Origin: Patescibacteria group bacterium
Lineage (GTDB): Bacteria; Patescibacteriota; Patescibacteriia; UBA1558; GWA2-36-10
Assembly (NCBI GenBank): GCA_028718865.1
Contig: JAQUKX010000002.1
Coordinates: 8,047-72,046 of the forward strand
DNA length: 64,000 nucleotides
Direction: 5' to 3'
Shown one piece after another: positions 1 to 64,000 of this stretch. A program made the position numbers and the translations under genes. Positions within the stretch are counted from its first letter, which is position 1; every line of letters begins with the position of its first letter. The notes beneath the pieces were generated by a model. That model was given only the letters and a program-made list of their open reading frames with translations, did not search any database and had not been told where the DNA came from.

Positions 1-1
1 T

Positions 2-838
2 GATCTTGAGCAGTCCAAAAATCTGGAAATATATACTTTGGATAAAGCCTACGAAATCTTAAGCTGGACTGCCGATAACCAAAAAATACTCCTCAAAGAT
101 GAGCTGTCTTATTACATCTTTGACATCAACCAAAGAAATCTTTATCCACTCAGCCTGCCTCTGGCGGAAAAGGTAATTTGGGAAAACAACGACCGGCTGA
201 TTTATCTCAACCAAGGCCAACTGTTAAGGCACGAGGTGAGCGCCAGCCGCAATACCACTACCGATGCCCTGCTAAGCGAATACCTAATAAATGACTTTGA
301 TCTCAAAGAAAACTTTTTGCTCGTCCATCACCGCCTAGAGCAAGATAATCCCATCAAGCTGTTTGATAAAAACTCACTGGAAATAATCCAGGATATCAGC
401 GATGTCAGCTTAGGAAATCTGGAAATACTTCTAGCCAAACCCGATCAGCTGATTTTTAGCGCCGGTGCCAAGCTCTATATCAAAACAAAAAACAAAGACC
501 TGATAACCATACCGATGACTATTGCCCGTTTGCACGGCGACTTCCTGCTGATGTCCAATGGCTACGAAATCATACTCTATAACCACAAAGAAGACTGGCA
601 AGAATTGATTGATCGCTCCAGCCAGATAATCTCCGAATTGATGTGGCATCCCAATGGTAGTTATTTTATCTATGAAAGCAGCGGTCAGACCTATGTCAGC
701 GAGCTAGACAGCCGCGACCGCCGTAATATCATCAAAATCATAGACGATCCCCGCAAAAAAAATTATTTATTCAACCGGCGCGGCGACAAACTTTTTGTCC
801 TTAGTCCAGAAGAAAATTTTTATTTGACTATTCAATAA
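2..838 (+). CDS. hypothetical protein, possibly 5'-partial (frame is open to the window start; first possible start is TTG at 38)
   Basis: ORF track 38..838. In-frame codons run back to nt 2 without a stop. No family recognised. Hairpin plus T-tract directly downstream. Confidence 0.5.
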   Translation, partial: DLEQSKNLEIYTLDKAYEILSWTADNQKILLKDELSYYIFDINQRNLYPLSLPLAEKVIWENNDRLIYLNQGQLLRHEVSASRNTTTDALLSEYLINDFDLKENFLLVHHRLEQDNPIKLFDKNSLEIIQDISDVSLGNLEILLAKPDQLIFSAGAKLYIKTKNKDLITIPMTIARLHGDFLLMSNGYEIILYNHKEDWQELIDRSSQIISELMWHPNGSYFIYESSGQTYVSELDSRDRRNIIKIIDDPRKKNYLFNRRGDKLFVLSPEENFYLTIQ

Positions 839-843
839 AAAAT

Positions 844-880
844 AAAGAGAGTGAATTTTAGAAAAACTCTCTTTTTTATT
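844..880 (+). terminator. intrinsic terminator after the first ORF
   Basis: Stem aaagagag...ctctcttt followed by tttttatttg. Confidence 0.6.
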
Positions 881-922
881 TGTATATAAAATAAAGAGGA
901 GCGAAACATTGTCCGCTCCTCT
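880..922 (-). terminator. intrinsic terminator for the minus-strand 143-aa gene
   Basis: Stem gaggagcg...cgctcctc lies 3' of the stop at 941. On the minus strand it is followed by TTTATTTTAT. Confidence 0.55.
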
Positions 923-940
923 AAGATCAGACTTCATCCC

Positions 941-1372
941 CTAGCTGAGCTCTTGCTCAGCCCAATAGAACAGGTGAAGCTGACAGTCGAAATCCGGCCC
1001 GGTGTGATGCCAGATTGCTGCCAGCGTCTTGCAGTCGTTATGGCCAAGGCCATTTCTGGTCATGAAATCATCCGCTTGGTCAACAACATGTCTCAGCGCT
1101 TTTTCACTGTGCTGATCGTTGGCAACGATGACGCAGCAGAACCAGCGCTTGCCCGTCACCGACTGACCCCGTCTGGCATCGGCGACAATGACCGCATCCA
1201 TCTTGGCATAGTTGATGGTGCGGAAATAAGGAGCCGTATAAAGACTCCAAGCATCGGCGGAACCGATGCCATTGCTATTGAGACAGCAAAGAATCTGTTC
1301 CGTCAATTTATGAAGCGCTTGATAGATTTTTTTACCATCTCCAGTGAGGCGTTGCTCAACTAGACTCATCAT
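941..1372 (-). CDS. hypothetical protein (143 aa), compositionally atypical (GC-rich) gene divergent from lexA
   Basis: AAGGAG sits 7 nt before the ATG. A consensus promoter lies upstream and a terminator downstream. GC is visibly higher than the flanks. An antisense ORF at 953..1363 is also open, as expected in GC-rich DNA. Confidence 0.6.
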   Translation of the reverse strand: MMSLVEQRLTGDGKKIYQALHKLTEQILCCLNSNGIGSADAWSLYTAPYFRTINYAKMDAVIVADARRGQSVTGKRWFCCVIVANDQHSEKALRHVVDQADDFMTRNGLGHNDCKTLAAIWHHTGPDFDCQLHLFYWAEQELS

Positions 1373-1429
1373 TGCGAGACTCCTTTTCTTGGGTTGTGGT
1401 TGACGCCTGCTAAAAAAGAACGATTGGCT

Positions 1430-1458
1430 AATATATAATAAATTTGATTTATTGTCAA
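1430..1458 (-). promoter_or_regulatory. sigma70-like promoter (TTGACA-17-TATATT) for the 941..1372 gene
   Basis: Read on the minus strand: TTGACAataaatcaaatttattaTATATT. Confidence 0.5.
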
Positions 1459-1696
1459 CGCTGTCTTTATAAAATAAAAGTTATCCGTACTATATAAACT
1501 CGCTTCACTCGTTTTACGGCACAGGCTGATGATATTTAGAGTAATTTATTTAATTTTTTGCTTATTCTTACTTATCCACTCTTCGACTTCACCCCTTCAG
1601 TCTCGAACTCATGGTCGAGAGATCAGGGCAGGCATATTTATTTTAGAGCTTTTATTGTGATCTTTATAGTAAAAAAGTTATCCACATCCACATTGC

Positions 1697-1725
1697 TTGA
1701 CTTTCGGTTTTTGTTCGGTTATGAT
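1697..1725 (+). promoter_or_regulatory. sigma70-like promoter (TTGACT-17-TATGAT) upstream of lexA
   Basis: Hexamers with 17-nt spacing about 30 nt upstream of the lexA ATG. TTATG-N7-CATAA inverted repeat overlaps the -10. Confidence 0.5.
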
Positions 1726-1753
1726 AAAAGCATAAGAAAAATAAAATAAATTT

Positions 1754-2353
1754 ATGCCTTATCTTACCAAAAGACAAAAACAAATACTGGACTTTATTAC
1801 CGAGTTTATCCAAAGCAACCAGTACGCCCCCAGCTATCGTGAAATTGCCGAATACTTCGGCCTCTCCTCTACTGCTACTATCCATGAACATGTCAAAGCC
1901 TTGGAGGACAAAGGCCTGCTAAGCTCTTCTCACAATACCGCCCGCTCTTTGGAAATCATCAATTATCGCTTTGGTCAAAGCATAGAACTACCTCTGGCCG
2001 GTATCATCACTGCCGGCGAACCCATTGAAGCTATCCAAGGTAACGAGACCATTTCCGTGCCCAAAGATCTGCTTAAAAATGAAAATAGCTATGTTCTCAA
2101 AGTACGCGGCGAGTCAATGATAGAAGAAGGAATCCTAGACGGAGATTATGTGGTGGTAGAGAGAAGCTTTTATCCTAAAAACGGAGATGTAGTAGTGGCT
2201 CTTCTGGACAATGAATACGCCACCCTAAAAAAATACTTCCGCGAGACCAGCCGGATTCGCCTCCAGCCAGCCAACAAAACGATGAAGCCAATTTATGCCA
2301 AAAACCCGGCTATCCAGGGCATAGTCCGGGCAATACTTAGAACTTTTTCTTAA
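1754..2353 (+). CDS. lexA: LexA repressor (S24 peptidase, Ser-Lys dyad)
   Basis: N-terminal wHTH (YREIAEYFGLSS), catalytic GESM and downstream Lys. Length 199 aa. Confidence 0.9.
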   Translation: MPYLTKRQKQILDFITEFIQSNQYAPSYREIAEYFGLSSTATIHEHVKALEDKGLLSSSHNTARSLEIINYRFGQSIELPLAGIITAGEPIEAIQGNETISVPKDLLKNENSYVLKVRGESMIEEGILDGDYVVVERSFYPKNGDVVVALLDNEYATLKKYFRETSRIRLQPANKTMKPIYAKNPAIQGIVRAILRTFS

Positions 2354-2648
2354 AAATATGTTCAAATTCAAAAGAAAAAATAAAATAAAGTACAGAAAGT
2401 TATTGGAGGAATATTTGATTGCCAAATACGCCAGAAAAATCAGCCGAGCAAAGTTTCCTACCATTAGCTACAGCAAAACTCAATTCAAGATGTTTTGATC
2501 CATCAACTAAAAGCCTGTGTATCCGGAGGGCTATCCAGTCCTCCGGATAAAATAAAAAATAAATTGATTATTCAAGCCATGTCCGCTTTTAGTGAGCTCT
2601 GTCCGCCTCTGGCGAAAATAATTCAGTTCAAAATAATCAATTAATACC

Positions 2649-2677
2649 TTGACAAATAGCTAATTTTTAGCTATTAT
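2649..2677 (+). promoter_or_regulatory. consensus sigma70 promoter (TTGACA-17-TATTAT) for rpmA, with an internal AATAGCT/AGCTATT inverted repeat in the spacer
   Basis: Read directly: ttgacaaatagctaatttttagctattat, about 75 nt upstream of rpmA. Confidence 0.6.
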
Positions 2678-2752
2678 TTAATCCGTTAAATGAAGCTATA
2701 TTTTATAGGCAAGTTTGACGATTTAAAATCATTACCTAAATAACCTTATACT

Positions 2753-3031
2753 ATGGCAACTAAGAAAGCAGGCGGCTCAACTAGTTTGGGACGTGATTCA
2801 ATCAGTAAGCGCTTAGGCGTAAAATTATTTGCTGGGCAAATAGCTCAAGCTGGCGCTATTTTGGTAAGACAAAGAGGTACAAAATTCAAAGCTGGCGTCA
2901 ATGTCAAAAAAGGGTCAGACGATACCTTATTTGCCAAAATTTCCGGTATTGTAAAATTCCGCCGATTGAAAAGAAAAAAATTTGACGGCTCTGTAAAAGA
3001 AACCAATTACATAGACGTTATCCCTCAATAA
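2753..3031 (+). CDS. rpmA: 50S ribosomal protein L27
   Basis: [16 protein letters not shown]...KRLGVK signature; 92 aa. Confidence 0.93.
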
Positions 3032-3043
3032 TAAATAAATCCA

Positions 3044-3090
3044 GCCCAGCCCGCCACTGCATTTGCAGGGCGAGGCGGGCTGATTTTATT
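3044..3090. terminator. GC-rich hairpin between convergent rpmA and ftsX (bidirectional terminator)
   Basis: agcccgcc...ggcgggct stem with A-run before and T-run after. Confidence 0.55.
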
Positions 3091-3119
3091 TTAAGATTAT
3101 CCGGCCAAAAGCCGATTTT

Positions 3120-4037
3120 TTAAATGCGCAAATATCTTCGGATAGCCACCGAGGTGCTCAAAGTATTTATCAAGGCCAGAGCAATGAATTGATAAAAGAA
3201 AATCTCCAATAAATTACCGATAAAATAATTTCTTAGGTCAATGGCACTGTAATCCTGAAAATAATTATTCAAAACAGGCTGAAGCAAGCTGACAAGAGGA
3301 TAAACCGCCGCTGCCACCAGCAAAACAGCAGCTAAGGCATAAAAAACGCTTTCTAGCACAAAAGGCAGGCGGACAAAAGAATTGCCGGCGCCGACCAGCT
3401 TCATTATCATTATCTCGTCACGGCGAGTATAAATACTGATTCTGATAGTATTGAAAATAACTATCACTGATATAGCTATAAAAATCAAAGCCAAGTATAA
3501 GCTGTAGCGATTGACAAATTCAGCAATGCTATTTATCCGTTCTATGAATTCCTCGTGGCTGTCAAACTCGCTGACCTGCACCAAGCCGCTGTATTTTTCC
3601 TGATTTAGAAACTCCAAAATCTGGGGATACTGGCTCAAATCGTAAGCGCCAATAGCTAAAGAATAAGAAAAAGGATTCTCCTCTTCATCATAAATATCCA
3701 GCGCCCGGCTTATTTGGCTGTCTTGATTTCTCTGTCTGAATATTTCCAAATTTTCCTGAGGAGTAATAACTCTGACTGATTTGACCTCGGTCAGGCGCTC
3801 CAATTCTATCACCAACCCCTCCACCTCGTCACTGCCGGCATTAAATCTCAGCTCTACCAAAATATCAACTTTGTTCTTGACGCTGGCAATAGTGGCTTCT
3901 TTGACATAATCCATGGCCACCAAGATTGTCACTGACAAGACCGCCATTATCATCATAGTGATAGTGACGACAGACAGCCAAAAATTCCTAAACACTCCCT
4001 GCAAGGCGAATTTTATTATTCTAAAAAAACTGATCAT
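3120..4037 (-). CDS. ftsX: cell division permease FtsX
   Basis: FtsX-like 4-TM permease topology; immediately downstream of ftsE. Confidence 0.85.
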   Translation of the reverse strand: MISFFRIIKFALQGVFRNFWLSVVTITMMIMAVLSVTILVAMDYVKEATIASVKNKVDILVELRFNAGSDEVEGLVIELERLTEVKSVRVITPQENLEIFRQRNQDSQISRALDIYDEEENPFSYSLAIGAYDLSQYPQILEFLNQEKYSGLVQVSEFDSHEEFIERINSIAEFVNRYSLYLALIFIAISVIVIFNTIRISIYTRRDEIMIMKLVGAGNSFVRLPFVLESVFYALAAVLLVAAAVYPLVSLLQPVLNNYFQDYSAIDLRNYFIGNLLEIFFYQFIALALINTLSTSVAIRRYLRI

Positions 4038-4054
4038 ATTTTTGTTTTATAATT

Positions 4055-4738
4055 TTATAGCAAATATCGGCCTTCTTCCTGATCACTAATGATCTGGCCG
4101 CTGTCTAGAGTAATAACTCGGCTACGCAGGCTATTTACCACGTCTTTATTATGAGTGACCAAAACTACCGTGGTGCCCAAATTATTTATTTTTTTGAGCA
4201 AATCTATAATTTCTCTGGTATTGATGGAGTCCAAATTGCCAGTGGGCTCATCGGCTATCAACAGCTTAGGCTTGTGCACCAAGCTACGGGCAATAGCCAC
4301 TCTTTGCTTTTCTCCGCCGGAAAGTTGATGGCTGTAGCGATCTTCCTTACCTTTTAGGCCGACCAAAGAAATCATCTGCGGGACGGTCTTTTTTATTTCT
4401 TTATTAGAAAAGCCGCAAGTTTCCATGGCAAAAGCCACATTTTCAAAAACAGTCTTTTTAGGCAAGAGCTTAAAATCCTGAAAAATCACCCCCAGCTGGC
4501 GACGTAGAGTGGGAATTTCTCTGTCTTTGATGCCGGTAATATCCCAGCCACCGATAATTATTTGACCGGAGTCAGGCTTTTCCTCGGCTATAATCAGACG
4601 CACCAAAGTAGTTTTGCCCGAGCCGCTCTGACCGACTATAGAAACGAATTCTCCCGGCTTAATATGAGCATTGATATTTTTCAAAGCAGCCACTTTGCCG
4701 CTACTGTAAGATTTTGACAAATCAACTAGCTTAATCAT
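4055..4738 (-). CDS. ftsE: cell division ATP-binding protein FtsE (ABC ATPase)
   Basis: Walker A GQSGSGKTT, signature LSGGEKQRVAIAR, Walker B LLIADEPTGNLD. Confidence 0.9.
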   Translation of the reverse strand: MIKLVDLSKSYSSGKVAALKNINAHIKPGEFVSIVGQSGSGKTTLVRLIIAEEKPDSGQIIIGGWDITGIKDREIPTLRRQLGVIFQDFKLLPKKTVFENVAFAMETCGFSNKEIKKTVPQMISLVGLKGKEDRYSHQLSGGEKQRVAIARSLVHKPKLLIADEPTGNLDSINTREIIDLLKKINNLGTTVVLVTHNKDVVNSLRSRVITLDSGQIISDQEEGRYLL

Positions 4739-4747
4739 AATTTTTTA

Positions 4748-5650
4748 CTAATATATTCTTTGCAATTTAGCTTGATTTAAATAAGCTTCAAAAAAATCCT
4801 CTATGCCTTGGGCAGCGACAAAAAGACCTTTTACCCCCCAAAGCTTTTGCTCGCCCTCTTGCCGAACTGAATCTAAGTGCCAAATAATATAGCCAATGGG
4901 CAGCTGAACTACTTTGCTGAACTCACCGGGCTCCAGTTCTCGGATAGGTTCAAAAAAATCTACCAACTCACTATCTTCAATCCAACTTACTTCCTGGGCA
5001 TAAGGCAAGTCATCAGAATAAGAAAGAGCTACTTCGTCAAAATTCCTGCCTTCAGCCCCTTCCAAAAGAGTATAAGCCTCCTGAATCCTAGCTACTCCCC
5101 TAGTGTCACGATAATTTTCCAAAAGATACTGATGGACTTTCATCTCCAAAATAAAAGAATCAATTACCAGCTTCTTATACTGATCAAAGGAAACGCCGTA
5201 TTCTTTAATATCATTTTTGAGACTTTCCAAACCGCCGGCTGACTCAAAATAATCTTCTATGTCCTTTTGGGTAATGGCAATGTCATTGTCCTTTGATATT
5301 TTTCTTAGCCAGGCGTCTTTGCTGATTTTGTGCCAAAGCAAGTCATCCAGCTCTTGCCCTTTGGGCAGCTCATCAACAAAAATAGTTGGATCAGCCGCCT
5401 GTTTTTCCAATTGCTGACCGACAAACTGATCGATAAAAACCTTATTTTCTATATAATCCTTGATATAGAGATTTAATCTGTCATTTCCATTTTCCATATA
5501 TCCAGCCTTGAGGCGGTATATTTTGGCCAGAACCAAAGCCGCATTATCAGGCAGCTTGCGAGCATAAACCAACTTAACGGAAAGCCATTGGCTCAGAATA
5601 AAAGCCAAAAGTAGCAGCGTCCAAAAAATAATCTTTTTTTTATTTTTCAT
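4748..5650 (-). CDS. membrane-anchored PpiC/parvulin-type peptidyl-prolyl isomerase (SurA/PrsA-like)
   Basis: N-terminal TM. C-terminal parvulin-like pattern (GRNFDEVALSYSDD...GEFSKVVQLPIGYIIWHL). Confidence 0.6.
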   Translation of the reverse strand: MKNKKKIIFWTLLLLAFILSQWLSVKLVYARKLPDNAALVLAKIYRLKAGYMENGNDRLNLYIKDYIENKVFIDQFVGQQLEKQAADPTIFVDELPKGQELDDLLWHKISKDAWLRKISKDNDIAITQKDIEDYFESAGGLESLKNDIKEYGVSFDQYKKLVIDSFILEMKVHQYLLENYRDTRGVARIQEAYTLLEGAEGRNFDEVALSYSDDLPYAQEVSWIEDSELVDFFEPIRELEPGEFSKVVQLPIGYIIWHLDSVRQEGEQKLWGVKGLFVAAQGIEDFFEAYLNQAKLQRIY

Positions 5651-5652
5651 TA

Positions 5653-6057
5653 TTAATTAAAAAAATAATCAAACCATTTTGTAAAATTACTCCGCTGAAT
5701 TTCCGGCTCGGATAAGCGGCTGATTTCCTGGCCGCCGGTGAGAAAAACTTGTTTTTCTCCTGCTCGACCCAAATTGAGCTTGAGCCTAGCCTCTCTTTCT
5801 ATATAATCTTCGGTGTTAAGGTAAACAATAAGCTGCTCAATCTTGCGATTTTTATCCTCTAGGTCGCTCAACTTGTTCTCCAAGCTTCTTATTTCCTGAT
5901 TGATTTGATGGCGTAGCATCAACTCACGACTGACTTTGATAAAAGAAAAAATCAGCAAAAAAAACAAAAGAAGCGCCAAGATACTGGAATTCCATATCCG
6001 ACCACGCCAACTTGATGAACGGCCGGAAGGATTTTTTTTTAGATGCTTATGCCTCAT
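5653..6057 (-). CDS. ftsB: septum formation initiator (FtsB/DivIC family)
   Basis: Single TM, coiled coil, EDYIEREARLKLNLGRAGE motif. Confidence 0.65.
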   Translation of the reverse strand: MRHKHLKKNPSGRSSSWRGRIWNSSILALLLFFLLIFSFIKVSRELMLRHQINQEIRSLENKLSDLEDKNRKIEQLIVYLNTEDYIEREARLKLNLGRAGEKQVFLTGGQEISRLSEPEIQRSNFTKWFDYFFN

Positions 6058-6153
6058 AACCGCGATTTATTATACCACATAAGAAAAATTTTCCCAAATA
6101 TCTTTTGCCTTTCCAGACAAAAAGTATTATAATAAAGAAGTTAAAAAATAAAT

Positions 6154-7077
6154 ATGGCCATCAATAAAATAAAAACAAAAAAAATGGAGTGGCTCCATAT
6201 AGAAAAGCCTACCCAGGAGCAAATAGAAGCCTTAAAAAAAGAGTATGGCTTTCATCCTTTGGATCTGGAAGACTGTCTGATAAAAATCCAGCGGCCGCAA
6301 ATAAGCGAATATCCTAATTATATTTTTTTTATCCTGACTTTTCCTGTTTATAACCGTCAAACTCGAGAAATCCAATCCAGTGAAATTGATTTTTTTGTCA
6401 GCTCCAAATACCTGATAACTATCAGCGACGGACAGCTGTCAACTATCAGCCATTTTTTCAACGAAGTAAAAAATAACGATTACAGCCGAGAAAAATATAT
6501 GCTGAGCAGCCATCCGGTATTTTTACTCTATGAAATCCTCTATCGCTTGCAAAACTATACTATGCCCATGATAGACCATATTGTCCAAGAAATAGACGCT
6601 ATTGGCAAAAAAATATTTAAAGGCCAAGAAAAAAAGCTGGTCGGAGAAATACTGCACACCAAAAGAAATATAGTTGACTTCCGCCGCACTATGCAAGCCC
6701 ACAAAAACATCATCAAAAAACTGATGGCTACCAAAAACAAATTCTTCATGCCGGACAAAACCAATATTTATTTTTCTAATATTTTGGATAAAACCAAAGA
6801 CATCTGGGACAGTCTGGAAAATATCAAAGAAAACATCAACGCTCTACAAGAAACCAATGAATCACTCATTTCTTACAAGCTAAACGAGATAATGAAAACC
6901 CTGACTGTTATCTCTGTTATTATCATACCCGCTACTCTGGTGGCCTCTATTTTTGGCATGAATACCGAATATATGCCTATTATTGGAGAAAGGTATGACT
7001 TTTACTTTATTTTAGCAATTGTTTTTACGGTAATTTTTCTTTTCTTCAGTTATTTTCGGCGAAAAAAATGGCTCTAG
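6154..7077 (+). CDS. corA: CorA-family Mg2+/Co2+ transporter
   Basis: C-terminal 2 TM with GMN motif (FGMNTEYMP). Confidence 0.8.
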   Translation: MAINKIKTKKMEWLHIEKPTQEQIEALKKEYGFHPLDLEDCLIKIQRPQISEYPNYIFFILTFPVYNRQTREIQSSEIDFFVSSKYLITISDGQLSTISHFFNEVKNNDYSREKYMLSSHPVFLLYEILYRLQNYTMPMIDHIVQEIDAIGKKIFKGQEKKLVGEILHTKRNIVDFRRTMQAHKNIIKKLMATKNKFFMPDKTNIYFSNILDKTKDIWDSLENIKENINALQETNESLISYKLNEIMKTLTVISVIIIPATLVASIFGMNTEYMPIIGERYDFYFILAIVFTVIFLFFSYFRRKKWL

Positions 7078-7154
7078 CTTGAATAAAAATATTGTTTTTG
7101 CTATAAATACCAGCCCAGCCCTTCGCGAAGGGCTGGGCTAAATAAAATTATAAA

Positions 7155-8138
7155 ATGGAAAACTTTTGGCAAAAATTAAAAAAACCAATAATCACCACCA
7201 CGCCAATGGCAGGAATTACTGACAGTCCTTGGCGACAGATCTGCAAAATATGGGGAGCTGATGTAGTTCATACTGAGTTTGTATCAGTAGATGCTCTTTA
7301 TTATGATAGCGCCAAAAGCCTAAAAATGATTGATTATAAGCCAATTGAACAGCCGGTCGTAGCACAAATTTTTGGTAAACGAGCGGAGCTTTATCCCAAG
7401 GCTGCCAAAATAGTAGAACAACTTGGAATAGCTGGTATTGATATCAATTTTGGCTGTCCAGCCAAAAAAGTAGCTGGTCATGGTGGCGGTATTTGCCTAC
7501 TTAGAGATTTGGATAATGTCAAAAAAATAGTAGAAGCTACTATCAATTCTGTAAAAATTCCTCTATCGGTCAAAACTAGAATAAGCCTAAATACTGTCAA
7601 AGGTCAGCCAGAAAAAGGGCAAATAACTGTTTTGGATTTTATAGAAGCTATAAAGGACTATCCGATTTCCGCTATGATAGTCCATGGCCGTACTTATGAA
7701 ACTCCCTTTAGCGGTCCAGTTGACTTAGAAGCTTTAAAAAGCGCCCGAAATGAATTCAAAAAACACTGGCCTCAAGGAGTTTTTCTAATCAACGGCTCTT
7801 TTCAAACTGTGGAATCAATAATCGAGGATTTAAAATACACTCAAGCAGACGGCATTGCCCTATCACGCTCTCTTTATGGCCAACCTTGGCTTTTTAAGCA
7901 AATAAAAGATTATTTAAAAACCGGCTCCTATCAGGAAATAAGCAAAGAAGAAATTATTGATACTGCCATAAAGCATTCTCAATTACTTTGGGAATGCAAA
8001 GGAGAATCGGGTTTTAAAGAAATGAGAAAACATCTTTTATTTTATGTCAAAGGCCATCCCCAAGCTAGCGAACTAAGAAGGGAATTGGTAGCTGTAGAAA
8101 AACCAAAAGATGTTGAGAAAATAATGGAAAAAATTTAA
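7155..8138 (+). CDS. dus: tRNA-dihydrouridine synthase
   Basis: PMAGITD...FGCP...catalytic region typical of the Dus family. Confidence 0.85.
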   Translation: MENFWQKLKKPIITTTPMAGITDSPWRQICKIWGADVVHTEFVSVDALYYDSAKSLKMIDYKPIEQPVVAQIFGKRAELYPKAAKIVEQLGIAGIDINFGCPAKKVAGHGGGICLLRDLDNVKKIVEATINSVKIPLSVKTRISLNTVKGQPEKGQITVLDFIEAIKDYPISAMIVHGRTYETPFSGPVDLEALKSARNEFKKHWPQGVFLINGSFQTVESIIEDLKYTQADGIALSRSLYGQPWLFKQIKDYLKTGSYQEISKEEIIDTAIKHSQLLWECKGESGFKEMRKHLLFYVKGHPQASELRRELVAVEKPKDVEKIMEKI

Positions 8139-11100
8139 CCTTTAATCAGAGATTTTTTTCCTGCAAAAATCTCTTTCATAGCCTTAATTCCTTTTATTTT
8201 TAGATCCCATTTATTATCACCATTGGTGTCTATATAAAAAGACTCGCTGCCTCGGCCAAAAGCTCCGCCAAAAGCATCTACCCGCTTGACTATGGCGTAT
8301 TGGCCATTGACATTGATAGTTACTAGCTCGCTGTCTCGACCAGTGCCAAATCTCTCTGCCATAGTATCAAAATCTTTAGCCGTATGACTGTCAAAAGAAG
8401 CTAGCATTTTATCCATAGTTATTTCCGGCGATTTTATTTCTTCAGTCGTCAATACTCTCTTTAGCTCAAACAGAAAAATATCCCTTTTATTATCACTCAA
8501 ATCATTGTCTTGAAAATAATCTCTGACAAAAGCGCTAGCTTGTTCATTTTCTCCTTTGGCCAAAATACTTCTAAATAACTCGTCCAACTGGCCTTGTTCT
8601 TTGGCCACGGCAAATAAATCGCTACTGTAGCTGCCTTCTCCTTTACTAATTAAAGCTTCTATTTTTTCTAGGCGCGCTTGTCTGGCAATTTCCGCTGCAT
8701 CCGGCGCTTCCGGCGCAGGGGCTTGGCTTATATTTTTTTCCGCCAAAAAATCGGACAATTTTTCGGAGCTCATTTCCTGATGACTGCCATCTGGAGAAAT
8801 TACATCCGGACGACCGTCTCTGTCCCAATCATAAATTTTATAAACCCCCTCTTCGGTTTTTACTTCCAAATACTGATCGCCAGTACTAGTATCTATTTTC
8901 AATTCATGTTCAACTCCTTCTGCAAAAGAAGTCTGTTCAAACATTTTACCAACATTGGTATCTGACAAATGACCAGCTTCAATACCTGAACTAGCTTCAA
9001 ATATTAATTTTGGCTCGCCGTCTACAAGTTCTACTTTAACTGTATCGCCGTCATGAACCAAATCTGCCAGATTACCTCCTTGTTCTTGATTGAGAGCCGC
9101 CACTGCATTGGCCGTTTGATTTTCCGCCCATTTGGCCAAAGCCTCGCTATCTTCCAAGTCCCCTGTGTATCCAAGGCCTTGGGCATTTTCTCTAAAAAGC
9201 GTCCGAGCTGAACGCCAAATTGAATCTGCCCCCCTGACTTGAGAAGAATCTATTTTTTTCTCAAAAGATACTGTCTTAGGTTGTTCAACAACTGAAGAAT
9301 CAGCTGTTTGAGCCTCGCTTGTCTTAATAGCTTCCGCAGTAGCACTGCTCTGGACTTCCTCAGAAGAATCTATTTGCATATCCTCCAATATCTGCGTTTT
9401 TTCAGGTATAACGGGCTTGGTTGATTCTGCTGCGGCTGTTGCCATTTTCAAATCAGGTTTTTGCATATCAGCGCTATCAAGTTTGGCAAAAGATAAATCA
9501 TCCGCTGCTTCTGTTGAAGAACTGGTTGTCGTACCTTCAACTGCATCTTGGGATAGAGTTGCCGCCAAATCCTCTGCTCCGCCTGCCATTCTCTCTCTCA
9601 AATCATCAAGTAGCTTACCAATAGGTAAAGTTTCTCCTTGGAGGGCAAAATAAGCGATGCCAGCCGCTCTAGCCAAAGTACCTATCGCCTCAAGGCGATC
9701 CATGGTTTTATGACGACTTTCTTTGGTTTTGCCTTTACCGGACAAAGCTCTAAAAGTTTCTCTAGTGGAATTAGCTAATAAGTCTCTCAAAATAAACTTG
9801 TTTTTCGATTCTTTAGCCTCATCACCACCTCTTCCAACTGAAGCTTCTTTTTTATAACTAACAGAGGCCTTCTGGCTCCTCTCTATCATTGAGGCCAAAA
9901 GATAAGAACCTCCTCTTAACATGCCAAAACCAGCTTGCATTAAAACCAAATTAGCAGCATCTTTAGCTATCTTTACTCCTTTAATTTTGTTTTGGATATA
10001 AAGATCAAGTTCTTCCTGAACCCTGGCTTTTTTTTCTTCTTCCAAATCAGCAGATTTTTCCTGATATTTCTGATCTAAAGATTCTAAACGATCCAACAAA
10101 ACCTGCTTTTCCTCTGGAGAAATATTTTTTGAGTCTTCAATTACTTGTTTTACTCTATCTTTTTCGCCTTTGACCAAAGACTCTTTGACTATTCTTTTTT
10201 CTTTCTTTATTTCGGTTTTTTGTCTTAGATAATTATAAATATCACCTTTACCAACAAAAACTCCTAAAACAACATCGCCGGCAAATTTATAGCCAGAAAT
10301 AGCACCAATAGTATCATAAATCGCTTTAACCGCTACTCGCCTTTGTTCTGAATTAGAAAAAACTTCTTTAAAGTTTTTTAAATTAAAACCCTTTCTTCTT
10401 TTCTTTTCTGACTTTCCTTCATTCTCTAAGATTTCTTCAGATGTTTCTTTTTCAAATTCCTCATCTTCTTTTTCTTTTATGAGCTCTAACTTCGCATCAA
10501 GTTCCAAAACGCTATCTTCTATTTCTTTTTTCCTTTGCTCAAAATTTAATTCGTCATCAACAAGTATCTGTCCTATTTTATTTTTAAATATTGTTAAAAT
10601 ATTATCCAATTCTCCCCACTTTTCTTTGGGCTCAATCAAGTCCCCTGCTCCGTCATCAACAAAAGGAGTCGCTTCTCTTATTTCTTTTATTTTTTTCTCA
10701 GCCTCAGAAATTATATCAGCAGCCAAAGTTTCCAATTGCCCCTGATTAAAATCCTCTACTTCTTCTGACACAGAATCAGCTGAAATCGGTTGTTCCGAGA
10801 CAATATTCTCTTTGTTGTCAGCTTCCGACGCTTTATCTTCAACCACATCCTCAGGACCGATTTCTATTTCTTCAGGTTTTTCTAAAATATTTTCATCATT
10901 AGTTTCTTTTGTTTTTTCTGCCTCAGCTTGATTAGCAGACTTACTACTCCTATACTCCGCAGACAATTTATCGACTTCGGCCAATGTTTTTTGAAAATGT
11001 TTTTCCATCATATCCACTTTGGCCTGATAATCAAATCCTTCCATGTCATTGACAGCCATATCTTTGCAAAAAAACCAAAATTCTTGGGGCACTCCATTCA

Positions 11101-11815
11101 ATTTATTCTTTAGCCAATCGCCTTCTTCATTTTTAAGAGATCCGATTATATCCGCAATTTTGGCTTGCAACCTAGCAGAATACTCCTGAGCTTTTTTGTA
11201 TTCAGGGGTATTTTTTTGTTCAACTGACAGTCGACCAGCTGATTCTATCCCAGCCTCTACTGCTAAAGATTTTTTTGTACTAAATCCTTGTCCCCGCTGC
11301 TTGTCTTTTTCTTTTACAGGTAAAGCGTCTCGAATGATACTTGCCTCTTTTTTGTCTTGTCTTGGTAAAGTGGTCCTTGCTACTTGCTCTGTATCCGATC
11401 CATCAATTCTACTTGGACTGATTACTTCAGTTGAAGCCAAAGTAACAGTAGATTTTTCTTTCTCCGTAAAACTATGCAAACCAACTTCCTCGGCTTTCAA
11501 TCTACTCTCGATATTATCAATTTCCCTTTCACTATCCTTTGCCAAATTTTCAATAGCTGATTTTTTCTGATCTTCGGGGAACAAGACTTCTTCAGCCTGT
11601 AATATACCACGAACATTAACTTCAAAATCTGCCAGTATCTGCTCAATTTGAGCTATTTCTTGACCAAGATCTTTCTCCTTATTCGAACGCCACAACTCTT
11701 TCAAATTATTTACTCTGGCTGTAAGTTCAGCAATTTTACGATTGGCAAAAGTCTCTAAATCATCTTTGGATTCCAAAAATTCTTGGCCCATTATATGCTC
11801 ATTTTTATCCGACAT
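8135..11815 (-). CDS. giant (1226 aa) Glu/Lys-rich coiled-coil protein, unknown function
   Basis: Long uninterrupted ORF, low complexity, no recognisable catalytic motif. Preceded without a gap by two small ORFs. Confidence 0.7.
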   Translation of the reverse strand: MSDKNEHIMGQEFLESKDDLETFANRKIAELTARVNNLKELWRSNKEKDLGQEIAQIEQILADFEVNVRGILQAEEVLFPEDQKKSAIENLAKDSEREIDNIESRLKAEEVGLHSFTEKEKSTVTLASTEVISPSRIDGSDTEQVARTTLPRQDKKEASIIRDALPVKEKDKQRGQGFSTKKSLAVEAGIESAGRLSVEQKNTPEYKKAQEYSARLQAKIADIIGSLKNEEGDWLKNKLNGVPQEFWFFCKDMAVNDMEGFDYQAKVDMMEKHFQKTLAEVDKLSAEYRSSKSANQAEAEKTKETNDENILEKPEEIEIGPEDVVEDKASEADNKENIVSEQPISADSVSEEVEDFNQGQLETLAADIISEAEKKIKEIREATPFVDDGAGDLIEPKEKWGELDNILTIFKNKIGQILVDDELNFEQRKKEIEDSVLELDAKLELIKEKEDEEFEKETSEEILENEGKSEKKRRKGFNLKNFKEVFSNSEQRRVAVKAIYDTIGAISGYKFAGDVVLGVFVGKGDIYNYLRQKTEIKKEKRIVKESLVKGEKDRVKQVIEDSKNISPEEKQVLLDRLESLDQKYQEKSADLEEEKKARVQEELDLYIQNKIKGVKIAKDAANLVLMQAGFGMLRGGSYLLASMIERSQKASVSYKKEASVGRGGDEAKESKNKFILRDLLANSTRETFRALSGKGKTKESRHKTMDRLEAIGTLARAAGIAYFALQGETLPIGKLLDDLRERMAGGAEDLAATLSQDAVEGTTTSSSTEAADDLSFAKLDSADMQKPDLKMATAAAESTKPVIPEKTQILEDMQIDSSEEVQSSATAEAIKTSEAQTADSSVVEQPKTVSFEKKIDSSQVRGADSIWRSARTLFRENAQGLGYTGDLEDSEALAKWAENQTANAVAALNQEQGGNLADLVHDGDTVKVELVDGEPKLIFEASSGIEAGHLSDTNVGKMFEQTSFAEGVEHELKIDTSTGDQYLEVKTEEGVYKIYDWDRDGRPDVISPDGSHQEMSSEKLSDFLAEKNISQAPAPEAPDAAEIARQARLEKIEALISKGEGSYSSDLFAVAKEQGQLDELFRSILAKGENEQASAFVRDYFQDNDLSDNKRDIFLFELKRVLTTEEIKSPEITMDKMLASFDSHTAKDFDTMAERFGTGRDSELVTINVNGQYAIVKRVDAFGGAFGRGSESFYIDTNGDNKWDLKIKGIKAMKEIFAGKKSLIKG

Positions 11816-11820
11816 AATAT

Positions 11821-11997
11821 TTAAAATTGAGTATTAATTTTATCTAAAATGGCATCAATCTCATCTTTTTCCCTAGAGTCAATACGTTTTTTTATCTTTA
11901 AATCAACACTTTTTTCCACTTTATCTATCTTAGCCAAAGCTTCTTGGTAAGCTGTTTCTATCAGTTGTTTGGTGTTTTGATTTTTTTTGCCGTACAT
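11821..11997 (-). CDS. small protein (58 aa), possible operon partner of the giant protein
   Basis: ATG..TAA ORF sits in the 185-nt gap: 2 nt from the downstream start and 2 nt from the upstream stop. Below the ORF-track length cutoff. Confidence 0.35.
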   Translation of the reverse strand: MYGKKNQNTKQLIETAYQEALAKIDKVEKSVDLKIKKRIDSREKDEIDAILDKINTQF

Positions 11998-11999
11998 AA

Positions 12000-12326
12000 T
12001 TATAAATTATCAGTCAGCTTTTTCATTTTTTCAATAGTATCATTATCCAAATCCGCTTGCTTTTCTTGATACTCACTTTCTATAGCAGTCAAATTTTTTT
12101 TAAAATCACTATCGGTCTGACCAGTTTCTTGACTTAGATGCTGTGCTTCCAAAATATCTAGCAACTCTTCTACTTGCTCCAAAGACATTTCTGGTAAAAG
12201 TGCCAACCAAGCTTCTTTTTGCTCTTGAGGCATCTTGGACTGAGAAAGAAAAAAAGCTAGCTTTTGTCCTTTGTCTTTTGCTAGCTCTTCTAGTTTTTTT
12301 TGCTCTGAATTTTCCATTTTAATCAA
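12000..12326 (-). CDS. hypothetical acidic protein (108 aa)
   Basis: ORF track. First gene after a strong terminator, heading the 12326..8135 gene string. Confidence 0.5.
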   Translation of the reverse strand: MIKMENSEQKKLEELAKDKGQKLAFFLSQSKMPQEQKEAWLALLPEMSLEQVEELLDILEAQHLSQETGQTDSDFKKNLTAIESEYQEKQADLDNDTIEKMKKLTDNL

Positions 12327-12360
12327 AATTACTGCTTATTTCACTGCTTTTATTATAATA

Positions 12361-12432
12361 TAAAATAGCAAAAAAAGAAAATACCGCCGGCGCTTTTCGT
12401 CAAGATGTGTCTTGACTTAAGCGCCGGCGGCG
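12361..12432 (-). terminator. long GC-rich perfect hairpin terminator (nested palindromes) with 3' U-tract
   Basis: ccgccggcgctt...aagcgccggcgg with inner gtcaaga/tcttgac. Followed on the minus strand by TATTTTCTTTTTTTGC. Confidence 0.7.
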
Positions 12433-12467
12433 TGTGTTTAGGGTTTTACCCCCTTTCTAGGTAGTGG

Positions 12468-14306
12468 TTACGACGTCGGCGGAGTTACACCACCGGTCTT
12501 GAAAATCTTGCCCAAGCTCTCCATGAGCTCAGGCGGCAGGGCGGCGAAGAAACGGTTTTGGCCCTCAAACAATTTAAGAGCCATGTGATACCTCATTGCC
12601 GCCTGCATATCACCGCCAAGAGCTGCGGCCAAAGGCTCTAGGGTAGAGAGAATGGCTTTGCCCTCTCCCTTAGCCTTTTGATCAACACCCTCTCCTTCCT
12701 GAAGCATCTGCAGCACCTTTGTCTGGGCTGCCTTGAGCTTCTCCTGAGCATCACGAATGGCCTCAGGAGGATTGATATCACCAGTCCGCAGCGAGTAGAC
12801 ATGAAATCCCAGGCTCTTCAAATCATCATAGACATATTGACGGAAGGAAACTGGTTTCCCGTCCATCAAAAATCTCTTATTTGAAGTGAGGAGCCGGGCG
12901 AACAAGGCCTGATCCATAGTCATACGACTAAGAAAACGGGCCAGAGCGGGCCACAAAGACCTCCGCTTGATGAGGTTCTCTTTGTCCTTCCTATCTTCGT
13001 CCTTGAGACGAAGAAAGTTCTCCTTGTCCTCTTTCCTGGGCCAGGTGAAGACCGACAGGTTGATTTCGACCTCCACTTCTGGACCGGCTTCTACGCTGAC
13101 CTTTTTACCGCCATCGCTGCCCTCGTATTTCATAATCCCAGAATCAAAATCGTCCGATTCGGGATAAGGAATGCGACTGGTCGGCAATTTCTCGCTCTTA
13201 AACGTGTCAAGTTCCCAAACTTCTTCCCTGAAGATATAGGCTCGCACTATTGCGCTCGGAAGCCAGACCGAGATCAGACTCAACCAAATGCCTTTACGGA
13301 AGCAATGGAGATCTTCTCCTTTCTTAATGAGGTAAACCTTCTGTGTCTTTCCATCTTCTTCTATGTCTTGCTCCAGCTCGAACATATCCTTCTTTTCCTC
13401 GCCCCAAAAATAGAAGATCGGGTCATAGACATCGCTGCCAAACCACTCATAGACCAAGCTATGAGCAGTGGGCAACTTGATCAATGCGGAAAGTAGATAG
13501 AGTACGATTACAACTAGTGGGGTAAGGATGATGCCAAGACCACCAAACATCGTCTTGGGAGAGACAATGCTGATGATAATGGTGAGGTTGAACAGAAGGA
13601 AGCAGATGAGAGGTGGATAGAAGAAAAGAAATTTGAAGGCGAATGGCTCCCTACTAATCGGATCTAGAGTTACTAGCCACTGCCCCTGCTTAATGGCCTG
13701 TATGATTCTGATGCTAGCCAAAACCGCAATCAGAATAACAGCAATGAGCTTCCCGATAGGGATATCAGGAGTCTCTACTGTCGTCCCAAAACTGAAGCCA
13801 ATCTTTCCCCTGATCACCGTGTACACCACGGCAATCAGAGCAACGCTAAGAAGTGCATTCCAGCGTCGACGCCGGAACCAGAAGATACCACCGACCCAAA
13901 GAGCCAGCAGCAGGGCTACCAAATCTTGCCAAATAGGCACTTCCTCCTTGGTCACCTTGCCGCCAGTGGTACTGGCGACAGCACCAGAAGTGGAATCAAT
14001 CACTTCCGATACAGTACCTGACCCGGACTTCAACCAGCTGGGCCAGCTTGGCTTGCCCAGCATTTCCGACAAGGGCAGATCCGCCATCAGAAAAATGAAG
14101 CAAATGCCCACGAAGGCGATGAAGCTCCAGCCCATCACCATGCCCCACTCGACATAGTGACGGTTCTTGCGTTCGTCCTTCTTGCGGTACATCAGGATGA
14201 AAAACCCGATCACCAAGAGAAGGAATAGGGGCCAGGTAGACCCCAGTTTGAAGATTTCAATGCCTTCACGCATGAAGGCAACGTCACTGTCGTGAATGAG
14301 CTTCAT
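12468..14306 (-). CDS. polytopic membrane protein (612 aa), GC-rich, possible SPFH-like C-terminal domain
   Basis: Multiple hydrophobic helices in the N-terminal half. C-terminal EAIRDAQEKLKAAQ...AEGE-like stretch. Composition much more GC-rich than neighbours. Confidence 0.7.
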   Translation of the reverse strand: MKLIHDSDVAFMREGIEIFKLGSTWPLFLLLVIGFFILMYRKKDERKNRHYVEWGMVMGWSFIAFVGICFIFLMADLPLSEMLGKPSWPSWLKSGSGTVSEVIDSTSGAVASTTGGKVTKEEVPIWQDLVALLLALWVGGIFWFRRRRWNALLSVALIAVVYTVIRGKIGFSFGTTVETPDIPIGKLIAVILIAVLASIRIIQAIKQGQWLVTLDPISREPFAFKFLFFYPPLICFLLFNLTIIISIVSPKTMFGGLGIILTPLVVIVLYLLSALIKLPTAHSLVYEWFGSDVYDPIFYFWGEEKKDMFELEQDIEEDGKTQKVYLIKKGEDLHCFRKGIWLSLISVWLPSAIVRAYIFREEVWELDTFKSEKLPTSRIPYPESDDFDSGIMKYEGSDGGKKVSVEAGPEVEVEINLSVFTWPRKEDKENFLRLKDEDRKDKENLIKRRSLWPALARFLSRMTMDQALFARLLTSNKRFLMDGKPVSFRQYVYDDLKSLGFHVYSLRTGDINPPEAIRDAQEKLKAAQTKVLQMLQEGEGVDQKAKGEGKAILSTLEPLAAALGGDMQAAMRYHMALKLFEGQNRFFAALPPELMESLGKIFKTGGVTPPTS

Positions 14307-14417
14307 TTCTGCCTGCCCTTCTCCGAACTTCAGCTCGGATTGCTTGTTTGTCTATCAACTAACTACCTAGAATGTCAATGTCCGTTTCCAAGGTCTAATT
14401 ACCTTAGATAACATAGA

Positions 14418-14446
14418 ATTATATCATATTTTCAATATATTGTCAA
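14418..14446 (-). promoter_or_regulatory. consensus sigma70 promoter (TTGACA-17-TATAAT) for the GC-rich membrane gene
   Basis: Read on the minus strand: TTGACAatatattgaaaatatgaTATAAT. AGCTA-N4-TAGCT inverted repeat just upstream. Confidence 0.5.
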
Positions 14447-14519
14447 TATAAAAATAAGCTAATTTTAGCTTTAAAATTAGCAAAAAAATAAATAGACTAA
14501 ATTAAAATTATTAACAAGA

Positions 14520-15380
14520 TTATTTTTGACAATTCAGACAAAAATGAGTACCTCTGCCAGCCAACTTGATTTTTTCTATTTTCCCCTGACAAGAAAAACA
14601 TTGCTCCCCTTTTCGCCCGTAAACTTTAAGATAAAAAGAAAAATTTCCTTTTTTATTTTCCACATCCCGATAATCACTAAAAGTCGTCCCCTTTTTAGCT
14701 ATTGCTTTTTTAATAATATAATCAGTGGCTTTAAAAATTTTCTTTAATTCTTTTTCCTTTAGCTTATCAGCGTTTCTATCTGGCCTTAGTCCGGCTCGGA
14801 AACAAATTTCATCAACATAAATATTACCTAAGCCCGCAATCAGTTTTTGATTTAGCAAAAGAGCTTTAAGTGGTGTTTTCCGGTCAATAAAAATTTTCCT
14901 AAAATTATTCCAAGTAAAATTTTTTTGTCCCGGCTCAATGCCAAATTTTGCTTCAATCAATCTCCTGTCTTTTTTCTTGATTAGTTGCAAATAACCAAAT
15001 TGACGCAAGTCATTATAAAAAAGGCGCGAGTCATCACTAAAACTAAAAATAACATGAGAAAATTTATTGGGTAGATTTTCACTTACAGGCGGCCAGTTGT
15101 GTCCGCCCGCCAACAAATCGTCCGTCGAAGAATAAATCAATTGCCCGGTCATTTTCAAATGCACTAAAAGCAACTTGTCCCCTTTTTTAAGCTCAAAAAT
15201 AAGTAGTTTGCCTATTCTGTCTATTTTACTAAAACTATTATTTTGCAAAACAGTTGTAAAAAGGCGATCAGTATTTCTGACCAAATTACTCTTTTTTATT
15301 TGCACACGGTTTATTTTTTTGCCTAGTATATTAGCTGACAAACCGCGGCGTATTGTTTCTACTTCTGGTAATTCTGGCAT
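14520..15380 (-). CDS. mutM: formamidopyrimidine-DNA glycosylase (Fpg/MutM)
   Basis: N-terminal MPELPEVE and C-terminal zinc finger CxxC...CxxC. Confidence 0.9.
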   Translation of the reverse strand: MPELPEVETIRRGLSANILGKKINRVQIKKSNLVRNTDRLFTTVLQNNSFSKIDRIGKLLIFELKKGDKLLLVHLKMTGQLIYSSTDDLLAGGHNWPPVSENLPNKFSHVIFSFSDDSRLFYNDLRQFGYLQLIKKKDRRLIEAKFGIEPGQKNFTWNNFRKIFIDRKTPLKALLLNQKLIAGLGNIYVDEICFRAGLRPDRNADKLKEKELKKIFKATDYIIKKAIAKKGTTFSDYRDVENKKGNFSFYLKVYGRKGEQCFSCQGKIEKIKLAGRGTHFCLNCQK

Positions 15381-15384
15381 ATAA

Positions 15385-15436
15385 AAGAATTATAAACAAA
15401 AGCCACCCGCCCGGCAAGCGCCGGGCGGGTGGCTAA
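15385..15436 (-). terminator. intrinsic terminator after the 1126-aa surface protein gene
   Basis: agccacccgcccgg...ccgggcgggtggct, then a T-rich run on the minus strand. Confidence 0.6.
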
Positions 15437-15471
15437 AAATCTGTATTAGCTGATTTTTATATTATCTGCTC

Positions 15472-18400
15472 TTAGTATTTGGCCAAAACCTCAAAACTGA
15501 CATCAATGATATTCTGGCCAGCATACTTCATCAACTCTTCCAAACTGCTGATATGATGTTTTTTACCTTCTTTTATCAGATAAACTTTTTTATCTGGGGA
15601 ACGCAATAAACTACCATCAGCATATTCTTTTACTCCTGAGACCTGACCAGTCCAATCTGGATAGATATCCATTACCCGATAATCAACATTATAAATTCTC
15701 TTTCCAGAGTAATATTTTTTCAAATATTCCAGAGTAGGAATATGCCATTTTTGTTGATCTCTAATGTCATAAACTGACATTTTTGGATCACACTCACTGC
15801 GGATAAGGGTGCCATTGGGAAAATGAAATACGCCTATAATATCTTTATCCACTCCTTGTGATCCGCTGGGATGAAGTACTGGCTGACAGGTCTTTTCGCC
15901 CAAAACCTGAGGAGGAATTGTCTCTTCTCCTTCTATCTTATCGCCGAGCACTTGGCCGCAGCTTTCAGCTGATGGGGTGGCAAAAGAAATAATCTGGCTG
16001 CTGGAAACTCCGCTTTCATACTGCGCCTGGCTTAATATTTGGTAATAATAAGTGGTGCCAAAAGCCAAGCCGCTTAATGTAAAGGAATGAGTAGTGTTGT
16101 ATTCACTATTTTTACTTTCACTACCCAAGGGCTCGCTTTGGCCGTATTTCAACCAAGTCAAAGAATTTCTATTGGTGTTCCAGTTGATAACCGTGGCTTC
16201 ACAGCTGACGTCTGCCAAAACACTGGAGATAATGGGCGGAGTTGTCGAACCGCCGCCACCGCTACCACCGGTAGGACCAACTGGATCCTGTGGATCTTGA
16301 GGATCTTCTGGATCCTCAGGATCAGTAGTACACGTTGGGAAAGGAGGCACATAATGGAGATAACAGGCATGGTTATCATTTTGCAACTGGGCAAACAAAG
16401 CCAAGTCGGTCAAATTGATATAACCGTCATTATTTAAGTCAAAAACATGAAAATAGTTATCGTCACCTTTGACTGAACCAAAGCTATCATTAATTCCCTG
16501 TTCTAGCCCACCGCACCAGCCAACATTAGGATCTTCACATTGGAAGTAGAATTCCTTAACCTCGCTGGTCATGTTTTCAAAATGCTGGTAACAATTTAAG
16601 TCGTTTCCCTCTAAATACAATTGGTAAGCTAAGTCTAAATCTAATGAATTAACAACTCCGTCGTTGTTAATATCAGATACATTGTTGTATCTTTCATCTA
16701 AAATATCTGAGCTAACTATACCCAAAAGAGCGCTGCACCAAGGAGCGTAAGGCTTTTCTGGATCATCAGGATTTCCACCTTGTTCACGTTCATTTACAAA
16801 GGTTAAGATATGGTAATTATTCTCTTGATTATAATCAACCATGAAATAACTTGGGTTGTTTGGCTCTACTTGAGTCCAACCGTCTTGCATGGTTTCGGTT
16901 CCTTTATAAACTCCGTAAGGCACATCAGTAAACAACACGCAGCCGTCATCACCTGTAATACCACTATAAACCATTCTGACTTCTATATCGTCCAGATAAC
17001 CGCCAAAAGAATTGCTGGTTCCCAAATCAGCAAATCTGATTTTGGTAGTTGCTCCTTGAGCAGTAAAATTGGCTTCATACAACTGCCAATCAGTTTCTGC
17101 TCCGCCAACAGCAGTAGCGCCGATAGTCTGACCCCACAAAAGATTGGCGCCAGCTAAGACCTCAATACCAATGGTATTATCACCAGCTGGTCTGCCAGGT
17201 CTTGGTGAATACCAGAATTTCAAATTATAATCTTCTCCGGCTACAGTACTAATGTTTTGGAAAATAACCGAGGAATTATTACTATCCAATTCTGCCAGCT
17301 GATTGCCTCCATGAGAAGCGCCAGCGGCATTGTTTTGGATTTCTAGACCATCACCTGATTCTACTTCCCAAGATGTCAAAGAAGCATTGGGATAAATAGC
17401 CCAGGTACCAGAAGCCAAAACCGGAGTTTCAAAACCGCCATTTACAATCAAATTAGCTCCAGACAAATTCATTTGCCAACCTGACAAAGGATTTTGTTCT
17501 GTGTCCATTTTACACATTTTAATGCCAGTTGGATCTTCTGGCTCCTCACCTTCTTTTAAGGCGTTTATCGCCACACAATAGTAAGTAGTGTCAGAGGCAA
17601 TATCTATCCATTCAGCATTGTCATAATTCAAGACATCGCTATGGCACCAAAACTCCGCACTGACATCGCTGCCTGGGGCACTAGGATATTCATCTGAAGG
17701 AAAGGAAAAAGGAATATAAGCTTCTTGCAATACCTCTCTAAACCATAATCTACTAGGCATATCTTCAGTAGCCACCTGCACTTGGGCTGGCTGGCCGCTA
17801 GGACCGGTCTGAGTGTCAAAATCATACCAGCCAGCATTTACATGCTTGCCGACAAAATTTCCTGGGAGACCAAGCAAGCTATCGTTTTTACCCCACTGAA
17901 ATTCCCAATTCTCTTGAAATCGGCATTTGCCGTCAGAGTTATCTACAATTTGCTGGGCAGTAGTAGCTGTGATATTAGCTCCACTGCTTAGGTTAGGCAG
18001 GTCTTCTTCGCTGTCACAGACTATTTTGTGAGCCAAAATAGTGGTAGTAGGCACCTGCGGTTCATCACACTGAACCGTCAAGGAAACTGTATTACCTGGA
18101 ACATTGGTAGTCGGGTGGTTGTTATTTTTTTTGTAACGAGCTGTTACGGAAAAATAATAAGTCTGTCCGCACTCTAAATTACCGCCAAAATCTCCTCCAT
18201 TATAATTAGCGTTGGACTTAGGAACTACTCTTGATTTCTCATTTTTATTTGTAATCGCTGGCGGCATATAACCGTCATCTGGATAAGACAGAGTGTCCGG
18301 ACTAGGGTCAGTCTCGGAAACAATCACCTTATACTGATAAAAATGATTATGAGAGCTTATATCCCAACTAACTAAGACATCGCCGTTTTGGTCAAACTGG

Positions 18401-18852
18401 GCGCTGACTACTGGCGCCGGATAATTAATACACTCCCCCTGATAATCACCATGACCCTGGTGAGCTGGCCAAGCATTAGTATTAATTGTCATAGTTTGAG
18501 GGTTGCCTGGATTTCCCGGCGGAAAATGACAAATGGTCATATTGTTGCCTTGACCAAAATTCCCAAAAACGGAAAAGAGGCCAAATAACTCTGAGGAATC
18601 ATGATCGTCTAAATCTGAATCCTCTTCTTTCTGATCCTGACTAAGATCAGGCTCGTTATTCTCTGGATTATCGCTGATTTCTTTGGTCAGCTCCAATGGC
18701 AGAGACAACCCTTGCTCTTCTGTTACTTCTCCCAGTTCCTGGGCTTTGGCAACATTAAAGCCGGTATTAAAAGATACCGACGCAAAAGAATTGCCAACAA
18801 CCAAAGACAAGAGAAGAAAAGAAAACAGGCTGTTTTTCAAAACATATCTCAT
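15472..18852 (-). CDS. large secreted surface protein (1126 aa) with two dockerin-like Ca-binding repeats
   Basis: Signal peptide. DINNDGVVNSLDL and DLNNDGYINLTDL repeats. PEDPQDP/Gly-rich linker. Confidence 0.75.
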   Translation of the reverse strand: MRYVLKNSLFSFLLLSLVVGNSFASVSFNTGFNVAKAQELGEVTEEQGLSLPLELTKEISDNPENNEPDLSQDQKEEDSDLDDHDSSELFGLFSVFGNFGQGNNMTICHFPPGNPGNPQTMTINTNAWPAHQGHGDYQGECINYPAPVVSAQFDQNGDVLVSWDISSHNHFYQYKVIVSETDPSPDTLSYPDDGYMPPAITNKNEKSRVVPKSNANYNGGDFGGNLECGQTYYFSVTARYKKNNNHPTTNVPGNTVSLTVQCDEPQVPTTTILAHKIVCDSEEDLPNLSSGANITATTAQQIVDNSDGKCRFQENWEFQWGKNDSLLGLPGNFVGKHVNAGWYDFDTQTGPSGQPAQVQVATEDMPSRLWFREVLQEAYIPFSFPSDEYPSAPGSDVSAEFWCHSDVLNYDNAEWIDIASDTTYYCVAINALKEGEEPEDPTGIKMCKMDTEQNPLSGWQMNLSGANLIVNGGFETPVLASGTWAIYPNASLTSWEVESGDGLEIQNNAAGASHGGNQLAELDSNNSSVIFQNISTVAGEDYNLKFWYSPRPGRPAGDNTIGIEVLAGANLLWGQTIGATAVGGAETDWQLYEANFTAQGATTKIRFADLGTSNSFGGYLDDIEVRMVYSGITGDDGCVLFTDVPYGVYKGTETMQDGWTQVEPNNPSYFMVDYNQENNYHILTFVNEREQGGNPDDPEKPYAPWCSALLGIVSSDILDERYNNVSDINNDGVVNSLDLDLAYQLYLEGNDLNCYQHFENMTSEVKEFYFQCEDPNVGWCGGLEQGINDSFGSVKGDDNYFHVFDLNNDGYINLTDLALFAQLQNDNHACYLHYVPPFPTCTTDPEDPEDPQDPQDPVGPTGGSGGGGSTTPPIISSVLADVSCEATVINWNTNRNSLTWLKYGQSEPLGSESKNSEYNTTHSFTLSGLAFGTTYYYQILSQAQYESGVSSSQIISFATPSAESCGQVLGDKIEGEETIPPQVLGEKTCQPVLHPSGSQGVDKDIIGVFHFPNGTLIRSECDPKMSVYDIRDQQKWHIPTLEYLKKYYSGKRIYNVDYRVMDIYPDWTGQVSGVKEYADGSLLRSPDKKVYLIKEGKKHHISSLEELMKYAGQNIIDVSFEVLAKY

Positions 18853-19052
18853 ATTTTTTAAATAAGCTTAATTAGTTATTATATGTTAATTTTTATTAGT
18901 AAAATAACTATCTATAATAATATATCTTTACAAAAAAGTCAAGCTACTCCTTAAATATCTATAATTTGCCAATAAAAACTAGGATTTAACAGCCTTTTTA
19001 TTTTTGTTTTTATTATGTTAGAAAACAGCTTACACCTAAAATATATAACTAA

Positions 19053-20918
19053 CTAGAAAATTGTCAACAGACCCATCAACAACACAAAAGCCAGTCCAGA
19101 AACAATAGTGGGATAATGCTGTTTTCTGATATGGATAAAAATATTGAGAGTCAAAGCAATAATGCCTAAAATCATCAATAATCTGAAGTAAATAGAGCTC
19201 ACATCAAACAAGGGCTTGATAAACTCCGACTGATTGACGCTCAAAAACATATAATCTTCAAACGGCTTGTTGTCCACTGGCGTGATATTTTCCCAAGATA
19301 TATTCTGAGTCAAGCTATTGCCGGCTATATCGCTGACAGTCAAACTAGGTAAAACTATAGGACTGAAAACTTCTTTATAAGTTTTTCCGCTGATCATAAT
19401 ATTGCCTATCCATCGGCCAGGATAAGAAAAATCCGGTTCCAGATTTATCTGATAATCACTAAAGATAAAAATCGCTTCACTAGCATCCGAGCTCAAATAA
19501 GCCGCTACCTTCACCAATAAATCTTCTCCATTGCCCGGCTGACTGACCAGTACTTGAGTTTTTTGATGATCAATCACTGGCGGCGTTCTATCTATATTAA
19601 TATTATAAACCATGGAAAAAGCGCTTCTGTCGCCGGACCAAGCCTGGACTCTCAATCTATGCTCGCCTTCTGCTAATTCTAATTGACCTGCAAAAACTCC
19701 CGGCTGGCCGGCTGGGACAATCTCCATGATTAACTCACTATCAGAAAATAGCAGTATTTTTTCCGCTCCGGCTGCCAAAACCTGAATAGGCACAATATTT
19801 TCTTTCAAAAAGCCGTTATTGGCCGGGTAAACCAAAACCGGCAAAGGTAAAGCAAGGATAATTTCCTGGGCTGGCTTTTCCTCATAAGTCGGCAATCCAG
19901 GCAAAGATGGCTGACCCCTATAATCAGCTTGATCAACTTGGTCAGCTTGTCCCAAAACTTCATCTACCGGAGCTGGCAAAGACTCAGGCATAGGCTGACT
20001 GACTGTTTCTACGTCTATTTTTGAATTATAATCCTCTGTTTTTGGCGCTGTTGGTTTAGGATCTTCAATAGCTGCTACCACTTGTGAAGGCTGGCCAAAA
20101 TACTGGGCAATCAAAGTAGTGGGGAAACCCTTGTACTCACCGCTCACTACTCCCACTCCTATTTGGGTAAATTCCGGATCAACTATGTTGGCATAATGAG
20201 TCGGAGACTTAACCCAAGCATCTACTACTTTTTGAGGATCATCAAAACCTATGGCCAAATTCTCACCAGCTACCCTAAAAGCATAATTATGACTGAACAA
20301 CCAGTGACGCAAGGATTTATTATCTGGGCCTACATGGGCAAAATATTGATAAACAAGCATGTCTTGAGCCTTGTCCAAAGCCGCCTGAGTCAAAGCCTGA
20401 TTTTCTTCCAAAACCGGCAAACTAGCTTGTGTTCTAATTCCATTGGTCAAGCTGATTATTTTCTGAGCCTGTTGACGCAAAACATCTGGAGAAAACCAAG
20501 CTTGTACTGGAAAAGACAACAAAAAAGCCACCATGACCAATTTTATTACCACCGCGGAAAAAGCGTGAAAAAATAATCTTTTGGGATGTAGAGATTTGGG
20601 TCGGTAATTATTGGACAGGCTAGGAATAAATAAATCCGCCAAAGTACCGGGACCCTTGGGGTTTAAGCCCATTTTGACAGCCAAGCCGTCTGGTATTCCA
20701 TCGCCGGAGCTATCGGGATTATTAGGATCAGTACCGTAAACTTTTACTTCCTGATAATCTCCCAAGCCGTCATTATCTGAGTCGGGATTATAAGGGTCAG
20801 TACCATGAACATAAAGCTCGTCATGATCGCTCAACCCATCAGCATCTGAGTCTAAAAATTTCTTTGCTTCCTTATCTGCTTCGCTATCGTTAAATTTTTT
20901 GTCTTTTTTCTTAGACAT
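19053..20918 (-). CDS. membrane-anchored protein with thrombospondin-type-3-like Asp repeats and a CAP/SCP domain
   Basis: DxDxDG repeats at the N-terminus. CAP-like region (HYANIV...GVGV). C-terminal TM. Confidence 0.75.
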   Translation of the reverse strand: MSKKKDKKFNDSEADKEAKKFLDSDADGLSDHDELYVHGTDPYNPDSDNDGLGDYQEVKVYGTDPNNPDSSGDGIPDGLAVKMGLNPKGPGTLADLFIPSLSNNYRPKSLHPKRLFFHAFSAVVIKLVMVAFLLSFPVQAWFSPDVLRQQAQKIISLTNGIRTQASLPVLEENQALTQAALDKAQDMLVYQYFAHVGPDNKSLRHWLFSHNYAFRVAGENLAIGFDDPQKVVDAWVKSPTHYANIVDPEFTQIGVGVVSGEYKGFPTTLIAQYFGQPSQVVAAIEDPKPTAPKTEDYNSKIDVETVSQPMPESLPAPVDEVLGQADQVDQADYRGQPSLPGLPTYEEKPAQEIILALPLPVLVYPANNGFLKENIVPIQVLAAGAEKILLFSDSELIMEIVPAGQPGVFAGQLELAEGEHRLRVQAWSGDRSAFSMVYNINIDRTPPVIDHQKTQVLVSQPGNGEDLLVKVAAYLSSDASEAIFIFSDYQINLEPDFSYPGRWIGNIMISGKTYKEVFSPIVLPSLTVSDIAGNSLTQNISWENITPVDNKPFEDYMFLSVNQSEFIKPLFDVSSIYFRLLMILGIIALTLNIFIHIRKQHYPTIVSGLAFVLLMGLLTIF

Positions 20919-21024
20919 CTACGCTTTTTAATTTAACATATAATTAAATCACAAATATAAAATATTGTCAAGAGAAACTAATATTTAAAATGAGTCATTT
21001 AATTATACCATATAATACTGATGT

Positions 21025-21246
21025 TTATTCTAATTTTCTTTCTAATTTTTGCCCTTTTGACTTCCTAAGCTCTATTTCCATTATTAACTGTTCAATAGCC
21101 TCATCAATAGTCTGATCCCCCAAGCCTTGTCTTTGCAGACGCAAAAGATGATTGGTGACTTCAGCTAATTCTTCTGGAGTCATTAATTCTGCTGCCTTAT
21201 TTTTTTCTTCCTCTTGCTTAGGTATAAAATTTTTCTGATTTTCCAT
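21025..21246 (-). CDS. small hypothetical protein (73 aa)
   Basis: ORF track only. Confidence 0.45.
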   Translation of the reverse strand: MENQKNFIPKQEEEKNKAAELMTPEELAEVTNHLLRLQRQGLGDQTIDEAIEQLIMEIELRKSKGQKLERKLE

Positions 21247-21388
21247 AAATTTTTTGACAAATTAACAAATTGATATTTTATATTTTCCCATTTTTATTCT
21301 CAAAAGTCAATTTTTCCATAAAACAAAAATACTCCAATAATTAAACTGCAGTACTTTGTCTTTACCCATCCTTTCGAGAAGGGATGGG

Positions 21389-21409
21389 TGGAGCCGTCAC
21401 GCGGGCTTG
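21389..21409 (-). repeat. 21-nt direct duplicate of the tRNA-Thr(GGT) 3' end
   Basis: tggagccgtcacgcgggcttg occurs at about 21389-21409 and again as the 3' end of the intact tRNA at 21482-21502. Confidence 0.6.
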
Positions 21410-21481
21410 TTGAGCGTAGCGAAATCCCACTCTGCGGGAAATCGAATACAAAAAATAATATTATCAAATTCACTAAAGAAA

Positions 21482-21556
<75 letters not shown>

Positions 21557-21817
21557 TGAAAATAAATAATGTTTTAACCCTATACAATGAGCGTGTTTAA
21601 TTGCATTTTATCTACTACTGCCTGTCCTCCTCTGGCGGAAGCTATGACGGCAGACGAAAAACTTATTTTTATTTACTAAACTAAGAAAGTGCCTTTTACT
21701 CTTTGCCTTGCAAACACTTGTCCGCCGAATCCGCCAGCCGGCGGAGAAGACGGGAACTATAACGGCATTAGATGGCACAGCCATCCGAAGCTCTGAGTGT
21801 TAACGAGGAGCGAAAGA

Positions 21818-21903
21818 TGGTGGGCCGGGAGGGATTCGAACCCCCGAAGGCGTATGCCAGCAGATTTACAGTCTGCCCCGGTTGACCACTTCGGTACCGA
21901 CCC
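21818..21903 (-). tRNA. tRNA-Tyr (anticodon GTA), type II long variable arm
   Basis: GGGTCGG acceptor, anticodon arm GCAGA-CTGTAAA-TCTGC, T-loop TTCGAAT, CCA encoded. Confidence 0.85.
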
Positions 21904-21977
21904 ATAAAAATAATGTTTACAAAACTGGCTTAAATAAAAAAAGATTGGCAAGGAAAAACAAACTCTATTAACCTGTT

Positions 21978-22865
21978 TTATTTTAAATTGTCAATTTCCT
22001 CAGCCAGTTCAATGATCTTCTTGTTTTCCGGATTGACTTCTTTCAATCTTTCCAAATATTGACCAGCCAGTTCTTTATCTTGCATTATTATACTAATATT
22101 TATCAAAAAGTCAAGAATTTTAGGATTGTTCGGCGACAAGACCAAAGCTCTTTTGGCTGCATCTAAGGCCTTTTCTCTTTCCTCCAAATCCAGATAAACT
22201 TCGGCTAAAGAAAGAAAATACAAATAATTATCCTGGGAAAGAGAAATTGACTTAAGATAATCCTCCTCGGCTTGCTTGAGATTGCCTCTTTCTTTGGCAA
22301 TATCCGCCAAAGAGGAGTAAATCATAGCATCCTCATTGTGAGTGAGTTTCAATAAATATTCCAGCGTTTCCTTGGCTTGAACATATTCTTTGCGACCGCG
22401 ATAAACTTCAGCCAATAACTTGTAGGAATCAACATGATATTGATCAATGCTCAAAGCATCTAAAAGCAAATCCTCGGCTTGTTGGTATTCTTCTTGGTTT
22501 AGCGCCTGCTTGGCTTGAGTAAGTAGTTGCTCTATGGTTTGCGAGCGGCCGACTGAATTGGCTAGTTTTTCATGACCACGCCGGCGTAGATCTTTTTCCG
22601 CTTTTTTCAATTTCTGATAATACTGCAAAAAATAATCCCCGGCTTTTTCCCGCAGTGGCTCAGATAAATCTTTGATCTTATTGGTCAAATTTTGACCACT
22701 TCTAGCCAAGCGACCGGTTAAAATCGCCTCTTTCTGCTTTCTCAGCTTGGTCTCAGGCAAATTATCAACATTGATATTTTTCAGCTTGGGCAATTTTTTA
22801 AAAACCAGCCAAATAATAAAAGCTGTAGATAAAACCGCTAAAAAAATCAAGATAAAATCTAGCAT
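21978..22865 (-). CDS. TPR-repeat protein with N-terminal TM anchor
   Basis: Repeated 34-aa TPR-like units (AEVY..G.Y..A). Confidence 0.7.
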   Translation of the reverse strand: MLDFILIFLAVLSTAFIIWLVFKKLPKLKNINVDNLPETKLRKQKEAILTGRLARSGQNLTNKIKDLSEPLREKAGDYFLQYYQKLKKAEKDLRRRGHEKLANSVGRSQTIEQLLTQAKQALNQEEYQQAEDLLLDALSIDQYHVDSYKLLAEVYRGRKEYVQAKETLEYLLKLTHNEDAMIYSSLADIAKERGNLKQAEEDYLKSISLSQDNYLYFLSLAEVYLDLEEREKALDAAKRALVLSPNNPKILDFLINISIIMQDKELAGQYLERLKEVNPENKKIIELAEEIDNLK

Positions 22866-22868
22866 ATT

Positions 22869-23738
22869 TTAGGCTTTATTATTACTGCCAAAAATCCTTA
22901 TAGTCTTTGCTACTTCCTTTTGCATGGCCAAGATTGAAGGCTGAAGAATCTGGCGTGGGTCTATCATATCACTTTTTCTACCAATACTGGCCACAAGCGC
23001 CTCTTTAAAGGCTAAGCGCAAATTGGTATCAATATTTATTATGGAAACGCCGTTTTTTATAGCTGCTTTAAATACTTTTGGCGCTAGACCAGAGCCGCCA
23101 TGCAAAACAAGAGGTATTTTAACCAAAGATCTGATTTTCTTCAAGCGCTCTTGATCTACTTTTTCTACTCCCTTGAAACTGCCATGAATAGTGCCGACTG
23201 AAATCGCCAAAGTATCCACCTTGGTTTTTTCCACGAATTCTTTTGCCTGGTAAGGATCAGTCATCAATTCTTCCATATTAATTTTGCCGGTTTGAAGCTT
23301 GATAAGCCCTTCTTTGCCCAAAATTGCTCCCAATTCCGCCTGCACCCAAACTTTTTTCTTATGTCCGTATATAGCAGCCTGCCGGCTCAATCTGACATTG
23401 GTGGCAAAATCTTTTTCCGAAGCATCCATATGAACCGAATTATAGCCGATATCAACGCATTTTTTCACCAAGGCAATATCATGACCATGATCAAGATGAA
23501 TAGCAATGGGCACGCTTTTGCCAATAGTATTGGCAACTGTGCTTATCATATTAAAAATTGTCGGCAAATTGGAATATTCTATGGCTGATTTGGAAGTTTG
23601 AATTATTAGCGGTGATTTTTCCGCTACTGCTGCTCTGACTATTGCCAGAGTTATTTCCAAATTGGAAGTGTTAAAAGCGCCAACTGCATATTTGCCTTTG
23701 CGAGCTTTGTCTATTATTTGTTTTATAGGCACTATCAT
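22869..23738 (-). CDS. fba: fructose-bisphosphate aldolase, class II
   Basis: HLDHG zinc-binding motif and class II FBA architecture. Confidence 0.9.
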   Translation of the reverse strand: MIVPIKQIIDKARKGKYAVGAFNTSNLEITLAIVRAAVAEKSPLIIQTSKSAIEYSNLPTIFNMISTVANTIGKSVPIAIHLDHGHDIALVKKCVDIGYNSVHMDASEKDFATNVRLSRQAAIYGHKKKVWVQAELGAILGKEGLIKLQTGKINMEELMTDPYQAKEFVEKTKVDTLAISVGTIHGSFKGVEKVDQERLKKIRSLVKIPLVLHGGSGLAPKVFKAAIKNGVSIINIDTNLRLAFKEALVASIGRKSDMIDPRQILQPSILAMQKEVAKTIRIFGSNNKA

Positions 23739-23763
23739 GGTATTGATTTTAAAATTATAAAAA

Positions 23764-24513
23764 TTAAGCGTTTTTTAAAAGCTGGATAAAAGAATCGGCT
23801 TTTAAGCTGGCGCCTCCCACCAAAACACCACTCACGTCTTCTATTTTGCTAAAGTCTGCTATAGTTTTTGGACTGACACTACCGCCATAAATTAATAAAT
23901 AATTAATAAAACGAGAGCTTAAAACTTTTTTTATTACTGCAAACATTCTGGCTGCTTCCTGGCTGTCTATCACTTGGCCGCTGCCACTGGTGGAAATAGA
24001 CCAAATAGGCTCATAGGCCAGCAAAAATTTGCCCTTTTTGCCCAAGCTGACTGTTGCCTGCTTGATTTGATTTGCAACCACCTTATCTGATTGGCCTTTT
24101 TTCCTTTCTGCCAGTGTTTCGCCAACACAAATTATTGGAATCATTTTTTCTGCTATCACTGCCTTGGCTTTTTTGTTGATTGTCTGATAATCCTCCCCCA
24201 AAGCTCTTTTTTCCGAATGGCCAACTATCACGTACTGACAACCTGTTGTTTGTAAATTTTTGGGTGAAACTTGGCCAGTAAAAGCCCCTTTTCCCTCGTA
24301 AAAAACATCTTGGGCTCCCAAAGTAATTTTACTTTTTTTCAATATCTTGGATATTTCAGTTATTGCCAAAAAATCCGGACAAAGAATTGCTTGTTTATCA
24401 ACTAAATTTAAGCGACTTATTTTTTTCTTTATTTGTCCAGTCAAAGCCAAAGATTCTTTTAGACTTAAATTCATTTTCCAATTGGCAATGACTATCTTTT
24501 TTTTATTTTTCAT
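23764..24513 (-). CDS. tpiA: triosephosphate isomerase
   Basis: IANWKMN, AYEPIWSI and GGS motifs. Confidence 0.9.
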   Translation of the reverse strand: MKNKKKIVIANWKMNLSLKESLALTGQIKKKISRLNLVDKQAILCPDFLAITEISKILKKSKITLGAQDVFYEGKGAFTGQVSPKNLQTTGCQYVIVGHSEKRALGEDYQTINKKAKAVIAEKMIPIICVGETLAERKKGQSDKVVANQIKQATVSLGKKGKFLLAYEPIWSISTSGSGQVIDSQEAARMFAVIKKVLSSRFINYLLIYGGSVSPKTIADFSKIEDVSGVLVGGASLKADSFIQLLKNA

Positions 24514-25007
24514 AATAAAAATTCAAAAATTTTAAAAAATCCCAAGGATATTAAAGTAACAAAAACCGCTGCCAAGAGCGTGCCTAGAAAAATAAGCAAA
24601 AGTGCCTGTTTTTTTTCAAAGGCAAACAGCCAGGCTGCCAAAGAACCAGTCCAAACTCCAGTCAAAGGCAAAGGTATAGACACGAAAATCAAAAGAGCGA
24701 TTTTGCCCCATAAATAGTATTTTTTATCAAATCTTTTTCTAGTTCTCTCAAAAAGCCAGTTAAAAAATTTATCTCCCCACTTAAAACGCTGAAAATATTG
24801 AGAAACTGGTCCGACAAAATAAATAATCAAAACTGCGGGTATAAAACTGCCAATTACTGACAAGCTAAAAGCCTGCCAAATTGGCAAAGAAAAAGTTTTC
24901 AAAGCAATAGGAATAGAAGCGCGCAGTTCTGTCACCGGCAACATAGCCAAAAGCAAAGTAGCTAGCTGATGATTGAGAGAATAAATCCAGGAAAAATCAA
25001 TGTTCAT
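24510..25007 (-). CDS. small polytopic membrane protein (COG2426-like)
   Basis: 4 TM segments. 4-nt overlap with tpiA. Confidence 0.6.
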   Translation of the reverse strand: MNIDFSWIYSLNHQLATLLLAMLPVTELRASIPIALKTFSLPIWQAFSLSVIGSFIPAVLIIYFVGPVSQYFQRFKWGDKFFNWLFERTRKRFDKKYYLWGKIALLIFVSIPLPLTGVWTGSLAAWLFAFEKKQALLLIFLGTLLAAVFVTLISLGFFKIFEFLL

Positions 25008-25037
25008 ATTATTATTCAGTATAAAACAAAAAATTAT

Positions 25038-25964
25038 TTAACGCCAGCTGTAATTATCAAAAGTCCAGGCTGTCAAAACTTTGAGATCACGGAAACGATC
25101 TTCATTGGCAGCCGACCCTAAAACCACGCTGATAATGGTATTTTTATCTTTATTCTGAGCTTCAGCTACCAAACAATAACCAGCCGCGCCTATATAGCCG
25201 GTTTTGCCGGCCGAAATATCCAAATATCCGCCCAGCAGATGATTGGTAGAATATATTTTTCTCTCCTGTCCTGACAGAGTTTTTAGATCATAAGTGCGGC
25301 GAGACAAAGCATTTTTTATCTCCTGATTGGCAAAAGCTATTTTTGCCAGCTCCAAAACTTCCAAAGCAGTGGAAACATTATTTTCATTGAGACCGGTTAC
25401 TTCCGCAAATTTAGTATTTTTTAGGCCAAAATCAGCGGATTTTTTATTCATCTGAACGACAAATTCTTCTTGGCTAAGGCCAGTGCTCCTAGCCAGAGCT
25501 TTGGCTGAATTATTATCAGAAGAAATTAACGCCAGATAAAATAAATCCCTGACTGTCACTACTTCTCCCCGCAAAAGATCATTACTGGCGCCGACTGTCT
25601 CGTCTTCTCTTGTCATGGTTATAGTTTCATTCCAGCCAGGATTATACTCCAAAAAAACCAAAGCCGTCATCAGTTTGCTGATGCTGGCAATAGGTCGGAC
25701 TGTTTGGGCATTTTTCTGCCACAAGATTATTCCTGTATTTTTATCCATTACTGCTGCCGACTGAGCAGTCATTTTCACTCCCAAAGACAAATTATCTTCT
25801 TTATGGGGGATTTTTTCTTGGCTTGGAGAAATTACTTTTTGAGAAAGCAAAACAACTTCCTGCCCATTTTGCTCCTGAATATTAAAAATAGGCAAATGAT
25901 AATTAGAAACTGTCCCCAGCCCCCAGGAAAAAGCAATGCTAGCTATCAGCAACCAAAAATTCAT
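25038..25964 (-). CDS. dacA: D-alanyl-D-alanine carboxypeptidase (S11, PBP5-like)
   Basis: SxxK (SISKLMT), SxN (SSDNNSA) and KTG (AGKTGYIG) motifs. Confidence 0.85.
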   Translation of the reverse strand: MNFWLLIASIAFSWGLGTVSNYHLPIFNIQEQNGQEVVLLSQKVISPSQEKIPHKEDNLSLGVKMTAQSAAVMDKNTGIILWQKNAQTVRPIASISKLMTALVFLEYNPGWNETITMTREDETVGASNDLLRGEVVTVRDLFYLALISSDNNSAKALARSTGLSQEEFVVQMNKKSADFGLKNTKFAEVTGLNENNVSTALEVLELAKIAFANQEIKNALSRRTYDLKTLSGQERKIYSTNHLLGGYLDISAGKTGYIGAAGYCLVAEAQNKDKNTIISVVLGSAANEDRFRDLKVLTAWTFDNYSWR

Positions 25965-26714
25965 CTTTTTATTTCTTTTTCATTTATCTGAACGTATTTC
26001 CCTTCTGGCAAATTACCTAAAGAAAAATTTCCTTCCTTTATTCTCTTTAAGAAAATAACCCTATAACCTACCTCCGCCAACATTCTTCTTATTTGCCGAT
26101 TAAAACCTTGATGCAACACAATCTCTAGTTCGTTTTTTGCCAATATTTTTACTCTATCCGCTTTAGCTAAACCTTCACTAAGTTTTATCCCTTTTTCCAG
26201 TTTGCTTTTTAAAAAAGCCTCAATTTCTTTATTTACCTTAACTAAATAAGTTTTTTTGGCAAAGAAATTTAGGATGAGTAAGCTGATAAGCAAAATCACC
26301 GTCATTGGTAAGGATTATCAGTCCTTGAGAATCTTTGTCTAGCCGACCGACCGGAAAAACTCGCGTGCTTTTGGGCACTAAAGACAAAATATTTTTGGGA
26401 TTATGAGGGTCTTTGACTGAAGAAACATAACCTTTAGGTTTATTTAGTAGATAATATACTTTTTTATCTACTGCCAAAATTTTCCCGTCTAATTCTATTT
26501 TATCTTGAAGAGAAACTTGACTGGCCAAATTGACGACTATTTTTCCATTTATTTTCACCCGACCCGTTTTGACAATATCTTCGGCTTTGCGACGAGAAGC
26601 AACGCCAGCTTGAGCCAAAAATCTAGCTAAACGCATAGTTTCTATTGATTTTTTATAAACTTTTTTCTCCATCTTTATCAACATTTTCCTCCAGAAGTTT
26701 GCGCAAATTATCAT
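25961..26714 (-). pseudogene. rluB: RsuA/RluB-family pseudouridine synthase with S4 domain, interrupted by a +1 frameshift in a T7 run at about 26251-26257
   Basis: ORFs 26238..26714 and 25961..26305 are the N- and C-terminal halves of one synthase. Removing one T restores HPKFLCQKTYLVKV. Confidence 0.7.
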
Positions 26715-27222
26715 CGCTGTTTAGCTTGTCAAAATCCGGCAACTCGCTCACTGAAGTTAGTCCCAAATGGCGCAAAAATTCCATAGTCACCGAGTAAGTA
26801 GTAGCTAGGCTATTTTTGTCTTCGTTAGCTTCAATATAGCCACGGATAAGCAGATTTCTCAAAATAAGACTGCAATTAACTCCTCTTATTTGCTCCAACT
26901 CTTCCTTGCTAATGGGCTGACGATAAGCAATAATAGTCAAAGCTTCCAAAGACGGCTTGCTCAACTCCCCTTCCAGCTCATCTTTAAAATAATCCCGCAA
27001 AAATTTTCCATTTTTGGGATTAGTGACAAACTGGGCTTTTTGGTTGTTTATTGCCAAATGAATACCGCTATCTTCTTGATTATATTTTTCTTCAATCCTA
27101 GCTAGAAGCTCTTTGGTTTTTTCCAAAGAAATAGCCAAAGTCTTATTTATATTTTCTATACTAATAGGCTTGGCTAAGGCAAAAAACAGACTTTCTAACT
27201 GGGATAATTTTTCTTTGTCCAT
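26653..27222 (-). CDS. scpB: segregation and condensation protein B
   Basis: ScpB wHTH pattern (IAYRQPISKEELEQIRGV). Confidence 0.85.
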   Translation of the reverse strand: MDKEKLSQLESLFFALAKPISIENINKTLAISLEKTKELLARIEEKYNQEDSGIHLAINNQKAQFVTNPKNGKFLRDYFKDELEGELSKPSLEALTIIAYRQPISKEELEQIRGVNCSLILRNLLIRGYIEANEDKNSLATTYSVTMEFLRHLGLTSVSELPDFDKLNSDDNLRKLLEENVDKDGEKSL

Positions 27223-27248
27223 ATTTTATCAATCAAACCAATAAATAT

Positions 27249-27959
27249 TTAAAAATCAATTCCTTTGTTTTTCTCTATACTCAAATCACCAAACAAACTA
27301 TCTTGAGCAATATTTATTTCTCTTTGCTTTACCAGTTCCAGCATAGCCAAAAAACTGACTATTACTTCCATCTTGTCTTTTTTATCCAGCATGGCACTAA
27401 AACTGACTTTACCAAATTTTTTTATTTGTTCTTTTATTTGCTGAATTTTTTCGCCAATAGAAATAGCTTTCTTTATGGCTACCTTGGGCAAATTGACTAC
27501 CCTGTCTATCCGAGCCAAAACTTCCTGAAAAAATTCCTTTAAAAGTTCTAAAGAAATTCCCTGAGGCGGGACAAATTCTTGCTCCAAAGGAGGCTTGTAA
27601 GGTGCCTGGCGGAAAAAAGTTGCTCTGTCACTGAGAAAAATCTGATTTATTTCCTTGCTGGCGTCGTAATATTGGCGATAAATCTTTAGCTGTTTTTCCA
27701 AATCACCAGCATTATCTTCATCAGTCAAGTTCAAATCCGGCAAAAGATGTTTTGATTTGAGATAAATCAGCCGAGAAGCAATCAATAAAAAATCAGCCAC
27801 TTCGGCCGAAGCAATATTTTCTGCCGCGTCAATATAAGCCAAATACTGATCCGTAATTCGCGCCAGCGATATTTCAGTGATTTGAAGCTTGTTTTTTTCT
27901 ATCAACTGCAGCAGAAGATCCAGAGGCCCTTGAAATTGCTCTAAGCTTATTTGGTGCAT
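27249..27959 (-). CDS. scpA: segregation and condensation protein A
   Basis: N-terminal FQGPLDLLLQLI motif. Confidence 0.85.
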   Translation of the reverse strand: MHQISLEQFQGPLDLLLQLIEKNKLQITEISLARITDQYLAYIDAAENIASAEVADFLLIASRLIYLKSKHLLPDLNLTDEDNAGDLEKQLKIYRQYYDASKEINQIFLSDRATFFRQAPYKPPLEQEFVPPQGISLELLKEFFQEVLARIDRVVNLPKVAIKKAISIGEKIQQIKEQIKKFGKVSFSAMLDKKDKMEVIVSFLAMLELVKQREINIAQDSLFGDLSIEKNKGIDF

Positions 27960-27992
27960 TTTTTACCAAAAATAAATAAAAATAACAGGGAT

Positions 27993-28021
27993 ATTATATC
28001 ATTTTTCCCTAATAATTTCAA
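27993..28021 (-). promoter_or_regulatory. sigma70-like promoter (TTGAAA-17-TATAAT) for scpA
   Basis: Read on the minus strand: TTGAAAttattagggaaaaatgaTATAAT. Confidence 0.5.
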
Positions 28022-28030
28022 AATAAAAAG

Positions 28031-28057
28031 AGGGGGCTCCGCGTTGCACGAAGCCCC
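28031..28057 (-). terminator. intrinsic terminator (gggggct/agccccc stem + U-tract) ending the aspS transcript
   Basis: Hairpin followed on the minus strand by CTCTTTTTATTTT. Confidence 0.6.
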
Positions 28058-28165
28058 CGAACCGCTACTGGGAGCATGGACTCCCGAATCTTACTTGTCG
28101 GGTCTAGCCCCGGTAGCGGTCTTTCTCCCTGGGGAGGGAGCTGTGTACGTAAATACCAAATAAAA
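28058..28165 (-). ncRNA. candidate structured GC-rich RNA element in the aspS 3' region (unknown class)
   Basis: 8-bp closing helix accgctac/gtagcggt encloses two local hairpins (gggag/ctccc; cggg/cccg), plus a further ctccct/gggag hairpin. GC well above background. Confidence 0.3.
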
Positions 28166-28209
28166 CTATAATATTTACCTTATTTTGTCAATAGTAGAAG
28201 CCTAATTAC

Positions 28210-29637
28210 TTATTTTTTGATTGCTATTCCTAGCTCATCCAATTGCTTTTTATCCACAGAAGCTGGAGAATCAAGTAATGGATCACGACCATCAGAAGTA
28301 AGAGGAAAAGCAGTTACTTCCCGCAGATTTTTTTCTCCCAAAAGAACCATCAAGAGCCTTTCTAGTCCTGGGGCAATGCCACCATGAGGCGGAACGCCAT
28401 ATTTAAAAGCTTCAAAATAATGCTTAAACTGATCTTTTTGCTTGTCGCTAAAACCAATCAAATTCCAGACTTTCTCCTGAATTTTCATCTCATGGATTCT
28501 AATTGCTCCCCCGCCTACTTCAAAACCGTTTAAAACCAAATCATGCTGATATGATTTTACTTTGCCTGGATCGCTGTCAAGAAGCGTAATATCCTCTTCT
28601 TTGGGAGCAGTAAACATATTGTGCGCCGGACCCCAAATATCGCCAGCACCGACAAACCTATCCTCATCAGTTTGAGGCATAAACAAAGGAAAATTAAGCA
28701 CCCAAGCAAAAGCCAGCTCATTTTTATCGTTCTTGTCTTTTCTCAAATCCGGCTTATCAGTTTTGTATTTAGCCATTACCTGATCATAATCAAGCCGTGG
28801 CCAAGGATCAAAAGTGATTTTCTTTTGAGGAAAAAGCTCTTTGACCATACTTGTAAACATTTTTTCTACCAAATTCAAAATATCCTCTTGTTTGACAAAA
28901 GACATTTCCATATCCAGCTGATAAAACTCGCCTGGAGAGCGGTCAGCTCGGGCATCTTCATCTCGAAAACAAGGAGCTATCTGAAAATATTTTTCCATGC
29001 CCGCTACCATTAGGAGCTGTTTGTACTGCTGAGGCGCTTGAGGCAGGGCAAAAAACTTACCCGGATGCAGACGAGAAGGCACTAGATAATCCCTAGCCCC
29101 TTCGGGAGTAGATTTGGAAAGTATAGGTGTCTGAATTTCTACAAAATCATTTTTGGTCAGCCAATTTCTTAAATAAGCAAAAACTTTGTGTCTAGCTAAT
29201 AGATTGTTTTTCATTCTTTGATGGCGCAAATCCAAATAGCGATATTTGAGTCTCAGCTCTTCATTGGCTTGACGATCTTCATTTTCAATCTCAAAAGGCG
29301 GAGTTTCCGCTTGAGATAAAATGCTGATTTTTTTGGCCAAAATCTCTACTGAACCAGTCGGCAAATCAGGATTTATTTGCTTGCCTCCCCTTTTTTGCAC
29401 CTCACCTTCTATAGCCAGCACAAATTCAGGACGAATTTCTTTTATCAGTTCCAAATCTGTCTCTTTCAGTTCCTGAGGAACTATCACCACCTGTGCCAAG
29501 CCCCAACGGTCTCTGAGATCCAAAAAGATAATTTTACCCATATTTCGACGGGCATTGACCCAGCCTTGGAGTAAAACTGGCTGACCAACCTGACTGACTG
29601 TTTCTATTGTTTTTGTTCTATTCATATAATTTTTCAT
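28210..29637 (-). CDS. aspS: aspartyl-tRNA synthetase (short, non-GAD form)
   Basis: N-terminal OB fold, QLDMEMSF, class II motifs ending GGIAPGLERLLMVLLG..REVTAFP. Best match is the AspRS pattern, not LysRS. Confidence 0.85.
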   Translation of the reverse strand: MKNYMNRTKTIETVSQVGQPVLLQGWVNARRNMGKIIFLDLRDRWGLAQVVIVPQELKETDLELIKEIRPEFVLAIEGEVQKRGGKQINPDLPTGSVEILAKKISILSQAETPPFEIENEDRQANEELRLKYRYLDLRHQRMKNNLLARHKVFAYLRNWLTKNDFVEIQTPILSKSTPEGARDYLVPSRLHPGKFFALPQAPQQYKQLLMVAGMEKYFQIAPCFRDEDARADRSPGEFYQLDMEMSFVKQEDILNLVEKMFTSMVKELFPQKKITFDPWPRLDYDQVMAKYKTDKPDLRKDKNDKNELAFAWVLNFPLFMPQTDEDRFVGAGDIWGPAHNMFTAPKEEDITLLDSDPGKVKSYQHDLVLNGFEVGGGAIRIHEMKIQEKVWNLIGFSDKQKDQFKHYFEAFKYGVPPHGGIAPGLERLLMVLLGEKNLREVTAFPLTSDGRDPLLDSPASVDKKQLDELGIAIKK

Positions 29638-29706
29638 GCTGAATATATTTCAGCGTCTCGTTAATTTTATACTAGATTCTGAAACAAGTTCAGAATGGCA
29701 TGCTTG

Positions 29707-29819
29707 TGGAGCCGAGAACAGGAATTGAACCTGCGACCCGCGGTTTATCGACCGTAGGGAGACCCCGCTCTTTGGGCGGTTTACGATACCGCTGCTCCCC
29801 GCCTGCCTGCGCCTAGGTC
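29707..29819 (-). pseudogene. disrupted tRNA-Thr-like gene: intact T-arm/acceptor 3' half and CGT anticodon arm, but a 35-nt insertion and a displaced 5' end
   Basis: 3' part GCAGG-TTCAATT-CCTGT-TCTCGGC-T-CCA. Upstream GCGGT-ATCGTAA-ACCGC, then a 35-nt insert repeating AACCGC. The matching 5' acceptor GCCGAGA-TA-GC is about 270 nt away at about 29966-29976. Confidence 0.45.
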
Positions 29820-29895
29820 TGGAGCCGACTATCGGACTTGAACCGATCACCTACGGTTTACGATACCGTCGCTCTACCAGATGAGCTAAGTCGGC
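29820..29895 (-). tRNA. tRNA-Thr (anticodon CGT)
   Basis: GCCGACT acceptor, D-arm GCTC..GAGC, anticodon arm ACGGT-ATCGTAA-ACCGT, T-loop TTCAAGT, CCA encoded. Confidence 0.85.
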
Positions 29896-29997
29896 GCAAG
29901 GCCTAGGCGGGCAGGTACCAAACTGACCTCGCCCGACTCGCCTACGGCAAAGCCGTGGCGGGCGGGCTATCTCGGCAAAATCGCCTTCTTAAGAGAT

Positions 29998-31287
29998 TTA
30001 AGGCCTTAATCTATAAATAGTCCGAGGAAAAGGAATGGTTTCTCGGACATGCTCCAGCCCACAAACCCAACCTACTATCCTCTCCAGTCCAAAACCAAAT
30101 CCGCCATGTGGCACGCTACCGTATTTACGCAAATCCAAATACCATTCAAAATCCTTTTGGGGTAATTTATGTTCTTTTATTCTATCAAGCAAAACCTGAT
30201 AATCATCCTCACGTTGTGAACCGCCAATAATCTCTCCATAGCCTTCTGGTGCCAATAAGTCAGCACATTCTGCCAAATTCTGATCAGAGGCATTTCTTTT
30301 CATATAAAACGCCTTGATTTTGGCTGGATAATTGGTAATAAAAATCGGATTATCAAACTGTTTGGTGAGCATTGTCTCGTCATCTCCGCCCAAATCCTCA
30401 CCATCTTTGATGTCGCTACCTAAGGCTTGCAATTTTTTGATAGCCTCACTATGGTTCATCTTATAAAATGGCTTACTGATATTTTCCAAAGGCTTGATGT
30501 CGCGCTCCAAAATAGCTAATTCGTTTTGATTCTTTTCCAAAACCAACTTAATCATAAAACGAATCAACTCTTCCTGAATCTGCAAATTCTGCTCCAAATC
30601 AACAAAAGCCATTTCCGCGTCCATCATCCAAAACTCAGTCAAATGACGGCGAGTTTTGGATTTTTCCGCCCGAAACACTGGCCCAAAATCATAAACCCGA
30701 TTATGAGCAAAAATAGCTGCTTCTATATAAAGCTGTCCGCTCTGGGAAAGATAGGCCTTGGTATCAAAATAATCTATTTCAAAAAGCTCAGTCGTACCCT
30801 CGCAAGCACTAGGAGTAAGAATAGGCGAATCTATTTTGATAAAATTATTCTCATCCATATAGCGATAAGTAGCTTGAATAAGAGTATTTCTAATACGCTG
30901 AACAGCCCACTGACGGCTAGATCTCAACCAAAGATGCCTATTGTCCAACAAAAAATCCACTCCGTGCTCTTTTTTGCCTATGGGATATTCATCCGCTATT
31001 TGATAAAATTCAAAGTCCTTGACTTGAATTTCATATTCGTCTTTTTTGGGATGCTTACTGACCAATCCTCTTACTTTGACTGAGCTTTCCAAGCTTATTT
31101 TTTTACTCTCAGACGCTTTTTCAGCTGATAATTCGCTTTCATTGACAATCGCCTGCACAAAACCCGTACCGTCGCGTAAATGCCAAAAAGCAATCTTGCC
31201 CGAAGAACGATGATTGGCCACCCAGGCGCTTATTTCCACTTCTTGGCCAACAAATTTAGCTATATCTTTAATAAAAATTTTCTCCAT
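29998..31287 (-). CDS. asnS: asparaginyl-tRNA synthetase
   Basis: YDFGPVFRAEKSKTRRHLTEFWMMDAEMAF and GEIIGGSQRE...HGGFGFGLERIV align closely with the AsnRS pattern. Confidence 0.85.
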   Translation of the reverse strand: MEKIFIKDIAKFVGQEVEISAWVANHRSSGKIAFWHLRDGTGFVQAIVNESELSAEKASESKKISLESSVKVRGLVSKHPKKDEYEIQVKDFEFYQIADEYPIGKKEHGVDFLLDNRHLWLRSSRQWAVQRIRNTLIQATYRYMDENNFIKIDSPILTPSACEGTTELFEIDYFDTKAYLSQSGQLYIEAAIFAHNRVYDFGPVFRAEKSKTRRHLTEFWMMDAEMAFVDLEQNLQIQEELIRFMIKLVLEKNQNELAILERDIKPLENISKPFYKMNHSEAIKKLQALGSDIKDGEDLGGDDETMLTKQFDNPIFITNYPAKIKAFYMKRNASDQNLAECADLLAPEGYGEIIGGSQREDDYQVLLDRIKEHKLPQKDFEWYLDLRKYGSVPHGGFGFGLERIVGWVCGLEHVRETIPFPRTIYRLRP

Positions 31288-31465
31288 ATTGACTATAAAA
31301 AAATTAAGATAAATAAATAATAACTAAATTAAGGATATTTTACAAGTGCCAATTTGACTAAAAATTGACAAAATGTTTTAATCAAGACACCCCACGCTCT
31401 GCTATCTGCCTCTGGTGGACTTATGTCCATCTTTGGCGGATGACGGACAAACAAGGAGGCCAGCA

Positions 31466-31708
31466 ATGGTTCTCAACCTGCTTGACAGCCTGAGGAGTCT
31501 GGGGCTGGAAAAAAGTCTGGTTCTTTCCATCGTCCAGCAACTCCACGATCACGGTCGGTCAGAAATCTGTCTGCCCGACACCCAGCTTCCCGAACCGCTT
31601 CTGAGCGGTCGGGACTGTCCATTAGGAAACGGATTCCTCATCCGCGTCCTAGAGTCTGCGCCGCCGCGCAACGGCTATACAACCATCGAGGTTGTTGACG
31701 CTTCCTAA
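31466..31708 (+). CDS. small hypothetical protein (80 aa) in a GC-rich islet
   Basis: ATG preceded by AAGGAGG with a 6-nt spacer. In frame with the longer GTG-initiated ORF 31415..31708. Hairpin plus T-tract terminator directly after. Confidence 0.55.
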   Translation: MVLNLLDSLRSLGLEKSLVLSIVQQLHDHGRSEICLPDTQLPEPLLSGRDCPLGNGFLIRVLESAPPRNGYTTIEVVDAS

Positions 31709-31740
31709 GGAAAGGAAGTAGCTATGGCTAGAAAGCCAAA

Positions 31741-31790
31741 AGCCCATCCCTAAACGAATCTGTAAAAGGATGGGCTTTTCTTTATTTGAA
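31741..31790. terminator. hairpin (agcccatcc/ggatgggct) + T-tract, bidirectional between the small ORF and the RND gene
   Basis: Stem-loop followed by tttctttatttg. A 9-codon ORF (MARKPKAHP) with AAGGAAG SD overlaps the 5' stem arm. Confidence 0.6.
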
Positions 31791-31795
31791 AAATA

Positions 31796-34700
31796 TTATT
31801 TTTTCCGCCTATCTACCAAAGCAACAAAAAGCATCGGAACTACAAATAATTGAACAACACTGGCAAAAGCCAAGCCGAAAATAATAGCTATAGACAAACC
31901 AAGCCAAAATTCACTAGCAAAAGCCAAAGGCATAATGCCAAAAATAGTAGTAATAGTAGTCAAAAATATCGGTTGCAAGCGCGTATCTCCGGCATCGGCT
32001 ATAGCTTGGCTAGCGGACATTCCTTTTTCTTCCATATTCCGATTGGCTTTATCCATCAGTACTATAGCGTTATTGACACCTATGCCGGTCAAAGAAACTA
32101 GTCCCAAAAATACCATAAAACTAAAAGGCAAATTGAAAACTGCCATTCCCACCACTACACCGATCAACATCAAAGGCAGGGACATAAAAATAATCAAAGG
32201 CTTGATAAAAGAATTGAACTCCAAAACCAAAATAATCAAGATGAGCAAAACCGCCAAAATCATGGCATTCCACAACTCGGAAAAAGACTGTTCTATATCC
32301 TCCATTTCTCCGCCAAAACTGATTTCATAACCATCTGGCGGCAATCCCCGCTCTTTTATCTTTTCTTCTATTTCCACAATTGCTCGGCTGGAAACATAAC
32401 CAGGAGCCATATCCGCACTGATATTTATTGCTCTAGAAAAATCATAATGCCTGATAGTAGTCAAAGCCGGCTCCAGAGAAAAATCAGCTAAATAAGCTAG
32501 CTTTACTTCTTGACCAAAATTATTTATCAGGGAAAGATTTTTTATTTCTTCCAAAGAAGAAATTTTATTTTTATCAACCCTGACCACTACGTCTATTTCG
32601 TCCCCATCTTGCGATATTGCCGTGGCTTTGACGCCAAAAATAGCCAAACGCAAAGAGCTGGCCACTTCGCTGACGCTGAATCCGGCCTGAGCAATAGCGT
32701 TTCTATTGAGCCGAAAACTCAAATCAGCCGGACCAACATCTTGATTGCTACTGATATTGACCAGGCCATCAATACTGGACAAAATATTTTTTACTTCATT
32801 TGTCAAACTATCCAAAACCAATAGATCGTCGCCTTTTATTCTCATTTCTACGGCTGCTCCGGTCGGAGGCCCGGCACTTAGTTCTTGAACAGAGATATCA
32901 CCACGATTGATTTTTTCCAAATCTTTTCTGATAGCCTCAACGATATCGTAGCTTTTTCTTTTTCTCTGGCTTTTATCGACAAAATTGACCGAAACACTGG
33001 CGACATTATTGCCGGCGCTACCGGGATCAAAAGAGCCGATACTGGAAGACTGGCCGACTGTACTGACAAAATTCTTTATTTCTGGATAGTCATAAAGCGC
33101 CGCTTCCACCTCGGTCAAAACTTCTTCCGTGTTTTTCAAATTGGTTCCCACTGGCATTTTTATATCTATATAGACAAAATCCATGTCTATTTTGGGGAAA
33201 AGTTGTACTGGTATAATACCCAAAACTAAAACCCCCAAAGAAGCTATAAATAAAACTGAAATTACCAAAGAGAATTTTACTCGAGCCTTTTTATCAGCCA
33301 AAAAAGAAACTATTTTCACTCTGTACCAAGCCCGAAGACGGTTAGTAAGATGTCTTTCCAAAACACTTTCTTTTTTCTCTTGGACAAACTTGCTCTTTCT
33401 CAAAAACACAGAGGCAAAAGAAGGCACTAGCGCCAAAGAAACAAACAAAGAGGCTGTCAGCACCACGCCAATAGTAATGGGGAAAATTTTCAGATACTCG
33501 CCCAAAATACCGCTTACCAAAAGCATGGGGAAAAAAGCGGCAATCGTGGTCAAAACTCCCGAAGTAACTGGACCGGCATAATTGGCCACTGACAAAAGAG
33601 AAGCTCGCAAGGAAGAATAGCCCAATCGGATATTATGAAAAATTCCTTCTAAGATAACAATAAAAGTATCTACCAAAAGACCCAAGGAAAGCACTAGAGC
33701 ATACAAAGACATGCTATTTAAGGTATAACCGGAAAAATACAAAACAATAAAAGTAATCAACAAAGTCAGAGGTATAGACACCAAAGCGATCAAAGCTTCT
33801 TTGAAGCTAAGAGCAATGAACATAACGGCAAAAATCAAAAAAGTAGCTTGCAAGCCGCTGCTGCCCAAAGTATTTAAGTCTTCACGGATAAAAGATGAAT
33901 AATCATTATTTATTTCTACCTTGACATTGGCCGGTATTACCCTGTCCGTCTGCAATTTATCTATCCGGTCTTTGGCGGCATCGACGATATTGAGAATATT
34001 GCCGCCGCTTTTTTTGAAAATCTGCAAAGAAATATTATTTTCTGCTGGCTGACCATCTATGGAAATTCGAGAAATATTTTCTTGCTCCACAAACTCTTCG
34101 CTTATTCTGGCAATATCTCCCAGCAAAATAGGTTGATTACCGGCTAGCGATACTACTACTTGACTCAACTCAGCTACTGAAGACAATCTTCCTAAAGCGC
34201 GAATATTATAATTAAGACCGTCTATTTCCAGCTCACCCAAAGGTAAGTCCATATCCGAAGCCCGAATCGCTCCCAAAACAGCTGACAAAGAAATATCTAG
34301 CCGAGACAAGGCCACCTTATCCACCAAAACCACAATCTCCCTATCGCGAGTTCCCAACAACGGCGCTTTGGAAACTCCAGATATTGCCTCTAGCTCCCTT
34401 TGCACTATCTTGCCCAGTTGCCTAAACTGGCTTTCTGTCAAAGTCCCGGACAAAGAAAAAGTAATAATAGGGTAGTCATTGGCTCTTATCTGAGTGACAA
34501 CAGGATTTTCCGCTTCTGTTGGCAGATCAGCCAATTCCCCTACTTTATCTTTCAGCTCCCTGATGCTGGCATCCAAATCCGCTTCAGCCGCAAACTCCAC
34601 TACTATTGAAGACAGGCTGTTTCTAGAAGAAGAAGTTATCAGTTTGACATTTTCCAACTCCTCCAGCTTCTTTTCTATCTTGTCAGTCAAAAGACTCTCT

Positions 34701-34954
34701 ACATCCGCTGGGCTGGCGCCGGGATAAAAAGTACTGACTATGGCAATGGGAATTTTTACTTCTGGATCTGATTCTCTGGGAATATTAACCAAAGCAATAG
34801 CCCCCAAAATCAAAATGGAAGCTATCACCAATATTACTATTCTAAAATGAGTAATAAAATAACCCAGCAGATTTCCTCTGGTTTTTTCTATGGCTTTTTC
34901 CGCAAAAATATTATCCAACTCGGATTGATTAGAATTTATATTTTTATCGTCCAT
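31796..34954 (-). CDS. RND efflux permease (AcrB/HAE family)
   Basis: 1052 aa, 12-TM RND architecture with two large periplasmic loops. Confidence 0.85.
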   Translation of the reverse strand: MDDKNINSNQSELDNIFAEKAIEKTRGNLLGYFITHFRIVILVIASILILGAIALVNIPRESDPEVKIPIAIVSTFYPGASPADVESLLTDKIEKKLEELENVKLITSSSRNSLSSIVVEFAAEADLDASIRELKDKVGELADLPTEAENPVVTQIRANDYPIITFSLSGTLTESQFRQLGKIVQRELEAISGVSKAPLLGTRDREIVVLVDKVALSRLDISLSAVLGAIRASDMDLPLGELEIDGLNYNIRALGRLSSVAELSQVVVSLAGNQPILLGDIARISEEFVEQENISRISIDGQPAENNISLQIFKKSGGNILNIVDAAKDRIDKLQTDRVIPANVKVEINNDYSSFIREDLNTLGSSGLQATFLIFAVMFIALSFKEALIALVSIPLTLLITFIVLYFSGYTLNSMSLYALVLSLGLLVDTFIVILEGIFHNIRLGYSSLRASLLSVANYAGPVTSGVLTTIAAFFPMLLVSGILGEYLKIFPITIGVVLTASLFVSLALVPSFASVFLRKSKFVQEKKESVLERHLTNRLRAWYRVKIVSFLADKKARVKFSLVISVLFIASLGVLVLGIIPVQLFPKIDMDFVYIDIKMPVGTNLKNTEEVLTEVEAALYDYPEIKNFVSTVGQSSSIGSFDPGSAGNNVASVSVNFVDKSQRKRKSYDIVEAIRKDLEKINRGDISVQELSAGPPTGAAVEMRIKGDDLLVLDSLTNEVKNILSSIDGLVNISSNQDVGPADLSFRLNRNAIAQAGFSVSEVASSLRLAIFGVKATAISQDGDEIDVVVRVDKNKISSLEEIKNLSLINNFGQEVKLAYLADFSLEPALTTIRHYDFSRAINISADMAPGYVSSRAIVEIEEKIKERGLPPDGYEISFGGEMEDIEQSFSELWNAMILAVLLILIILVLEFNSFIKPLIIFMSLPLMLIGVVVGMAVFNLPFSFMVFLGLVSLTGIGVNNAIVLMDKANRNMEEKGMSASQAIADAGDTRLQPIFLTTITTIFGIMPLAFASEFWLGLSIAIIFGLAFASVVQLFVVPMLFVALVDRRKK

Positions 34955-34961
34955 AACAAAT

Positions 34962-36644
34962 TTAATTCAAAACTTCCACTTCATCGCCAGCGGAAATAAA
35001 CACTCCATCTAAAAGAATCAAACGGTCATTTTGGTCAAGGCCGCTGACAATAGAAACTTTATCTCCATAAACTTCGCCCAAAACCACTCGCCTTTGTTCG
35101 ACTTTTTCTCTCTCGCCTATCACAAAAACATAATTACCAGAAGCTTCGACATTGACCGACTTCAAAGGCACAATAATAGCATCTATATCCTGATAAAGAA
35201 GATTTAATTCCACTTCTGCTATACTGCCGGCCGATAAATTTCCCGCCTCTTGGCTTTGCGCTTTGACGCTTACTTTACCGCTACGCAAGTCGCCACTTGG
35301 TTGAATTTCGCTTATCAGGCCTCGATAAAGTCCGTTTATTAGCACTTCCTGATTTATGGACAAAGCTTGTGCCAAAGCAGCGTCTAGATAAAAATTTATC
35401 TCCACTATAGTCAAATCTCCCAATTCTAAAATTTCTCTGCCTGGGCTTATCTGCTCGCCTTCCCTGACATAATGAGACAAAATAGTGCCGGAAAAAGGAG
35501 AAGGCAGACTAAGATTACGATATTGATAAGCCGCTTGATCAAACTGACTGCGAACCATATTCAATTCCAGTTCGACTCCTTCGCGGACACTCAAAAGCGC
35601 CAATTCGCTGTTGCCATAATCTATTTCCGCCAAATCAAGCTGTCCTTGCAGCTGATCAGCTGATAAAAGACGGCTGCTTTGAGCATTGGCAATAGCGTTG
35701 CTAGAGCCAATGATCGCTGCCACGTGTTGATTTATTTCTATTTGAAGACCAGTGACAATAGCTTGTTCGGCAACGATTCTATATTCACTATAAGCATCAT
35801 GGGCGGAATTCTGTAAAAGCAATACGGTACTATCCAGCAATTTCTTCATATCCAGCAAGGCTGCCTGCATCTTTTCTAAATCACTATTGATGCTTCTCTG
35901 ACTGGCCAGAGGCTCAAGCACAACAAAAGAATCTACGGCCTTGGGAAAAAGAGCAATGGTCTGGATCTTAAAAGCCGAATTAATAGCATTGATATCTTTG
36001 AAATAATAAAATTCTTCTTTATTGCTCCTATATTTATCATATTGCACATTGCCTATGGACAAAAAAGAAAGCGCTTGATTCAAACTGTTATAAGCCGAGT
36101 TGTAAGCCACCAAAGCGCTATCTTCAGATGTCTTAACCGCCTGATCAGCCTGAATCGATGAATTTTGACGCTGACTTCTGGCCAAGTCTAGTCTGGATTT
36201 AGCGCTGTTTAGAGCCAATTCGGCCTGCCTGATGCGCTGCTGACCTATCATTTCTGTCTGGCGCAAAGACTGACTGGCATTGAAATAGGCGCTTTCTATC
36301 CCTGAATCAGAAATAAAAAATAAAGGATCACCAGTTCTTACTGTCTGCCCCACCGGTACCAAAAATTGAATCGTACCCGGTGTCAGGCTCCTAATAACAC
36401 TGTATTGCTTTGGCTCCACGCTACCGCTGGCCTTGAGCGAAACCGCTGCCTGGCTTTGTCTGGATATTTCTTGGACTTCCACTTTTTTTTTGGCAGAAGA
36501 CGCTTCTTCCTGTCCATTATTCTTACCGCAAGCCGAAAGGGTAATAAGGGCAAAAAACAAAAAAATAGCCAAAAAAAGACGATAAGTAAAAACTTTTTGC
36601 AACATAAAATAAAAATAAATTATTCTTGCCCCAAAGGGGTTCAA
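34962..36644 (-). CDS. RND/HlyD-family membrane fusion (periplasmic adaptor) protein
   Basis: N-terminal TM/lipobox region, long coiled-coil hairpin, C-terminal beta-barrel region. Adjacent to the RND pump. Confidence 0.7.
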   Translation of the reverse strand: MNPFGARIIYFYFMLQKVFTYRLFLAIFLFFALITLSACGKNNGQEEASSAKKKVEVQEISRQSQAAVSLKASGSVEPKQYSVIRSLTPGTIQFLVPVGQTVRTGDPLFFISDSGIESAYFNASQSLRQTEMIGQQRIRQAELALNSAKSRLDLARSQRQNSSIQADQAVKTSEDSALVAYNSAYNSLNQALSFLSIGNVQYDKYRSNKEEFYYFKDINAINSAFKIQTIALFPKAVDSFVVLEPLASQRSINSDLEKMQAALLDMKKLLDSTVLLLQNSAHDAYSEYRIVAEQAIVTGLQIEINQHVAAIIGSSNAIANAQSSRLLSADQLQGQLDLAEIDYGNSELALLSVREGVELELNMVRSQFDQAAYQYRNLSLPSPFSGTILSHYVREGEQISPGREILELGDLTIVEINFYLDAALAQALSINQEVLINGLYRGLISEIQPSGDLRSGKVSVKAQSQEAGNLSAGSIAEVELNLLYQDIDAIIVPLKSVNVEASGNYVFVIGEREKVEQRRVVLGEVYGDKVSIVSGLDQNDRLILLDGVFISAGDEVEVLN

Positions 36645-36746
36645 AGCTTGCGCAAATTACCACAAAACAGGTACTTTGTCAATTTTGCTGTTACCTTTAC
36701 CAAAAAAATGCGTTATAATATAGCGAGAAACAATTTTTGCAAAAAT

Positions 36747-37313
36747 ATGCCTGAAAAAGACCGGGAAATAGAGCTGATTAGAGCCTGCCAAACAGGCCAA
36801 AATGAAGCCTTTGGACAAATATACGATCTCTATTTTGAAAAGATATACCGCTTCATTTACTACAAAGTCAGCCACCGAGAAAGCGCGGAGGATTTGACAA
36901 GCCTGACATTTACCAAGGCTCTGCAAAATCTAAAAAAATTTAATACTGACCAAGGTTTGTTTTCTGCCTGGCTCTACAAAATAGCTAGAAACTCCATTAT
37001 TGATCACTACCGCTCAAATGCGCCTGTCTACGACCTAGAAGCCAGCTACGGACTACATTTAGAAGAAAATATTGAAGAACATATGGATCAGCAACAAGAA
37101 TTAGCCAGCATCAAAGAAAAATTGGAATTACTCAGTCCCGAGCAAAAAGAAATAGTTGTCATGCGAGTCTGGAACGAACTTTCCTACAAGGAAATTTCCC
37201 AGACTATCGGTAAATCGGAAAACAACTGCAAAGTGATCTTTTCCCGCGCTCTCAAACAACTCAAATCTTCTCTAGTCGTGTTAATTATTATTTTATCTTT
37301 ATTAACTCCCTAA
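36747..37313 (+). CDS. RNA polymerase ECF sigma factor (sigma-70 regions 2 and 4)
   Basis: Region 2 (FIYYKV...AEDLTSLTF) and region 4 HTH (LSYKEISQTIGKSENNCKV). The track start at 36366 is over-extended into the divergent gene; start placed at the in-frame ATG 36747. Confidence 0.85.
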   Translation: MPEKDREIELIRACQTGQNEAFGQIYDLYFEKIYRFIYYKVSHRESAEDLTSLTFTKALQNLKKFNTDQGLFSAWLYKIARNSIIDHYRSNAPVYDLEASYGLHLEENIEEHMDQQQELASIKEKLELLSPEQKEIVVMRVWNELSYKEISQTIGKSENNCKVIFSRALKQLKSSLVVLIIILSLLTP

Positions 37314-37318
37314 ATCAT

Positions 37319-38797
37319 ATGGAAAACAATATCAAACAAATCCTGGAGGATCTCTATGCCATAGACAAGGATATGAAAAAATACGAAAAAGAGTTAATTA
37401 AAATAATCAAAGCATTGATTGCTTCTCGGCCGGAAGCAAGCTATGACGAAAATTTTAGGCAAAAGTTACGCGCGGATCTGCTGCAAAAATTTTCTCAAAG
37501 GCAAGAAAGCGATAATAATTTTAATAAAAAATTTAACTTCAACTTTATGAAAAAAATAAATTATGTTTTCGGGGCAGTCTTATTGGCAGTATTGGTCATC
37601 ACCCCTCTGATGCTGCTGCAAAGACAATCGGAAAATATCCAATTGGATTTTTCTCCCCAAATCAGCCGCGTGGGCGCCAATGCTTTTGGCCAACTGGGAA
37701 TAACTCCTAGTGGCCGTGGCGCGGCTGAAGGAGGTGATGCCCTAATGTCCGACCGATCTGTAAGCAGCGAAACAAGCATTGAACCGACATTACCAGCAGC
37801 GCCTGATATCAAAGGTTATGGTGGCGGTGGCGGCACTGTTGATGGACAAATGATGATCTTGCCGCCTGAATATACCTATTATGAGTATAACTTCTTGGGC
37901 GAATTCCCCGAAATAAACTCTCAACTAGATGTCCTAAAAAGGACTAAAAACATTCAATCCGCCGGCTTAAACAGTGTGCTTAGCAAAGTCAATCTAGGAC
38001 TAGTCGATCTAGGATCTTTTTCCCGCAGTGAAGTCCGCAATTTCAGCCTAGTCCAAAATCAAAGATTCGGCTATGAAATATACATCAATCTGTACGACCA
38101 GAGTATTTCCATCAACCAAAACTGGCCGCAGTGGCAAGAGGCTTTCAATGAAAATTCTTACATGGGCATGCGCATAGATCAGGTGCCTGCCGATGATAGG
38201 ATTATTTCTCTAGCGAATAAGTTCCTAGCCGATTACAAAATTGACTTATCTATGTATGGATCTGGAGAAATAGAAGACAGTTGGCGAATACTATATGCCC
38301 GTGCGGAAAACAAATCCGATGTCTATATCCCGCCTTCCGCTTCAGTAGTTTATCCCCTGATAGTAAATGGCAAAACAGTCTATGATGAAAGCGGCAATAG
38401 CTATGGCATCCGTGTTTCAGTGGACTTCAATACCATGAGAGTAACCGGCGTCTGGGGCATAGAAGCCAATAAATACCAAAGTTCTTCCTATGCCATGGAA
38501 ACCGATCAGGTAATTTTGGAAAAATTCATCAGACAAGGCGGTCTATACCCAACTTACTATGACGCCCCGGGAGTAAGAAAAGAAACAATTGATTTGACAG
38601 AAATGCAAATAGCTTATGTCAAAATCTGGAGCTATAGCAACGGCGAAAACAACGAATTCCTAGTACCGGCTATAGTGTTGCCCATCCCCGAAGAAAGTCG
38701 TGACTCTTGGAAAAGAAATATAGTTATCCCCTTGTCCAAAGACGTTATCACCGAAAGGACTAGCTACCTTGATGAACCAGTGAGAATAATGCAATAA
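37319..38797 (+). CDS. single-pass membrane protein downstream of the ECF sigma (putative anti-sigma factor with extracytoplasmic domain)
   Basis: About 80-aa cytoplasmic N-terminus, one TM, large C-terminal domain. Starts 6 nt after the sigma gene. Confidence 0.5.
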   Translation: MENNIKQILEDLYAIDKDMKKYEKELIKIIKALIASRPEASYDENFRQKLRADLLQKFSQRQESDNNFNKKFNFNFMKKINYVFGAVLLAVLVITPLMLLQRQSENIQLDFSPQISRVGANAFGQLGITPSGRGAAEGGDALMSDRSVSSETSIEPTLPAAPDIKGYGGGGGTVDGQMMILPPEYTYYEYNFLGEFPEINSQLDVLKRTKNIQSAGLNSVLSKVNLGLVDLGSFSRSEVRNFSLVQNQRFGYEIYINLYDQSISINQNWPQWQEAFNENSYMGMRIDQVPADDRIISLANKFLADYKIDLSMYGSGEIEDSWRILYARAENKSDVYIPPSASVVYPLIVNGKTVYDESGNSYGIRVSVDFNTMRVTGVWGIEANKYQSSSYAMETDQVILEKFIRQGGLYPTYYDAPGVRKETIDLTEMQIAYVKIWSYSNGENNEFLVPAIVLPIPEESRDSWKRNIVIPLSKDVITERTSYLDEPVRIMQ

Positions 38798-38847
38798 AAA
38801 TTAAAACCTCGTCACTAACTCCGACGAGGTTTTAATTTTGGCAGAAA

Positions 38848-40350
38848 TCAATCACTGACACTATAGAAAGCCGACGGATTATTCTGATTATTATACTCGG
38901 TAGCTATCCAACTAGCATTTCTAATACTATTTGAAATTCTTACTTCGTCTATGATGCCCCCCATACGATTACTTGAGTTTGAATGGTTTCTATATCCAAC
39001 ACGAAAAGTGGCATCATTAGCGCTATGATAAGTTGTAGCTGAGCCAGTTCCGCTACCATTATTAAGCGTGCCGTTTATATAAACATTAATATCGCTAAGT
39101 GATGTTCCATCTAATGTACCGGTCAAATATGTCCAATTATCAACAGGGATAGTGTTTTGACTCACCCTGCCATAACGATTTGAGCTGCCATTACCGTTAC
39201 CATCACCAAAACCTATTTCCAATAAATTACCAGAGGTAATAGTCATCCAATATCCAGTATATAAGCTACCACTATGATTAGAAAAAATAACGGGATCTGT
39301 ATTACTTGCTTGATCTTTATAAACCCAAGCGGAAATGGTAACCGGAAAATCCAATTCCAAAACATCTCCAAAATCTACATAACTGGTAGAATTATTATAA
39401 TAATCAGCGCCATTTATTTTACTGACTACTGAACCTTGAGTAAGGACATTGACACCCTGAGAATGAATATTATTGCTACTAGAATCATAATGTTGGCCAC
39501 TAGTTTCAGCAAAATGCCAAACTGCTTGATAATTTTCGTCCCAAACAGTCGCAATATCCTCTTGGGAAGAGTTGATATCCGGATTGCCGTAGAACAGATA
39601 AATATCAGTATCGCTATTATAATATAAAGTCGGTATCTTTACCCAAATAGCGACTTGCCCTGTTGCCGGATTATAACTTTCAACCTCATGCGCCAATTTA
39701 TTTTTACCAGCCGCATCAGTAGTAAAAATAATATCATACCCATCTTCATTTAAGACCCAACCGCCATTGTCATAAGTAGCTAAATAATCATAAGTGCCGG
39801 CAAAAAGAAGAGGAAAATTATTCATATTTGACGAACCGCTTACCTGATTATTGTCGATAGTTATAGTCCGACGAAAATTATAATTATTGGCATAAGTAAT
39901 ATCTCCATAAATCTCACAATGCCCTGCCTCAAAAATACTTCCTCTTTTATATATATAATAACCAGTGGTGGTGCTACTGGCTGGATATATCGGATCAATA
40001 GGCAAAACACTCATGTAATTTGCTATGACATTGGCAATATCTACTTTTGCTATATACTTGGCTAATGTAGGACAATAAATCGTTCCGGCTGTGGACTCTC
40101 CGGCTAAAACCAGCATATACTCTTGACTTTCATTCAAGCTTTGTAATGTTGCTGGTATTTGACCCGCTGAAGCTATAGTGTAGTCTACTGCTCTTTTTAA
40201 ATTTGAAGCCTCGGAAGATCTAATCGCATTATTAGCCTCGCCTATCCTCCTACCCGGATTGATAATAACAAAAATAGCTGCTGCTATAAGAGCTGTAATA
40301 GCAACAACCAAAATTAATTCTATCAAAGTAAAGGCTAATTGATTTCTCAT
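38848..40350 (-). CDS. type IV pilin-like protein with large C-terminal LamG/concanavalin-like domain
   Basis: Prepilin leader and hydrophobic N-terminal helix (AFTLIELILVVAI). 500 aa with LamG-like jelly-roll region. Confidence 0.7.
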   Translation of the reverse strand: MRNQLAFTLIELILVVAITALIAAAIFVIINPGRRIGEANNAIRSSEASNLKRAVDYTIASAGQIPATLQSLNESQEYMLVLAGESTAGTIYCPTLAKYIAKVDIANVIANYMSVLPIDPIYPASSTTTGYYIYKRGSIFEAGHCEIYGDITYANNYNFRRTITIDNNQVSGSSNMNNFPLLFAGTYDYLATYDNGGWVLNEDGYDIIFTTDAAGKNKLAHEVESYNPATGQVAIWVKIPTLYYNSDTDIYLFYGNPDINSSQEDIATVWDENYQAVWHFAETSGQHYDSSSNNIHSQGVNVLTQGSVVSKINGADYYNNSTSYVDFGDVLELDFPVTISAWVYKDQASNTDPVIFSNHSGSLYTGYWMTITSGNLLEIGFGDGNGNGSSNRYGRVSQNTIPVDNWTYLTGTLDGTSLSDINVYINGTLNNGSGTGSATTYHSANDATFRVGYRNHSNSSNRMGGIIDEVRISNSIRNASWIATEYNNQNNPSAFYSVSD

Positions 40351-40365
40351 CTTAAAATAAGTAAA

Positions 40366-40878
40366 CTATATCCTTTTTATTCCTTTCAAAAAAATATACG
40401 CCAAGATTCCGCCAGTCAAAGCAGTAATTAACTGTGGCCAGCTAAACATAGCTGAAACTGTCATTGCTAACTGTCCACTCAACAAAGAAGAAACTATCAA
40501 GCTGCTGCTAGCCCACAAAAACAAAAACTTGGCTAAACTGGCTACAACGATTCCTAGCCAAAAATTTTTCAACCGCAGATAATCAAAGGTCGTCACCAAA
40601 ATAAAATTACCCACCATAACAAAAGGAATCATCGGTGCCAGTGGTAAAGGCAAAAGTCCAACTGATAAAGCAAAAACGCTAGGGAAAAAAGCTACTACTA
40701 CTGCCCCCTGCACTCCCAAAATCACTGTAGCAATAAAAAGCAAAGCATTGACTATTGGGCCAGTAATTTGCTGGGACAAAAAGAAAGGAGCTGATCCGGC
40801 CAAAGCTAATATTGTTATTAACTGAACCAAGGGTATGGCTTGAGCTTTGGCTAAAGTTCTGATTTTGAGCTGGGTCAT
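40366..40878 (-). CDS. small polytopic membrane protein (ECF-S-component-like)
   Basis: 5-6 TM, 170 aa. Confidence 0.55.
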   Translation of the reverse strand: MTQLKIRTLAKAQAIPLVQLITILALAGSAPFFLSQQITGPIVNALLFIATVILGVQGAVVVAFFPSVFALSVGLLPLPLAPMIPFVMVGNFILVTTFDYLRLKNFWLGIVVASLAKFLFLWASSSLIVSSLLSGQLAMTVSAMFSWPQLITALTGGILAYIFLKGIKRI

Positions 40879-40939
40879 AAAAAAATATTTAGATTAATTT
40901 ATCCGCGTTAAATCCGGCCTAACGGAAACGACGAAGTTG

Positions 40940-42670
40940 CTATTTAAGAGGATAAACCTCTTTTTTCTTTTTCCTAAAATAAGTATGGCAAACTCTATGA
41001 ATATTTTTCTCTTGATTGAGAAATTCTTTGTAAATGGTCTTGACTACAGGATTTTGTTGAGCGCTTCTGATTTTGTGTTTTTTATCTATATTATACAAAC
41101 CTTGAGATCTTTTTTTTCTAATCTCATCATCAACCGGCACTGGTTGACCGCCACCACCTATACATCCTCCAAAGCAAGCCATTACTTCCACATAATCATA
41201 AGCTTGGGGATTTTTTTTGAGCTCAGCCAAAACTTTTTTGGCATTGACAATAGCATTGACTACAGCGACTCTGATAATTTTCTTACCGATTTTTATATTA
41301 GCTTTTTTAAATCCTTCTATGCCTCTAACTTTTTCAAATTCTACTTTGCCTAAATTTTTTCCAGTCAATTCATGATAAGCTGTGCGCAAAGCTGATTCCA
41401 TTACTCCACCCGAGGCGCCATAAATTACTCCCGCGCCAGTAGGCACTCCCAAAGTGGAGACCGCTTTGCTCTCTTTTATTTTTTTCAAATCGATTTTTTT
41501 GCTTCTCAGTAAAAAAGCTAATTCTCTGGTGGTCAAAACTTGATCTACTGGCCTAATTCCTTTGACTTTAAATTCCTGCCGAGCTATTTCATATTTTTTG
41601 GCTACGCAAGGCATAATAGAAACTACTATAACATCTTTGGGATTTAAGCCCTGCTTTTTTGCCCAATAATACTTGATCAATCCACCCATGATAATTTCTG
41701 GAGAACGGACAGTGGTCAAATAAGGCATTAATTCTGGCTGATAAAACTCTACGTATTTGACCCAAGCCGGACAACAAGAGGTAAACATGGGCAAGGGCTT
41801 GTTATTTTTTATTCTGTCAACCAATTCTCTAGCCTCTTCTATAGTAGTAACATCAGCCCCCAAGCTAACATCAAAGACATGCTTTACCCCCAATTTTTTA
41901 ATGGCCGCTATCAACTGTCCAGTCACCACAGTGCCTGGCTCTAAGCCAAATTCCTCGCCTATAGTGCTCCTAATAGAAGGAGCAAATTGAAAAACCACAG
42001 TTTTTTTCTTATCCAAAGTCCAGTTTTTGACGCTTTCAAATTCTCCTATTCCTTCAAAAGCTCCAACCGGACAATGGGTCAAACACTGGCCGCAATAAAT
42101 ACAATCTTTGTCTTTTTTGACTGATGGTACTACCTCATAAAAATTTTTCTTCTTTTTTAGCTCCAAAAAATCTACTCCCACCTTATGACAGGCTTCTACG
42201 CAAAGCCCGCAATCAATGCATTTGGAAGTATCAAATTCCAAAGCATTAGAAAAATAATGAGTAGGAAAGCCTTTTTTTCTATCAGGAAATTTAGCAATGT
42301 TCACTTTATATTTTTTGGCAAAATCCCTGACATTGCAATTCTGATTGTACAAACAATCACCGCACTCCAAACAATGCTGAGAAAAAATCAGTTCCAAATT
42401 TACTTGCTTGGCTTTGTTAATAGCCGGTGAAGAAGTGATAATCTTCATTCCTTCTTCAATAAGAGTGGAACAAGAGGTAAAAAGTCCTGAGCGACCCACG
42501 ATTTCTACCAGACAAAGTCGACAGCTCCCTTGAATTTTCAAATCAGGATGATAGCATAGGGCGCTGATTTTTATTTCATTTTTTCTAGCCAAAGACAAAA
42601 TAGTCTGACCTGCTTGACCCCTATATTTTTTGCCGTCAATAATAACTGAGATTTTATTTTTTTCTTTCAT
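40940..42670 (-). CDS. hydA: [FeFe]-hydrogenase catalytic subunit
   Basis: N-terminal 2Fe-2S and 4Fe-4S ferredoxin modules. H-cluster motifs TSCCPAW, MPCVAKKYE, ACFGGCIGGGGQP. Confidence 0.85.
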   Translation of the reverse strand: MKEKNKISVIIDGKKYRGQAGQTILSLARKNEIKISALCYHPDLKIQGSCRLCLVEIVGRSGLFTSCSTLIEEGMKIITSSPAINKAKQVNLELIFSQHCLECGDCLYNQNCNVRDFAKKYKVNIAKFPDRKKGFPTHYFSNALEFDTSKCIDCGLCVEACHKVGVDFLELKKKKNFYEVVPSVKKDKDCIYCGQCLTHCPVGAFEGIGEFESVKNWTLDKKKTVVFQFAPSIRSTIGEEFGLEPGTVVTGQLIAAIKKLGVKHVFDVSLGADVTTIEEARELVDRIKNNKPLPMFTSCCPAWVKYVEFYQPELMPYLTTVRSPEIIMGGLIKYYWAKKQGLNPKDVIVVSIMPCVAKKYEIARQEFKVKGIRPVDQVLTTRELAFLLRSKKIDLKKIKESKAVSTLGVPTGAGVIYGASGGVMESALRTAYHELTGKNLGKVEFEKVRGIEGFKKANIKIGKKIIRVAVVNAIVNAKKVLAELKKNPQAYDYVEVMACFGGCIGGGGQPVPVDDEIRKKRSQGLYNIDKKHKIRSAQQNPVVKTIYKEFLNQEKNIHRVCHTYFRKKKKEVYPLK

Positions 42671-42678
42671 CTTAAAAA

Positions 42679-43659
42679 TTAAAGCAATTTTTTTATAGCT
42701 GATCTAAAAGGCAAAACCACCATTTTACCCAAAGCGCAAAAGCTGGTATTTTCTAAAACAAAAAATAAATCTTCCAAAGATTTTTTGTCTATTTTTTGAT
42801 CTCTAATCATTTCTCGCAGACGATAAGTTCCCTCTCGGCAAGGTGTGCACTTATCACAATTTTCTTTCATAAAAAAATTTATCCAGCCCAGCATCAGAGT
42901 CCAAGGATCGGTTTTTTCTTTGTCATAGATCACTATAGAGCCACTACCGGTGGCCTTTCTTTTTATTTCTTTGGGCAAAATAATTTCACCGCTAGCTCCC
43001 CCGCCTACTTGTAAAAAATAATCAAAAGTCGGAAAATTCCCCGTGCTTTTGAGGATTTTTTCCAAAGAATAATCAAGGGGCAGTTCAAACACGCCCTTAT
43101 GCAATGCTTTTCCCAAAATCGTATAAAAACGAGTTTTTTTATACTGGCCTTTAGCAATTTGGGCAACATGATAAAAAGTTTCTATATTATTTATCAAAGT
43201 TGGCCGGCCATGGATGCCTACTTGCACTGGATAAGGCGGTTTGATTCTGGGACGCTGAATTTTATTTTCTATTTCCTGACAAAGAGTAGTTTCCTCACCA
43301 GAAAGATAACCCCCTTTTTCCCGAAAAACAGTGATTGGCAAATTGCCGATTATTTTTTCCAAATGCTTTTTATATTTTTTATAATAATCCTTACGTAGAT
43401 AAATAAAAGCTTGGCTATTTTTTGGTGATAATTCTAAAGCTAACTTTAAACCAGCTATTAAATCGGCCGGATAATTTTTTACAATATAGCTATCTTTTAA
43501 AGTGGCCGGCTCGCCTTCTGAGCCATTGGCTACAATATATTTTTTATCCGAATTAGCATCCAAAAAAGCCTGCCATTTGAGATAAGTAGGAAAATCCGCT
43601 CCACCGCGACCCTTTAAGCCGCTGGTTTTTAATTTGGCAATAATATTTTTATTTTTCAT
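42679..43659 (-). CDS. NuoF/HndC-like flavoprotein subunit (hydrogenase diaphorase partner, short form)
   Basis: GLKGRGGADFPT NADH/FMN site motif. C-terminal Cys cluster. Confidence 0.75.
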   Translation of the reverse strand: MKNKNIIAKLKTSGLKGRGGADFPTYLKWQAFLDANSDKKYIVANGSEGEPATLKDSYIVKNYPADLIAGLKLALELSPKNSQAFIYLRKDYYKKYKKHLEKIIGNLPITVFREKGGYLSGEETTLCQEIENKIQRPRIKPPYPVQVGIHGRPTLINNIETFYHVAQIAKGQYKKTRFYTILGKALHKGVFELPLDYSLEKILKSTGNFPTFDYFLQVGGGASGEIILPKEIKRKATGSGSIVIYDKEKTDPWTLMLGWINFFMKENCDKCTPCREGTYRLREMIRDQKIDKKSLEDLFFVLENTSFCALGKMVVLPFRSAIKKLL

Positions 43660-43764
43660 TTTCAGTTTTTATTATACAATATTTTCTATTTTTTTCCTAA
43701 CTTAAAAGCAACCCGACGGGTTGATTTATAAAATAGTTAAATAACCAAAAACCAACCCGACGAG

Positions 43765-45525
43765 TTAAGCAATAAATCCGCCGACTTGTTTTTCCCAAAG
43801 CTTTTTATACAAACCGCCTTTTTTGTTTATTAATTCCTGATGATTACCCTGTTCAACTATCTGGCCACTGTCTAAAACTACAATCCTATCCATTTTCATA
43901 ATAGTGGAAAGTCGATGAGCAATTACAATCACCGTTTTATTTTTCATTAAATTGGCGAGCGCATCTTGAATCAGACCCTCAGATTCAGAGTCTAGACTAG
44001 AAGTAGCTTCATCTAAAACCAAAATCGGCGCATTTTTGAGAATTGCTCTAGCAATGGCTACCCGCTGTCTTTCACCGCCAGAAAGCTTCACTCCCCGCTC
44101 ACCCACATAGGTATTATAAAGATCCGAAAATTCTAAAATAAAATCATGAGCATTCGCCAACTTAGCTGCTTTTATCACTTCTTCATCTGTTGCTTCTGGT
44201 CGTCCGTATTTGATATTTTCCTTTAAAGTACGGTGAAATAAAATAGGATCCTGATTAACCAAAGCAATGTTGGCCCAAAGACTTTCTTGCTTGACTTTAT
44301 TTATAGGCTGACCATCAAGTAATATTTTTCCTTTAGTTAAATCATAATTTCTTAAAAGTAAATTAACCAAAGTGGATTTACCAGAACCAGAAGCACCTAC
44401 TATCGCTACTTTTTCCTTTGGCAAAACTCTTAAATTAAAATCCTTAATGACCATCCTAGTTTTATTGTAGCTAAAATCTACTCCTTTAAACTCTATTTCT
44501 CCCTTACTTATTTGGAGCTCTTTGGCTTTTTTGCTATCAACTATTTCATGAGCAGTAGTCAAAACTTCAGTCATTTCATTGGCATCGGCCATATATTCAT
44601 AATAACGGCGAATAATACGACCAAAATGCCACATTCGCATAAAGACGTTTATGACATAAACCTGGATAAGGACAAAATCGCCCAAAGTAATAACTCCTTT
44701 TTGCCACAAAGATATAGCCAGATAAAAAATACCCACTTCCAAAAATACCGTCAGAAAACCCTGAACAGCTTCAAAAATATTATCCAGCTTCCAGGTAAAA
44801 AGTCGCAATTTTTGCAAATTAGAATTAACGCCACCAAAATATTTTATTTCCCGCTGATAGCCATTGAATAATTTTACATTAAGCTGGTTGCTGATAGTGT
44901 CAGCCAAGACGCCGGTCAAGCGGGAATTGGCTTCTGCTCTCTTCAAGTCAAACTTGAGCTTGTATATACTAAAAGCATAAGTAATAGCAATGTATAAAAT
45001 CAGCCAAGCCAAAATGCCCAAGCCCAAAAATAAATCCCGCTGACTCAAAATAATAATAATCAAAGAAATATTGACCAATAGGGGAATTACATCCCAAATA
45101 AGCAGATCACTAATACCGACAAAAGAATGAGTAAAACGATTGACTCTCTTGACTAAAGTGCCGACAAAACTATTGTTGAAAAAAGAAATAGAGTGCTTGT
45201 GCAAATAAGCAAAACACTGATCATAAATATCTTTGACGGCCATAGACTGAAAATAAGCTGCGGCAAAAGTAGCTAGCCGCCAAAAAAGCCAGCTAATAAG
45301 ATAAACAATGAGGATTTTCAACAAAATAAATTTGAGCTGGCTAGCGGGGTCGTCTATGGTCTGCCAATCAGCTAAAACATTGAAAAAGTCCCGATAAAAC
45401 AAAGGGGTAATAATGTTTCCCAAAGGAGCGATTATTACTGAAAATAAAACTAAAAAAACCGAGCGCTTGTATTTTTTGAGGCTCTGATAATAAATCTTAA
45501 ATGTTTCTTTACTGTAATTGGTCAT
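43765..45525 (-). CDS. ABC exporter, fused permease-ATPase (MsbA-like)
   Basis: 6 TM plus NBD (GASGSGKST, LSGGERQRVAIAR). Start placed at the internal ATG (MTNYSK); the longer track start lies inside the tandem repeat. Confidence 0.8.
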   Translation of the reverse strand: MTNYSKETFKIYYQSLKKYKRSVFLVLFSVIIAPLGNIITPLFYRDFFNVLADWQTIDDPASQLKFILLKILIVYLISWLFWRLATFAAAYFQSMAVKDIYDQCFAYLHKHSISFFNNSFVGTLVKRVNRFTHSFVGISDLLIWDVIPLLVNISLIIIILSQRDLFLGLGILAWLILYIAITYAFSIYKLKFDLKRAEANSRLTGVLADTISNQLNVKLFNGYQREIKYFGGVNSNLQKLRLFTWKLDNIFEAVQGFLTVFLEVGIFYLAISLWQKGVITLGDFVLIQVYVINVFMRMWHFGRIIRRYYEYMADANEMTEVLTTAHEIVDSKKAKELQISKGEIEFKGVDFSYNKTRMVIKDFNLRVLPKEKVAIVGASGSGKSTLVNLLLRNYDLTKGKILLDGQPINKVKQESLWANIALVNQDPILFHRTLKENIKYGRPEATDEEVIKAAKLANAHDFILEFSDLYNTYVGERGVKLSGGERQRVAIARAILKNAPILVLDEATSSLDSESEGLIQDALANLMKNKTVIVIAHRLSTIMKMDRIVVLDSGQIVEQGNHQELINKKGGLYKKLWEKQVGGFIA

Positions 45526-45559
45526 AAAGATAGCGCTATTATAGCATAAAAAAAGATAA

Positions 45560-45680
45560 TTGGCTCTGCCATGAACCATGACGGTTTATGGCTCTGCTAT
45601 AAACCATGGCGGTTTATGGCTCTGCTATAAACCATGGCGGTTTATGGCTCTGCTATAAACCATGGCGGTTTATGGCTCCG
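45560..45680. repeat. 28-bp tandem direct repeat, about 4.2 copies (ggctctgctataaaccatggcggtttat)
   Basis: Three identical copies plus one degenerate and one partial copy, at the core/island junction. Confidence 0.7.
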
Positions 45681-45737
45681 AGCTGTGCGAGAACTTAGAA
45701 CCGTTATTTTAAGCGGCTATAAGTCCTACGAAATGGA

Positions 45738-45790
45738 AGCGGCCGTCAAAATGCTCCGCCGGGAGTCGCCGTTCGATTGGATTGAGTAAA
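45738..45790 (+). repeat. copy C of a partially conserved ORF remnant (.. AAVKMLRRESPFDWIE*)
   Basis: Shares gcggccgtcaaaatgct with copies A and B. Reading frame runs in from the tandem repeats. Confidence 0.5.
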
Positions 45791-45798
45791 TTTCGATG

Positions 45799-46335
45799 TT
45801 ATTTCTTGCCTAATAAATATTTCACAAAAGTAGCGATGCCAACAAGCAAAAAGATGACTACTAAAACATAAATCGCAATCATCCAGCCGCCCCTGTAGCT
45901 AAAACCATACATCATATTACTTCCCCAGCCTGAACCCATCATGCCATTACCATATAGGCCAAACTGATTATTTTGATTACTGCCCCAATTCATCATTCTT
46001 GGCCCGTAATTGCCAGTCATCATTCCCATCATACCCATGCCGATAGCGTCTCCGCAATACCAGCGTCTGGCCATTAAAATATGCGCCTGCCTCAAACTCT
46101 CTGAACCTTCTCCGCCCATCATTTGATCCATTGCTTCATGACCCTGATCTGGTGCCATAAGTTCTATGTAGTAATCGCCAATTTTTTCCAACTGACCGTC
46201 GCTCAGCTGGGAACATTCTGTTTTTTGCTCAATCAAGCTTTGAGCTTCTTCATGGTCTGAAACGTTTGCGGCCAAAACCGGCAAAGATACAATCAGCGAA
46301 AAAAAAGCTAAGCTCAGAATAATTTTTTTCATCAT
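45799..46335 (-). CDS. secreted Met-rich protein with C-terminal TM (putative copper-binding)
   Basis: Signal peptide. MGMGMMGMMTGNYGPRMMNWG Met-rich motifs. Downstream of copB. Confidence 0.6.
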   Translation of the reverse strand: MMKKIILSLAFFSLIVSLPVLAANVSDHEEAQSLIEQKTECSQLSDGQLEKIGDYYIELMAPDQGHEAMDQMMGGEGSESLRQAHILMARRWYCGDAIGMGMMGMMTGNYGPRMMNWGSNQNNQFGLYGNGMMGSGWGSNMMYGFSYRGGWMIAIYVLVVIFLLVGIATFVKYLLGKK

Positions 46336-46357
46336 AAATTTATAGATTAATTGTTAA

Positions 46358-46618
46358 TTATTTTTTAATACTAATTTTAGAAACCGCCTGCCAAAGACCG
46401 ACAAAAATGTATCCCCAGACATAAGACTGGATAGCGCCTAATATGAATCCGCCTAAATTCATTCCCGAAAAACCCAAAAACGTCAGCCTGAATAATTGCT
46501 CGTGCAGTTCTCTTTCGGTTGATCTTAAATAAAACCATAAGAAGCAAAGGATAAATAAAACGACAAAGAATAAACCCAGACGATTGGCTTGTTGTAGATA
46601 ATTTGTTTTGTTTTCCAT
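46358..46618 (-). CDS. small membrane protein (86 aa)
   Basis: 2 TM; between copB and the Met-rich protein. Confidence 0.5.
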   Translation of the reverse strand: MENKTNYLQQANRLGLFFVVLFILCFLWFYLRSTERELHEQLFRLTFLGFSGMNLGGFILGAIQSYVWGYIFVGLWQAVSKISIKK

Positions 46619-46645
46619 AAATTTTGATGGTTAAATATTAGTTAA

Positions 46646-48691
46646 TTATTTTTTGACCTTTAATAATTTAGCGTTGACAGCCACCACGACCGTGCTTAAG
46701 GACATTAAAACCGCGCCAACGGCCGGGGAAAGCAAAATACCGTAAACCGCCAGAACGCCGGCGGCCAAAGGAATGGCAAAAATGTTGTAGCCGGTAGCCC
46801 ATGCTAAATTCTGAACCATTTTTTTGTAAGTGGCCTTGCCGAATAGAATGAGCGATGTAATATCTTTGGGATTGCTATTGACTAAAATAATATCAGCGGT
46901 TTCGGCGGCCACATCAGTTCCCGACCCGATGGCAATGCCCACGTTAGCTTGTGCCAAGGCCGGGGCGTCGTTAATTCCGTCGCCGACCATAGCCACAAAC
47001 TCGCCCTTGCTCTGCAATTCTTTGATTTTATCCTGTTTTTGATTAGGTAATACTCCAGCAAAATACCCATCGAGGCCGAGGGCGTCAGATACGCTTTTAG
47101 CGGAATTTTCATTGTCGCCGGTCAACATCCAAATCTTTATTCCCTCCTGTTTAAGAATTTTTACGGCCTTAAAAGATTCCTCGCGGATCGTATCGGTTAG
47201 ATTAACAGCGCCAGCCAAGTTGTTTTTATCCTGATCGTGGACAATCAAAAATACGGTTGTGCCTTCAGCGTTTTTAAGATCGTCAGGGATCGTCAAACCA
47301 AGCTCTTTTACATAACCGGGACTGGCGATTGAAATTTTTTTGTTTTCAATTACGCCTTCCGTGCCCTTGCCTTTGATAGCTTTAAACTTTTCTACTTCCG
47401 GCAAAGCGATGTTTCTATTTTTGGCTTCTTTTACAATTGCTTTGGCGATCGGGTGTTCTGAATTTTTATCCAAACCGGCAAACAGCCGCAGTATTTCGGC
47501 CTCTGAATATTCAGCACCAAATGAAAAAACATTTTTTACTCCAAAAGTTCCTTTGGTTAAAGTTCCCGTCTTATCAAAAACAATCGTGGAAATTTTCCGG
47601 GCATTTTCAAAAGCGGTGCGGTTTCTGATCAAAAGTCCGTTTTGAGCAGAGAGCGTAGTGGAAATAGCCGCGACCAAAGGAATGGCCAAACCCAAGGCGT
47701 GCGGACAAGCGATTACCAAGACCGTGGCGGTTCTTTCTATGGCAAAAGCTATATCTCGACCGGCTATAAGCCAGCTGATAAAAGTAATGACACCGACTGA
47801 AATAGCGACAATTGTCAGCCAAAAAGCGGCTTTGTCGGCTAAAGCCTGCGTTTTGGATTTTGATGCTTGGGCTTGTTTTACCAGATTAACGACTTTAGAA
47901 AGATAAGAATTTTCTCCCACGCCCTTGACTTGTATTTGAAGCGACCCATCTTCGTTAACCGAGCCGCCGATCACTTTATTTCCTTTTGTCTTTGAAACCG
48001 GTTTAGCCTCACCGGTTAACATTGATTCGTTAACGAAACTTTCGCCACCAATAATAATGCCGTCAGTCGGAATCTTCTCGCCGGGCTTGACCAAAATAAC
48101 ATCGCCGTCTTTTAATTGGCTGGTGGCAACATCCTGCGTCTCATTGCCTTTTAATAAATGAGCATTGTCAGGAATAAGAGCAGAAAGTTTTTCCAAGGCC
48201 ATGGACGCACCCATTACAGACTTCATCTCAATCCAGTGACCTAAAAGCATGATATCTATTAAAGTCACCAGCTCCCAGAAAAACACTTTACCGGCTAAAC
48301 CGAATACTACCGCCGAACTGTAAACATACGCCACGGCGATTGCCAGACTGATAAGTGTCATCATACCAATCGCCCGATTTTTAAATTCATTTTTCGCTCC
48401 GGCCAGGAATGGCCAACCGCCGTAGAAAAAGACAAACGAGGAGAGCAAAAACAGCAAATATTTATCTCCGGGAAAAGTCAGAGAAAATTTTAGAAATTGT
48501 TGCACTAACGGGGAAAGCGCCAGTACTGGAAAAGTCAAAACAAGAGACGCATAAAATCTCTTTTTAAACATTCCTATGGAATGTCCGGCATGCTTATTGT
48601 GGCCTTCATGTTCCGAGCGGTTTTGGTGCTCGTCGTGATCCGTTTGCGAATGACCGTGATGATTGTGTTGATTGTGATTTTTGTGATCCAT
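46646..48691 (-). CDS. copB: P1B-type heavy-metal ATPase, CopB-like (His-rich N-terminus, CPH motif)
   Basis: N-terminal HNHHGHSQTDHDEH stretch, TM CPH (ACPHALG), DKTGTLT phosphorylation site, GDGINDAP. Confidence 0.85.
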   Translation of the reverse strand: MDHKNHNQHNHHGHSQTDHDEHQNRSEHEGHNKHAGHSIGMFKKRFYASLVLTFPVLALSPLVQQFLKFSLTFPGDKYLLFLLSSFVFFYGGWPFLAGAKNEFKNRAIGMMTLISLAIAVAYVYSSAVVFGLAGKVFFWELVTLIDIMLLGHWIEMKSVMGASMALEKLSALIPDNAHLLKGNETQDVATSQLKDGDVILVKPGEKIPTDGIIIGGESFVNESMLTGEAKPVSKTKGNKVIGGSVNEDGSLQIQVKGVGENSYLSKVVNLVKQAQASKSKTQALADKAAFWLTIVAISVGVITFISWLIAGRDIAFAIERTATVLVIACPHALGLAIPLVAAISTTLSAQNGLLIRNRTAFENARKISTIVFDKTGTLTKGTFGVKNVFSFGAEYSEAEILRLFAGLDKNSEHPIAKAIVKEAKNRNIALPEVEKFKAIKGKGTEGVIENKKISIASPGYVKELGLTIPDDLKNAEGTTVFLIVHDQDKNNLAGAVNLTDTIREESFKAVKILKQEGIKIWMLTGDNENSAKSVSDALGLDGYFAGVLPNQKQDKIKELQSKGEFVAMVGDGINDAPALAQANVGIAIGSGTDVAAETADIILVNSNPKDITSLILFGKATYKKMVQNLAWATGYNIFAIPLAAGVLAVYGILLSPAVGAVLMSLSTVVVAVNAKLLKVKK

Positions 48692-48732
48692 ACTATTTAT
48701 ATTTTATCAAAATTTATAAAAAAGGCATACGT

Positions 48733-48807
48733 GCGGCTGTCAAAATGCTTAGGGGAGAAGAACCGTACAACGAGGAAGCTATGAAATGGATGGAACGGAC
48801 AAAATAA
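48733..48807 (+). repeat. copy A of the partially conserved ORF remnant (.. AAVKMLRGEEPYNEEAMKWMERTK*)
   Basis: About 88% identical over about 63 nt to copy B. Differences mostly synonymous third positions. Confidence 0.6.
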
Positions 48808-48823
48808 TAAAAAACAATACGAT

Positions 48824-49360
48824 TTACTCAATACAACAATCAATCGCTTTTTTCACCAATGTACCCAGCTTGCCCATAAATCCTTTCTTTTCCTCGTCCT
48901 GTTTGTTCAAAGCGTTTTCGTCTATTTTCTTGATATCGCCGACATTGAGCAATTTCATATTCAGCCCCCAAAACAGCGAGTAGAGATTATAGGCCTTGCC
49001 AAATAGGTCATAGGCCTCCTCCTTCCTGTCCATGCCAAGCTGTTTGGTGCCGACTTCCATCAGGCGGTAACTGGCCGCCAGCAAATGCTTGGAAATGCAC
49101 CAGACCTCTCCCTCGTATTCCTTGATGATCTTTTTAAGAAGTTCTTTTCGCATTTCGCGCACATCCTTGATCATGTCGTAGTATTCAGTTTTGCCAAGCT
49201 TCGCTCCGGTGAAGAAGAAATGCTCCTCAATGCTCACCAGATTCATGATGGCGATGCTCAAGTCCTGATCCGAAGACAAGTCCATCTTGTCCTGCTTTTT
49301 CATCTGGTCGACTTTTTCAATAAATTCGTTTAGATTTTTAATCGGGTTTTGGCTGCTCAT
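48824..49360 (-). CDS. hypothetical cytoplasmic protein (178 aa)
   Basis: ORF track only. Confidence 0.5.
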   Translation of the reverse strand: MSSQNPIKNLNEFIEKVDQMKKQDKMDLSSDQDLSIAIMNLVSIEEHFFFTGAKLGKTEYYDMIKDVREMRKELLKKIIKEYEGEVWCISKHLLAASYRLMEVGTKQLGMDRKEEAYDLFGKAYNLYSLFWGLNMKLLNVGDIKKIDENALNKQDEEKKGFMGKLGTLVKKAIDCCIE

Positions 49361-49372
49361 ATAGTTGGTTGG

Positions 49373-49888
49373 TTATTTTGTTAAGAAATAAAAGATCAGA
49401 CTCATGACGATAAGCGGGCTGACCGGCATGACGACTTTTTGAAATGGGAAGTAAGCATGGCCGCCGTTTTTCTCTTTTAAGTGATAATACCAACTTGCTC
49501 CGAACCAAAACGCGATACTTCCAACAATGATGCCGACAATCAGTTTATCAAGTCCGCAGGCGCAGATGGTGTTGAGCGGATTACCCATGATGCCCATGAA
49601 ATAAAGCGGCACGACGATCAGGAGATAGTAACCGGAAATCGTTGCCAGGGCCCGGCCGCGGAAGCGGATGTTTTTCTTGTCAAACCACGAAAGCGTCCAC
49701 GTAATCATGGATACCGTCAGGCCGCCAATCCATAGACCGGTGATGGAATCATCTATGCCTAACCATCGGGATAATCCAACACCAGCTCCCACGGCAATAG
49801 TGCAGATCGGACAGACCGCCAGAGCTTGCTTGGCAAAAAGGAGGCTTACCGCCATGACCGTCAGCGAAAATAAAATAACTTTTTTCAT
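49373..49888 (-). CDS. membrane protein with CPIC/CAC Cys motifs (start at internal ATG, MKKVILF)
   Basis: 4 TM with conserved Cys pairs. The longer track ORF has no supporting features. Confidence 0.55.
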   Translation of the reverse strand: MKKVILFSLTVMAVSLLFAKQALAVCPICTIAVGAGVGLSRWLGIDDSITGLWIGGLTVSMITWTLSWFDKKNIRFRGRALATISGYYLLIVVPLYFMGIMGNPLNTICACGLDKLIVGIIVGSIAFWFGASWYYHLKEKNGGHAYFPFQKVVMPVSPLIVMSLIFYFLTK

Positions 49889-49889
49889 A

Positions 49890-50303
49890 TTATTGTCCGT
49901 TGGTTTTTGTTTTAAAAAATTCAATAATGTCTTGATCGCCCACAAGACACTTTGAGCCGTCCCAGAGGAACGGAACGCCAATGGAGTCGGTTGGCATGCC
50001 GCACGCTCTCGCTTTGGCAACCAGCTCGTCAGCGTTATGTTTGTTGTAATATACTTCTTTTTTGGCAAAAGAAACTTTCGCCTCTACGCCGTTTTGATTG
50101 ACGTATTCCTCGACAATGGCGCAATGCGGACATCCGTCGCCGTAAAACAAAATGATGCCATCAGAAACGACTGCCGACTGATTCTCAGTATTTTCAACCG
50201 TGGCTACGGGAACGTCTGATGGTCTTTTGTTCAACAAAGCCACTATCGCAAAAACAGCAACGATTATGAATAAGATTGTCGGAGCGATGATTTTTTTGTT
50301 CAT
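49890..50303 (-). CDS. membrane-anchored thioredoxin-fold protein (CPHC active site)
   Basis: N-terminal TM; GDGCPHCA motif. Confidence 0.65.
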   Translation of the reverse strand: MNKKIIAPTILFIIVAVFAIVALLNKRPSDVPVATVENTENQSAVVSDGIILFYGDGCPHCAIVEEYVNQNGVEAKVSFAKKEVYYNKHNADELVAKARACGMPTDSIGVPFLWDGSKCLVGDQDIIEFFKTKTNGQ

Positions 50304-51016
50304 GAGAGTAAAAACTTAATTAAATATTGCGAATAATAAATTCCGGTTACCACAAATGTCGCGGCTACTGCATATCTGAACCACTTTTCGATTTTTTGAA
50401 CCGCCTGGAACGCTTTGCCAACGGCTTGCATGCTGAAAGCTATTAAAAAAGAGAAGATGATAACCGGCAGTCCGGTGCCTACGGCAAAAAGCGGCGGCAA
50501 AACAAGCCCGCCGGTTGATTTGAGCACCAGCGGAATTAAGACCCCAAAAAACAACACGCCGCTGTAAGGACAAAAGGCAAAGGCAAACAGCATGCCCAAG
50601 GCCAGCGCGCCCAGATGGCCCTTGTCCGCCAGCCATAATTTTACTTTTTCCATTGCTTGGCCGTTTCCTTTCAAATTGATTTTTATAACCCCGAACATCA
50701 CCAACCCGATGAGTATTAAAACCGGACCCAACACCTTGTCGCCCCAGCCTTGGAAAATTCTGGCAATTTGGAAAGACGAGAGCCCGAAATAAATCAGGGT
50801 CGCAAGCAAGGTATAGCTTATGCCTCTCCCCAGCGTATAAAAAAATCCGGACAGGATCGTATGCTTGGGTGTTTTTATGTCTTTGGAAATATAGGCGATG
50901 GCCGTAATGTTTGTCGCCAGAGGACAGGGGCTGATGGAAGTAAGTACTCCCAAAAGAAAGGCCGACAAAATCGGAATGTTGTAGTTGTCTATTAAAGCAT
51001 TTATAAATTCGGTCAT
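50300..51016 (-). CDS. ccdA: CcdA/DsbD-family thiol:disulfide transmembrane electron transporter
   Basis: 6 TM with conserved Cys in TM1/TM4 (ISPCPLAT). Confidence 0.75.
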   Translation of the reverse strand: MTEFINALIDNYNIPILSAFLLGVLTSISPCPLATNITAIAYISKDIKTPKHTILSGFFYTLGRGISYTLLATLIYFGLSSFQIARIFQGWGDKVLGPVLILIGLVMFGVIKINLKGNGQAMEKVKLWLADKGHLGALALGMLFAFAFCPYSGVLFFGVLIPLVLKSTGGLVLPPLFAVGTGLPVIIFSFLIAFSMQAVGKAFQAVQKIEKWFRYAVAATFVVTGIYYSQYLIKFLLS

Positions 51017-51020
51017 AGCT

Positions 51021-51527
51021 TTAGGATTTGCCGAGCAGTTTTTTCAGCTTGGCTTCAAAGTAATCCACGAATTGCTGTTCATTGGTAACCAGCCGCCAGA
51101 CAGTTACATCCTCCTCGATCTTTTCGCTTTCGGCAGTAATTGCGTTGGTATAAAGAGATGATCCGCCAGCTTGATACTTCATGACTATATCCCTATTTTC
51201 GGCCAGTTCGCCATTCACATCTTTATAAACAATAACGCCGTTCTTGTATTCCTCCGGAAATTTTTCCTTGATAGTTTTGAGGGCGTATTCGCCGACGGTA
51301 ATGCATGACCAGCATTGCTGAGTGGCATGGAAGTGGACGACCTCTATTTTCTCGGCTGTTAGAATCCTCGATGAATATCCTTGATCGGACGACACGCTCT
51401 GATTGCTTTGGCTGTTTTGATTATCCGCGACAGCTTCGGACGATCTCGGCGATCCGGAGCTGGCGATGGCCAGGACGACGAGAACCCCGATGCCGATTAT
51501 TGATCCGATAATAATTTTTTTGTTCAT
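51021..51527 (-). CDS. secreted thioredoxin-like protein (CWSC)
   Basis: Signal/TM anchor; HATQQCWSCI motif. Confidence 0.5.
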   Translation of the reverse strand: MNKKIIIGSIIGIGVLVVLAIASSGSPRSSEAVADNQNSQSNQSVSSDQGYSSRILTAEKIEVVHFHATQQCWSCITVGEYALKTIKEKFPEEYKNGVIVYKDVNGELAENRDIVMKYQAGGSSLYTNAITAESEKIEEDVTVWRLVTNEQQFVDYFEAKLKKLLGKS

Positions 51528-51531
51528 AATT

Positions 51532-52506
51532 TTATTTTACAAAGGCATTAAACAAATACCCGATTACGATTATATTTATGGTTGTTATTCCAAAAAAATA
51601 GACCAGCAGCTTTACTTTCATCACTCTCTTGAGGATGAGTGCTTCCGGCAGAGAAAGGCCGACCACCGCCATCATAAAGGCCATTGCCGTGCCAAGAGGG
51701 ATGCCTTTTTCAACAAGTGATTGCATAATCGGAATAACCCCGACAGCATTGGCATACATCGGCACAGCAACTATGGTGGCAATCGGCACGGCCAATAAAT
51801 TATCGGCGGTAATGTATTGTTCAAAAAATCCGGCTGGGACATAGCCGTGAATGAGCGCGCCAACGCCGATACCCAAAAGCACGTACGGAGTTATTTTCTT
51901 TGTTAAAGCCCATCCTTCTCGCCAGAATAATTTCAATAAGTCCCGGAAAGGTAGTTTATTTTTGGTAGTTTTGTTTTTCCGGCTCTTTATCTGCCAGACA
52001 TAATCAGCTACATATTTTTCCAGTTTGAGTTTGCCCAAAATAAAACCGCCGATTACGCCTAGCAGAATAGCCGCGACAACATACAGGATTGTTATTTTCC
52101 AACCAAACAATCCGGCAAACAGGACAACCGCGACTTGGTTCACGAGCGGCGAGGTGATGAGAAATGATAAGGTCACGCCAAGCGGAATACCGGTTTCCAG
52201 AAAACCAATAAAAAGAGGAATGGACGAGCAGGAGCAGAATGGCGTGATCGTGCCAAAAGCGGCGGCCAGCAAATAATCCAACCCATACCATTTCCTCGAA
52301 GCCAGAAAGTCGCGGAGCTTTTCAACCGGCAAGTAATGTCTGACAATGGCCATGAAATAGTTAATGACCAAAAGTAAGATAAGAATTTTCAGGGAATCGT
52401 AAATAAAAAAGTTAGCCGACGATCCAAGACGGGATTCCGGACCTATTTTAATAAGTCCATACGTCAGCCAATCGGCTAATAGTTGAAGTGGGTAAAAGAT
52501 GTCCAT
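51532..52506 (-). CDS. permease (DUF318-like)
   Basis: 8+ TM; typical partner of redox-active disulfide protein 2 and ArsR. Confidence 0.7.
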   Translation of the reverse strand: MDIFYPLQLLADWLTYGLIKIGPESRLGSSANFFIYDSLKILILLLVINYFMAIVRHYLPVEKLRDFLASRKWYGLDYLLAAAFGTITPFCSCSSIPLFIGFLETGIPLGVTLSFLITSPLVNQVAVVLFAGLFGWKITILYVVAAILLGVIGGFILGKLKLEKYVADYVWQIKSRKNKTTKNKLPFRDLLKLFWREGWALTKKITPYVLLGIGVGALIHGYVPAGFFEQYITADNLLAVPIATIVAVPMYANAVGVIPIMQSLVEKGIPLGTAMAFMMAVVGLSLPEALILKRVMKVKLLVYFFGITTINIIVIGYLFNAFVK

Positions 52507-52512
52507 ATCCTT

Positions 52513-52764
52513 TTATTTCGCGTTTTCTTTTATCAGTTGCTTAATTTTTTCAATGTCAGGCGTAAACCCGGTCATGGCCGGTTTGCCATTCACAGCCAGA
52601 ACCGGACTCGACATCACTCCCATCTCGACGATTTTTTGAATGTCGGTGATGTATTCCACTTCCACGCCGAGATTCATTTCGGCGACCGCTTCTTTCGTCA
52701 GTTCATACAGTTTTTTACAAGTCGAGCATCCCGATCCCAAGACTTGAATTTTGACGCTATTCAT
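52513..52764 (-). CDS. redox-active disulfide protein 2 (small thioredoxin-fold, CSTC)
   Basis: 83 aa, GSGCSTCKKL. Confidence 0.7.
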   Translation of the reverse strand: MNSVKIQVLGSGCSTCKKLYELTKEAVAEMNLGVEVEYITDIQKIVEMGVMSSPVLAVNGKPAMTGFTPDIEKIKQLIKENAK

Positions 52765-53071
52765 AGGATTGTAAAAATTTATTTAATAATGAATTGAATT
52801 TTGACATTTCTTTTTTGTTAATCCAATAAATCACCCTGAGCCCTTCTTTCCGGGAATCAATAAGACCTGCGTCTTTAAGCACTTTCAGGTGATGAGAGGC
52901 CAGGTTTTGAGGAATATCCAAATCCTGCCAGATATCGCAAACACAGCGTTCCCCGCCCTTAAGAACGCAAAGAATTTTCAGCCGGTTATCTTCGGCGATA
53001 ATTTTTAGAAGCTCGGCCGTTTGGCTTACTTCCTGACGGTTATTTTTGTCTGTGCAGCATTTTGGCTTCAT
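52757..53071 (-). CDS. arsR: ArsR/SmtB-family metalloregulator
   Basis: wHTH with CVCD metal site (ERCVCDIWQ). Confidence 0.8.
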   Translation of the reverse strand: MKPKCCTDKNNRQEVSQTAELLKIIAEDNRLKILCVLKGGERCVCDIWQDLDIPQNLASHHLKVLKDAGLIDSRKEGLRVIYWINKKEMSKFNSLLNKFLQSYE

Positions 53072-53142
53072 ATCCTTATTACATCAATTTATATTGATAT
53101 AGTAGCAAAAAGAAAAAGAGCCGTAAAGCCCTTCTGAAAAAC

Positions 53143-53220
53143 GCGGCCGTTAAAATGTTCCGGGGAGAAGAACCATACAACGAGGAAGCCATGAGGTGGA
53201 TGGAAAAAGTCGAACATTAA
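53143..53220 (+). repeat. copy B of the partially conserved ORF remnant (.. AAVKMFRGEEPYNEEAMRWMEKVEH*)
   Basis: See copy A. In-frame TGA about 50 nt upstream, so it is a remnant. Confidence 0.6.
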
Positions 53221-53324
53221 GCGTGGTGCGTATCTTACCTGCTCTCTGCTGTAAGATAAATTTATTTCGCACAATACAAAATTAAGTAAACCGAACCGGG
53301 TCGTGTTTACTTAACAAAGCCTCC

Positions 53325-53651
53325 TTATCCAAACACGAACACTTTATCAGATTCTTCAACCACCTTGAGCAAATCGGTCATGGTAGAGACGGGACAGACT
53401 CCGGCTTCCTTTTTGCCGCGAATTTCCAAACATGTACCACAAGCATACAGCTTTCCTTTCAATTCCTTGTATTCCGCAACTTTCTTTGAGATGTCGAAGT
53501 GTTCCGTGTCGGCAATAGTATCAAGCTCGGATCCCTCGCTCATCAAAAATATAGTCACATCATGACTGGCTTTAAGCGAAGTGATGCCGAAACGAAATGT
53601 GTTCCAAATATGTTCCGGGTTGTTGGATTGTAAGATTATACCGAACTTCAT
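53325..53651 (-). CDS. DsrE/DsrF-like sulfur-relay family protein
   Basis: 108 aa; conserved Cys (YACGTC), DsrE-like fold pattern. Confidence 0.65.
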   Translation of the reverse strand: MKFGIILQSNNPEHIWNTFRFGITSLKASHDVTIFLMSEGSELDTIADTEHFDISKKVAEYKELKGKLYACGTCLEIRGKKEAGVCPVSTMTDLLKVVEESDKVFVFG

Positions 53652-53688
53652 AAGTCTATTGTAGCAAAAAAGATAAAATTTAAAAATA

Positions 53689-54408
53689 TCACGGCCAAAG
53701 AATTAACTTAATGCCTATGGCGAGAAGAAAAATGGCAATAATGACACGGAACTTATTCTGCGGTATCCGGTCAACGATCCTTTTTGCGATCTGCGCTCCG
53801 AAAAAAGAGACTGGAATAAAAAGAATCAGTCCGTACCACAACTCTCTCGGCAATGTCGCGCCTCCGGTGAAATAGGTAATAATACGAGTAGAGTCTACCA
53901 ACAGCCCAATCGCTCCGGCGGTAGCGATGAAAACGGCTTTAGGCAAGTCAAAAGCAGAAAGAAACGCACTCCGGATTGCGCCACCAATGCCGAACATCCC
54001 GGCAAAGAATCCCGACAAAGCTCCGCCGGATATTGCTGTGATATTCCCGGCCGGTATTTTGAACTTTGACTGAAAGGCCACGAACAAGGCATATCCGGCT
54101 AGAAACGCGCCGAGGACACGAAGCAGTATTTCCTCATTTACACCGAGCGAGATATATGCGCCAAGATAACTTGTTGCAAGACCAACTAAACCGAAGAGTA
54201 CGAGTAGCCGAACATTAAATCCTTTGCGGAACAGCGAGACTTTCCATACATCGCCGAACCAATGGATAATCGCCACTAAAAATATCGCCTCGACCGGCGG
54301 AAAGAATATCACCAACACCGGAATCATGAGCGTGGATGTTCCGAAGCCAGTAATTGTGCCGATGGTAGCGGCTACGAGTGTTAAGATTGAGATGTATAAA
54401 ATTTCCAT
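53689..54408 (-). CDS. TauE/SafE-family (sulfite/anion exporter, DUF81) membrane protein
   Basis: Two 4-TM repeats, Gly-rich TM motifs. Confidence 0.75.
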   Translation of the reverse strand: MEILYISILTLVAATIGTITGFGTSTLMIPVLVIFFPPVEAIFLVAIIHWFGDVWKVSLFRKGFNVRLLVLFGLVGLATSYLGAYISLGVNEEILLRVLGAFLAGYALFVAFQSKFKIPAGNITAISGGALSGFFAGMFGIGGAIRSAFLSAFDLPKAVFIATAGAIGLLVDSTRIITYFTGGATLPRELWYGLILFIPVSFFGAQIAKRIVDRIPQNKFRVIIAIFLLAIGIKLILWP

Positions 54409-54411
54409 AGA

Positions 54412-54717
54412 TTATTTTTGTGTATCCCGATGTTCCAAGAGTTTCTCGGCTGGGGAGATACCGCCAAGAATTTCATGTGGGAAGTAATTCCAAGCATCGG
54501 TGACCAGCTCAAGCACGTTGCTTAATTCTGAAGCGTCTCCGCCGCGATCAAACATAGCCACTACTTTCATCATGCCGTCGTTATCTTCTTCGTTGTAAAT
54601 GGCGTCCCGGACATGATCTAAGGTAAACTCACTCCCTGTTTCTTTTAGCATTTCCGCGAGCTCCTGCTCGATCTCTTTTCTCCGTTCAAAAATTTGTTGT
54701 TTAGATTCGATTTCCAT
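54412..54717 (-). CDS. hypothetical acidic protein (101 aa)
   Basis: ORF track only. Confidence 0.45.
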   Translation of the reverse strand: MEIESKQQIFERRKEIEQELAEMLKETGSEFTLDHVRDAIYNEEDNDGMMKVVAMFDRGGDASELSNVLELVTDAWNYFPHEILGGISPAEKLLEHRDTQK

Positions 54718-54759
54718 AAATTATTCGACCCGACCTGTTTGCGCGCAAGCAGAACCCCC

Positions 54760-55626
54760 TTAAACTTTTACTGGGCTAAGCTCTTTTGGAAAAATCATTA
54801 CCTCTCTGCCGATTTTAGATTCATATGCGTTGTGTTGAATAGCAAAACCCCTCAGGCGCATTGATGCATATAAATTTTTAATATACGGCACATCATCGTA
54901 AGTCATGATCCATTTTTTGAATGATGATTCTCCCAAAAATTCTGATAGATTTTCGTGATCTTTGTTGCTGTAATGGTTTAGATATAGTGACTGTCCTTTC
55001 TGGAAATATGGCGGATCAAGAAATATAAAATGTTGATTTTTATTTTTGCGTCCTTCCATTTTTTTTAACAATTCTATTCCGTCCAGATTGTATACTTCAA
55101 TTTTATTACGAAATTCTTTAACCTTTTCCAATCGGTCAATGATAGTCTGTTTGGTAAAGCGTGCGTTTACTTTCCATGTTCCGGATTGATCAATTCCTCC
55201 TATCGGTCCGCCATTCATGATCCCTGAACGGTTTGTTCTGTTTAAAAATAGAGTGGCAAATGCAAGTTTACGGTCGCTTTTTGTAGATGTATAAATTGTT
55301 TTTTGTCTTCTCCATTCCTCTATGGTAACCTCGGTCCGCTTTATCTTACCGATTAAATAATCGGCATCAGAAACAGCTATTTTCCAAAAAGTAAAAATTG
55401 CTTTATCAAGATCATTGATAACAATTTTTTCTACTTTTTTGGCAAATAGTAGAGCAAGCGAAGCGCCCGCTCCTCCCGCATATGGTTCCACCAAAACAAC
55501 TTTTTCTTTTTGATCGAAGTTTTTCTCTATTGCCTCAAGCAGTTTATTGGCAAGACGGGTCTTCCCGCCAGGGTAACGCAGAGGGCTGGAGAAACCCGAT
55601 ATTTTTTTGTCAGTTTCTTTTTTCAT
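54760..55626 (-). CDS. Dam-like (D12-class) N6-adenine DNA methyltransferase
   Basis: Motif I region PLRYPGGK; motif IV DPPY (FLDPPYF). Confidence 0.8.
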   Translation of the reverse strand: MKKETDKKISGFSSPLRYPGGKTRLANKLLEAIEKNFDQKEKVVLVEPYAGGAGASLALLFAKKVEKIVINDLDKAIFTFWKIAVSDADYLIGKIKRTEVTIEEWRRQKTIYTSTKSDRKLAFATLFLNRTNRSGIMNGGPIGGIDQSGTWKVNARFTKQTIIDRLEKVKEFRNKIEVYNLDGIELLKKMEGRKNKNQHFIFLDPPYFQKGQSLYLNHYSNKDHENLSEFLGESSFKKWIMTYDDVPYIKNLYASMRLRGFAIQHNAYESKIGREVMIFPKELSPVKV

Positions 55627-56972
55627 TTTTTTGCGTGCGTAATGTTCAACATCGCTCCGATGATAATCGACATTCCTACAGTTTGCTCAAAATTTGCAGA
55701 ATTGGCATAGTTATGCGCACCGGATTGCAATAACTGAATCAAACCCTTTGCGTTAATAATACTGTTGTTCGCCAGGGTTGTCTTCTGGTCTTGTGTCAAT
55801 TGTTTTTTTGCATTTTCGTAATTGGCATTCACGTAATCCGCTATTCCTTTTGTTTTCGGAGTAGCAGATTCGATGAGTAATCGTAATGACATTCTGATCA
55901 ATGCAGGAAAATTTTTTGATAATTTGTCCGTATTTTTTGAGTAAAAGTCATATAGGTCCAAAACGTCCATATAGATATTATTTGCGTCTCCTTTTTTCAG
56001 CACCAAATCCTGTCCGAATAGTGCTTGCACTTTATTCTTTTCTCTCGCTGTTTTCCTTGGCGCAGGCAGTTCTGCTTTCTTCTTTTCTACCTCGGTACTC
56101 TTCTTGGTAACAGAAAAACTGGGGTCTATCTCTGCAAAGACATTTTCAACTAGCCAATCTTGAGTAGCTTGTGCTGGTACCTTGTGCGGATCTGTAATAT
56201 AAGGAACCAAGAGCTTTAGTTTTTTGTCTGATTCATTTCGGTTTGTAAATGTTATATCCCCTTTATTATTGGTTGAGTAATCCAAAAGTTTCTTTCCATT
56301 TGTACTTAGAATCAAACGGTCTATTTTGTTGAAACCAGACTTGAGTAATTCTTCCTCATCTTTGTCTGTCCTGATTTGTTCTAAAATCTGTTCGTAGAAA
56401 AATAGTTTCTCAAGCTCTTTCTTAAAGAGCGTAGGCGTTACCCCATACTCGGAAGAAGCAGAATCAATATCATACTCCCCGGAATCTATCAAATTTCTGT
56501 ACATTCTGAGTTTTTGTAATACTTGCCAAGGTTTTAGAAGCTGATTGACATGAATATCCCAAATTTCTTTCTCTGCTTCCTTGCGAGAGGGGGCAATGGT
56601 AATCTTTACATTCTTGAGTTCTTGTTTATTAGTAATCTTATTTAGTTCCTCTAGTTCCTTTTTATCCCGAGCATTTGGTGCAAGCTCGGGTTTAAGTAAA
56701 AGTTGGCATGCTGCTAACCGACGATTTCCGTCCAAGACTATTGTCCGTCCGTTTTCTTTACAGACAATCGCAACGGCACTTCTGTGGTAGCCATTATTTG
56801 CAATATTTCTCGCGATTCTCAAAATATCCTCTTTATCCAAAAGATAGTTCCTAACTTGAGTAATATCGTTTTGATCTCTGACATGTTTTGGTAGGCGTGG
56901 ATTTTGCAAATCCAATTCTAAAGTTGCAACATCAACAATGTCATCCTTCCAATTGTTTCTTGTTTTTGCCAT
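55623..56972 (-). CDS. ParB/Srx-fold (ParB-like nuclease domain) protein with about 350-aa uncharacterised C-terminal extension
   Basis: N-terminal QNPRLPK ... VLDGNRRLAA. 4-nt overlap (ATGA) with the Dam-like gene. Confidence 0.6.
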   Translation of the reverse strand: MAKTRNNWKDDIVDVATLELDLQNPRLPKHVRDQNDITQVRNYLLDKEDILRIARNIANNGYHRSAVAIVCKENGRTIVLDGNRRLAACQLLLKPELAPNARDKKELEELNKITNKQELKNVKITIAPSRKEAEKEIWDIHVNQLLKPWQVLQKLRMYRNLIDSGEYDIDSASSEYGVTPTLFKKELEKLFFYEQILEQIRTDKDEEELLKSGFNKIDRLILSTNGKKLLDYSTNNKGDITFTNRNESDKKLKLLVPYITDPHKVPAQATQDWLVENVFAEIDPSFSVTKKSTEVEKKKAELPAPRKTAREKNKVQALFGQDLVLKKGDANNIYMDVLDLYDFYSKNTDKLSKNFPALIRMSLRLLIESATPKTKGIADYVNANYENAKKQLTQDQKTTLANNSIINAKGLIQLLQSGAHNYANSANFEQTVGMSIIIGAMLNITHAKK

Positions 56973-57072
56973 ATACGATTATTTATATTATAGCGAGTTT
57001 TTGAATATTTTTCGATAGCATAAATTTATTTTTACTCCGGAAACTTACCGCCCGAAATATCAAAAGCTCGTA

Positions 57073-58236
57073 TTACCGATTACCTTTTGCCCGATTATGG
57101 GTTTTACACAGCATCTCACAATTTTTTACATCAGTAGCACCACCCTTGCTCCAAGCCGAAACATGATCGGCGTCCATATCTGCCAAAGTCCAAATTTTAT
57201 CCTTGTTTGCATCATGACCAATCGCGCAATGTGAGCAGTTCGAAATACCTTTCTTTTTTGCGGCGGCAGTTTGAGCCTCATACACCGAACGTTTTGTTGA
57301 GTCTTCAAATACTCGAACTTCAAGCAATTTTGTTTCTACTTCTCCACCTAAAACATATTCGAAAATACCTTTACGACTTTTCACGAAACCATCGGCATAG
57401 AGTTTCTGAACCTTAGCAGAAACTGTTGCGGGGTTATATTTTTTCTTGTGGTACGTCTGATACAGCCTGTTCCATTCAAGACCCTTCATTTCACTTTCAA
57501 CGTCTGTGAAGGTAGTCGAAACCCAATCGATAACAGTCTCGAAATGCTTTTTTAGTTCAGTGATGTTTTTGTCGTTACGATGTTTACTCATGTAGCTATC
57601 GATTTCTCCATCAGAGACCCAATCTAAAGCCCGTTCTAAATATGCTTGACGTTTGATATCACCTGCGATGTAGGTACTCCATTTCTGAATGTTGGTATTT
57701 TGACTATTACTAAATTCTTCGCGAGCGCGAGTGACAAATGGCCCAGAATATACTGCATTAAGAATCTCTTGTTCGGTTAATGGTACTCCAGCGATATTAA
57801 TAGTCTTAAACCAATCCTTGATCTCAGGCTCGTCACCTTTACACAAATACACTAACAATCTGGCGTCCATTATTTGCTCGCGCTGACTAGTAGCCATACC
57901 ACTGTAATATTGTTCATGACCATTCTTATCTTTGACAGCAAACTTGCCTGTCACGAACCGACCGATGCTAGTGATGCGTTGCTGTCCATCGAGCACTTCA
58001 AATTTATCAGTACCAACTTGGTTAAAATAAATTAAACCTATTGGGTAACCTTTCAAAATTGAGTCAATTACGGCAACATCACGTTTGCCATCAGCGTAAA
58101 TGTAGTTACGCTGATACTCTGGCTGAATAGTTAGTTTACCCGAGAGACCAAACAACCCTTTTCCTTCGAGTTCGTTATAGACGAAGCCGTCGCAAACTTC
58201 TTTTATCGTGATGTCATTTTTTAGTGTGGTTTTCAT
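57073..58236 (-). CDS. DUF262 (DGQQR) + C-terminal HNH nuclease fusion (GmrSD-like modification-dependent restriction family)
   Basis: QPEYQRNY and LDGQQR motifs. C-terminal CSHC...DADHV...N...CKTHN HNH. Confidence 0.8.
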
Positions 58237-58238
58237 AA

Positions 58239-59429
58239 TTATTTTTTCTTGTGCTTAATTAAGACTCTCTGATAAACTTTTTCTCTCAACCCATCGCGGA
58301 GTACTACGCCACTAGCATTCAAATCGTACACACCTTTCTTACCAAACTTATCTAAATATGCTTGCTTGCACTCCGCAGAGGTGTAGACTTTTGTTTTTTG
58401 CTTGTATAAATCCTCATTTTCACACATTCCCACAATTTCAAACTGCTCAGGGGAATACTTATCAAGAAAACTAATTGGGACACCCATGATGTTTTTGTAA
58501 TCACTCGGAATATTTTTTACCAACGAAACTTCAATTGCGTTATAGTTCTCGTATTTTTCAAACTCCTTGTTTGTTGAGAACTTAATAACATCCGATTTTT
58601 TCATCAAAGGAATCGGTTGATGAAGTCGTCCGTGATCAAGGTTCGTGAACCAACGAACACCTTGAACTCTTGTTATGTATACTTTTTTACCTTTTTCATC
58701 GGTTTTAATTTCACGAACTTGATCTAGGTTTGCAACAGCTTCTGGAATCTCATAAAACATTGCACCGCCATTAACTCTTGCGTTGTTTCCGAGCCATACC
58801 TTATTTTCTTTTATCATTGGAAAAACTTCCTTATAGGTTATTGCATTGAGATTACCAATGATTAGAAAATGTTTTTTATGATCAAAAAGTTGCGTAATAT
58901 ATTCACGAAATAAACTAAATGGAGGATTGGTGACTACGATGTCAGATTGTTTGAGCAACTCGACACACTCGTCGCTTCTAAAGTCGCCATCACCCTCAAG
59001 CGGAGTCCATTCGTTGTTTTTGTTAGTTCTAAGCTGTTGGGCAATATCTTCTAGTGTAAAAGAGCCGTCGCCGTCCACATCACCAACTTCGTTGATAATA
59101 AATTTATTAGCGACAATTTTTGGTCGCCCTTTGACAGGTTCGAGGGTAATATCATCACCAAATAGTCCTAGTTGAGTATTTGCAACTGGTGACGGTTTGT
59201 AGCTAGTTGCAATAAGTCTTTTCAACCCTAATCTTTTAAAATTTAGGACGAAGTAGCGAAAGAAATTGCTTTCAAATGGGTCGTCGCAGTTGCTGTAAAC
59301 CACCTTACCTTTAAAAGTATTTGGGTCATACTCAAGATAAGACTCGACTTCTTTTTGGATATCTAAAAATTGAGTATAAAATTCATCATTTTTTGCCTTC
59401 TTTGCATTTGTAAGATTTTTGTTTGCCAT
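58239..59429 (-). CDS. N6-adenine DNA methyltransferase (NPPF motif IV)
   Basis: N-terminal DEFYT; VVTNPPFS catalytic motif. Stop overlaps the start of the DUF262-HNH gene. Confidence 0.75.
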
Positions 59430-59578
59430 AAATTTATTTTTCGCTCTCAGCTCGAGCTTTTAACAAAAATATAGTTTCGGACTTCAATTTCGCCCGAGCC
59501 CAGTCTTTTTTGGCTGTTTTGATAGTCATTTGATGGTTTGTCATGTAGTGAAAATAAAATATCGGGAAAGTGCCCAAT

Positions 59579-61054
59579 TTAAGAGGAGGAAATGCCCTTA
59601 TCTGTTTTATTATCAACCCCCCTTGAAAATAAACCCTTAGGAACCTCCTGGCCGGGCTTCCGGTAATAACTGTCCTTTTTAGCCTTGCCAATTTTTTCCA
59701 ACAAGCCCTTATCAACCCAACCACGTAATAACCGGGACATTTTCAAAACATCACTAACTCCGGTTATCTCCCGTGCCTTTTTATTGATAATGCGGTAATT
59801 TTCATCAAGATATTTACTGACGGTATCCCAGTATTCAATCTTATGCATATTGAGAAGTAAGAGTAGAACTGAATTCGGTCTTAGTGTTGGAGGAAAAAAT
59901 AATGGCTCGTATAGATTTTGTTCTTTCATAACCTTAAACATACGATCAACACCTTCGCCGATGTCAAGATTAGGTGCCGTCTGGAAACGGTTCAACGTTC
60001 GTAGGATTAAAGGATTACGAGCAAAACGCTCGGCCCTGATATTTTCAACAGTGATATGGCCGGGGTAAGTTCCGGGACTCTCAACTTCAACACGATCATC
60101 AAAAAACCGCACCTGAATGTCATCTTGCACAAAATAATTCCTATGAATAACCGCATTGGTTATTGCTTCTTGAAATGCCCATTCCGGTATCAAAAAGGTT
60201 GGATTGAAAGAAGCTCCGCTTAATTTGGGAGGTGAACTTTTTACAATTCCCCGAAAATACTCAATAGCTTGTTCAATTTGCTTCATCAGAGGCCCTTCGA
60301 TGGTGAATGGCCGAGTGACAAAGTTTGGCTTACCGGTGTAAGTCGGTTTTGTTCCGTAATAATGAGAAACTTTTATTCCGCATTTACTTGTTAGGGCGAC
60401 TGAGGGGTTCTTCCCAAAAAGCAAAAGTCCGGCTTTAGTCAGCTCGTATTTGCCATTACCACCGACGGCCAGGCCGTTGTCTTTCAAAAACTGCCAATCA
60501 TCTAAGCCTGTGCTCGAGGTATCCTTTTTATATTGAGCGAGGAGATCGTGGTCTAAATTTTCAAGGGAAGTAGTGCCGGATTTTTCGCTCTCGTACTTAA
60601 TTGCACCTTTTTCGTATTTAAGGCGCATTATTTCTGTCGAACCAATCTTTACATTTTGTCTCCCTTTTCTGACAAAAGTATCCCCTCGTTTAAGTGAATG
60701 AACATCATTACTCTTTTTGATATTGAGTACCAAGAGCTTGTCCGCCTGTCCTTGAGCATTCGTGATATCAAGCTCGAATTTTCCCCACAGTATAAGCGGC
60801 GGCTCAATTTCTTTATCAATTAGCTTAAGAAAATCGGAAACATTATCTGGATTTTCGCTGATTCCTAGAAGCCGTTTGTCCCCTTGGGCTTTAGCCGGAT
60901 CTTCCAAACCGACTACTATAAAACCACCGTCCGCATTAGCGAAACCGACTACTGTTTCCAAAAAGTCGGCCGGTCTAATCGCGGCTCGTTTACATTCAAA
61001 AGTTTGCCACTCTTGGGTATCCAGAAATATTTTTACTATGTCTTTATCTTCCAT
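59579..61054 (-). CDS. Schlafen/AlbA_2 DNA-binding domain + HATPase_c_4 ATPase protein
   Basis: N-terminal FANADGGFIVVG pattern; C-terminal AITNAVIHRNY...VESPG pattern. Confidence 0.75.
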   Translation of the reverse strand: MEDKDIVKIFLDTQEWQTFECKRAAIRPADFLETVVGFANADGGFIVVGLEDPAKAQGDKRLLGISENPDNVSDFLKLIDKEIEPPLILWGKFELDITNAQGQADKLLVLNIKKSNDVHSLKRGDTFVRKGRQNVKIGSTEIMRLKYEKGAIKYESEKSGTTSLENLDHDLLAQYKKDTSSTGLDDWQFLKDNGLAVGGNGKYELTKAGLLLFGKNPSVALTSKCGIKVSHYYGTKPTYTGKPNFVTRPFTIEGPLMKQIEQAIEYFRGIVKSSPPKLSGASFNPTFLIPEWAFQEAITNAVIHRNYFVQDDIQVRFFDDRVEVESPGTYPGHITVENIRAERFARNPLILRTLNRFQTAPNLDIGEGVDRMFKVMKEQNLYEPLFFPPTLRPNSVLLLLLNMHKIEYWDTVSKYLDENYRIINKKAREITGVSDVLKMSRLLRGWVDKGLLEKIGKAKKDSYYRKPGQEVPKGLFSRGVDNKTDKGISSS

Positions 61055-61058
61055 ATGA

Positions 61059-61253
61059 TTACTTTTTATGTTTCTTTTTTACATTACTCGTTTCTTCAAG
61101 AAAGGCGTTGAGATCAGACTGTTTGATTCTCCAGACTCCGAGCTTGGAAGCCTTTAATCGACCAGCCTCAATATACCGAGTAACTGTGCGAGTATGTACT
61201 CGCAATATGTCGGCGATTTCCTCAATAGTGAAAAGTTTTTCGATGTCGTTCAT
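61059..61253 (-). CDS. excisionase/AlpA-family HTH DNA-binding protein (64 aa)
   Basis: FTIEEIADILRVHTRTVTRYIEAGRL HTH. 4 nt upstream of the ATPase gene. Confidence 0.7.
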   Translation of the reverse strand: MNDIEKLFTIEEIADILRVHTRTVTRYIEAGRLKASKLGVWRIKQSDLNAFLEETSNVKKKHKK

Positions 61254-61334
61254 AAAATTGCTTTAGGCGTTGATATCATTTTATCGCTTCTGCTTTCCGT
61301 TGTCAAAATCGCCGTCTTTTGTCATAATGTCTTT

Positions 61335-61520
61335 ATGGAGACTAAATACTCAAAAATGGAAGTGCTCGAGCGACCGAAGTTGGTCAATCGGCCGACATGT
61401 AAAACCTTCAAGCTCGAGGGTGGGTGTTGGGATTGTGGCCATACGAAATTCCGCTATTACAATTCCGTATTCGGTAAACGATATTACCAATGTGAGAAGT
61501 GTCGGGCGATCAATCATTAG
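61335..61520 (+). CDS. small zinc-ribbon protein (CxxC...CxxC), divergent from the Xis-like gene
   Basis: ATG in frame with track ORF 61194..61520. CWDCGH...CEKC. No clear SD. Confidence 0.45.
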   Translation: METKYSKMEVLERPKLVNRPTCKTFKLEGGCWDCGHTKFRYYNSVFGKRYYQCEKCRAINH

Positions 61521-61588
61521 ATTTTACTATATCAGCCGGTTGATATAGTAAACGGCTTTACTGTCTCAGTTGAGTGATATAGTAAACT
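61521..61588. promoter_or_regulatory. three copies of a 13-bp site TGATATAGTAAAC (one inverted, forming a perfect 12-bp-arm palindrome; two direct)
   Basis: tttactatatca-gccggt-tgatatagtaaa, then gtgatatagtaaac about 30 nt later, immediately after the zinc-ribbon stop. Confidence 0.5.
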
Positions 61589-61964
61589 GGAAAGGGCGTT
61601 TATCACCCCTTCTAGTTAAAAAATGAACTCCGTCAACTTTCTGTCAGTTTTTGTCAGACAAATTATTGTCCACAGCAAACAGCTCTTGCGGCGTTTTTCC
61701 GGATCAGCTAAAATACATACATTAGAGTTAGTTAGTCTGACGGCGACTGAATTTTCAGTCTAAACGCGACGGGACTACGACTTCTGTTATCAAACCTTTC
61801 CGCTTTGTTGTGGATCGGAACTTGGTGACAAGAGTCGTGGTCCCTTTTTCGTTTCTAACCGGCTCTGCAAATTAATTTTTCCCTCTGAGGCTAAGGTGCC
61901 CAGATTAGACTGACGAATTTGATTAGACAGATAAAGGCTAGCTCCCAGCAGGGGCCAGCCTTTT

Positions 61965-62165
61965 ATGTTGCCCCAGGAAGCAATCCAAGAATTTAAAACA
62001 CTGTATGAAAAACGCTACGGCGTGAAGCTCTCCGATGAGGAGGCGTCTTTGCGCGCAAACAATCTTTTCAAACTCTACAAGATTACCTACATGGGTGAGC
62101 CTTCTATTGATGACTTCAAAGAAAAAGTAGTGAAAAGCCATGACCTCAACACCAACCACAATTAG
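61965..62165 (+). CDS. small hypothetical protein (66 aa)
   Basis: ORF track; follows a roughly 340-bp non-coding stretch. Confidence 0.4.
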   Translation: MLPQEAIQEFKTLYEKRYGVKLSDEEASLRANNLFKLYKITYMGEPSIDDFKEKVVKSHDLNTNHN

Positions 62166-62448
62166 CGAAATACAGTTCTACCCAGTTAAACCCCAGGACG
62201 GCCTCCTTGGGTTTGTTTCGTTTGTGCTGGACGGGAAATTCTGGATGGGATCGGTGGCCGTATTCTCCCGGCGCGAGGGAGGATACCGGCTTGTATATCC
62301 GACACGCAAAGTGGCCGGACAAAACGTGAATATTTTTCATCCGATAAACCACGAAGTCGGCGGCCTGGTCGAGGCAGCCGTCAGTGAAAAAGTAGCTGAA
62401 ATATTTAGTGAATCATATGAACAAACCGAACCGGACAACACGTGGTAA
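62140..62448 (+). CDS. spoVG: SpoVG-family nucleic-acid-binding protein
   Basis: ISEIQF...V.L..KFWMGSVAVF...HPIN pattern matches B. subtilis SpoVG along its length. Confidence 0.75.
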   Translation: MTSTPTTISEIQFYPVKPQDGLLGFVSFVLDGKFWMGSVAVFSRREGGYRLVYPTRKVAGQNVNIFHPINHEVGGLVEAAVSEKVAEIFSESYEQTEPDNTW

Positions 62449-62848
62449 AAGCTTAAATTTCTTTCCAGCTCCTCACCTGATTTTCGATGACAACAGGCTG
62501 AAGAATTCGCTCACGCATGCCGAGCGAGATTTTCTTATGGTGATCTGTCATCTCTCAAACCGCTACGCGAATGCAGACGGCTGGTTTTGGCATACGGACA
62601 GATTGTTTACGACACGCGAAGATAAAGAACGCGGGTTCGCTTCATTCGGGTTCAGCAGATCAACATGTCGACGCGTAAGAAAGAAGCTTGCCGGTCTTGG
62701 GCTTATAGAAACCAGACCGGGAACATCGGAACGTGGCCGGTGGGCCGGAACTTTATATCGTCTTAACCCAAAACTTCTCCACTCTACCAGGGTTCATAAT
62801 GAAGCACGGTCAGGCGTCTTAGAGAATCACGGCCCGGGTCCACCATGA
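62408..62848 (+). CDS. putative replication initiator / winged-helix DNA-binding protein
   Basis: Basic wHTH-like protein immediately upstream of iteron-like repeats. Start uncertain; overlaps the spoVG-like end. Confidence 0.5.
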   Translation: MNHMNKPNRTTRGKSLNFFPAPHLIFDDNRLKNSLTHAERDFLMVICHLSNRYANADGWFWHTDRLFTTREDKERGFASFGFSRSTCRRVRKKLAGLGLIETRPGTSERGRWAGTLYRLNPKLLHSTRVHNEARSGVLENHGPGPP

Positions 62849-62929
62849 AGCACTTAGTAATAAAGATTGAGTAAGAAAGAGATAATAATAAAGCTTAAAT
62901 AAAGCGAGATAGCTCGTCAAAAATTAAAA

Positions 62930-63090
62930 AATAGGGGTTGGGCAAAGCTTGGGTGAAACTTGGGCAGATTTCAGGGATACCATAGCGACCAAAGGCGACC
63001 AAAATTCAGTAGTTAGGGGTTGGATAAAACTTGGATGATTTTCAGCAAAACCGACTGGGGCAGAACTGGGGTGAAACTGGGGCAGAAATT
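62930..63090 (+). repeat. iteron-like direct repeats (about 33 bp x3: GGGCARARCTGGGGTGAAACTGGGGCAGAWWT) plus GCGACCAAAG sub-repeats
   Basis: Three imperfect copies read directly at about 62932-62975, 63013-63048 and 63054-63090. Confidence 0.6.
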
Positions 63091-63204
63091 GATACCCATT
63101 CTCTAAATAAAGGCGTAAAATGTAAGTAATCAAGTGTTTGACTTCTTTCGACCTTAGGACCATGTTGTGCTTAGGTCGACAAAATAATTAATGAAAACAA
63201 TCAT

Positions 63205-64000
63205 ATGACAAACAAAGCCAAAATAACCACCGTAATCGCCCTTGTAGCGGTCTTTGGGGCAGGGTTCGGGGTTTATCACCTTCTTGGGAACAAAGCACCG
63301 CGTGAGGCCGTAAAAGCGGACCTTGCGACAATTAAAACATTTGAGCAATGCTCGGATGCCGGTTACCCGATCGTTAAGCATTATCCGGATCAGTGTAAAA
63401 CTCCGGACGGCAGAATATTCGCTGACCAGAATCCACCGGCTAAAAGCGAACTGGATAAAGCCGAGCAAACAATTCGGACGTTCATGGGAGAGCCAAAACT
63501 GGAGTTGCAATACACCGGGCAGAATAATCATCCCGCGAATTTTGCCGTCTTAAGCAACGTTAAACAAAACGATGGCGGATTTACGGCCGACAATCCTGAA
63601 GAATGGGATAGACCGGTCTACATCTTCCAGCAAGCGGATTACATCAACGATCGCTGTGAAGTTTATCAATATCAGGTAACGCAAAAAACGAATCAGGTCG
63701 TGGAAATCGGAATTGTCTATCCGATAGAAAGAAACGCTACGACGCCAGGCAACTGTCCCGATAACGGATCACTGGAAACTCCTCTGAAGACCAAAGCCGA
63801 AATAGAACAAATCGCTTTCGCTTATTTTAGCAGAGACCCGGAACATACGAAATTCATGCTTCGCTCCGACATCCAGCCCCAATACATCTCAAGTAAGCTA
63901 GGTGCAGCAAACCCAGCTGCCAACGAATGGCAATGGGAAGACAAAAACGTCTCACTTCCGGATGGGCTGACCGGCGATCCGTGGCAACACCCGATTGCCA
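63205..64000 (+). CDS. membrane-anchored secreted protein, 3'-partial (runs off the window)
   Basis: ATG at about 63205 with N-terminal TM (ITTVIALVAVFGAGFGVY); frame open to nt 64000. Absent from the ORF track because it is unterminated. Confidence 0.5.
   Translation, partial: MTNKAKITTVIALVAVFGAGFGVYHLLGNKAPREAVKADLATIKTFEQCSDAGYPIVKHYPDQCKTPDGRIFADQNPPAKSELDKAEQTIRTFMGEPKLELQYTGQNNHPANFAVLSNVKQNDGGFTADNPEEWDRPVYIFQQADYINDRCEVYQYQVTQKTNQVVEIGIVYPIERNATTPGNCPDNGSLETPLKTKAEIEQIAFAYFSRDPEHTKFMLRSDIQPQYISSKLGAANPAANEWQWEDKNVSLPDGLTGDPWQHPIA

Follow-up and report, generated by a model that had tools for sequence, protein, structure and literature searches.

The locus described here lies in a 64-kb (64,000-nucleotide) stretch of DNA, hereafter the window, taken from the metagenome-assembled genome of an ultrasmall bacterium of the Patescibacteria. 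AsnRS and AspRS genes flank a composite tRNA-Thr(CGT) locus, all parts of which are on the minus strand. It contains a complete tRNA-Thr(CGT), termed B (29820-29895), inside a second tRNA-Thr(CGT) gene, termed A. The host gene A keeps 76 of its 76 nucleotides, in order, in four pieces (29976-29707) separated by three GC-rich inserts: i1, 39 nt, in the D stem; i2, the 118-nt cassette, between host positions 21 and 22; and i3, 36 nt, in the anticodon arm. The cassette is made of a 20-nt arm, B and a 22-nt arm. In the direction of the tRNA genes, the parts are as follows.

29966-29976, minus strand: host A nt 1-11 (GCCGAGATAGC); acceptor 5' strand, U8 and A9, first two D-stem bases; same as nt 1-11 of L001/L265
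29927-29965, minus strand: insert i1 (CCGCCCGCCACGGCTTTGC plus CGTAGGCGAGTCGGGCGAGG), a 39-nt GC-rich hairpin between A11 and A12; absent from L001/L265
29916-29926, minus strand: host A nt 12-21 (TCAGTTTGGTA); remainder of the D stem 5' strand and D loop
29896-29915, minus strand: cassette left arm (CCTGCCCGCCTAGGCCTTGC), 20 nt; pairs with the right arm
29820-29895, minus strand: nested tRNA-Thr(CGT) B, CCA encoded; ARAGORN, and Rfam RF00005 at 62.4 bits
29798-29819, minus strand: cassette right arm (GACCTAGGCGCAGGCAGGCGGG), 22 nt, of which the last 10 are GGCAGGCGGG
29782-29797, minus strand: host A nt 22-37; D stem 3' strand, anticodon stem 5' strand, anticodon CGT
29746-29781, minus strand: insert i3, 36 nt, with the direct repeat TAAACCGC at its bounds; called by ARAGORN as a 36-nt intron at position 37-38; absent from L001/L265
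29707-29745, minus strand: host A nt 38-76; anticodon stem 3' strand, variable loop, T arm, acceptor 3' strand, CCA; 100% identical to L001/L265

The exact position of i3 is ambiguous (35/36 to 43/44) because an 8-nt direct repeat, TAAACCGC, bounds the insert; with i3 placed at 43/44, the exon of nt 22-37 may extend to 29776. Run on the locus as it stands, ARAGORN and Rfam detect only the intact B (62.4 bits). The four pieces of A (1-11, 12-21, 22-37 and 38-76) are exact complements of one another, without gap or overlap, and when joined they form a valid tRNA that ARAGORN calls as tRNA-Thr(CGT). The 5'-most piece, GCCGAGATAGC, occurs once in the 64 kb against 0.02 occurrences expected, and its strand and its place in the order are correct. 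An initial annotation of the locus had proposed an intact tRNA-Thr(CGT) nested in a disrupted second tRNA-Thr, a distant 5' acceptor piece, and GC-rich complementary flanks around the intact tRNA. All three claims held: the first by ARAGORN, Rfam and piece mapping, the second by the uniqueness, strand and order of GCCGAGATAGC, and the third by a predicted fold in which the flanks form a helix. The claim that the anticodon-arm insert measures 35 nt failed (it is 36 nt, bounded by the 8-nt repeat), and the claim that the second copy has no local 5' half held only in part, the D-loop piece and the D-stem 3' strand being present and the inserts numbering three, not one.

Relatives carry different versions of this site. 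In the closest one (L001/L265; AsnRS 97%), A stands uninterrupted at the same position, and the joined A of the window matches it at 76 of 76 nucleotides plus one T, which distinguishes the window's piece for nt 12-21, TCAGTTTGGTA, from the relative's TCAGTTGGTA. An uninterrupted A is also found at the AsnRS-downstream site in L003, L266, L268 and L270, and A is the type standing uninterrupted at this locus in most relatives. B, for its part, is identical at 75 of 76 positions to the only tRNA-Thr(CGT) of L002, at the same locus. Homologous arms surround a lone tRNA A in L262/L263, where a C-G pair is replaced by U-A; this compensatory change implies that the arm helix is under selection. In L261, a 3' remnant of A lies downstream of a different, intact tRNA. 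The interruption is present in one and absent from the other of close relatives in two separate clades (the window versus L265, and L125 versus L279/L280). Together with the cassette found at the same nucleotide in other Patescibacteria (see below), these relatives with an uninterrupted A support one of the two readings offered by the initial annotation, that of a gene split by an inserted tRNA-bearing segment; the insertion we consider shown.

We found by a metagenome scan three other independent Patescibacteria loci (L125, L126 and L127/L137) with the same nested architecture: host sequence ending in GGTA, a cassette that begins with CCTGCCCGCC, encloses a complete tRNA-Thr(CGT) and ends in GGCAGGYGGG, and host sequence resuming with GAGC. 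The 21/22 junction and the first 10 nt of the left arm are identical in the window and in all three. The right arm ends in GGCAGGCGGG in the window, L125 and L126 and in GGCAGGTGGG in L127, where a single C-to-T change keeps a G:U pair. Besides the window, the family rests at present on these three cargo-bearing loci, found on four contigs, and on two degenerate loci; L127 and L137 are one locus in two assemblies, as are L128 and L138. L125 and L127 belong to Zambryskibacteria. Host and cargo types are A and B in the window, B and C in L125, B and A in L126, and B and C in L127/L137, and both partners are tRNA-Thr(CGT) according to ARAGORN and Rfam on the cargo and ARAGORN on conceptually rejoined hosts. 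The cassette family is thereby shown. So is its site specificity, which is nevertheless not absolute, because i1 sits at 11/12, not 21/22. The cargo cloverleaves are preserved by compensatory changes (four pairs between L125 and L137). The cargo tRNAs of L125 and L127 encode no CCA, for which reason retro-insertion of a mature tRNA was rejected.

The host copies form a graded series of decay, and this too is shown. They are pristine in the window and in L125; L127 has a C3:U70 mismatch and U11:G24; the T stem of the L126 host has been overwritten from the cargo; the hosts of L135 and L128 are truncated. L261, with the remnant of A noted above, belongs to the series as well. The anticodon stems of the L125 and L127 hosts differ by an apparently compensatory change, which was discounted as a sign of selection, since the L127 host arm is identical to that of its own cargo. 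This identity points to gene conversion, which is evident in L126 as well.

The same data bear on two simpler explanations. Being derived from a metagenome-assembled genome, the window might contain a chimeric junction between the tRNA alleles of two strains, and short repeats common to tRNA genes could promote such an artefact. However, the same architecture with its unique arms recurs in independent assemblies of different projects, L127/L137 and L128/L138 each represent one locus assembled twice, and neither parental allele type contains the arms. An assembly artefact is thus as good as eliminated. A second possibility is local duplication followed by decay, in which tandem tRNA-Thr copies would have lost complementary parts without any dedicated cassette. 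The tRNA-Thr(GGT) locus of the window offers some support: an intact copy is preceded by the first 12 nt and followed by the last 21 nt of an identical gene whose middle is missing. A compact version of this arrangement in L265 and the 3' remnant beside an intact tRNA in L261 can be cited to the same effect. On the other hand, the host pieces at the Thr(CGT) locus are exactly complementary, the cargo is of another tRNA type than the host, identical junctions and arm ends occur in independent assemblies with other host/cargo pairs, and deletion from a tandem array cannot yield a nested order. We consider this explanation unlikely. The degraded simple tandem pair that the initial annotation had named as its refuting scenario likewise fits poorly, because the pieces of A are complementary without gap or overlap.

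The GC-rich flanks of B are complementary, and in the minimum free energy fold the arm helix closes the cloverleaf of B (z = -3.6). RNAalifold places the closing helix flush with both insert junctions. Its length is approximately 16 bp in the window and only 6+4 bp in L125-L127. For comparison, the intervening sequences that RNase III cuts from rRNA without religation are marked by a long closing duplex of about two helical turns, and the resulting fragments remain together. The arms of L125 and L127 are identical at 34 of 37 positions, with spacers that cannot be aligned. The 5' half of i1 and the left arm of the B cassette share 80% identity, and i1 is itself predicted to fold as a hairpin; it is a copy of the cassette arms without cargo. 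L135 carries an empty hairpin comparable to i1, but at 21/22. As for i3, no sibling (a type-A tRNA with a 15-45-nt insert after the anticodon stem) was matched in the metagenome scan.

These elements are best assembled into a model in which a recurrent site-specific tRNA cassette interrupts and functionally replaces the resident gene, B being made from the host transcript. The resident A would have been broken between position 21 of the D loop and position 22 of the D stem by the 118-bp B cassette. The cassette has no space for a promoter, from which we infer that transcription of B starts at the host promoter and yields a single precursor; no sigma-70-like promoter was found inside the composite region on the coding strand. 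Such co-transcription remains an inference, as does the role proposed for the arms: in pairing, they would close off the insertion and allow B to fold independently beside the homologous halves of A. Ordinary tRNA end-processing (RNase P plus 3' trimming) would then free B, which would become the cell's tRNA-Thr(CGT). A, with a cargo-less arm copy in the D stem and a 36-nt insert, would most likely be freshly inactivated and decaying; loss of its function is likewise inferred. One could envision successive rounds of insertion, each followed by decay of the outer copy, leading to the differing tRNA-Thr(CGT) types found at one locus in relatives. The main difficulty is one of timing. Four-fold sites of the window and L265 are just 65% identical, and the exons of A show no substitution; if A is dead, all three inserts must therefore be very young (less than about 10-15% of the branch), and three separate recent events are uncomfortable for the dead-A view. 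Also against replacement, the host exons of L125 match an intact gene, the uninterrupted B of L279/L280, at 72 of 73 positions, despite synonymous sites that are saturated (44% identity between L125 and L279). With these points set against those in its favor, we would not place the replacement model either above or below an even chance.

In the competing view, the precursor RNA either loses the hairpin-closed inserts or accommodates them, whether or not they carry a cargo tRNA, and A continues to work beside B. Two routes can be imagined. In the first, RNase P and RNase Z would cut out B while the arm helix clamps the host halves, giving a fragmented tRNA comparable to fragmented rRNA; in the second, an unknown endonuclease/ligase pair would remove the arms and reseal A21 to G22. 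This would amount to a protein- or structure-dependent "splicing" of bacterial tRNA, unrelated to group I introns or to the archaeal bulge-helix-bulge (BHB) mechanism. Several observations favor it: the unmutated host exons (76/76 in the window versus L265 and 72/73 in L125 versus L279, with synonymous sites at 65% and 44%), the fact that a gene of 76 nt has taken up three inserts and still retains every exon base, the closing helix flush with both junctions, the arms of L125 and L127 conserved (34/37) around unalignable spacers, and the location of i3 at the canonical 37/38 position with a relaxed BHB-like fold. That fold consists of a 5-bp stem, a 2-nt bulge, 4 bp (AUCG/CGAU), a 3-nt bulge and 4 bp; partial duplication of the anticodon arm may explain the pairing, and relaxed BHB criteria carry little weight because they produce many chance matches. 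At the i1 (11/12) and i2 (21/22) junctions, the BHB scan gave no motif, strict or relaxed. An Rfam search of 29500-30200 (E<=10) returned the tRNA and chance matches only, with no intron, ribozyme or other family. Neither the splicing endonuclease EndA nor the RNA ligase RtcB had a match among the 57 ORFs of the window, which covers just 64 kb of the genome, and no splicing endonuclease or RNA ligase is reported for Patescibacteria in the literature searched. Further evidence goes against this view. The host copies of L126, L127, L135 and L128 show damage or truncation; the cargo is always the same isoacceptor as the host, a better fit to compensation for a killed gene than to an intron; and i1 splits the D stem, so that a four-piece tRNA without ligation could not work. 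Exon identity, moreover, may reflect recent transfer rather than selection, because tRNA genes at these loci are exchanged between lineages, as indicated by the tRNA-Thr(GGT) genes of L125 and L279, which are only 58/75 identical as against 72/73 for B. The second reading of the initial annotation, an intron-containing or split tRNA, is accordingly neither established nor excluded: two of the three junctions have no BHB and no ribozyme is apparent, and the exons are unmutated. We regard it as a possibility, weaker than replacement.

Bacterial tRNA genes are viewed as uninterrupted apart from rare group I introns, and in the literature searched neither nested tRNA genes nor tRNA intervening sequences other than those of group I are described for Patescibacteria. 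In the present case, the D loop of a tRNA gene houses a second tRNA gene of the same specificity, on a cassette with conserved ends that is inserted at the same nucleotide in distant members of the phylum. Site-specific tRNA-in-tRNA interruption in Patescibacteria thus points to an undescribed way of interrupting and replacing, or possibly splicing, bacterial tRNA genes. Should the cassette be a replacement device, it would represent a new selfish or mobile unit, namely a tRNA gene propagating itself at the cost of its counterpart, which it breaks and replaces; the mixture of tRNA-Thr types that related genomes show at one locus would then be accounted for. If the host tRNA survives, the phylum must possess an unknown means of excising or tolerating tRNA intervening sequences, and the finding would bear on the long-standing question of the origin of tRNA introns and split tRNAs. 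Since standard tRNA finders miss the host genes, lists of the tRNAs of these genomes may contain gaps or misinterpretations.

The locus inspires analogies with several known systems. As in archaeal tRNA genes with multiple or non-canonical introns, which are recognized through BHB motifs by EndA (e.g. in Thermoproteales), there are several short GC-rich hairpin inserts in the D and anticodon arms, some related in sequence (i1 and the i2 arms), with one at 37/38 and the exons intact. Here, however, the host is bacterial (tRNA-Tyr with a long variable arm; bacterial gene content), two of three junctions lack a BHB, no EndA or RtcB was seen, one insert is a whole tRNA of the same isoacceptor type, and host copies decay in other lineages. 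The split tRNAs of Nanoarchaeum equitans and Caldivirga maquilingensis similarly have separated 5' and 3' parts that adjoin mutually complementary GC-rich sequences. But whereas the halves of those tRNAs come from separate loci, each with its own promoter, and are joined in trans, the pieces of A lie in cis, 118-270 nt apart, ordered and on one strand; they are presumably carried on one transcript, there is no BHB, and the intervening DNA is a tRNA gene. Group I introns of bacterial tRNA genes (cyanobacterial tRNA-Leu, tRNA-fMet) also provide a non-coding interruption of a bacterial tRNA; however, they are anticodon-loop insertions of more than 200 nt built around a ribozyme core, while the present inserts measure 36, 39 and 118 nt and have no Rfam intron match. 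Closer in phylogenetic terms are the insertions frequent in the rRNA genes of Patescibacteria, reportedly absent from the mature rRNA (Brown et al. 2015), a precedent that favors the intervening-sequence view. Like the cassette, these intervening sequences are helix-closed, interrupt the gene of a structural RNA in the same phylum and vary in presence among relatives. They differ in being described for 16S and 23S rRNA, and many of them belong to the group I introns or contain a homing endonuclease gene; furthermore, rRNA tolerates fragmentation, whereas a tRNA in four pieces would not.

A precedent for rapid change at such a site is the tRNA-Thr locus of Caldiarchaeum subterraneum, where population heterogeneity, gain of inserts and stray tRNA fragments arose within a short time and mobile DNA was blamed (Sugahara et al. 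2012, PMC3293823). That case is archaeal: the mobile element measures 1.8 kb and encodes a recombinase, the inserts there being BHB introns. The present 118 bp, in contrast, contain no protein gene and bring a replacement tRNA. One may ask whether the composite could instead be att-site debris left by a classical tRNA-targeting integrative element (phage or island) that was later deleted. tRNA genes are common integration sites, and such elements, which restore the 3' part of the gene from their own att site, resemble the cassette in that incoming DNA interrupts an essential tRNA and maintains its function. In the window, tRNA-Thr(GGT) is followed 93 nt further downstream by a 21-nt direct repeat of the tRNA 3' end that begins within the T loop, and an IS200-like gene abuts the L127 composite. 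Integrative elements, however, span kilobases, encode an integrase, enter at the anticodon loop, the T loop or the 3' end and duplicate only part of the tRNA. The insert studied here is 118 bp long, lies in the D loop and supplies a whole tRNA; the Thr(CGT) locus has no att-type direct repeat or duplicated segment, the host differs from the cargo, and no integrase is found among the window ORFs. In addition, the hairpins flanking the L127 insertion sequence (TGTTGAACACCGAGTGTTCAACA) are unrelated to the arms, and no match was obtained in viral contigs. This origin is therefore very unlikely.

How the replacement cassette might move is a matter of inference. Its ends match at 8 of 10 positions as inverted repeats. 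No target-site duplication was found at GGTA/GAGC and no further copies of the arms in the 64-kb window, so that mobility is inferred solely from distribution; the same two features set the cassette apart from DDE-type MITEs. Pfam searches revealed no transposase, integrase, reverse transcriptase or homing endonuclease among the 57 window ORFs, and no match related to recombination or RNA splicing among the small ORFs near the locus. IS200/IS605-derived palindromic elements (PATE) and REP-RAYT systems have hairpin ends, insert without duplicating their target and depend on a Y1 (HUH) transposase that recognizes the hairpins; the ends of the cassette are GC-rich and pairing, no target duplication is seen, and there is no Y1 transposase in the window. 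The IS200-like gene that adjoins the L127 composite does encode a Y1_Tnp domain (PF01797, E 5.5e-11); it was rejected as the mobilizer, its flanking hairpins (TGTTGAACACCGAGTGTTCAACA) being unrelated to the arms and the gene being absent from L125 and the window. Viral-contig scans with the 5' junction and with the full arm pair yielded chance 14-mers only and no cassette, leaving a phage origin without evidence, and a scan of a genome collection with the degenerate arm pattern CCYGCCCGCCNNGGCYTTGC gave just chance matches, in GC-rich genomes. Copies of the bare CCGCC...GGCGG hairpin motif are overrepresented in the window, but at least two of them are ordinary intrinsic terminators, so the motif by itself is not diagnostic of the cassette; the 10-nt arm ends alone are.

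The composite tRNA feature is read from the minus strand and lies inside the 360-nt spacer between the AsnRS and AspRS genes. The organism belongs to the Patescibacteria (CPR): its AsnRS matches, at 100% identity, a protein from an NCBI MAG labelled "Patescibacteria group bacterium"; among named organisms, Komeilibacteria and other Parcubacteria are the closest. The tRNA-Tyr in another part of the window shows the long variable arm usual in bacteria. At the locus itself ARAGORN and Rfam detect one tRNA only, the tRNA-Thr(CGT) that we call B (29820-29895). B looks in every respect like a working tRNA, and no other tRNA-Thr(CGT) in the window is uninterrupted. Exact matching along the minus strand places a second tRNA-Thr(CGT), A, as four pieces in the correct order, separated by three inserts (i1 to i3).

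Features of the composite locus
29998-31287, AsnRS gene, on one side of the spacer
29976-29966, minus strand, A nt 1-11 (GCCGAGATAGC)
29965-29927, minus strand, i1, 39 nt
29926-29916, minus strand, A nt 12-21 (TCAGTTTGGTA)
29915-29798, minus strand, i2, 118 nt: 20-nt left arm, B and 22-nt right arm
29797-29782, minus strand, A nt 22-37 (GAGCAGCGGTATCGTA)
29781-29746, minus strand, i3, 36 nt, with the direct repeat TAAACCGC at its bounds
29745-29707, minus strand, A nt 38-76 (AACCGC...CTCGGCTCCA)
28210-29637, AspRS gene, on the other side of the spacer

The 11-mer GCCGAGATAGC occurs once in the 64 kb (0.02 expected). When joined, the four pieces are called by ARAGORN as tRNA-Thr(CGT); with i3 kept in, the program calls a 36-nt intron at position 37/38, although the direct repeat allows this position to be written anywhere from 35/36 to 43/44. 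Insert i1 is a copy of the arms without cargo, its 5' half being 80% identical to the left arm and its 3' half aligning to the right arm. The finding is real and goes beyond what the initial annotation saw. That annotation described a disrupted tRNA-Thr around an intact one, which the exact-match pieces and ARAGORN bear out in substance; the insert it gave as 35 nt is i3, of 36 nt, and the copy it thought to lack a local 5' half has its D-loop and D-stem pieces locally.

Retrieval of the AsnRS-downstream locus from related genomes identified A as the resident gene, since relatives carry it uninterrupted at the same place. In the closest of them (L001/L265, AsnRS 97% identical in amino acids) the tRNA matches the joined A pieces at 76/76 positions, save for one T fewer in the D loop; four further loci (L003, L266, L268 and L270) also have type A uninterrupted. 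The three inserts were therefore gained in the lineage of the window (or else lost in the others). In further lineages the site is occupied by another tRNA-Thr(CGT): type B alone in L002 (75/76 identical to the window's B), type D alone in L259, and in L261 type D with a 3' remnant of A after it. In L262/L263 (Komeilibacteria), type A has flanking arms clearly homologous to the window's and no outer fragments. At this locus, then, one tRNA-Thr(CGT) type has given way to another in the past, and fragments have remained. The L261 remnant (2880-2925, downstream of the type-D gene) shows a 17-nt GC hairpin (GTCCCGCTTGGCGGGAT) in place of the 17-nt T arm, another GC-rich hairpin within a tRNA remnant. 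Small ORFs are wedged between AsnRS and the tRNA in L001/L265 (2387-2713, 108 aa, without Pfam match) and L266 (2517-2729, 70 aa, no Pfam scan), where the window has just 21 nt, which is further evidence that this spacer is an insertion hot spot.

A metagenome scan for tRNA-Thr(CGT) anticodon arms in which the universal A21 is missing in front of the D-stem 3' strand returned 14 loci. Those relevant here are L125, L126, L127 (same as L137), L128 (same as L138) and L135. The first three share the window's architecture: on the 5' side, host sequence ending in GGTA is followed by CCTGCCCGCC, 9-11 nt and a complete tRNA-Thr(CGT); on the 3' side, the cargo is followed by 7-8 nt, GGCAGG(C/T)GGG and then host sequence beginning GAGC. 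All four loci share the insertion point (21/22) and, in each arm, the outermost 10 nt; they differ in the inner arm parts and in the tRNAs.

Host and cargo tRNA types
Window: host type A, cargo type B
L125: host type B, cargo type C
L126: host type B, cargo type A
L127/L137: host type B, cargo type C

L125 is from Zambryskibacteria, a different group from the window's organism. In L135, a tRNA 5' part up to GGTA is followed by cargo-less arms of the same kind, GAGCAA and truncation; in L128, related hairpins lie beside a 3' tRNA fragment. The window's nested tRNA is one case of a cassette that carries a tRNA and recurs, site-specifically, in tRNA-Thr(CGT) genes of Patescibacteria.

Two side observations concern these contigs. 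In L126 (1519-1636, oriented minus strand) a second, upstream copy of the host tRNA's first 13 nt (GCCGACTTAGCTC) is followed by a GC-rich hairpin (CCCCCTACGTTCC...GGAACTTCGGAGGG), suggesting that this locus had been disrupted in an earlier layer too. In three Zambryskibacteria-like contigs (L125 700-840, L279 2360-2490, L280 1260-1380), the gap between tRNA-Thr(CGT) and prfB holds a conserved, structured-looking segment (GGCC.TGAGAATTGACAACTC...GGTGG.TTCGTGGCGAGCGAAT...GGTTTTTTGT) that may be an RNA gene or leader.

From five arm-bearing sequences, RNAalifold predicts a cargo cloverleaf closed by an arm helix (CCUGCC with GG(C/U)GGG) flush with both junctions. All 12 covarying pairs fall in the cargo tRNA. 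In the arms, one C-G pair is replaced by U-A when the window is compared with L262, so arm pairing is selected. The minimum-free-energy fold predicted for the window's 281 nt has the same arm-closed cloverleaf (z = -3.6). No promoter was predicted on the coding strand and the cassette is too short for one, implying that transcription of B runs through the 5' part of A and presumably starts at A's promoter or comes with that of AsnRS. By closing the insertion, the arms would keep B apart from the homologous halves of A; without them, as the bulge-helix-bulge (BHB) scan incidentally showed, the 5' half of B could pair with the 3' half of A. From established bacterial tRNA processing, we infer that B is matured by the normal tRNA end-processing enzymes.

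The locus matches no group I, group II or small-ribozyme model and shows neither a target-site duplication nor an att-type direct repeat. The junctions of i1 and i2 lack a BHB; i3 alone allows a relaxed one, in which a bulge has 2 nt, and this may be a side effect of partial duplication of the anticodon arm. The window's 57 ORFs include no integrase, transposase, reverse transcriptase, homing endonuclease, EndA or RtcB; no further arm copies occur in the 64 kb, and no cassette was found in viral contigs. An assembly artefact is excluded by recurrence in independent assemblies, and a retro-copy of a mature tRNA by the absence of an encoded CCA from the cargo of L125 and L127. In L127 (9731-10411; also L137) 2 nt separate the end of the composite tRNA from the start of an IS200-like Y1 transposase gene (PF01797, E 5.5e-11), which carries TGTTGAACACCGAGTGTTCAACA palindromes at its flanks and internally. 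This gene was rejected as the source of the cassette's enzyme: those hairpins bear no relation to the arms, and both the window and L125's syntenic gap lack the gene. The bare CCGCC...GGCGG motif occurs 6 times in the window (0.5 expected) and is not specific to tRNA inserts, as two copies are ordinary intrinsic terminators: GC-rich hairpins at 3043-3086 and 15400-15436, with CCCGCC/GGCGGG stems then T runs, after genes or between convergent genes.

On whether A is dead, the evidence is divided. That the cassette replaces a dead A with B is a reading we could as readily accept as reject. In its favor, cargo and host are the same isoacceptor in every case, which is the logic of compensation, and i1 interrupts the D stem of A. 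The host copies of other loci line up in order of increasing decay: pristine in L125, with a C3:U70 mismatch and U11:G24 in L127, with the T stem overwritten from the cargo in L126, truncated in L135 and L128, and a remnant only in L261. Presence of the cassette also differs within two clades of close relatives (window versus L265; L125 versus L279/L280, which have an uninterrupted B at the syntenic site), and one locus holds different tRNA types across related genomes.

The alternative, that the inserts are intervening sequences and the host tRNA still functions, seems to us less likely than not. A's exons carry no substitution, while four-fold degenerate sites are merely 65% identical between the window and L265; the host exons of L125 agree with the intact L279 gene at 72/73 positions, against ~44% identity at synonymous sites; and the L125 and L127 arms are identical at 34/37 positions, against 29-54% at saturated synonymous sites. 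Three inserts with no exon base lost are also unlike random damage. All of this evidence, however, can be explained without function if the insertions are very recent and tRNA genes are often exchanged between lineages. Direct evidence for such exchange comes from L125 and L279, where the neighboring tRNA-Thr(GGT) is 58/75 identical and B 72/73. Cassette presence does not track the PrfB tree, and inner-to-outer gene conversion is seen in L126 and L127.

Disruption of tRNA genes by inserted DNA is already known, and the nested tRNA belongs to this kind. The most similar systems are found in archaea, namely tRNAs with several non-canonical introns, split tRNAs whose GC-rich leaders are complementary, and, in Caldiarchaeum, tRNA-Thr disruption as explained by a mobile-element model. 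The window fails their defining tests, having no BHB at two of three sites, pieces in cis and no recombinase-bearing element. Integrase-type elements that rebuild an interrupted tRNA share its logic with a different anatomy, and Patescibacteria rRNA insertions share its phylum and helix-closed form. Neither a tRNA gene nested within another nor such inserts in bacterial tRNA genes are described in the literature searched. If the host tRNA does function, for which the chance is substantial, this would be a categorically new intervening-sequence system in bacterial tRNAs.

The window's other threonine tRNA locus, tRNA-Thr(GGT), is also flanked by fragments.

Features of the tRNA-Thr(GGT) locus (21389-21651)
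21651-21640, minus strand, fragment of the first 12 nt, 95 nt upstream of the intact copy, with a CCGCC...GGCAG hairpin next
21482-21556, minus strand, intact tRNA-Thr(GGT)
21409-21389, minus strand, fragment of the last 21 nt, from the T loop, 93 nt downstream

In L265 the locus is compact (tRNA-Tyr, 51 nt, tRNA-Thr(GGT)) and free of fragments, so both Thr tRNA loci have expanded in the window's lineage. Because the outer copy lacks its middle, tandem duplication followed by decay, or a remnant att site, fits as well as nesting.

A ~105-nt GC-rich block in the AspRS/ScpA gap (28020-28140, minus strand) comes with promoter-like boxes of its own (TTGACA/TATTAT) and an end resembling a terminator. 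Its spacer is 90% identical to that of L265 (222/246 aligned positions; neutral sites, 65%), and an A-U pair in it is replaced by G-C, a compensatory change. The best Rfam hit, BjrC68, scores 22.6 bits where the gathering score is 39, so no family reaches threshold; the block is probably an undescribed small RNA. Between AsnRS and an AcrB-like gene, a ~300-nt block (31415-31708) with GC above its surroundings holds a 97-aa plus-strand ORF without Pfam match, and has no Rfam match. Finally, a defence-type cluster (54760-61054) encodes a D12 adenine methyltransferase, a GmrSD/HNH endonuclease, an EcoRI-type methylase and a Schlafen AlbA_2-domain protein.

What the first reader, a model, noticed from the sequence alone, without database searches (positions are those of the whole stretch)
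45738..53220. Three partially conserved plus-strand ORF remnants punctuate the metal/redox island
A roughly 65-nt segment encoding ..AAVKM(L/F)RGEEPYNEEAM(K/R)WME.. occurs at about 48733-48795 and 53143-53205. A shorter related copy sits at about 45739-45790. Five of the 8 nucleotide differences between copies A and B are synonymous third-position changes, which argues for protein-level constraint. Copy A has no in-frame start and copy B has a nearby in-frame TGA, so these are 3' remnants of a small gene family. All copies are plus-strand while every flanking cassette gene is minus-strand. They sit at the module junctions: repeat/copB block, ArsR-redox cassette, DsrE/TauE block. This looks like repeated cassette insertion or recombination at copies of one target gene, analogous to a cassette array.
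Basis: seen in the sequence. Interest (0 to 1): 0.6.

Follow-up and report, generated by a model that had tools for sequence, protein, structure and literature searches.

The report
Detached serine-integrase tails mark island junctions
The three repeats are leftover 3' ends of a large serine integrase gene: the first marks the left edge of a mobile island inserted beside a tRNA-Asn gene in a CPR (Patescibacteria) bacterium, and the other two look like scars where older stacked islands lost their integrases but kept their metal and redox cargo.

Summary
Copies A (48733-48807) and B (53141-53220) share 54 of 63 nt, with codon-like substitutions. Copy C is not the shortest copy but the only complete one (45676-45789).

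The parent is not a small target gene. It is the last ~37-47 codons of a large serine recombinase (LSR) gene of CPR bacteria.
- In these elements the attP crossover (GCTC|CG) lies inside the LSR reading frame.
- Integration next to tRNA-Asn(GTT) therefore detaches the tail. The tail ends up at the far (left) end of the island, and the LSR body ends inside the tRNA.

This was seen in about 57 loci:
- homology starts exactly at the first nucleotide of the tail;
- the left flanks are unrelated;
- a minus-strand tRNA-Asn lies 1-10 kb to the right;
- the LSR 3' end overlaps that tRNA.

The window carries the same conserved module (61059-64000). It ends before the expected LSR and tRNA.

A and B lack the att core and the first 63 nt of the tail. 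They fit the extreme end of a deletion series seen in tandem arrays elsewhere (L006, L061, L014, L012). Why both stop at the same nucleotide is unexplained.

Verdict: a new variant of a known kind, an accreted LSR genomic island.

The parts
45561..45678 (+). 28-nt tandem repeat (4.2 copies of TGGCTCTGCTATAAACCATGGCGGTTTA). It forms the chromosomal (B) arm directly abutting the island edge. Each unit starts with TGGCTC, the left part of the att core. The first unit contains the start codon of the minus-strand ABC transporter gene.
   Evidence: TRF; unique among the loci checked
45673..45680 (+). att core TGGCTCCG, the inferred attL crossover region. It corresponds to the CCA / discriminator / acceptor end of tRNA-Asn read on the opposite strand.
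   Evidence: Only one occurrence in the window. Homology with other loci starts here. The same sequence joins the LSR to tRNA-Asn in L011, L057 and L058.
45676..45789 (+). Copy C: a complete detached LSR tail (the P' arm of attP plus 37 codons and a stop; short allele). It marks the left end of the island.
45799..48691 (-). Cargo unit 1: a Met/Gly-rich 178-aa secreted or membrane protein, an 86-aa membrane protein, and a CopB-like P-type ATPase (46646-48691).
   Evidence: Pfam. The same arrangement of a block followed by small proteins and CopB occurs in L006 and L009.
48733..48807 (+). Copy A: a truncated tail (codons 22 to stop, long allele) lacking the att core and the P' half-site. It lies 41 nt upstream of the copB start codon.
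48824..53071 (-). Cargo unit 2: ArsR regulator (52757-53071), thioredoxin-like protein, ArsP-type permease, a 168-aa ORF, a DsbD_2 membrane protein, and ORFs of 137, 231 and 178 aa with no Pfam match.
   Evidence: Pfam
53141..53220 (+). Copy B: a truncated tail (codons ~21/22 to stop, long allele) lacking the att core. A terminator-like hairpin (53114-53135, minus strand) sits immediately to its left.
53325..61054 (-). Cargo unit 3: DsrE-like protein, TauE/SafE exporter, a recurrent 101-aa protein, D12 adenine methylase, a 449-aa ORF, GmrSD-HNH endonuclease, EcoRI-type methylase, and a Schlafen/AlbA_2 ATPase.
   Evidence: Pfam. The 101-aa gene lies 0.8-0.9 kb from full blocks in L015, L020 and L021. 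The GmrSD/methylase pair is 71% identical at nucleotide level to the L001 island.
61059..61253 (-). 64-aa HTH_17 (excisionase-type) protein, conserved next to the integration module. It is a candidate directionality factor or regulator.
   Evidence: Pfam; 76% identical to the L058 homologue
61621..64000 (+). Conserved integration/maintenance module: a 66-aa protein (61965-62165), a SpoVG-like protein (62140-62448), a 146-aa protein (62408-62848), and a membrane protein ORF from 63202 that runs off the window end. In relatives the LSR and tRNA-Asn follow directly.

Best explanation
Window 45673 to beyond 64000 is a composite genomic island of a CPR/Patescibacteria bacterium. [quoted passage not shown]

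In these elements the attP crossover (GCTC|CG, codons Leu|Arg) lies inside the LSR reading frame, about 37-47 codons before its stop. Integration therefore splits the gene.
- The LSR body stays at the right end of the island. It now terminates a few codons into the antisense tRNA (attR).
- The detached tail becomes the extreme left end of the island (attL).
- Excision, or a neighbouring element in a tandem array, rejoins body and tail in frame. This is the only configuration in which the tail can be translated, and it explains its codon-level conservation.

Copy C is that attL tail. Copies A and B are what remains of the tails of two further elements stacked at the same site (accretion). Deletions removed each older element's module, its LSR and the first 63 nt of the next tail, including the att core. 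This fixed the copper, ArsR/redox and sulfur/defence cargo operons in place.

Shown here: the identity of the parent gene, the boundary, the target and the architecture in relatives.
Inferred: the split-and-rejoin cycle, the accretion history in this window, and the presence of the LSR and tRNA-Asn just beyond the window end.
For: 1. Parent gene.
- In L006 the block is the last 47 aa of a 556-aa ORF with Resolvase, Recombinase and Zn_ribbon_recom domains (this is P0017).
- Two LSR subfamilies that are only 25% identical share sequence up to ...P.(W/V/L)L. After that point they carry either a native-like tail with an ..RT.. motif or a translation of an antisense tRNA T-arm (..WDSNPRP..). A rough count over 237 homologues gives about 100 tRNA-type tails, 49 stopping immediately, and about 36 native-like.

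2. Boundary.
- In all loci examined the conserved DNA starts abruptly at CTC(C/A)GAGC, with unrelated upstream sequence.
- In five pairs of different species, 77-96% identity starts within 2 nt of the block start, runs 0.9-4 kb rightward, and is absent to the left.

3. Target.
- A minus-strand tRNA-Asn(GTT) lies 1-6.5 kb to the right of the block in 7 loci.
- The LSR stop overlaps the tRNA-Asn 3' end in L011, L030, L057, L058 and L060.
- L011 shows both ends of one ~10-kb element.

4. The window carries the same architecture.
- HTH_17, the 66-aa protein, the SpoVG-like protein, the 146-aa protein and the membrane protein are all present. Nucleotide identity is 90% to L004, and protein identity to L058 is 59-94%.
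- The left flank (1-45.6 kb) is ordinary chromosome with no recombinase.

5. Protein-level constraint.
- Across 48 unique cores, diversity at codon positions 1/2/3 is 0.115/0.070/0.296, and dN/dS is 0.165.
- Third-position diversity is lower in the first 9 codons (0.18 against 0.35). This fits an added DNA-level constraint from the att half-site.

6. Tandem arrays and a deletion series in other loci.
- Intact LSR plus block in L006.
- 140 aa of LSR left in L061, and about 60, 27 and 15 aa left in L014, L002 and L007.
- Truncation inside the tail at nt 52 in L012 and at nt ~62-64 in window copies B and A.

7. Cargo next to C and B is also found next to full blocks in other genomes.
Against: - The LSR and tRNA-Asn of this island are not visible because the window ends inside the module. 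The source contig could not be retrieved.
- No excised circle or empty attB was observed, so the rejoined LSR-plus-tail form is inferred from geometry and from tandem junctions.
- A and B begin at the same nucleotide (within 2 nt), although they are 14% diverged. Two independent random deletions would rarely coincide like this.
- Canonical LSRs do not recombine attP with attL or attR. How arrays form is therefore unclear, even though arrays are directly seen in L006 and L061 and are described for other LSR islands.
- The dN/dS estimate is biased downward, because the loci were found through conserved peptide patterns.
Confidence: 0.8

Rival explanations
1. Rival on the origin of A and B. They are not two independent deletion scars. 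Either a single already-truncated junction was duplicated or exchanged between elements, so the truncated tail served as a portable homology patch for adding cargo units. Or nt ~52-64 of the tail is a secondary, site-specific or hotspot breakpoint used repeatedly.
For: - A and B start within 2 nt of each other, and the only other partial copy (L012) starts 12 nt away.
- A and B share the rare PYNEEAM signature.
- All three partial copies lie 30-70 nt upstream of the start codon of a minus-strand cargo gene.
Against: - A and B are as diverged from each other (14%) as tails from different lineages.
- Full-length tails with the PYNEEAM signature exist (P0006).
- No sequence similarity was found in the flanks left of A and B.
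- No extra recombinase was found in the cargo.
- Twenty further metagenome loci contained only full blocks, so no recurrent truncated form was seen.
Confidence: 0.3
2. The block is a stand-alone small gene (a 40-60 aa three-helix protein) that sits at island borders, as the database annotations of 'hypothetical proteins' imply. A and B are then pseudogene fragments of it.
For: - Gene callers predict 41-70 aa proteins over it.
- Conservation is codon-like.
- 21 of 57 copies have ATG, TTG or GTG directly before the block.
- AlphaFold2 gives a three-helix model with mean pLDDT 75.
Against: - 36 of 57 copies have a non-start codon at that position, including TGG in 17, TAG in 4 and TGA in 1. That triplet is the complement of the tRNA CCA/CAx end.
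- There is no conserved upstream promoter or ribosome-binding site, because the upstream DNA is unrelated in every locus.
- The predicted N-termini are all different.
- The block is fused in frame to full or partial LSR genes.
- No Pfam family or structural neighbour was found.
Confidence: 0.08
3. One reading: copies of one small chromosomal target gene into which cassettes were inserted repeatedly, as in an integron-like cassette array.
For: - Repeats sit at module junctions.
- All cargo lies on the opposite strand.
- The cargo is modular.
Against: - The repeats travel with the mobile DNA, not with the chromosome.
- The real target is tRNA-Asn.
- A and B lack the crossover core.
- No tyrosine integrase was found, and the repeats show no attC-type palindromic structure.
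Confidence: 0.04
4. The segments are conserved non-coding elements, such as terminators, 3' UTR structures or a small RNA, shared by the cargo operons.
For: - They lie in intergenic positions, antisense to the 3' ends of minus-strand operons.
- A terminator-like hairpin lies next to B.
Against: - There is strong three-base periodicity of substitutions, with synonymous AGA/CGA exchanges.
- No Rfam family matches.
- The hairpin near B lies outside the repeat.
- The sequence is in frame with LSR genes elsewhere.
Confidence: 0.03

Closest known systems
Dehalococcoides ssrA genomic islands (LSR DsiB) and staphylococcal SCCmec (CcrAB)
   Same: - Integrative, mobilisable islands driven by large serine recombinases.
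- They insert at the 3' end of one single-copy RNA or housekeeping gene.
- They pile up in tandem.
- Older members lose their integration module but keep adaptive cargo ('accretion', PMC3146451).
- A conserved multi-gene integration module sits next to one end.
   Different: - The target here is a tRNA gene (tRNA-Asn).
- There is a single LSR rather than a CcrA/B- or DsiA/B-type pair.
- The recombinase ORF itself spans attP and loses a conserved 37-47 aa tail on integration.
- The internal repeats in this window are fragments of that tail, not direct repeats of the target's 3' end, and they lack the att core.
tRNA-targeting genomic islands and tycheposons (tyrosine integrases; Islander/TIGER signature)
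   Same: - The island sits next to a tRNA gene.
- New arrivals push older elements inward.
- Fragmented integrases and partial att copies are scattered through the island.
- Cargo consists of defence and nutrient or metal genes.
   Different: - The recombinase is a serine enzyme, not a tyrosine enzyme.
- The Islander paper (2014) states that serine integrases were not known to target tRNA genes.
- Only about 8-10 nt of tRNA identity is duplicated, rather than a long displaced tRNA fragment.
Integration-dependent immunity of mycobacteriophages (attP inside the repressor gene); SSV1-type integrases with attP inside int (the SSV1 case is from my own knowledge)
   Same: - attP lies inside a coding sequence.
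- The integrated and free forms therefore encode proteins with different C-termini.
- The target is a tRNA gene, and host DNA supplies the new stop codon (PMC9262239).
   Different: - There the gene is a repressor (or a tyrosine integrase in SSV1), and the lost piece is a short degradation tag with a demonstrated role.
- Here the gene is the serine integrase itself, and the lost piece is a conserved three-helix tail of unknown role.
Integron cassette arrays
   Same: An ordered array of cargo units separated by short related sequences.
   Different: - No IntI, attI or attC.
- The separators are coding fragments in direct orientation without a recombination core.
- The units are whole operons with their own promoters.

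Membership tests
Large serine recombinase (parent gene of the repeats) | N-terminal resolvase catalytic domain followed by a recombinase domain and a zinc-ribbon domain | tested here: met
   L006:8474-10144 (carries the block as its C-terminus) and L011:18529-20112 both match PF00239, PF07508 and PF13408 above the cut-offs. 240 homologues carry the same domains.
Large serine recombinase (parent gene of the repeats) | An LSR body belonging to this particular island | not testable with these tools
   The window ends at 64000 inside the module's membrane-protein gene. The source contig is not in the look-up collection. No LSR fragments other than the three tails occur in the window.
LSR-type integrative element | Sharp element boundaries, with the recombinase gene adjacent to one attachment site and a defined chromosomal target | tested here: met
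   Met in relatives. Homology starts within 2 nt of the block start in 5 genome pairs. The LSR stop overlaps tRNA-Asn(GTT) in 5 loci. In the window only the left boundary is visible.
LSR-type integrative element | attP and attB half-sites share a zinc-ribbon-domain motif that is shifted 5 bp outward in attP (Rutherford 2013) | tested here: inconclusive
   The outer segments of P' (block) and B' (tRNA T-arm..TTCGAACC..) match best at a +5 shift (mean identity 0.51). A -2 shift gives 0.48.
Accreted islands of the SCCmec / ssrA-GI type | Neighbouring islands are separated by direct repeats that contain the attachment core | tested here: not met
   TGGCTCCG and the 28-nt P' half-site occur once in the window, at copy C. 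Copies A and B start 63 nt downstream of the core. Intact P|P' junctions do exist in relatives L006 and L061.
Integron | IntI tyrosine integrase, attI, and cassettes ending in imperfect-palindrome attC sites | tested here: not met
   No tyrosine recombinase domain was found in any ORF scanned. The repeats are direct, coding-type fragments.
Genes split by their own attP (integration-dependent switches) | attP lies inside an ORF, so integration changes the C-terminus | tested here: met
   The junction codons L|R are shared by tails of native type and tRNA-derived type. L011 attL and attR rejoin in frame.
Genes split by their own attP (integration-dependent switches) | The removed C-terminus changes activity or stability of the protein | not testable with these tools
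   Only conservation (dN/dS 0.165) and a three-helix model with no structural neighbour are available.

The most novel reading that the evidence does not exclude
The detachable tail is a built-in state sensor. The serine integrase carries its conserved three-helix C-terminal tail only when the element is excised, or sits in a tandem junction. It loses the tail the moment it integrates. The two isoforms could then differ in activity, directionality or stability: for example, integration-competent with the tail, and silent or excision-prone without it. This would be a serine-integrase counterpart of integration-dependent immunity, widespread across Patescibacteria. It would also be a natural design for self-limiting integrases.
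Probability: 0.25. Interest if true: 0.75.

Novelty: new variant of a known kind. Interest (0 to 1): 0.55.

Why it matters
- It explains a set of 40-70 aa 'hypothetical proteins' and odd LSR C-termini (..WDSNPRP..) in CPR metagenome annotations. They are products of one architecture: an integrase ORF that runs across its own attachment site.
- It identifies tRNA-Asn as a hotspot where ultra-small CPR bacteria acquire defence, metal-resistance and redox genes. How these bacteria exchange genes is poorly understood. The block gives a simple sequence tag for mapping such islands precisely.
- tRNA targeting by serine integrases was long thought not to occur.
- Naturally split integrases with precisely predictable attP and attB sites are candidate genome-engineering tools.
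- If the tail regulates the enzyme, this would be a new way of controlling directionality.

Tried and rejected
- Rfam scan of the whole window: only three tRNAs, nothing at the repeats.
- Viral contig scans with the block and with the 146-aa module protein: no relatives. There is therefore no sign that this is a prophage.
- Retrieval of the window's own contig with three different window proteins: not on record.
- Idea that a ~25-nt 'core' (GCGGCCGTCAAAATGCTCCG) is a crossover site separating long and short tail variants. Rejected: the variants stay homologous through ..E.PFD and differ by a 5-codon deletion plus an early stop, so they are alleles.
- Idea that the 5' halves of A and B are present but degenerate. 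Rejected: in-register identity is 20-21 of 63 against a null of 16 +/- 3.4, and local alignment scores fall within shuffles.
- The two 178-aa ORFs that follow C and A are unrelated.
- Search for remnants of the module or LSR between the cargo units: none found.
- Metagenome scan for more truncated copies: all 20 loci carry full blocks.
- Fold search with the tail model: no match with E below 1.
- Base composition does not set the island apart.
- Literature searches for CPR LSR islands or tRNA-Asn-targeting serine recombinases found no description.
Full report
**1. The observation**

The repeat finder reports 48733-48795 and 53143-53205 as a 63-nt direct repeat with 86% identity. There are nine differences. 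Six lie at third codon positions of the frame that reads AAVKM(L/F)RGEEPYNEEAM(K/R)WME. Five codons change synonymously and two change conservatively.

Read through to their stop codons, the copies are 48733-48807 (A) and 53141-53220 (B). The third copy was under-described. Homology runs from 45676 to 45789 and encodes LRAVRELRTVILSGYKSYEMEAAVKMLRRESPFDWIE*. Copy C is therefore the complete version, and A and B are its C-terminal halves.

All three copies are on the plus strand, and each sits between minus-strand operons:
- an ABC transporter to the left of C;
- a CopB-type P-type ATPase unit between C and A;
- an ArsR / thioredoxin / ArsP / DsbD_2 unit between A and B;
- DsrE / TauE followed by methylases, GmrSD-HNH and a Schlafen-type ATPase after B.

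**2. Relatives**

A profile of the three peptides recovered only 41-70 aa 'hypothetical proteins' from Parcubacteria and Patescibacteria metagenomes. They share the core LRAVRELRTVILSGWHSYEMDAAVKMLRGEEPF.EE.MRWME.. but have unrelated N-termini.

Scans of one genome per species and of metagenome contigs gave 33 and 20 loci. The organisms named in the record titles are almost all CPR lineages.

At the DNA level the conserved block begins abruptly at CTC(C/A)GAGC. The upstream sequence is unrelated in every locus and is often a terminator-like hairpin. The codon before the block is a possible start (ATG, TTG or GTG) in only 21 of 57 copies. It is TGG in 17 copies, TAG in 4 and TGA in 1. Four copies carry in-frame stops.

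Substitutions are nevertheless strongly codon-like. Diversity at codon positions 1/2/3 is 0.115/0.070/0.296 over 48 unique cores, and dN/dS is 0.165. One caveat applies: the loci were found through peptide patterns, which biases dN downward.

**3. The parent gene**

In L006 the block is the last 47 residues of a 556-aa ORF. Pfam identifies this ORF as a large serine recombinase (Resolvase, Recombinase and Zn_ribbon_recom domains).

Its homologues, and those of a second LSR subfamily only 25% identical to it (the L011 type), share sequence up to ...P.(W/V/L)L and then diverge completely. Their tails fall into three groups:
- native-like tails with a common L-R-x-x-x-x-x-R-T motif, of which our block is one family;
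- tails that stop within a few codons;
- tails that are the translation of an antisense tRNA T-arm (RGWDSNPRP, RGQDSNLQP and similar).

A rough count over 237 proteins gives about 100, 49 and 36 for the tRNA-type, immediate-stop and native-like classes. The recombinase ORF therefore runs across a recombination junction at codons Leu|Arg (DNA GCTC|CG).

**4. The target and the architecture**

- A minus-strand tRNA-Asn(GTT) lies 1-6.5 kb to the right of the block in L002, L009, L012, L030, L031, L034 and L036.
- In L011, L030, L057, L058 and L060 the LSR stop codon overlaps the 3' end of that tRNA. The sequence ..AAC TGG CTC CG. is at once Asn-Trp-Leu-Arg and the complement of the tRNA's acceptor/CCA end.
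- L011 shows a whole ~10-kb element: block, cargo, module, LSR, then tRNA-Asn. Joining its two ends puts the block in frame behind the LSR.
- The order is constant: tail, then cargo on the opposite strand, then a 64-aa HTH_17 protein, a 66-aa protein, a SpoVG-like protein, a ~142-aa protein, one or two further small genes, a membrane protein, the LSR, tRNA-Asn, and then housekeeping genes.
- In five pairs of different species, 77-96% nucleotide identity starts within 2 nt of the first base of the block and runs 0.9-4 kb rightward. There is none to the left.

The block is therefore the left terminus of a horizontally moving element. Its first ~30 nt resemble the tRNA's acceptor/T-arm. A shared ..TT.GAACC motif fits best at the +5 bp offset expected between attP and attB half-sites of serine integrases (PMC3783163). 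An alternative offset scores almost as well, so I count this only as consistent.

**5. This window**

- Positions 1-45.6 kb carry ordinary chromosomal genes and no recombinase: LexA, FtsEX, CorA, Dus, aminoacyl-tRNA synthetases, an RND pump, a sigma factor, a hydrogenase, and the ABC transporter directly left of copy C.
- The att core TGGCTCCG occurs once, at 45673-45680.
- From 61059 the window carries the conserved module: HTH_17, the 66-aa protein, the SpoVG-like protein, the 146-aa protein, and a membrane-protein ORF from 63202 that runs off the end. Nucleotide identity to L004 is 90%, and protein identity to L058 is 59-94%.
- The island therefore spans 45673 to beyond 64000. Its LSR and tRNA-Asn are expected just outside the window. 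I could not fetch the source contig, so this step is inferred.

**6. Copies A and B**

Both copies lack the core and the P' half-site. No trace of the first 63 nt survives upstream of either. No module or LSR debris lies between the cargo units.

Other loci show what such junctions look like earlier in their history:
- L006 has an intact LSR fused to the block of the next element.
- L061 has three stacked units, with a 140-aa LSR stump fused to a block and an L011-type LSR fused to a different tail.
- L014, L002 and L007 keep about 60, 27 and 15 residues of LSR.
- L012 has a partial tail starting at nt 52, just upstream of a cargo gene and 330 nt from tRNA-Asn.

A and B (nt ~62-64) extend this deletion series. 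Two further points fit this reading. CopB follows full blocks in L006 and L009. The 101-aa gene of unit 3 lies 0.8-0.9 kb from full blocks in L015, L020 and L021.

I therefore read the window as three 'tail + cargo' left ends stacked by accretion. The older units have been stripped of their mobility genes. This pattern is described for the serine-recombinase ssrA islands of Dehalococcoides and for SCC elements (PMC3146451), and for tycheposons.

What remains unexplained is why A and B, which are 14% diverged, begin at the same nucleotide. All three known partial copies start within a 12-nt stretch and sit 30-70 nt upstream of a cargo start codon. A breakpoint hotspot, a duplicated truncated junction, or selection on the retained half cannot be excluded.

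**7. What the tail does**

This is unknown. The tail can be translated only when it is joined to an LSR, that is, in an excised circle or a tandem junction. Yet across 48 unique copies from many lineages it evolves under clear protein-level constraint, with dN/dS of 0.165. It models as three short helices (pLDDT 75) with no structural neighbour.

The nearest precedent for an attP inside a gene is integration-dependent immunity in mycobacteriophages. There, integration into a tRNA gene removes a C-terminal degradation tag (PMC9262239). A comparable state-dependent role for the LSR tail is the most interesting reading, but it is untested.

**8. Novelty**

The kind of system is known: a serine-recombinase genomic island with accretion. 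I found no description of three features:
- CPR elements that target tRNA-Asn;
- serine integrases aimed at tRNA genes, which the Islander paper said were unknown;
- an LSR ORF that is split by its own attP.

The library searched is incomplete, so this is absence of evidence only.

I rate it a new variant of a known kind, of moderate interest. It is wrong about the parent gene and about the copies being the target.

Noticed in passing
window 45561-45678: A 28-nt tandem repeat (4.2 copies) lies exactly between the ABC-transporter start codon and the island edge. Every unit begins with TGGCTC, the left part of the att core, and contains a 6-bp hairpin (TAAACC..GGTTTA). The first unit carries the transporter's ATG. 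None of the 56 other loci has such a repeat. It may be a scar of repeated events at the attachment site, or it may come from slippage.
   Followed up: partly
window 61523-61587: Two adjacent 31-nt imperfect palindromes (TTTACTATATCA..TGATATAGTAAAC) lie between a 108-aa zinc-ribbon ORF (61194-61520) and the start of the conserved module. They could be operator or origin-like sites.
   Followed up: no
proteins P0019-P0256 (relatives): Many CPR serine recombinases in public databases end in peptides such as RGWDSNPRPIG or RGQDSNLQP. These are translations of the antisense T-arm of the adjacent tRNA. The C-termini are junction products, not family features.
   Followed up: partly
L061:5093-5518, 8737-10419 and 15189-15272: One contig carries three stacked units: an LSR stump fused to the block, a complete element whose LSR is fused to a different tail type (ALLRDFRTLDW..), and a further LSR 3' stump. 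No tRNA was detected by ARAGORN in the locus.
   Followed up: partly
window 54412-54717: A 101-aa protein with no Pfam match recurs close to the block in L015, L020, L021 and L006 (73-81% nucleotide identity). It may be a conserved accessory gene of these elements rather than cargo.
   Followed up: no
window 57073-59429: A GmrSD_N-HNH endonuclease and an EcoRI-type adenine methylase form a pair that is 71% identical at nucleotide level to a pair in the L001 island. L001 is bounded by the same block. This points to defence cargo shared between islands.
   Followed up: no
window 53114-53135 (minus strand): A terminator-like hairpin with a T-run sits directly left of copy B, followed by an ArsR-type inverted repeat (ATCAA..TTGAT) in front of arsR.
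   Followed up: no
L012:10001-10140, L021:1353-1454, L034:10001-10102, L054:2990-3127: These tails have in-frame stop codons, which suggests that they belong to islands that can no longer regenerate a full-length integrase.
   Followed up: no
window 8135-11815 and 37319-38797: Large ORFs (1226 aa and 492 aa) have no Pfam match. An [FeFe]-hydrogenase with a Nuo51-like subunit (40940-43659) lies next to the island flank.
   Followed up: no

Follow-up and report, generated by a model that had tools for sequence, protein, structure and literature searches.

The region that holds six consecutive minus-strand genes at positions 54760-61253 of the window (the whole analysed stretch of 64,000 nucleotides) is very probably a defence hotspot, carried by what is probably an integrative mobile element of Patescibacteria, in which three independently mobile two-gene modules stand in the same orientation. 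Module A (59579-61253) is made up of an HTH gene (61059-61253, 64 aa) and a gene coding for an AlbA_2 plus HATPase_c_4 protein (59579-61054, 491 aa), module B (57073-59429) of an EcoRI-family methyltransferase (MTase) gene (58239-59429, 396 aa) and a DUF262-HNH nuclease gene (57073-58236, 387 aa), and module C (54760-56972) of a gene for a ParB-fold protein (ParB-like; 55623-56972, 449 aa) and a Dam-like D12 MTase gene (54760-55626, 288 aa). The preliminary description had listed six tightly packed minus-strand ORFs and all six were found on that strand where it had placed them; its domain assignments, and the general defence, restriction-modification (R-M) and mobile-element character that it gave to the region, proved right, and the motifs NPPF168, DGQQR83, CSHC334, DH357, DGNRR81, and DPPY204 were present. 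Read from the sequence, the junctions are a 4-nt spacer between the HTH and AlbA genes, a 149-nt gap between the AlbA and MTase genes, a 2-nt spacer (TAAttATG) between the MTase and nuclease genes, a 100-nt gap between the nuclease and ParB-like genes, and an ATGA overlap between the ParB-like and Dam genes. Of the two pairs that had been described as translationally coupled, the ParB-like and Dam genes overlap and the MTase and nuclease genes do not.

The three modules are not found together elsewhere. Among 80 loci encoding relatives of the nuclease, the ParB-like, Dam, and AlbA genes were present in none (0/80) and the HTH gene in one (1/80), and among 26 informative ParB-like loci neither the AlbA nor the HTH gene was found while module B was found in one (1/26). 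Around module B no flanking gene family was shared by more than 12 of some 65 loci; those that did recur were recombinases, TA, Fic, and RhuM-type genes. The closest relatives, which are 95-97% identical, were placed in different contexts. When nucleotide homology was followed, locus L117 matched module A only, exactly over 59548-61241 and at 85%, and continued with a C5-MTase/Vsr R-M system with a large serine recombinase close by; L129 matched module B alone, its homology being interrupted across the variable part of the MTase gene (58263-58783) and ending at 57073; and L128 matched module C (54605-57064) at 95%. The homology breakpoints of these three loci fall sharply in the two intergenic gaps. 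Because the homology of L117 stops there, the boundary between modules A and B was set at 59551..59578 on the minus strand, where a terminator-like hairpin with a T-run, a consensus match only, directly follows the AlbA stop codon. The boundary between modules B and C is the 100-nt gap (56973..57072, minus strand), which has a promoter-like site, TCGAAA-17-TATAAT, at 57015-56987, again as a consensus match only. Such promoter-like consensus matches were seen upstream of the HTH gene and of the ParB-like gene; promoter and terminator matches taken together were no more numerous than in shuffled sequence. Probably the six genes make up three transcription units and not one operon. Given their co-directional tight packing, there may nevertheless be read-through transcription and functional cross-talk between the modules, in which both MTases may guard against both nucleases or AlbA may regulate module B.

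A backbone segment of the element lies beyond the hotspot on the plus strand (61620..62259). It comprises a 66-aa ORF together with the beginning of a SpoVG-like ORF, is 84% identical in nucleotides to positions 1312-1951 of L128, and codes in the 66-aa ORF for a protein that is 89% identical. Between this backbone and module C, modules A and B are replaced in L128 by a type I R-M system and an AAA_14 ATPase; a common backbone and module C with other cargo in between therefore point to a defence hotspot. An ORF at 62408-62848 weakly resembles a replication initiator, and the flanking genes include accessory ones for metal and sulfur as well as phage- or plasmid-like small ORFs. No recombinase and no element ends were seen within the window, which stops at 64000. 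The arrangement resembles the defence hotspots of mobile elements such as the P2 prophage (PMC9519451) in that a conserved backbone surrounds a slot of interchangeable cargo, but here the element family is uncharacterised and comes from Patescibacteria. A mobile-element cassette, the second alternative of the preliminary description, came near to the truth.

Module C, judged from its profile matches, is a PD-lambda-5-type system. The D12-class MTase (54760..55626, minus strand) matched PD-Lambda-5_B (PDLC04018) at 1e-101, residues 12-284 aligning with positions 4-274 of the 291-position profile, and PF02086 (MethyltransfD12) at 1e-19, with DPPY at residue 204. The protein encoded upstream (55623..56972, minus strand) was matched by 21 PD-Lambda-5_A sub-models, the best at 5.8e-27, over residues 8-229 of 449; so the B component matches over its full length and the A component through its N-terminal half only. 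The two genes also share with PD-lambda-5 the order of a ParB-fold gene followed by a gene for a D12-class adenine MTase, an adjacency that is conserved (26/26 informative loci), and both systems ride on mobile elements and occupy hotspots. Experiments have validated PD-lambda-5 as a defence against a broad range of phages (Vassallo et al. 2022, PMC9519451), and it differs from module C in its host, which is E. coli with a P2-like prophage and not a member of the Patescibacteria. In the AF2 model of the ParB-like protein the pLDDT was about 90 at residues 10-290, followed by a disordered linker at 289-331 and by 46-67 at the C-terminus. Residues 1-290 (56103-56972, minus strand) are predicted to form a ParB/Noc-like N-domain followed by a helical DNA-binding-like region, which is the layout of ParB/Noc clamps, and Foldseek matched the model to the ParB/Noc CDP complexes 7bnk, 6sdk, and 7ol9 (E ~1e-3, probability 1.00), with TM-scores that were low owing to domain orientation. 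The uncharacterised tail had earlier been put at about 350 aa; with residues 1-290 confidently folded it shrinks to about 160 aa. Within it a helical domain at residues 330-446 (55635-55985, minus strand), modelled at low confidence, is a putative effector. The ParB-like protein had no Pfam match in any part; a C-terminal domain that has none and is folded at low confidence is a further difference from PD-lambda-5. Relatives of the protein have other C-terminal domains instead, among them the PF18742 DpnII-MboI nuclease, and the C-terminal domain of the window type is nearly confined to PD-lambda-5_A-like proteins, as 8 of 10 sharers match PD-Lambda-5_A and the matches of some extend into this domain. 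A HEPN domain has been attributed to PD-lambda-5 in a preprint (10.1101/2024.10.26.620412); it could not be demonstrated in the ParB-like protein of module C, relatives of which have the DpnII/MboI REase domain. The proposed scheme is that the D12 MTase would mark host DNA, while the effector, either restricting or abortive, would reside in the C-terminal domain of the ParB-fold protein, which is exchangeable.

In module B an EcoRI-family (gamma-class, NPPF) N6-adenine DNA MTase (58239..59429, minus strand; PF13651, EcoRI_methylase, 2e-122) is followed by a nuclease (57073..58236, minus strand) with a ParB/Srx-fold NTPase domain, DUF262, at its N-terminus (GmrSD_N, PF03235, 1.3e-21, DGQQR at residue 83) and a zinc-finger HNH domain at its C-terminus (PF01844, 5e-6, residues 347-387, with the CSHC and DH motifs). 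Relatives of this nuclease, 70-96% identical, were found at 80 loci in many phyla, and nuclease relatives are encoded by 383 stretches of a species-representative collection (one genome for each of 185,579 species); more copies of module B were found on plasmids of Enterococcus, Rhodococcus, and Moraxella. The MTase gene lies directly upstream in 79 of the 80 related loci, mostly at a spacing of 2-10 nt, and in about 12 loci varied cargo genes are inserted between the two. Comparable cargo insertions have been described for type I R-M operons, and module B is R-M-like in this respect. The MTase has two hypervariable cassettes, V1 at residues about 215-262 (58644..58787, minus strand) and V2 at residues about 339-382 (58284..58415, minus strand), which would set its specificity. 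Among 77 loci the pairwise identity of V1 was bimodal, either <30% or at least 70%; V1 fell into 17 types and V2 into 34, and the two were shuffled independently of each other, giving 54 observed combinations. The nuclease was more conserved than the MTase in 96% of locus pairs, was at least 88% identical across the 54 combinations without dependence on cassette type, and had no indels among 77 sequences. From phylum to phylum the nuclease is thus near-invariant, beside an MTase with hypervariable cassettes. As an R-M-like pair, module B would work through an MTase that marks adenines at sites which the two exchangeable cassettes read and a DUF262-HNH protein that cuts DNA left unmarked, probably under the control of its NTP-binding ParB-fold domain.

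One possible reading, which we put forward tentatively, is that module B is no classical type II system and represents a widespread uncharacterised class of R-M systems in which all specificity would reside in the two MTase cassettes and a universal nuclease would restrict unmarked DNA. Within this reading the nuclease could be recruited or licensed by its MTase as in type III systems or, alternatively, could read N6-methyladenine whatever the sequence context, as an SspE-like enzyme would. The shuffling of discrete cassette alleles between otherwise conserved genes is like that of the TRDs of type I HsdS and type III Mod, and the two TRDs of HsdS likewise assort independently. The cassettes of module B differ in being short, about 45 aa, and in lying inside a monomeric EcoRI-family MTase, and its restriction partner is a DUF262-HNH protein and not a helicase-type HsdR or Res. 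It is equally conceivable that the two enzymes of module B read the same fixed site independently of each other, as in an ordinary type IIP pair, and that the variable segments of the MTase are surface loops that have no part in specificity. Consistent with this, the genes are separate and in the classic order, M then R, and both proteins matched over their full length PADLOC models that were built on reference sets of R-M systems (MTase_II, PDLC03297, at 1e-101 for the first and REase_II, PDLC03418, at 2.4e-85 for the second); GAATTC is mildly rare in the window (O/E 0.55, z -2.0), which is non-significant after multiple testing. However, the MTase segments are discrete, unrelated types that recombine freely, and the high identity of the nuclease, kept without indels and without co-variation with the cassettes, apparently is the opposite of what classical type II R-M predicts. 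Type II REases of differing specificity are usually unrelated. The nuclease moreover carries an NTPase-type DUF262 domain, which is atypical of type IIP enzymes and because of which its independence of NTP is doubtful.

The first protein of module A is an excisionase/MerR-type HTH protein (61059..61253, minus strand) that matched Pfam HTH_17 at 3e-16, TIGR01764 'excise' at 6e-11, and PHROG excisionase families, and the second (59579..61054, minus strand) is of the COG2865 type, with Schlafen/AlbA_2 (SLFN_AlbA_2, 1e-14) and HATPase_c_4 (1e-15) domains. This pairing was seen again in L117/L118. In 5 of the 7 distinct contexts that were sampled, homologues of the AlbA protein with 83-97% identity adjoined R-M loci of type I, ISP, IIG, and C5 or lay within them, so that it is a recurrent companion of R-M systems; module A travels with many kinds of R-M and would act as a regulator or an accessory effector. 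It is unlikely that the pair serves the R-M modules downstream of it in this island as a dedicated transcriptional regulator or sensor, although it heads the gene string and its homologues adjoin R-M loci, since those R-M systems are of mutually unrelated types, the pair is missing from all module B loci (0/80) and from every module C locus, one AlbA homologue sits among housekeeping genes, and the terminator-like hairpin separates module A from module B. An identity with MADS (methylation-associated defence system) was considered and rejected. By PADLOC the HTH protein was the sole mad match (mad1, 2e-10), scoring 28 bits against NCBIfam MAD1, below the cut-off of 80, and none of the six proteins matched mad2-8; MAD6, MAD7, and MAD8, which are mandatory in the model of its authors (10.1101/2023.03.30.534895), are thus absent.

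It is improbable that the nuclease of module B is a GmrSD-like type IV enzyme directed against modified foreign DNA, with a functionally unrelated MTase that is an orphan or an anti-restriction decoy. Like GmrSD, BrxU, and SspE it joins an N-terminal DUF262 domain, which has the DGQQR motif, to a His-Me/HNH nuclease; its top fold match in the PDB was BrxU (7p9k), a weak one, with SspE also among the fold matches and no PDB entry matched at the sequence level, and there were weaker PADLOC matches to HEC-05/06 and PD-T4-2_A. It differs from those enzymes in its length, 387 aa compared to about 560-580, and in its C-terminus, which is a classical zinc-finger HNH and had no Pfam match to DUF1524 (GmrD). 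A stand-alone nuclease gene without a cognate MTase, as in type IV GmrSD, is not what was found: the close and nearly constant N6A MTase neighbour across many phyla argues against this explanation and also against the earlier statement that DUF262-HNH proteins are normally solitary, which is not so in the present family. Nor is a DUF262 nuclease joined to a modification module the oddity for which it was taken, as SspE of the Ssp phosphorothioate system works with the DNA-modification module of its host (PMC9646914) and the tie between such nucleases and modification modules has been remarked on (PMC3632139).

Finally, that all six genes form one composite defence system or operon, with the MTases, ParB-fold nucleases, and AlbA ATPase acting together, is highly improbable: the genes do run in one direction with little space between them, both effectors pair a ParB/Srx-fold N-domain with an N6A MTase, and one other island, L099, holds both pairs B and C, but the co-occurrence counts (0/80 and 1/26), the nearly identical relatives elsewhere, and the breakpoints in the intergenic gaps all stand against it, and in L099, the single ParB-like locus with module B, the pairs are 3.4 kb apart and the nuclease is only 37% identical to that of the window. 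The preliminary description had proposed such a system and had itself named the outcome that would overturn it, and this is what was seen, the three pairs being neighbours only here. It had also not recognised the combination as a named defence system; PADLOC has models for both pairs that had looked unnamed, MTase_II with REase_II for the one and PD-Lambda-5 A with B for the other. What stands here is thus no new six-gene system, and modules B and C, by these matches, belong to families that are already in the defence databases.

The six minus-strand genes named in the preliminary description were confirmed at their coordinates: an HTH gene (61059-61253) and an AlbA gene (59579-61054), here module A; an EcoRI-family MTase gene (58239-59429) and a DUF262-HNH nuclease gene (57073-58236), module B; and a ParB-like gene (55623-56972) and a D12/Dam-like MTase gene (54760-55626), module C. 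When the junctions were read from the sequence in this order, they were found to be a 4-nt spacer between HTH and AlbA, 149 nt between AlbA and the module B MTase, a 2-nt spacer between this MTase and the nuclease, 100 nt between the nuclease and the ParB-like gene, and an ATGA overlap between the ParB-like and Dam-like genes. By consensus match only, there is a terminator-like hairpin after the AlbA stop codon and there are promoter-like sites upstream of HTH and within the 100-nt gap. Pfam bore out the domains of five of the proteins, namely HTH_17, SLFN_AlbA_2 with HATPase_c_4, EcoRI_methylase (2e-122), GmrSD_N with HNH, and MethyltransfD12, and the ParB-like protein, which is identical to NCBI PHO91_01010, had no Pfam match. 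The NPPF, DGQQR, CSHC/DH, DGNRR and DPPY catalytic motifs were all found in the proteins of the window. PADLOC assigned the Dam-like MTase over its full length to the B component of PD-lambda-5 (1e-101), the N-terminal half of the ParB-like protein to the A component (6e-27, 21 sub-models), the module B MTase to MTase_II (1e-101) and the module B nuclease, at full length, to REase_II PDLC03418 (2e-85). Membership of MADS was rejected because the HTH protein gave only a generic match to MAD1, under the NCBI cut-off, none of the six proteins matched mad2-8, and the model of the MADS authors requires MAD6-8.

The proposal that these six genes make up a new defence system was not borne out, as their gene neighbourhoods show that they are not a unit. 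When the DUF262-HNH protein was compared with one genome per species, a relative was found to be encoded in 383 stretches, of which the best 80, with 70-96% identity, were analysed. Besides Patescibacteria, these 80 loci represent Bacteroidota, Chloroflexota, Actinomycetota, Omnitrophota and others. The EcoRI-family MTase was directly upstream of the nuclease in 79 of them, the ParB-like, Dam-like and AlbA genes were present in none and the HTH gene in one. Every other flanking family was limited to at most 12 of about 65 loci, and the neighbours were genes for recombinases, toxin-antitoxin systems and Fic and RhuM-type proteins. With the ParB-like protein as query, a metagenome scan yielded 26 informative loci. 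All of these have a D12 MTase directly downstream and none has AlbA or HTH nearby; only one (L099) has an MTase/DUF262-HNH pair, at a distance of 3.4 kb and with a nuclease that is only 37% identical. For AlbA, homologues with 83-97% identity were sampled from seven distinct contexts, in which the homologue follows a type ISP enzyme, follows an MmeI-like type IIG enzyme, separates hsdM from hsdS in a type I system, is embedded in another type I/IIG locus, precedes a C5-MTase/Vsr system, is part of a TA island or, in one case, lies among housekeeping genes. Module A, which is of the COG2865 type, is a companion to R-M systems, and the sole match of the AlbA protein in a PDB sequence search was the uncharacterised structure 3lmm.

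Nucleotide comparison with related loci shows that the modules have been exchanged precisely at the two intergenic gaps. Homology of L117/L118 to the window is limited to HTH and AlbA (59548-61241, 85%), after which a different R-M system follows, and a large serine recombinase adjoins the HTH-proximal small ORFs. In L129, whose nuclease is 97% identical, homology is limited to 57073-59448. In L128, homology covers 54605-57064 of the window at 95% nucleotide identity (96% for the ParB-like protein) and the far-side backbone, 61620-62259 of the window, at 84%, and between them the place of modules A and B is taken by an AAA_14 ATPase together with a type I R-M system that is complete. This breakpoint pattern is that of a defence hotspot with interchangeable cargo, and the six-gene arrangement is coincidental cargo in it. 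The terminator-like and promoter-like sites given above and the flanking genes agree with this. One flank of the island has the accessory genes for a P-type ATPase, ArsP, ArsR, thioredoxin, DsrE and TauE, and the other has small phage/plasmid-like ORFs that are excisionase-type, SpoVG-like and weakly replication-initiator-like. No convincing att-like direct repeats were found around the island, and an Rfam scan of 52-64 kb of the window gave no matches.

Several other features of the island and its relatives were observed. The L117/L118 contigs (Logan SRR11849220_128982; JGI Ga0393278_0000015) carry a related element at 2247-13476, inserted next to dnaG and rpoD, in which the large serine recombinase and small ORFs are followed by HTH_17 and AlbA, DUF7695, a C5 methyltransferase, a 175-aa ORF, Vsr and further unknown genes including DUF6339. 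The start context AAAATAAATTTATG, which is at several gene starts of the window (46335, 51527 and 59429), is also present in the 100-nt gap between modules B and C (56982-57033), where it opens only a 12-codon ORF (MLSKNIQKLAII), and this copy may have been left behind by cassette exchange. Two palindromes of 30 nt each, TTTACTATATCA and TGATATAGTAAA, lie side by side at 61523-61587, between the ORF 61194-61520 and the backbone ORF 61965-62165, and could serve the element as operators, terminators or sites of recombination. Intergenic DNA at 45533-45700 has 4-5 head-to-tail copies of a 28-nt unit, TGGCTCTGCTATAAACCATGGCGGTTTA, which could be iteron-like or regulatory. A 63-nt element at 48733-48795 and 53143-53205 (86% identity), whose 17-nt core occurs again at 45739-45755, is found each time just before the start of a minus-strand metal/sulfur accessory operon (those of the P-type ATPase, of ArsR and of the gene that starts at 45579) and may be a shared regulatory leader. 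The 101-aa ORF at 54412-54717, which is of unknown function and has no Pfam match, falls partly in the block of 95% homology to L128, and in two other genomes its homologues, L049 (85%) and L016 (59%), are no more than a few kb from MTase/DUF262-HNH pairs.

Module C belongs to the PD-lambda-5 family as a new member. The broad-range anti-phage activity of PD-lambda-5, a system of E. coli P2-like prophages, has been validated by experiment; its authors described it as a compact 'RM+Abi' system, and its cloning needed an mrr-deleted host (PMC9519451). The testable defining features of that system were found in module C, but only half of the A protein matches. The AlphaFold2 (AF2) model of the ParB-like protein is confident over residues 10-290, and there the fold, a ParB N-domain with a helical DNA-binding region, is similar to those of CDP-bound ParB and Noc; a PDB sequence search with this protein gave no match. 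A disordered K/E-rich linker follows and then, at low confidence, a five-helix C-terminal domain in which R364, E368 and H446 are invariant. Makarova and colleagues described in 2013 ParB-superfamily domains fused to HNH, PD-(D/E)xK or HEPN nucleases and linked to DNA-modification systems (PMC3632139), and a preprint lists HEPN in PD-lambda-5 (10.1101/2024.10.26.620412). The pLDDT of 46-67 over the C-terminal domain does not allow a fold, HEPN included, to be assigned to it. In relatives the N-terminal 290 residues are 55-68% identical and the C-termini differ, the alternatives being a second helical type and PF18742 REase_DpnII-MboI (1e-39). The C-terminal domain type of the window forms 121 clusters at 50% identity, it almost always ends proteins of about 410-490 aa, and 8 of 10 such proteins that were sampled match PD-Lambda-5_A. 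That a DpnII/MboI-type nuclease and a Dam-class MTase lie side by side in close relatives supports an R-M-type logic by which PD-lambda-5 would work. We found no mechanistic study of the PD-lambda-5_A family. Cassette-type variation was looked for in the Dam-like MTase and was absent, the divergence being evenly spread. In Escherichia phage Wphi (AY135739.1, 96-3266), gp98, with a ParB-like N-domain (29% identity), adjoins gp96 and the divergently oriented cytosine methylase Mth, and this locus may represent a PD-lambda-5-like variant whose methyltransferase is of the C5 type.

In module B it is the MTase that varies. The nuclease was more conserved than the MTase in 96% of locus pairs, with a mean identity of 77% versus 61%, and had no indels at all in 77 sequences. 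Divergence of the MTase is concentrated in residues ~215-262 (V1) and ~339-382 (V2), and within each segment pairwise identity is bimodal, either unrelated or nearly identical. The 77 loci have 17 V1 and 34 V2 discrete cassette types in 54 combinations, with a single V1 type occurring with up to 8 different V2 types. Whether or not two loci share their cassettes made no difference to nuclease identity (0.82, 0.82 and 0.81 when catalytic-domain divergence was matched), and in some locus pairs the nucleases are 95% identical and the cassettes unrelated. One Saccharibacteria MAG has two such systems (L028, CAZSKX010000003.1, and L029, CAZSKX010000001.1) with nucleases that are 88% identical and unrelated cassettes, and between the window and L129 homology within module B is lost across the cassette region only. 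From this pattern we infer that the cassettes are probably recognition elements and that the nuclease would have no matching sequence specificity. The nuclease would then either be directed or licensed by the MTase or sense the methyl mark whatever the context.

Two known kinds of system have to be weighed against this. A GmrSD type IV enzyme differs in that the module B nuclease lacks the DUF1524 domain and is not solitary. That module B is an ordinary type IIP pair, in which the variable MTase loops are irrelevant, agrees with the capture of both genes by type II R-M models, but we consider it rather unlikely. The combination of a cassette-shuffling MTase and an invariant nuclease hints that restriction here follows another logic than in type IIP. 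This inverted evolutionary pattern sits poorly with classical type II systems. For the nuclease, AF2 gave a model of only moderate confidence (mean pLDDT 70) with weak fold matches, the best in PDB being BrxU, followed by ParB CTPases and SspE; sequence searches gave no match for the nuclease in PDB or NCBIfam and none for the MTase in PDB. A test of the 64-kb window for avoided palindromes and k-mers, made to guess the recognition sites, showed only a generic palindrome depletion, with observed/expected ratios of 0.81 for GATC, 0.89 for AATT and 0.55 for GAATTC (z -2.0), and it was not significant. In about 12 loci unrelated cargo genes (RhuM-like, Fic-like, AAA ATPase, a TIR-like gene, a second MTase) lie between the MTase and nuclease genes, and similar insertions have been described in type I R-M operons. 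Such cargo in L060 (5580-7206), L014 (3458-4966) and L077 (2391-3572), which includes a TIR-like 169-aa protein with two partners, a 502-aa AAA ATPase and a Fic-like protein, consists of candidate accessory defence genes.

Knowing that the six genes are not one new system avoids a false lead, and the region is a clean example of a defence hotspot on a probable mobile element of Patescibacteria, where modules that are more than 95% identical have been exchanged. The interest lies mainly in two by-products that merit specialist attention. One is module B, in which the MTase shuffles cassettes and the nuclease stays invariant; for this EcoRI-family MTase/DUF262-HNH pair, which is very widespread and strongly conserved across phyla, no description, characterisation or named REBASE enzyme was found in the literature searched. 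The other is PD-lambda-5_A, whose C-terminal domains can be exchanged and suggest experiments.
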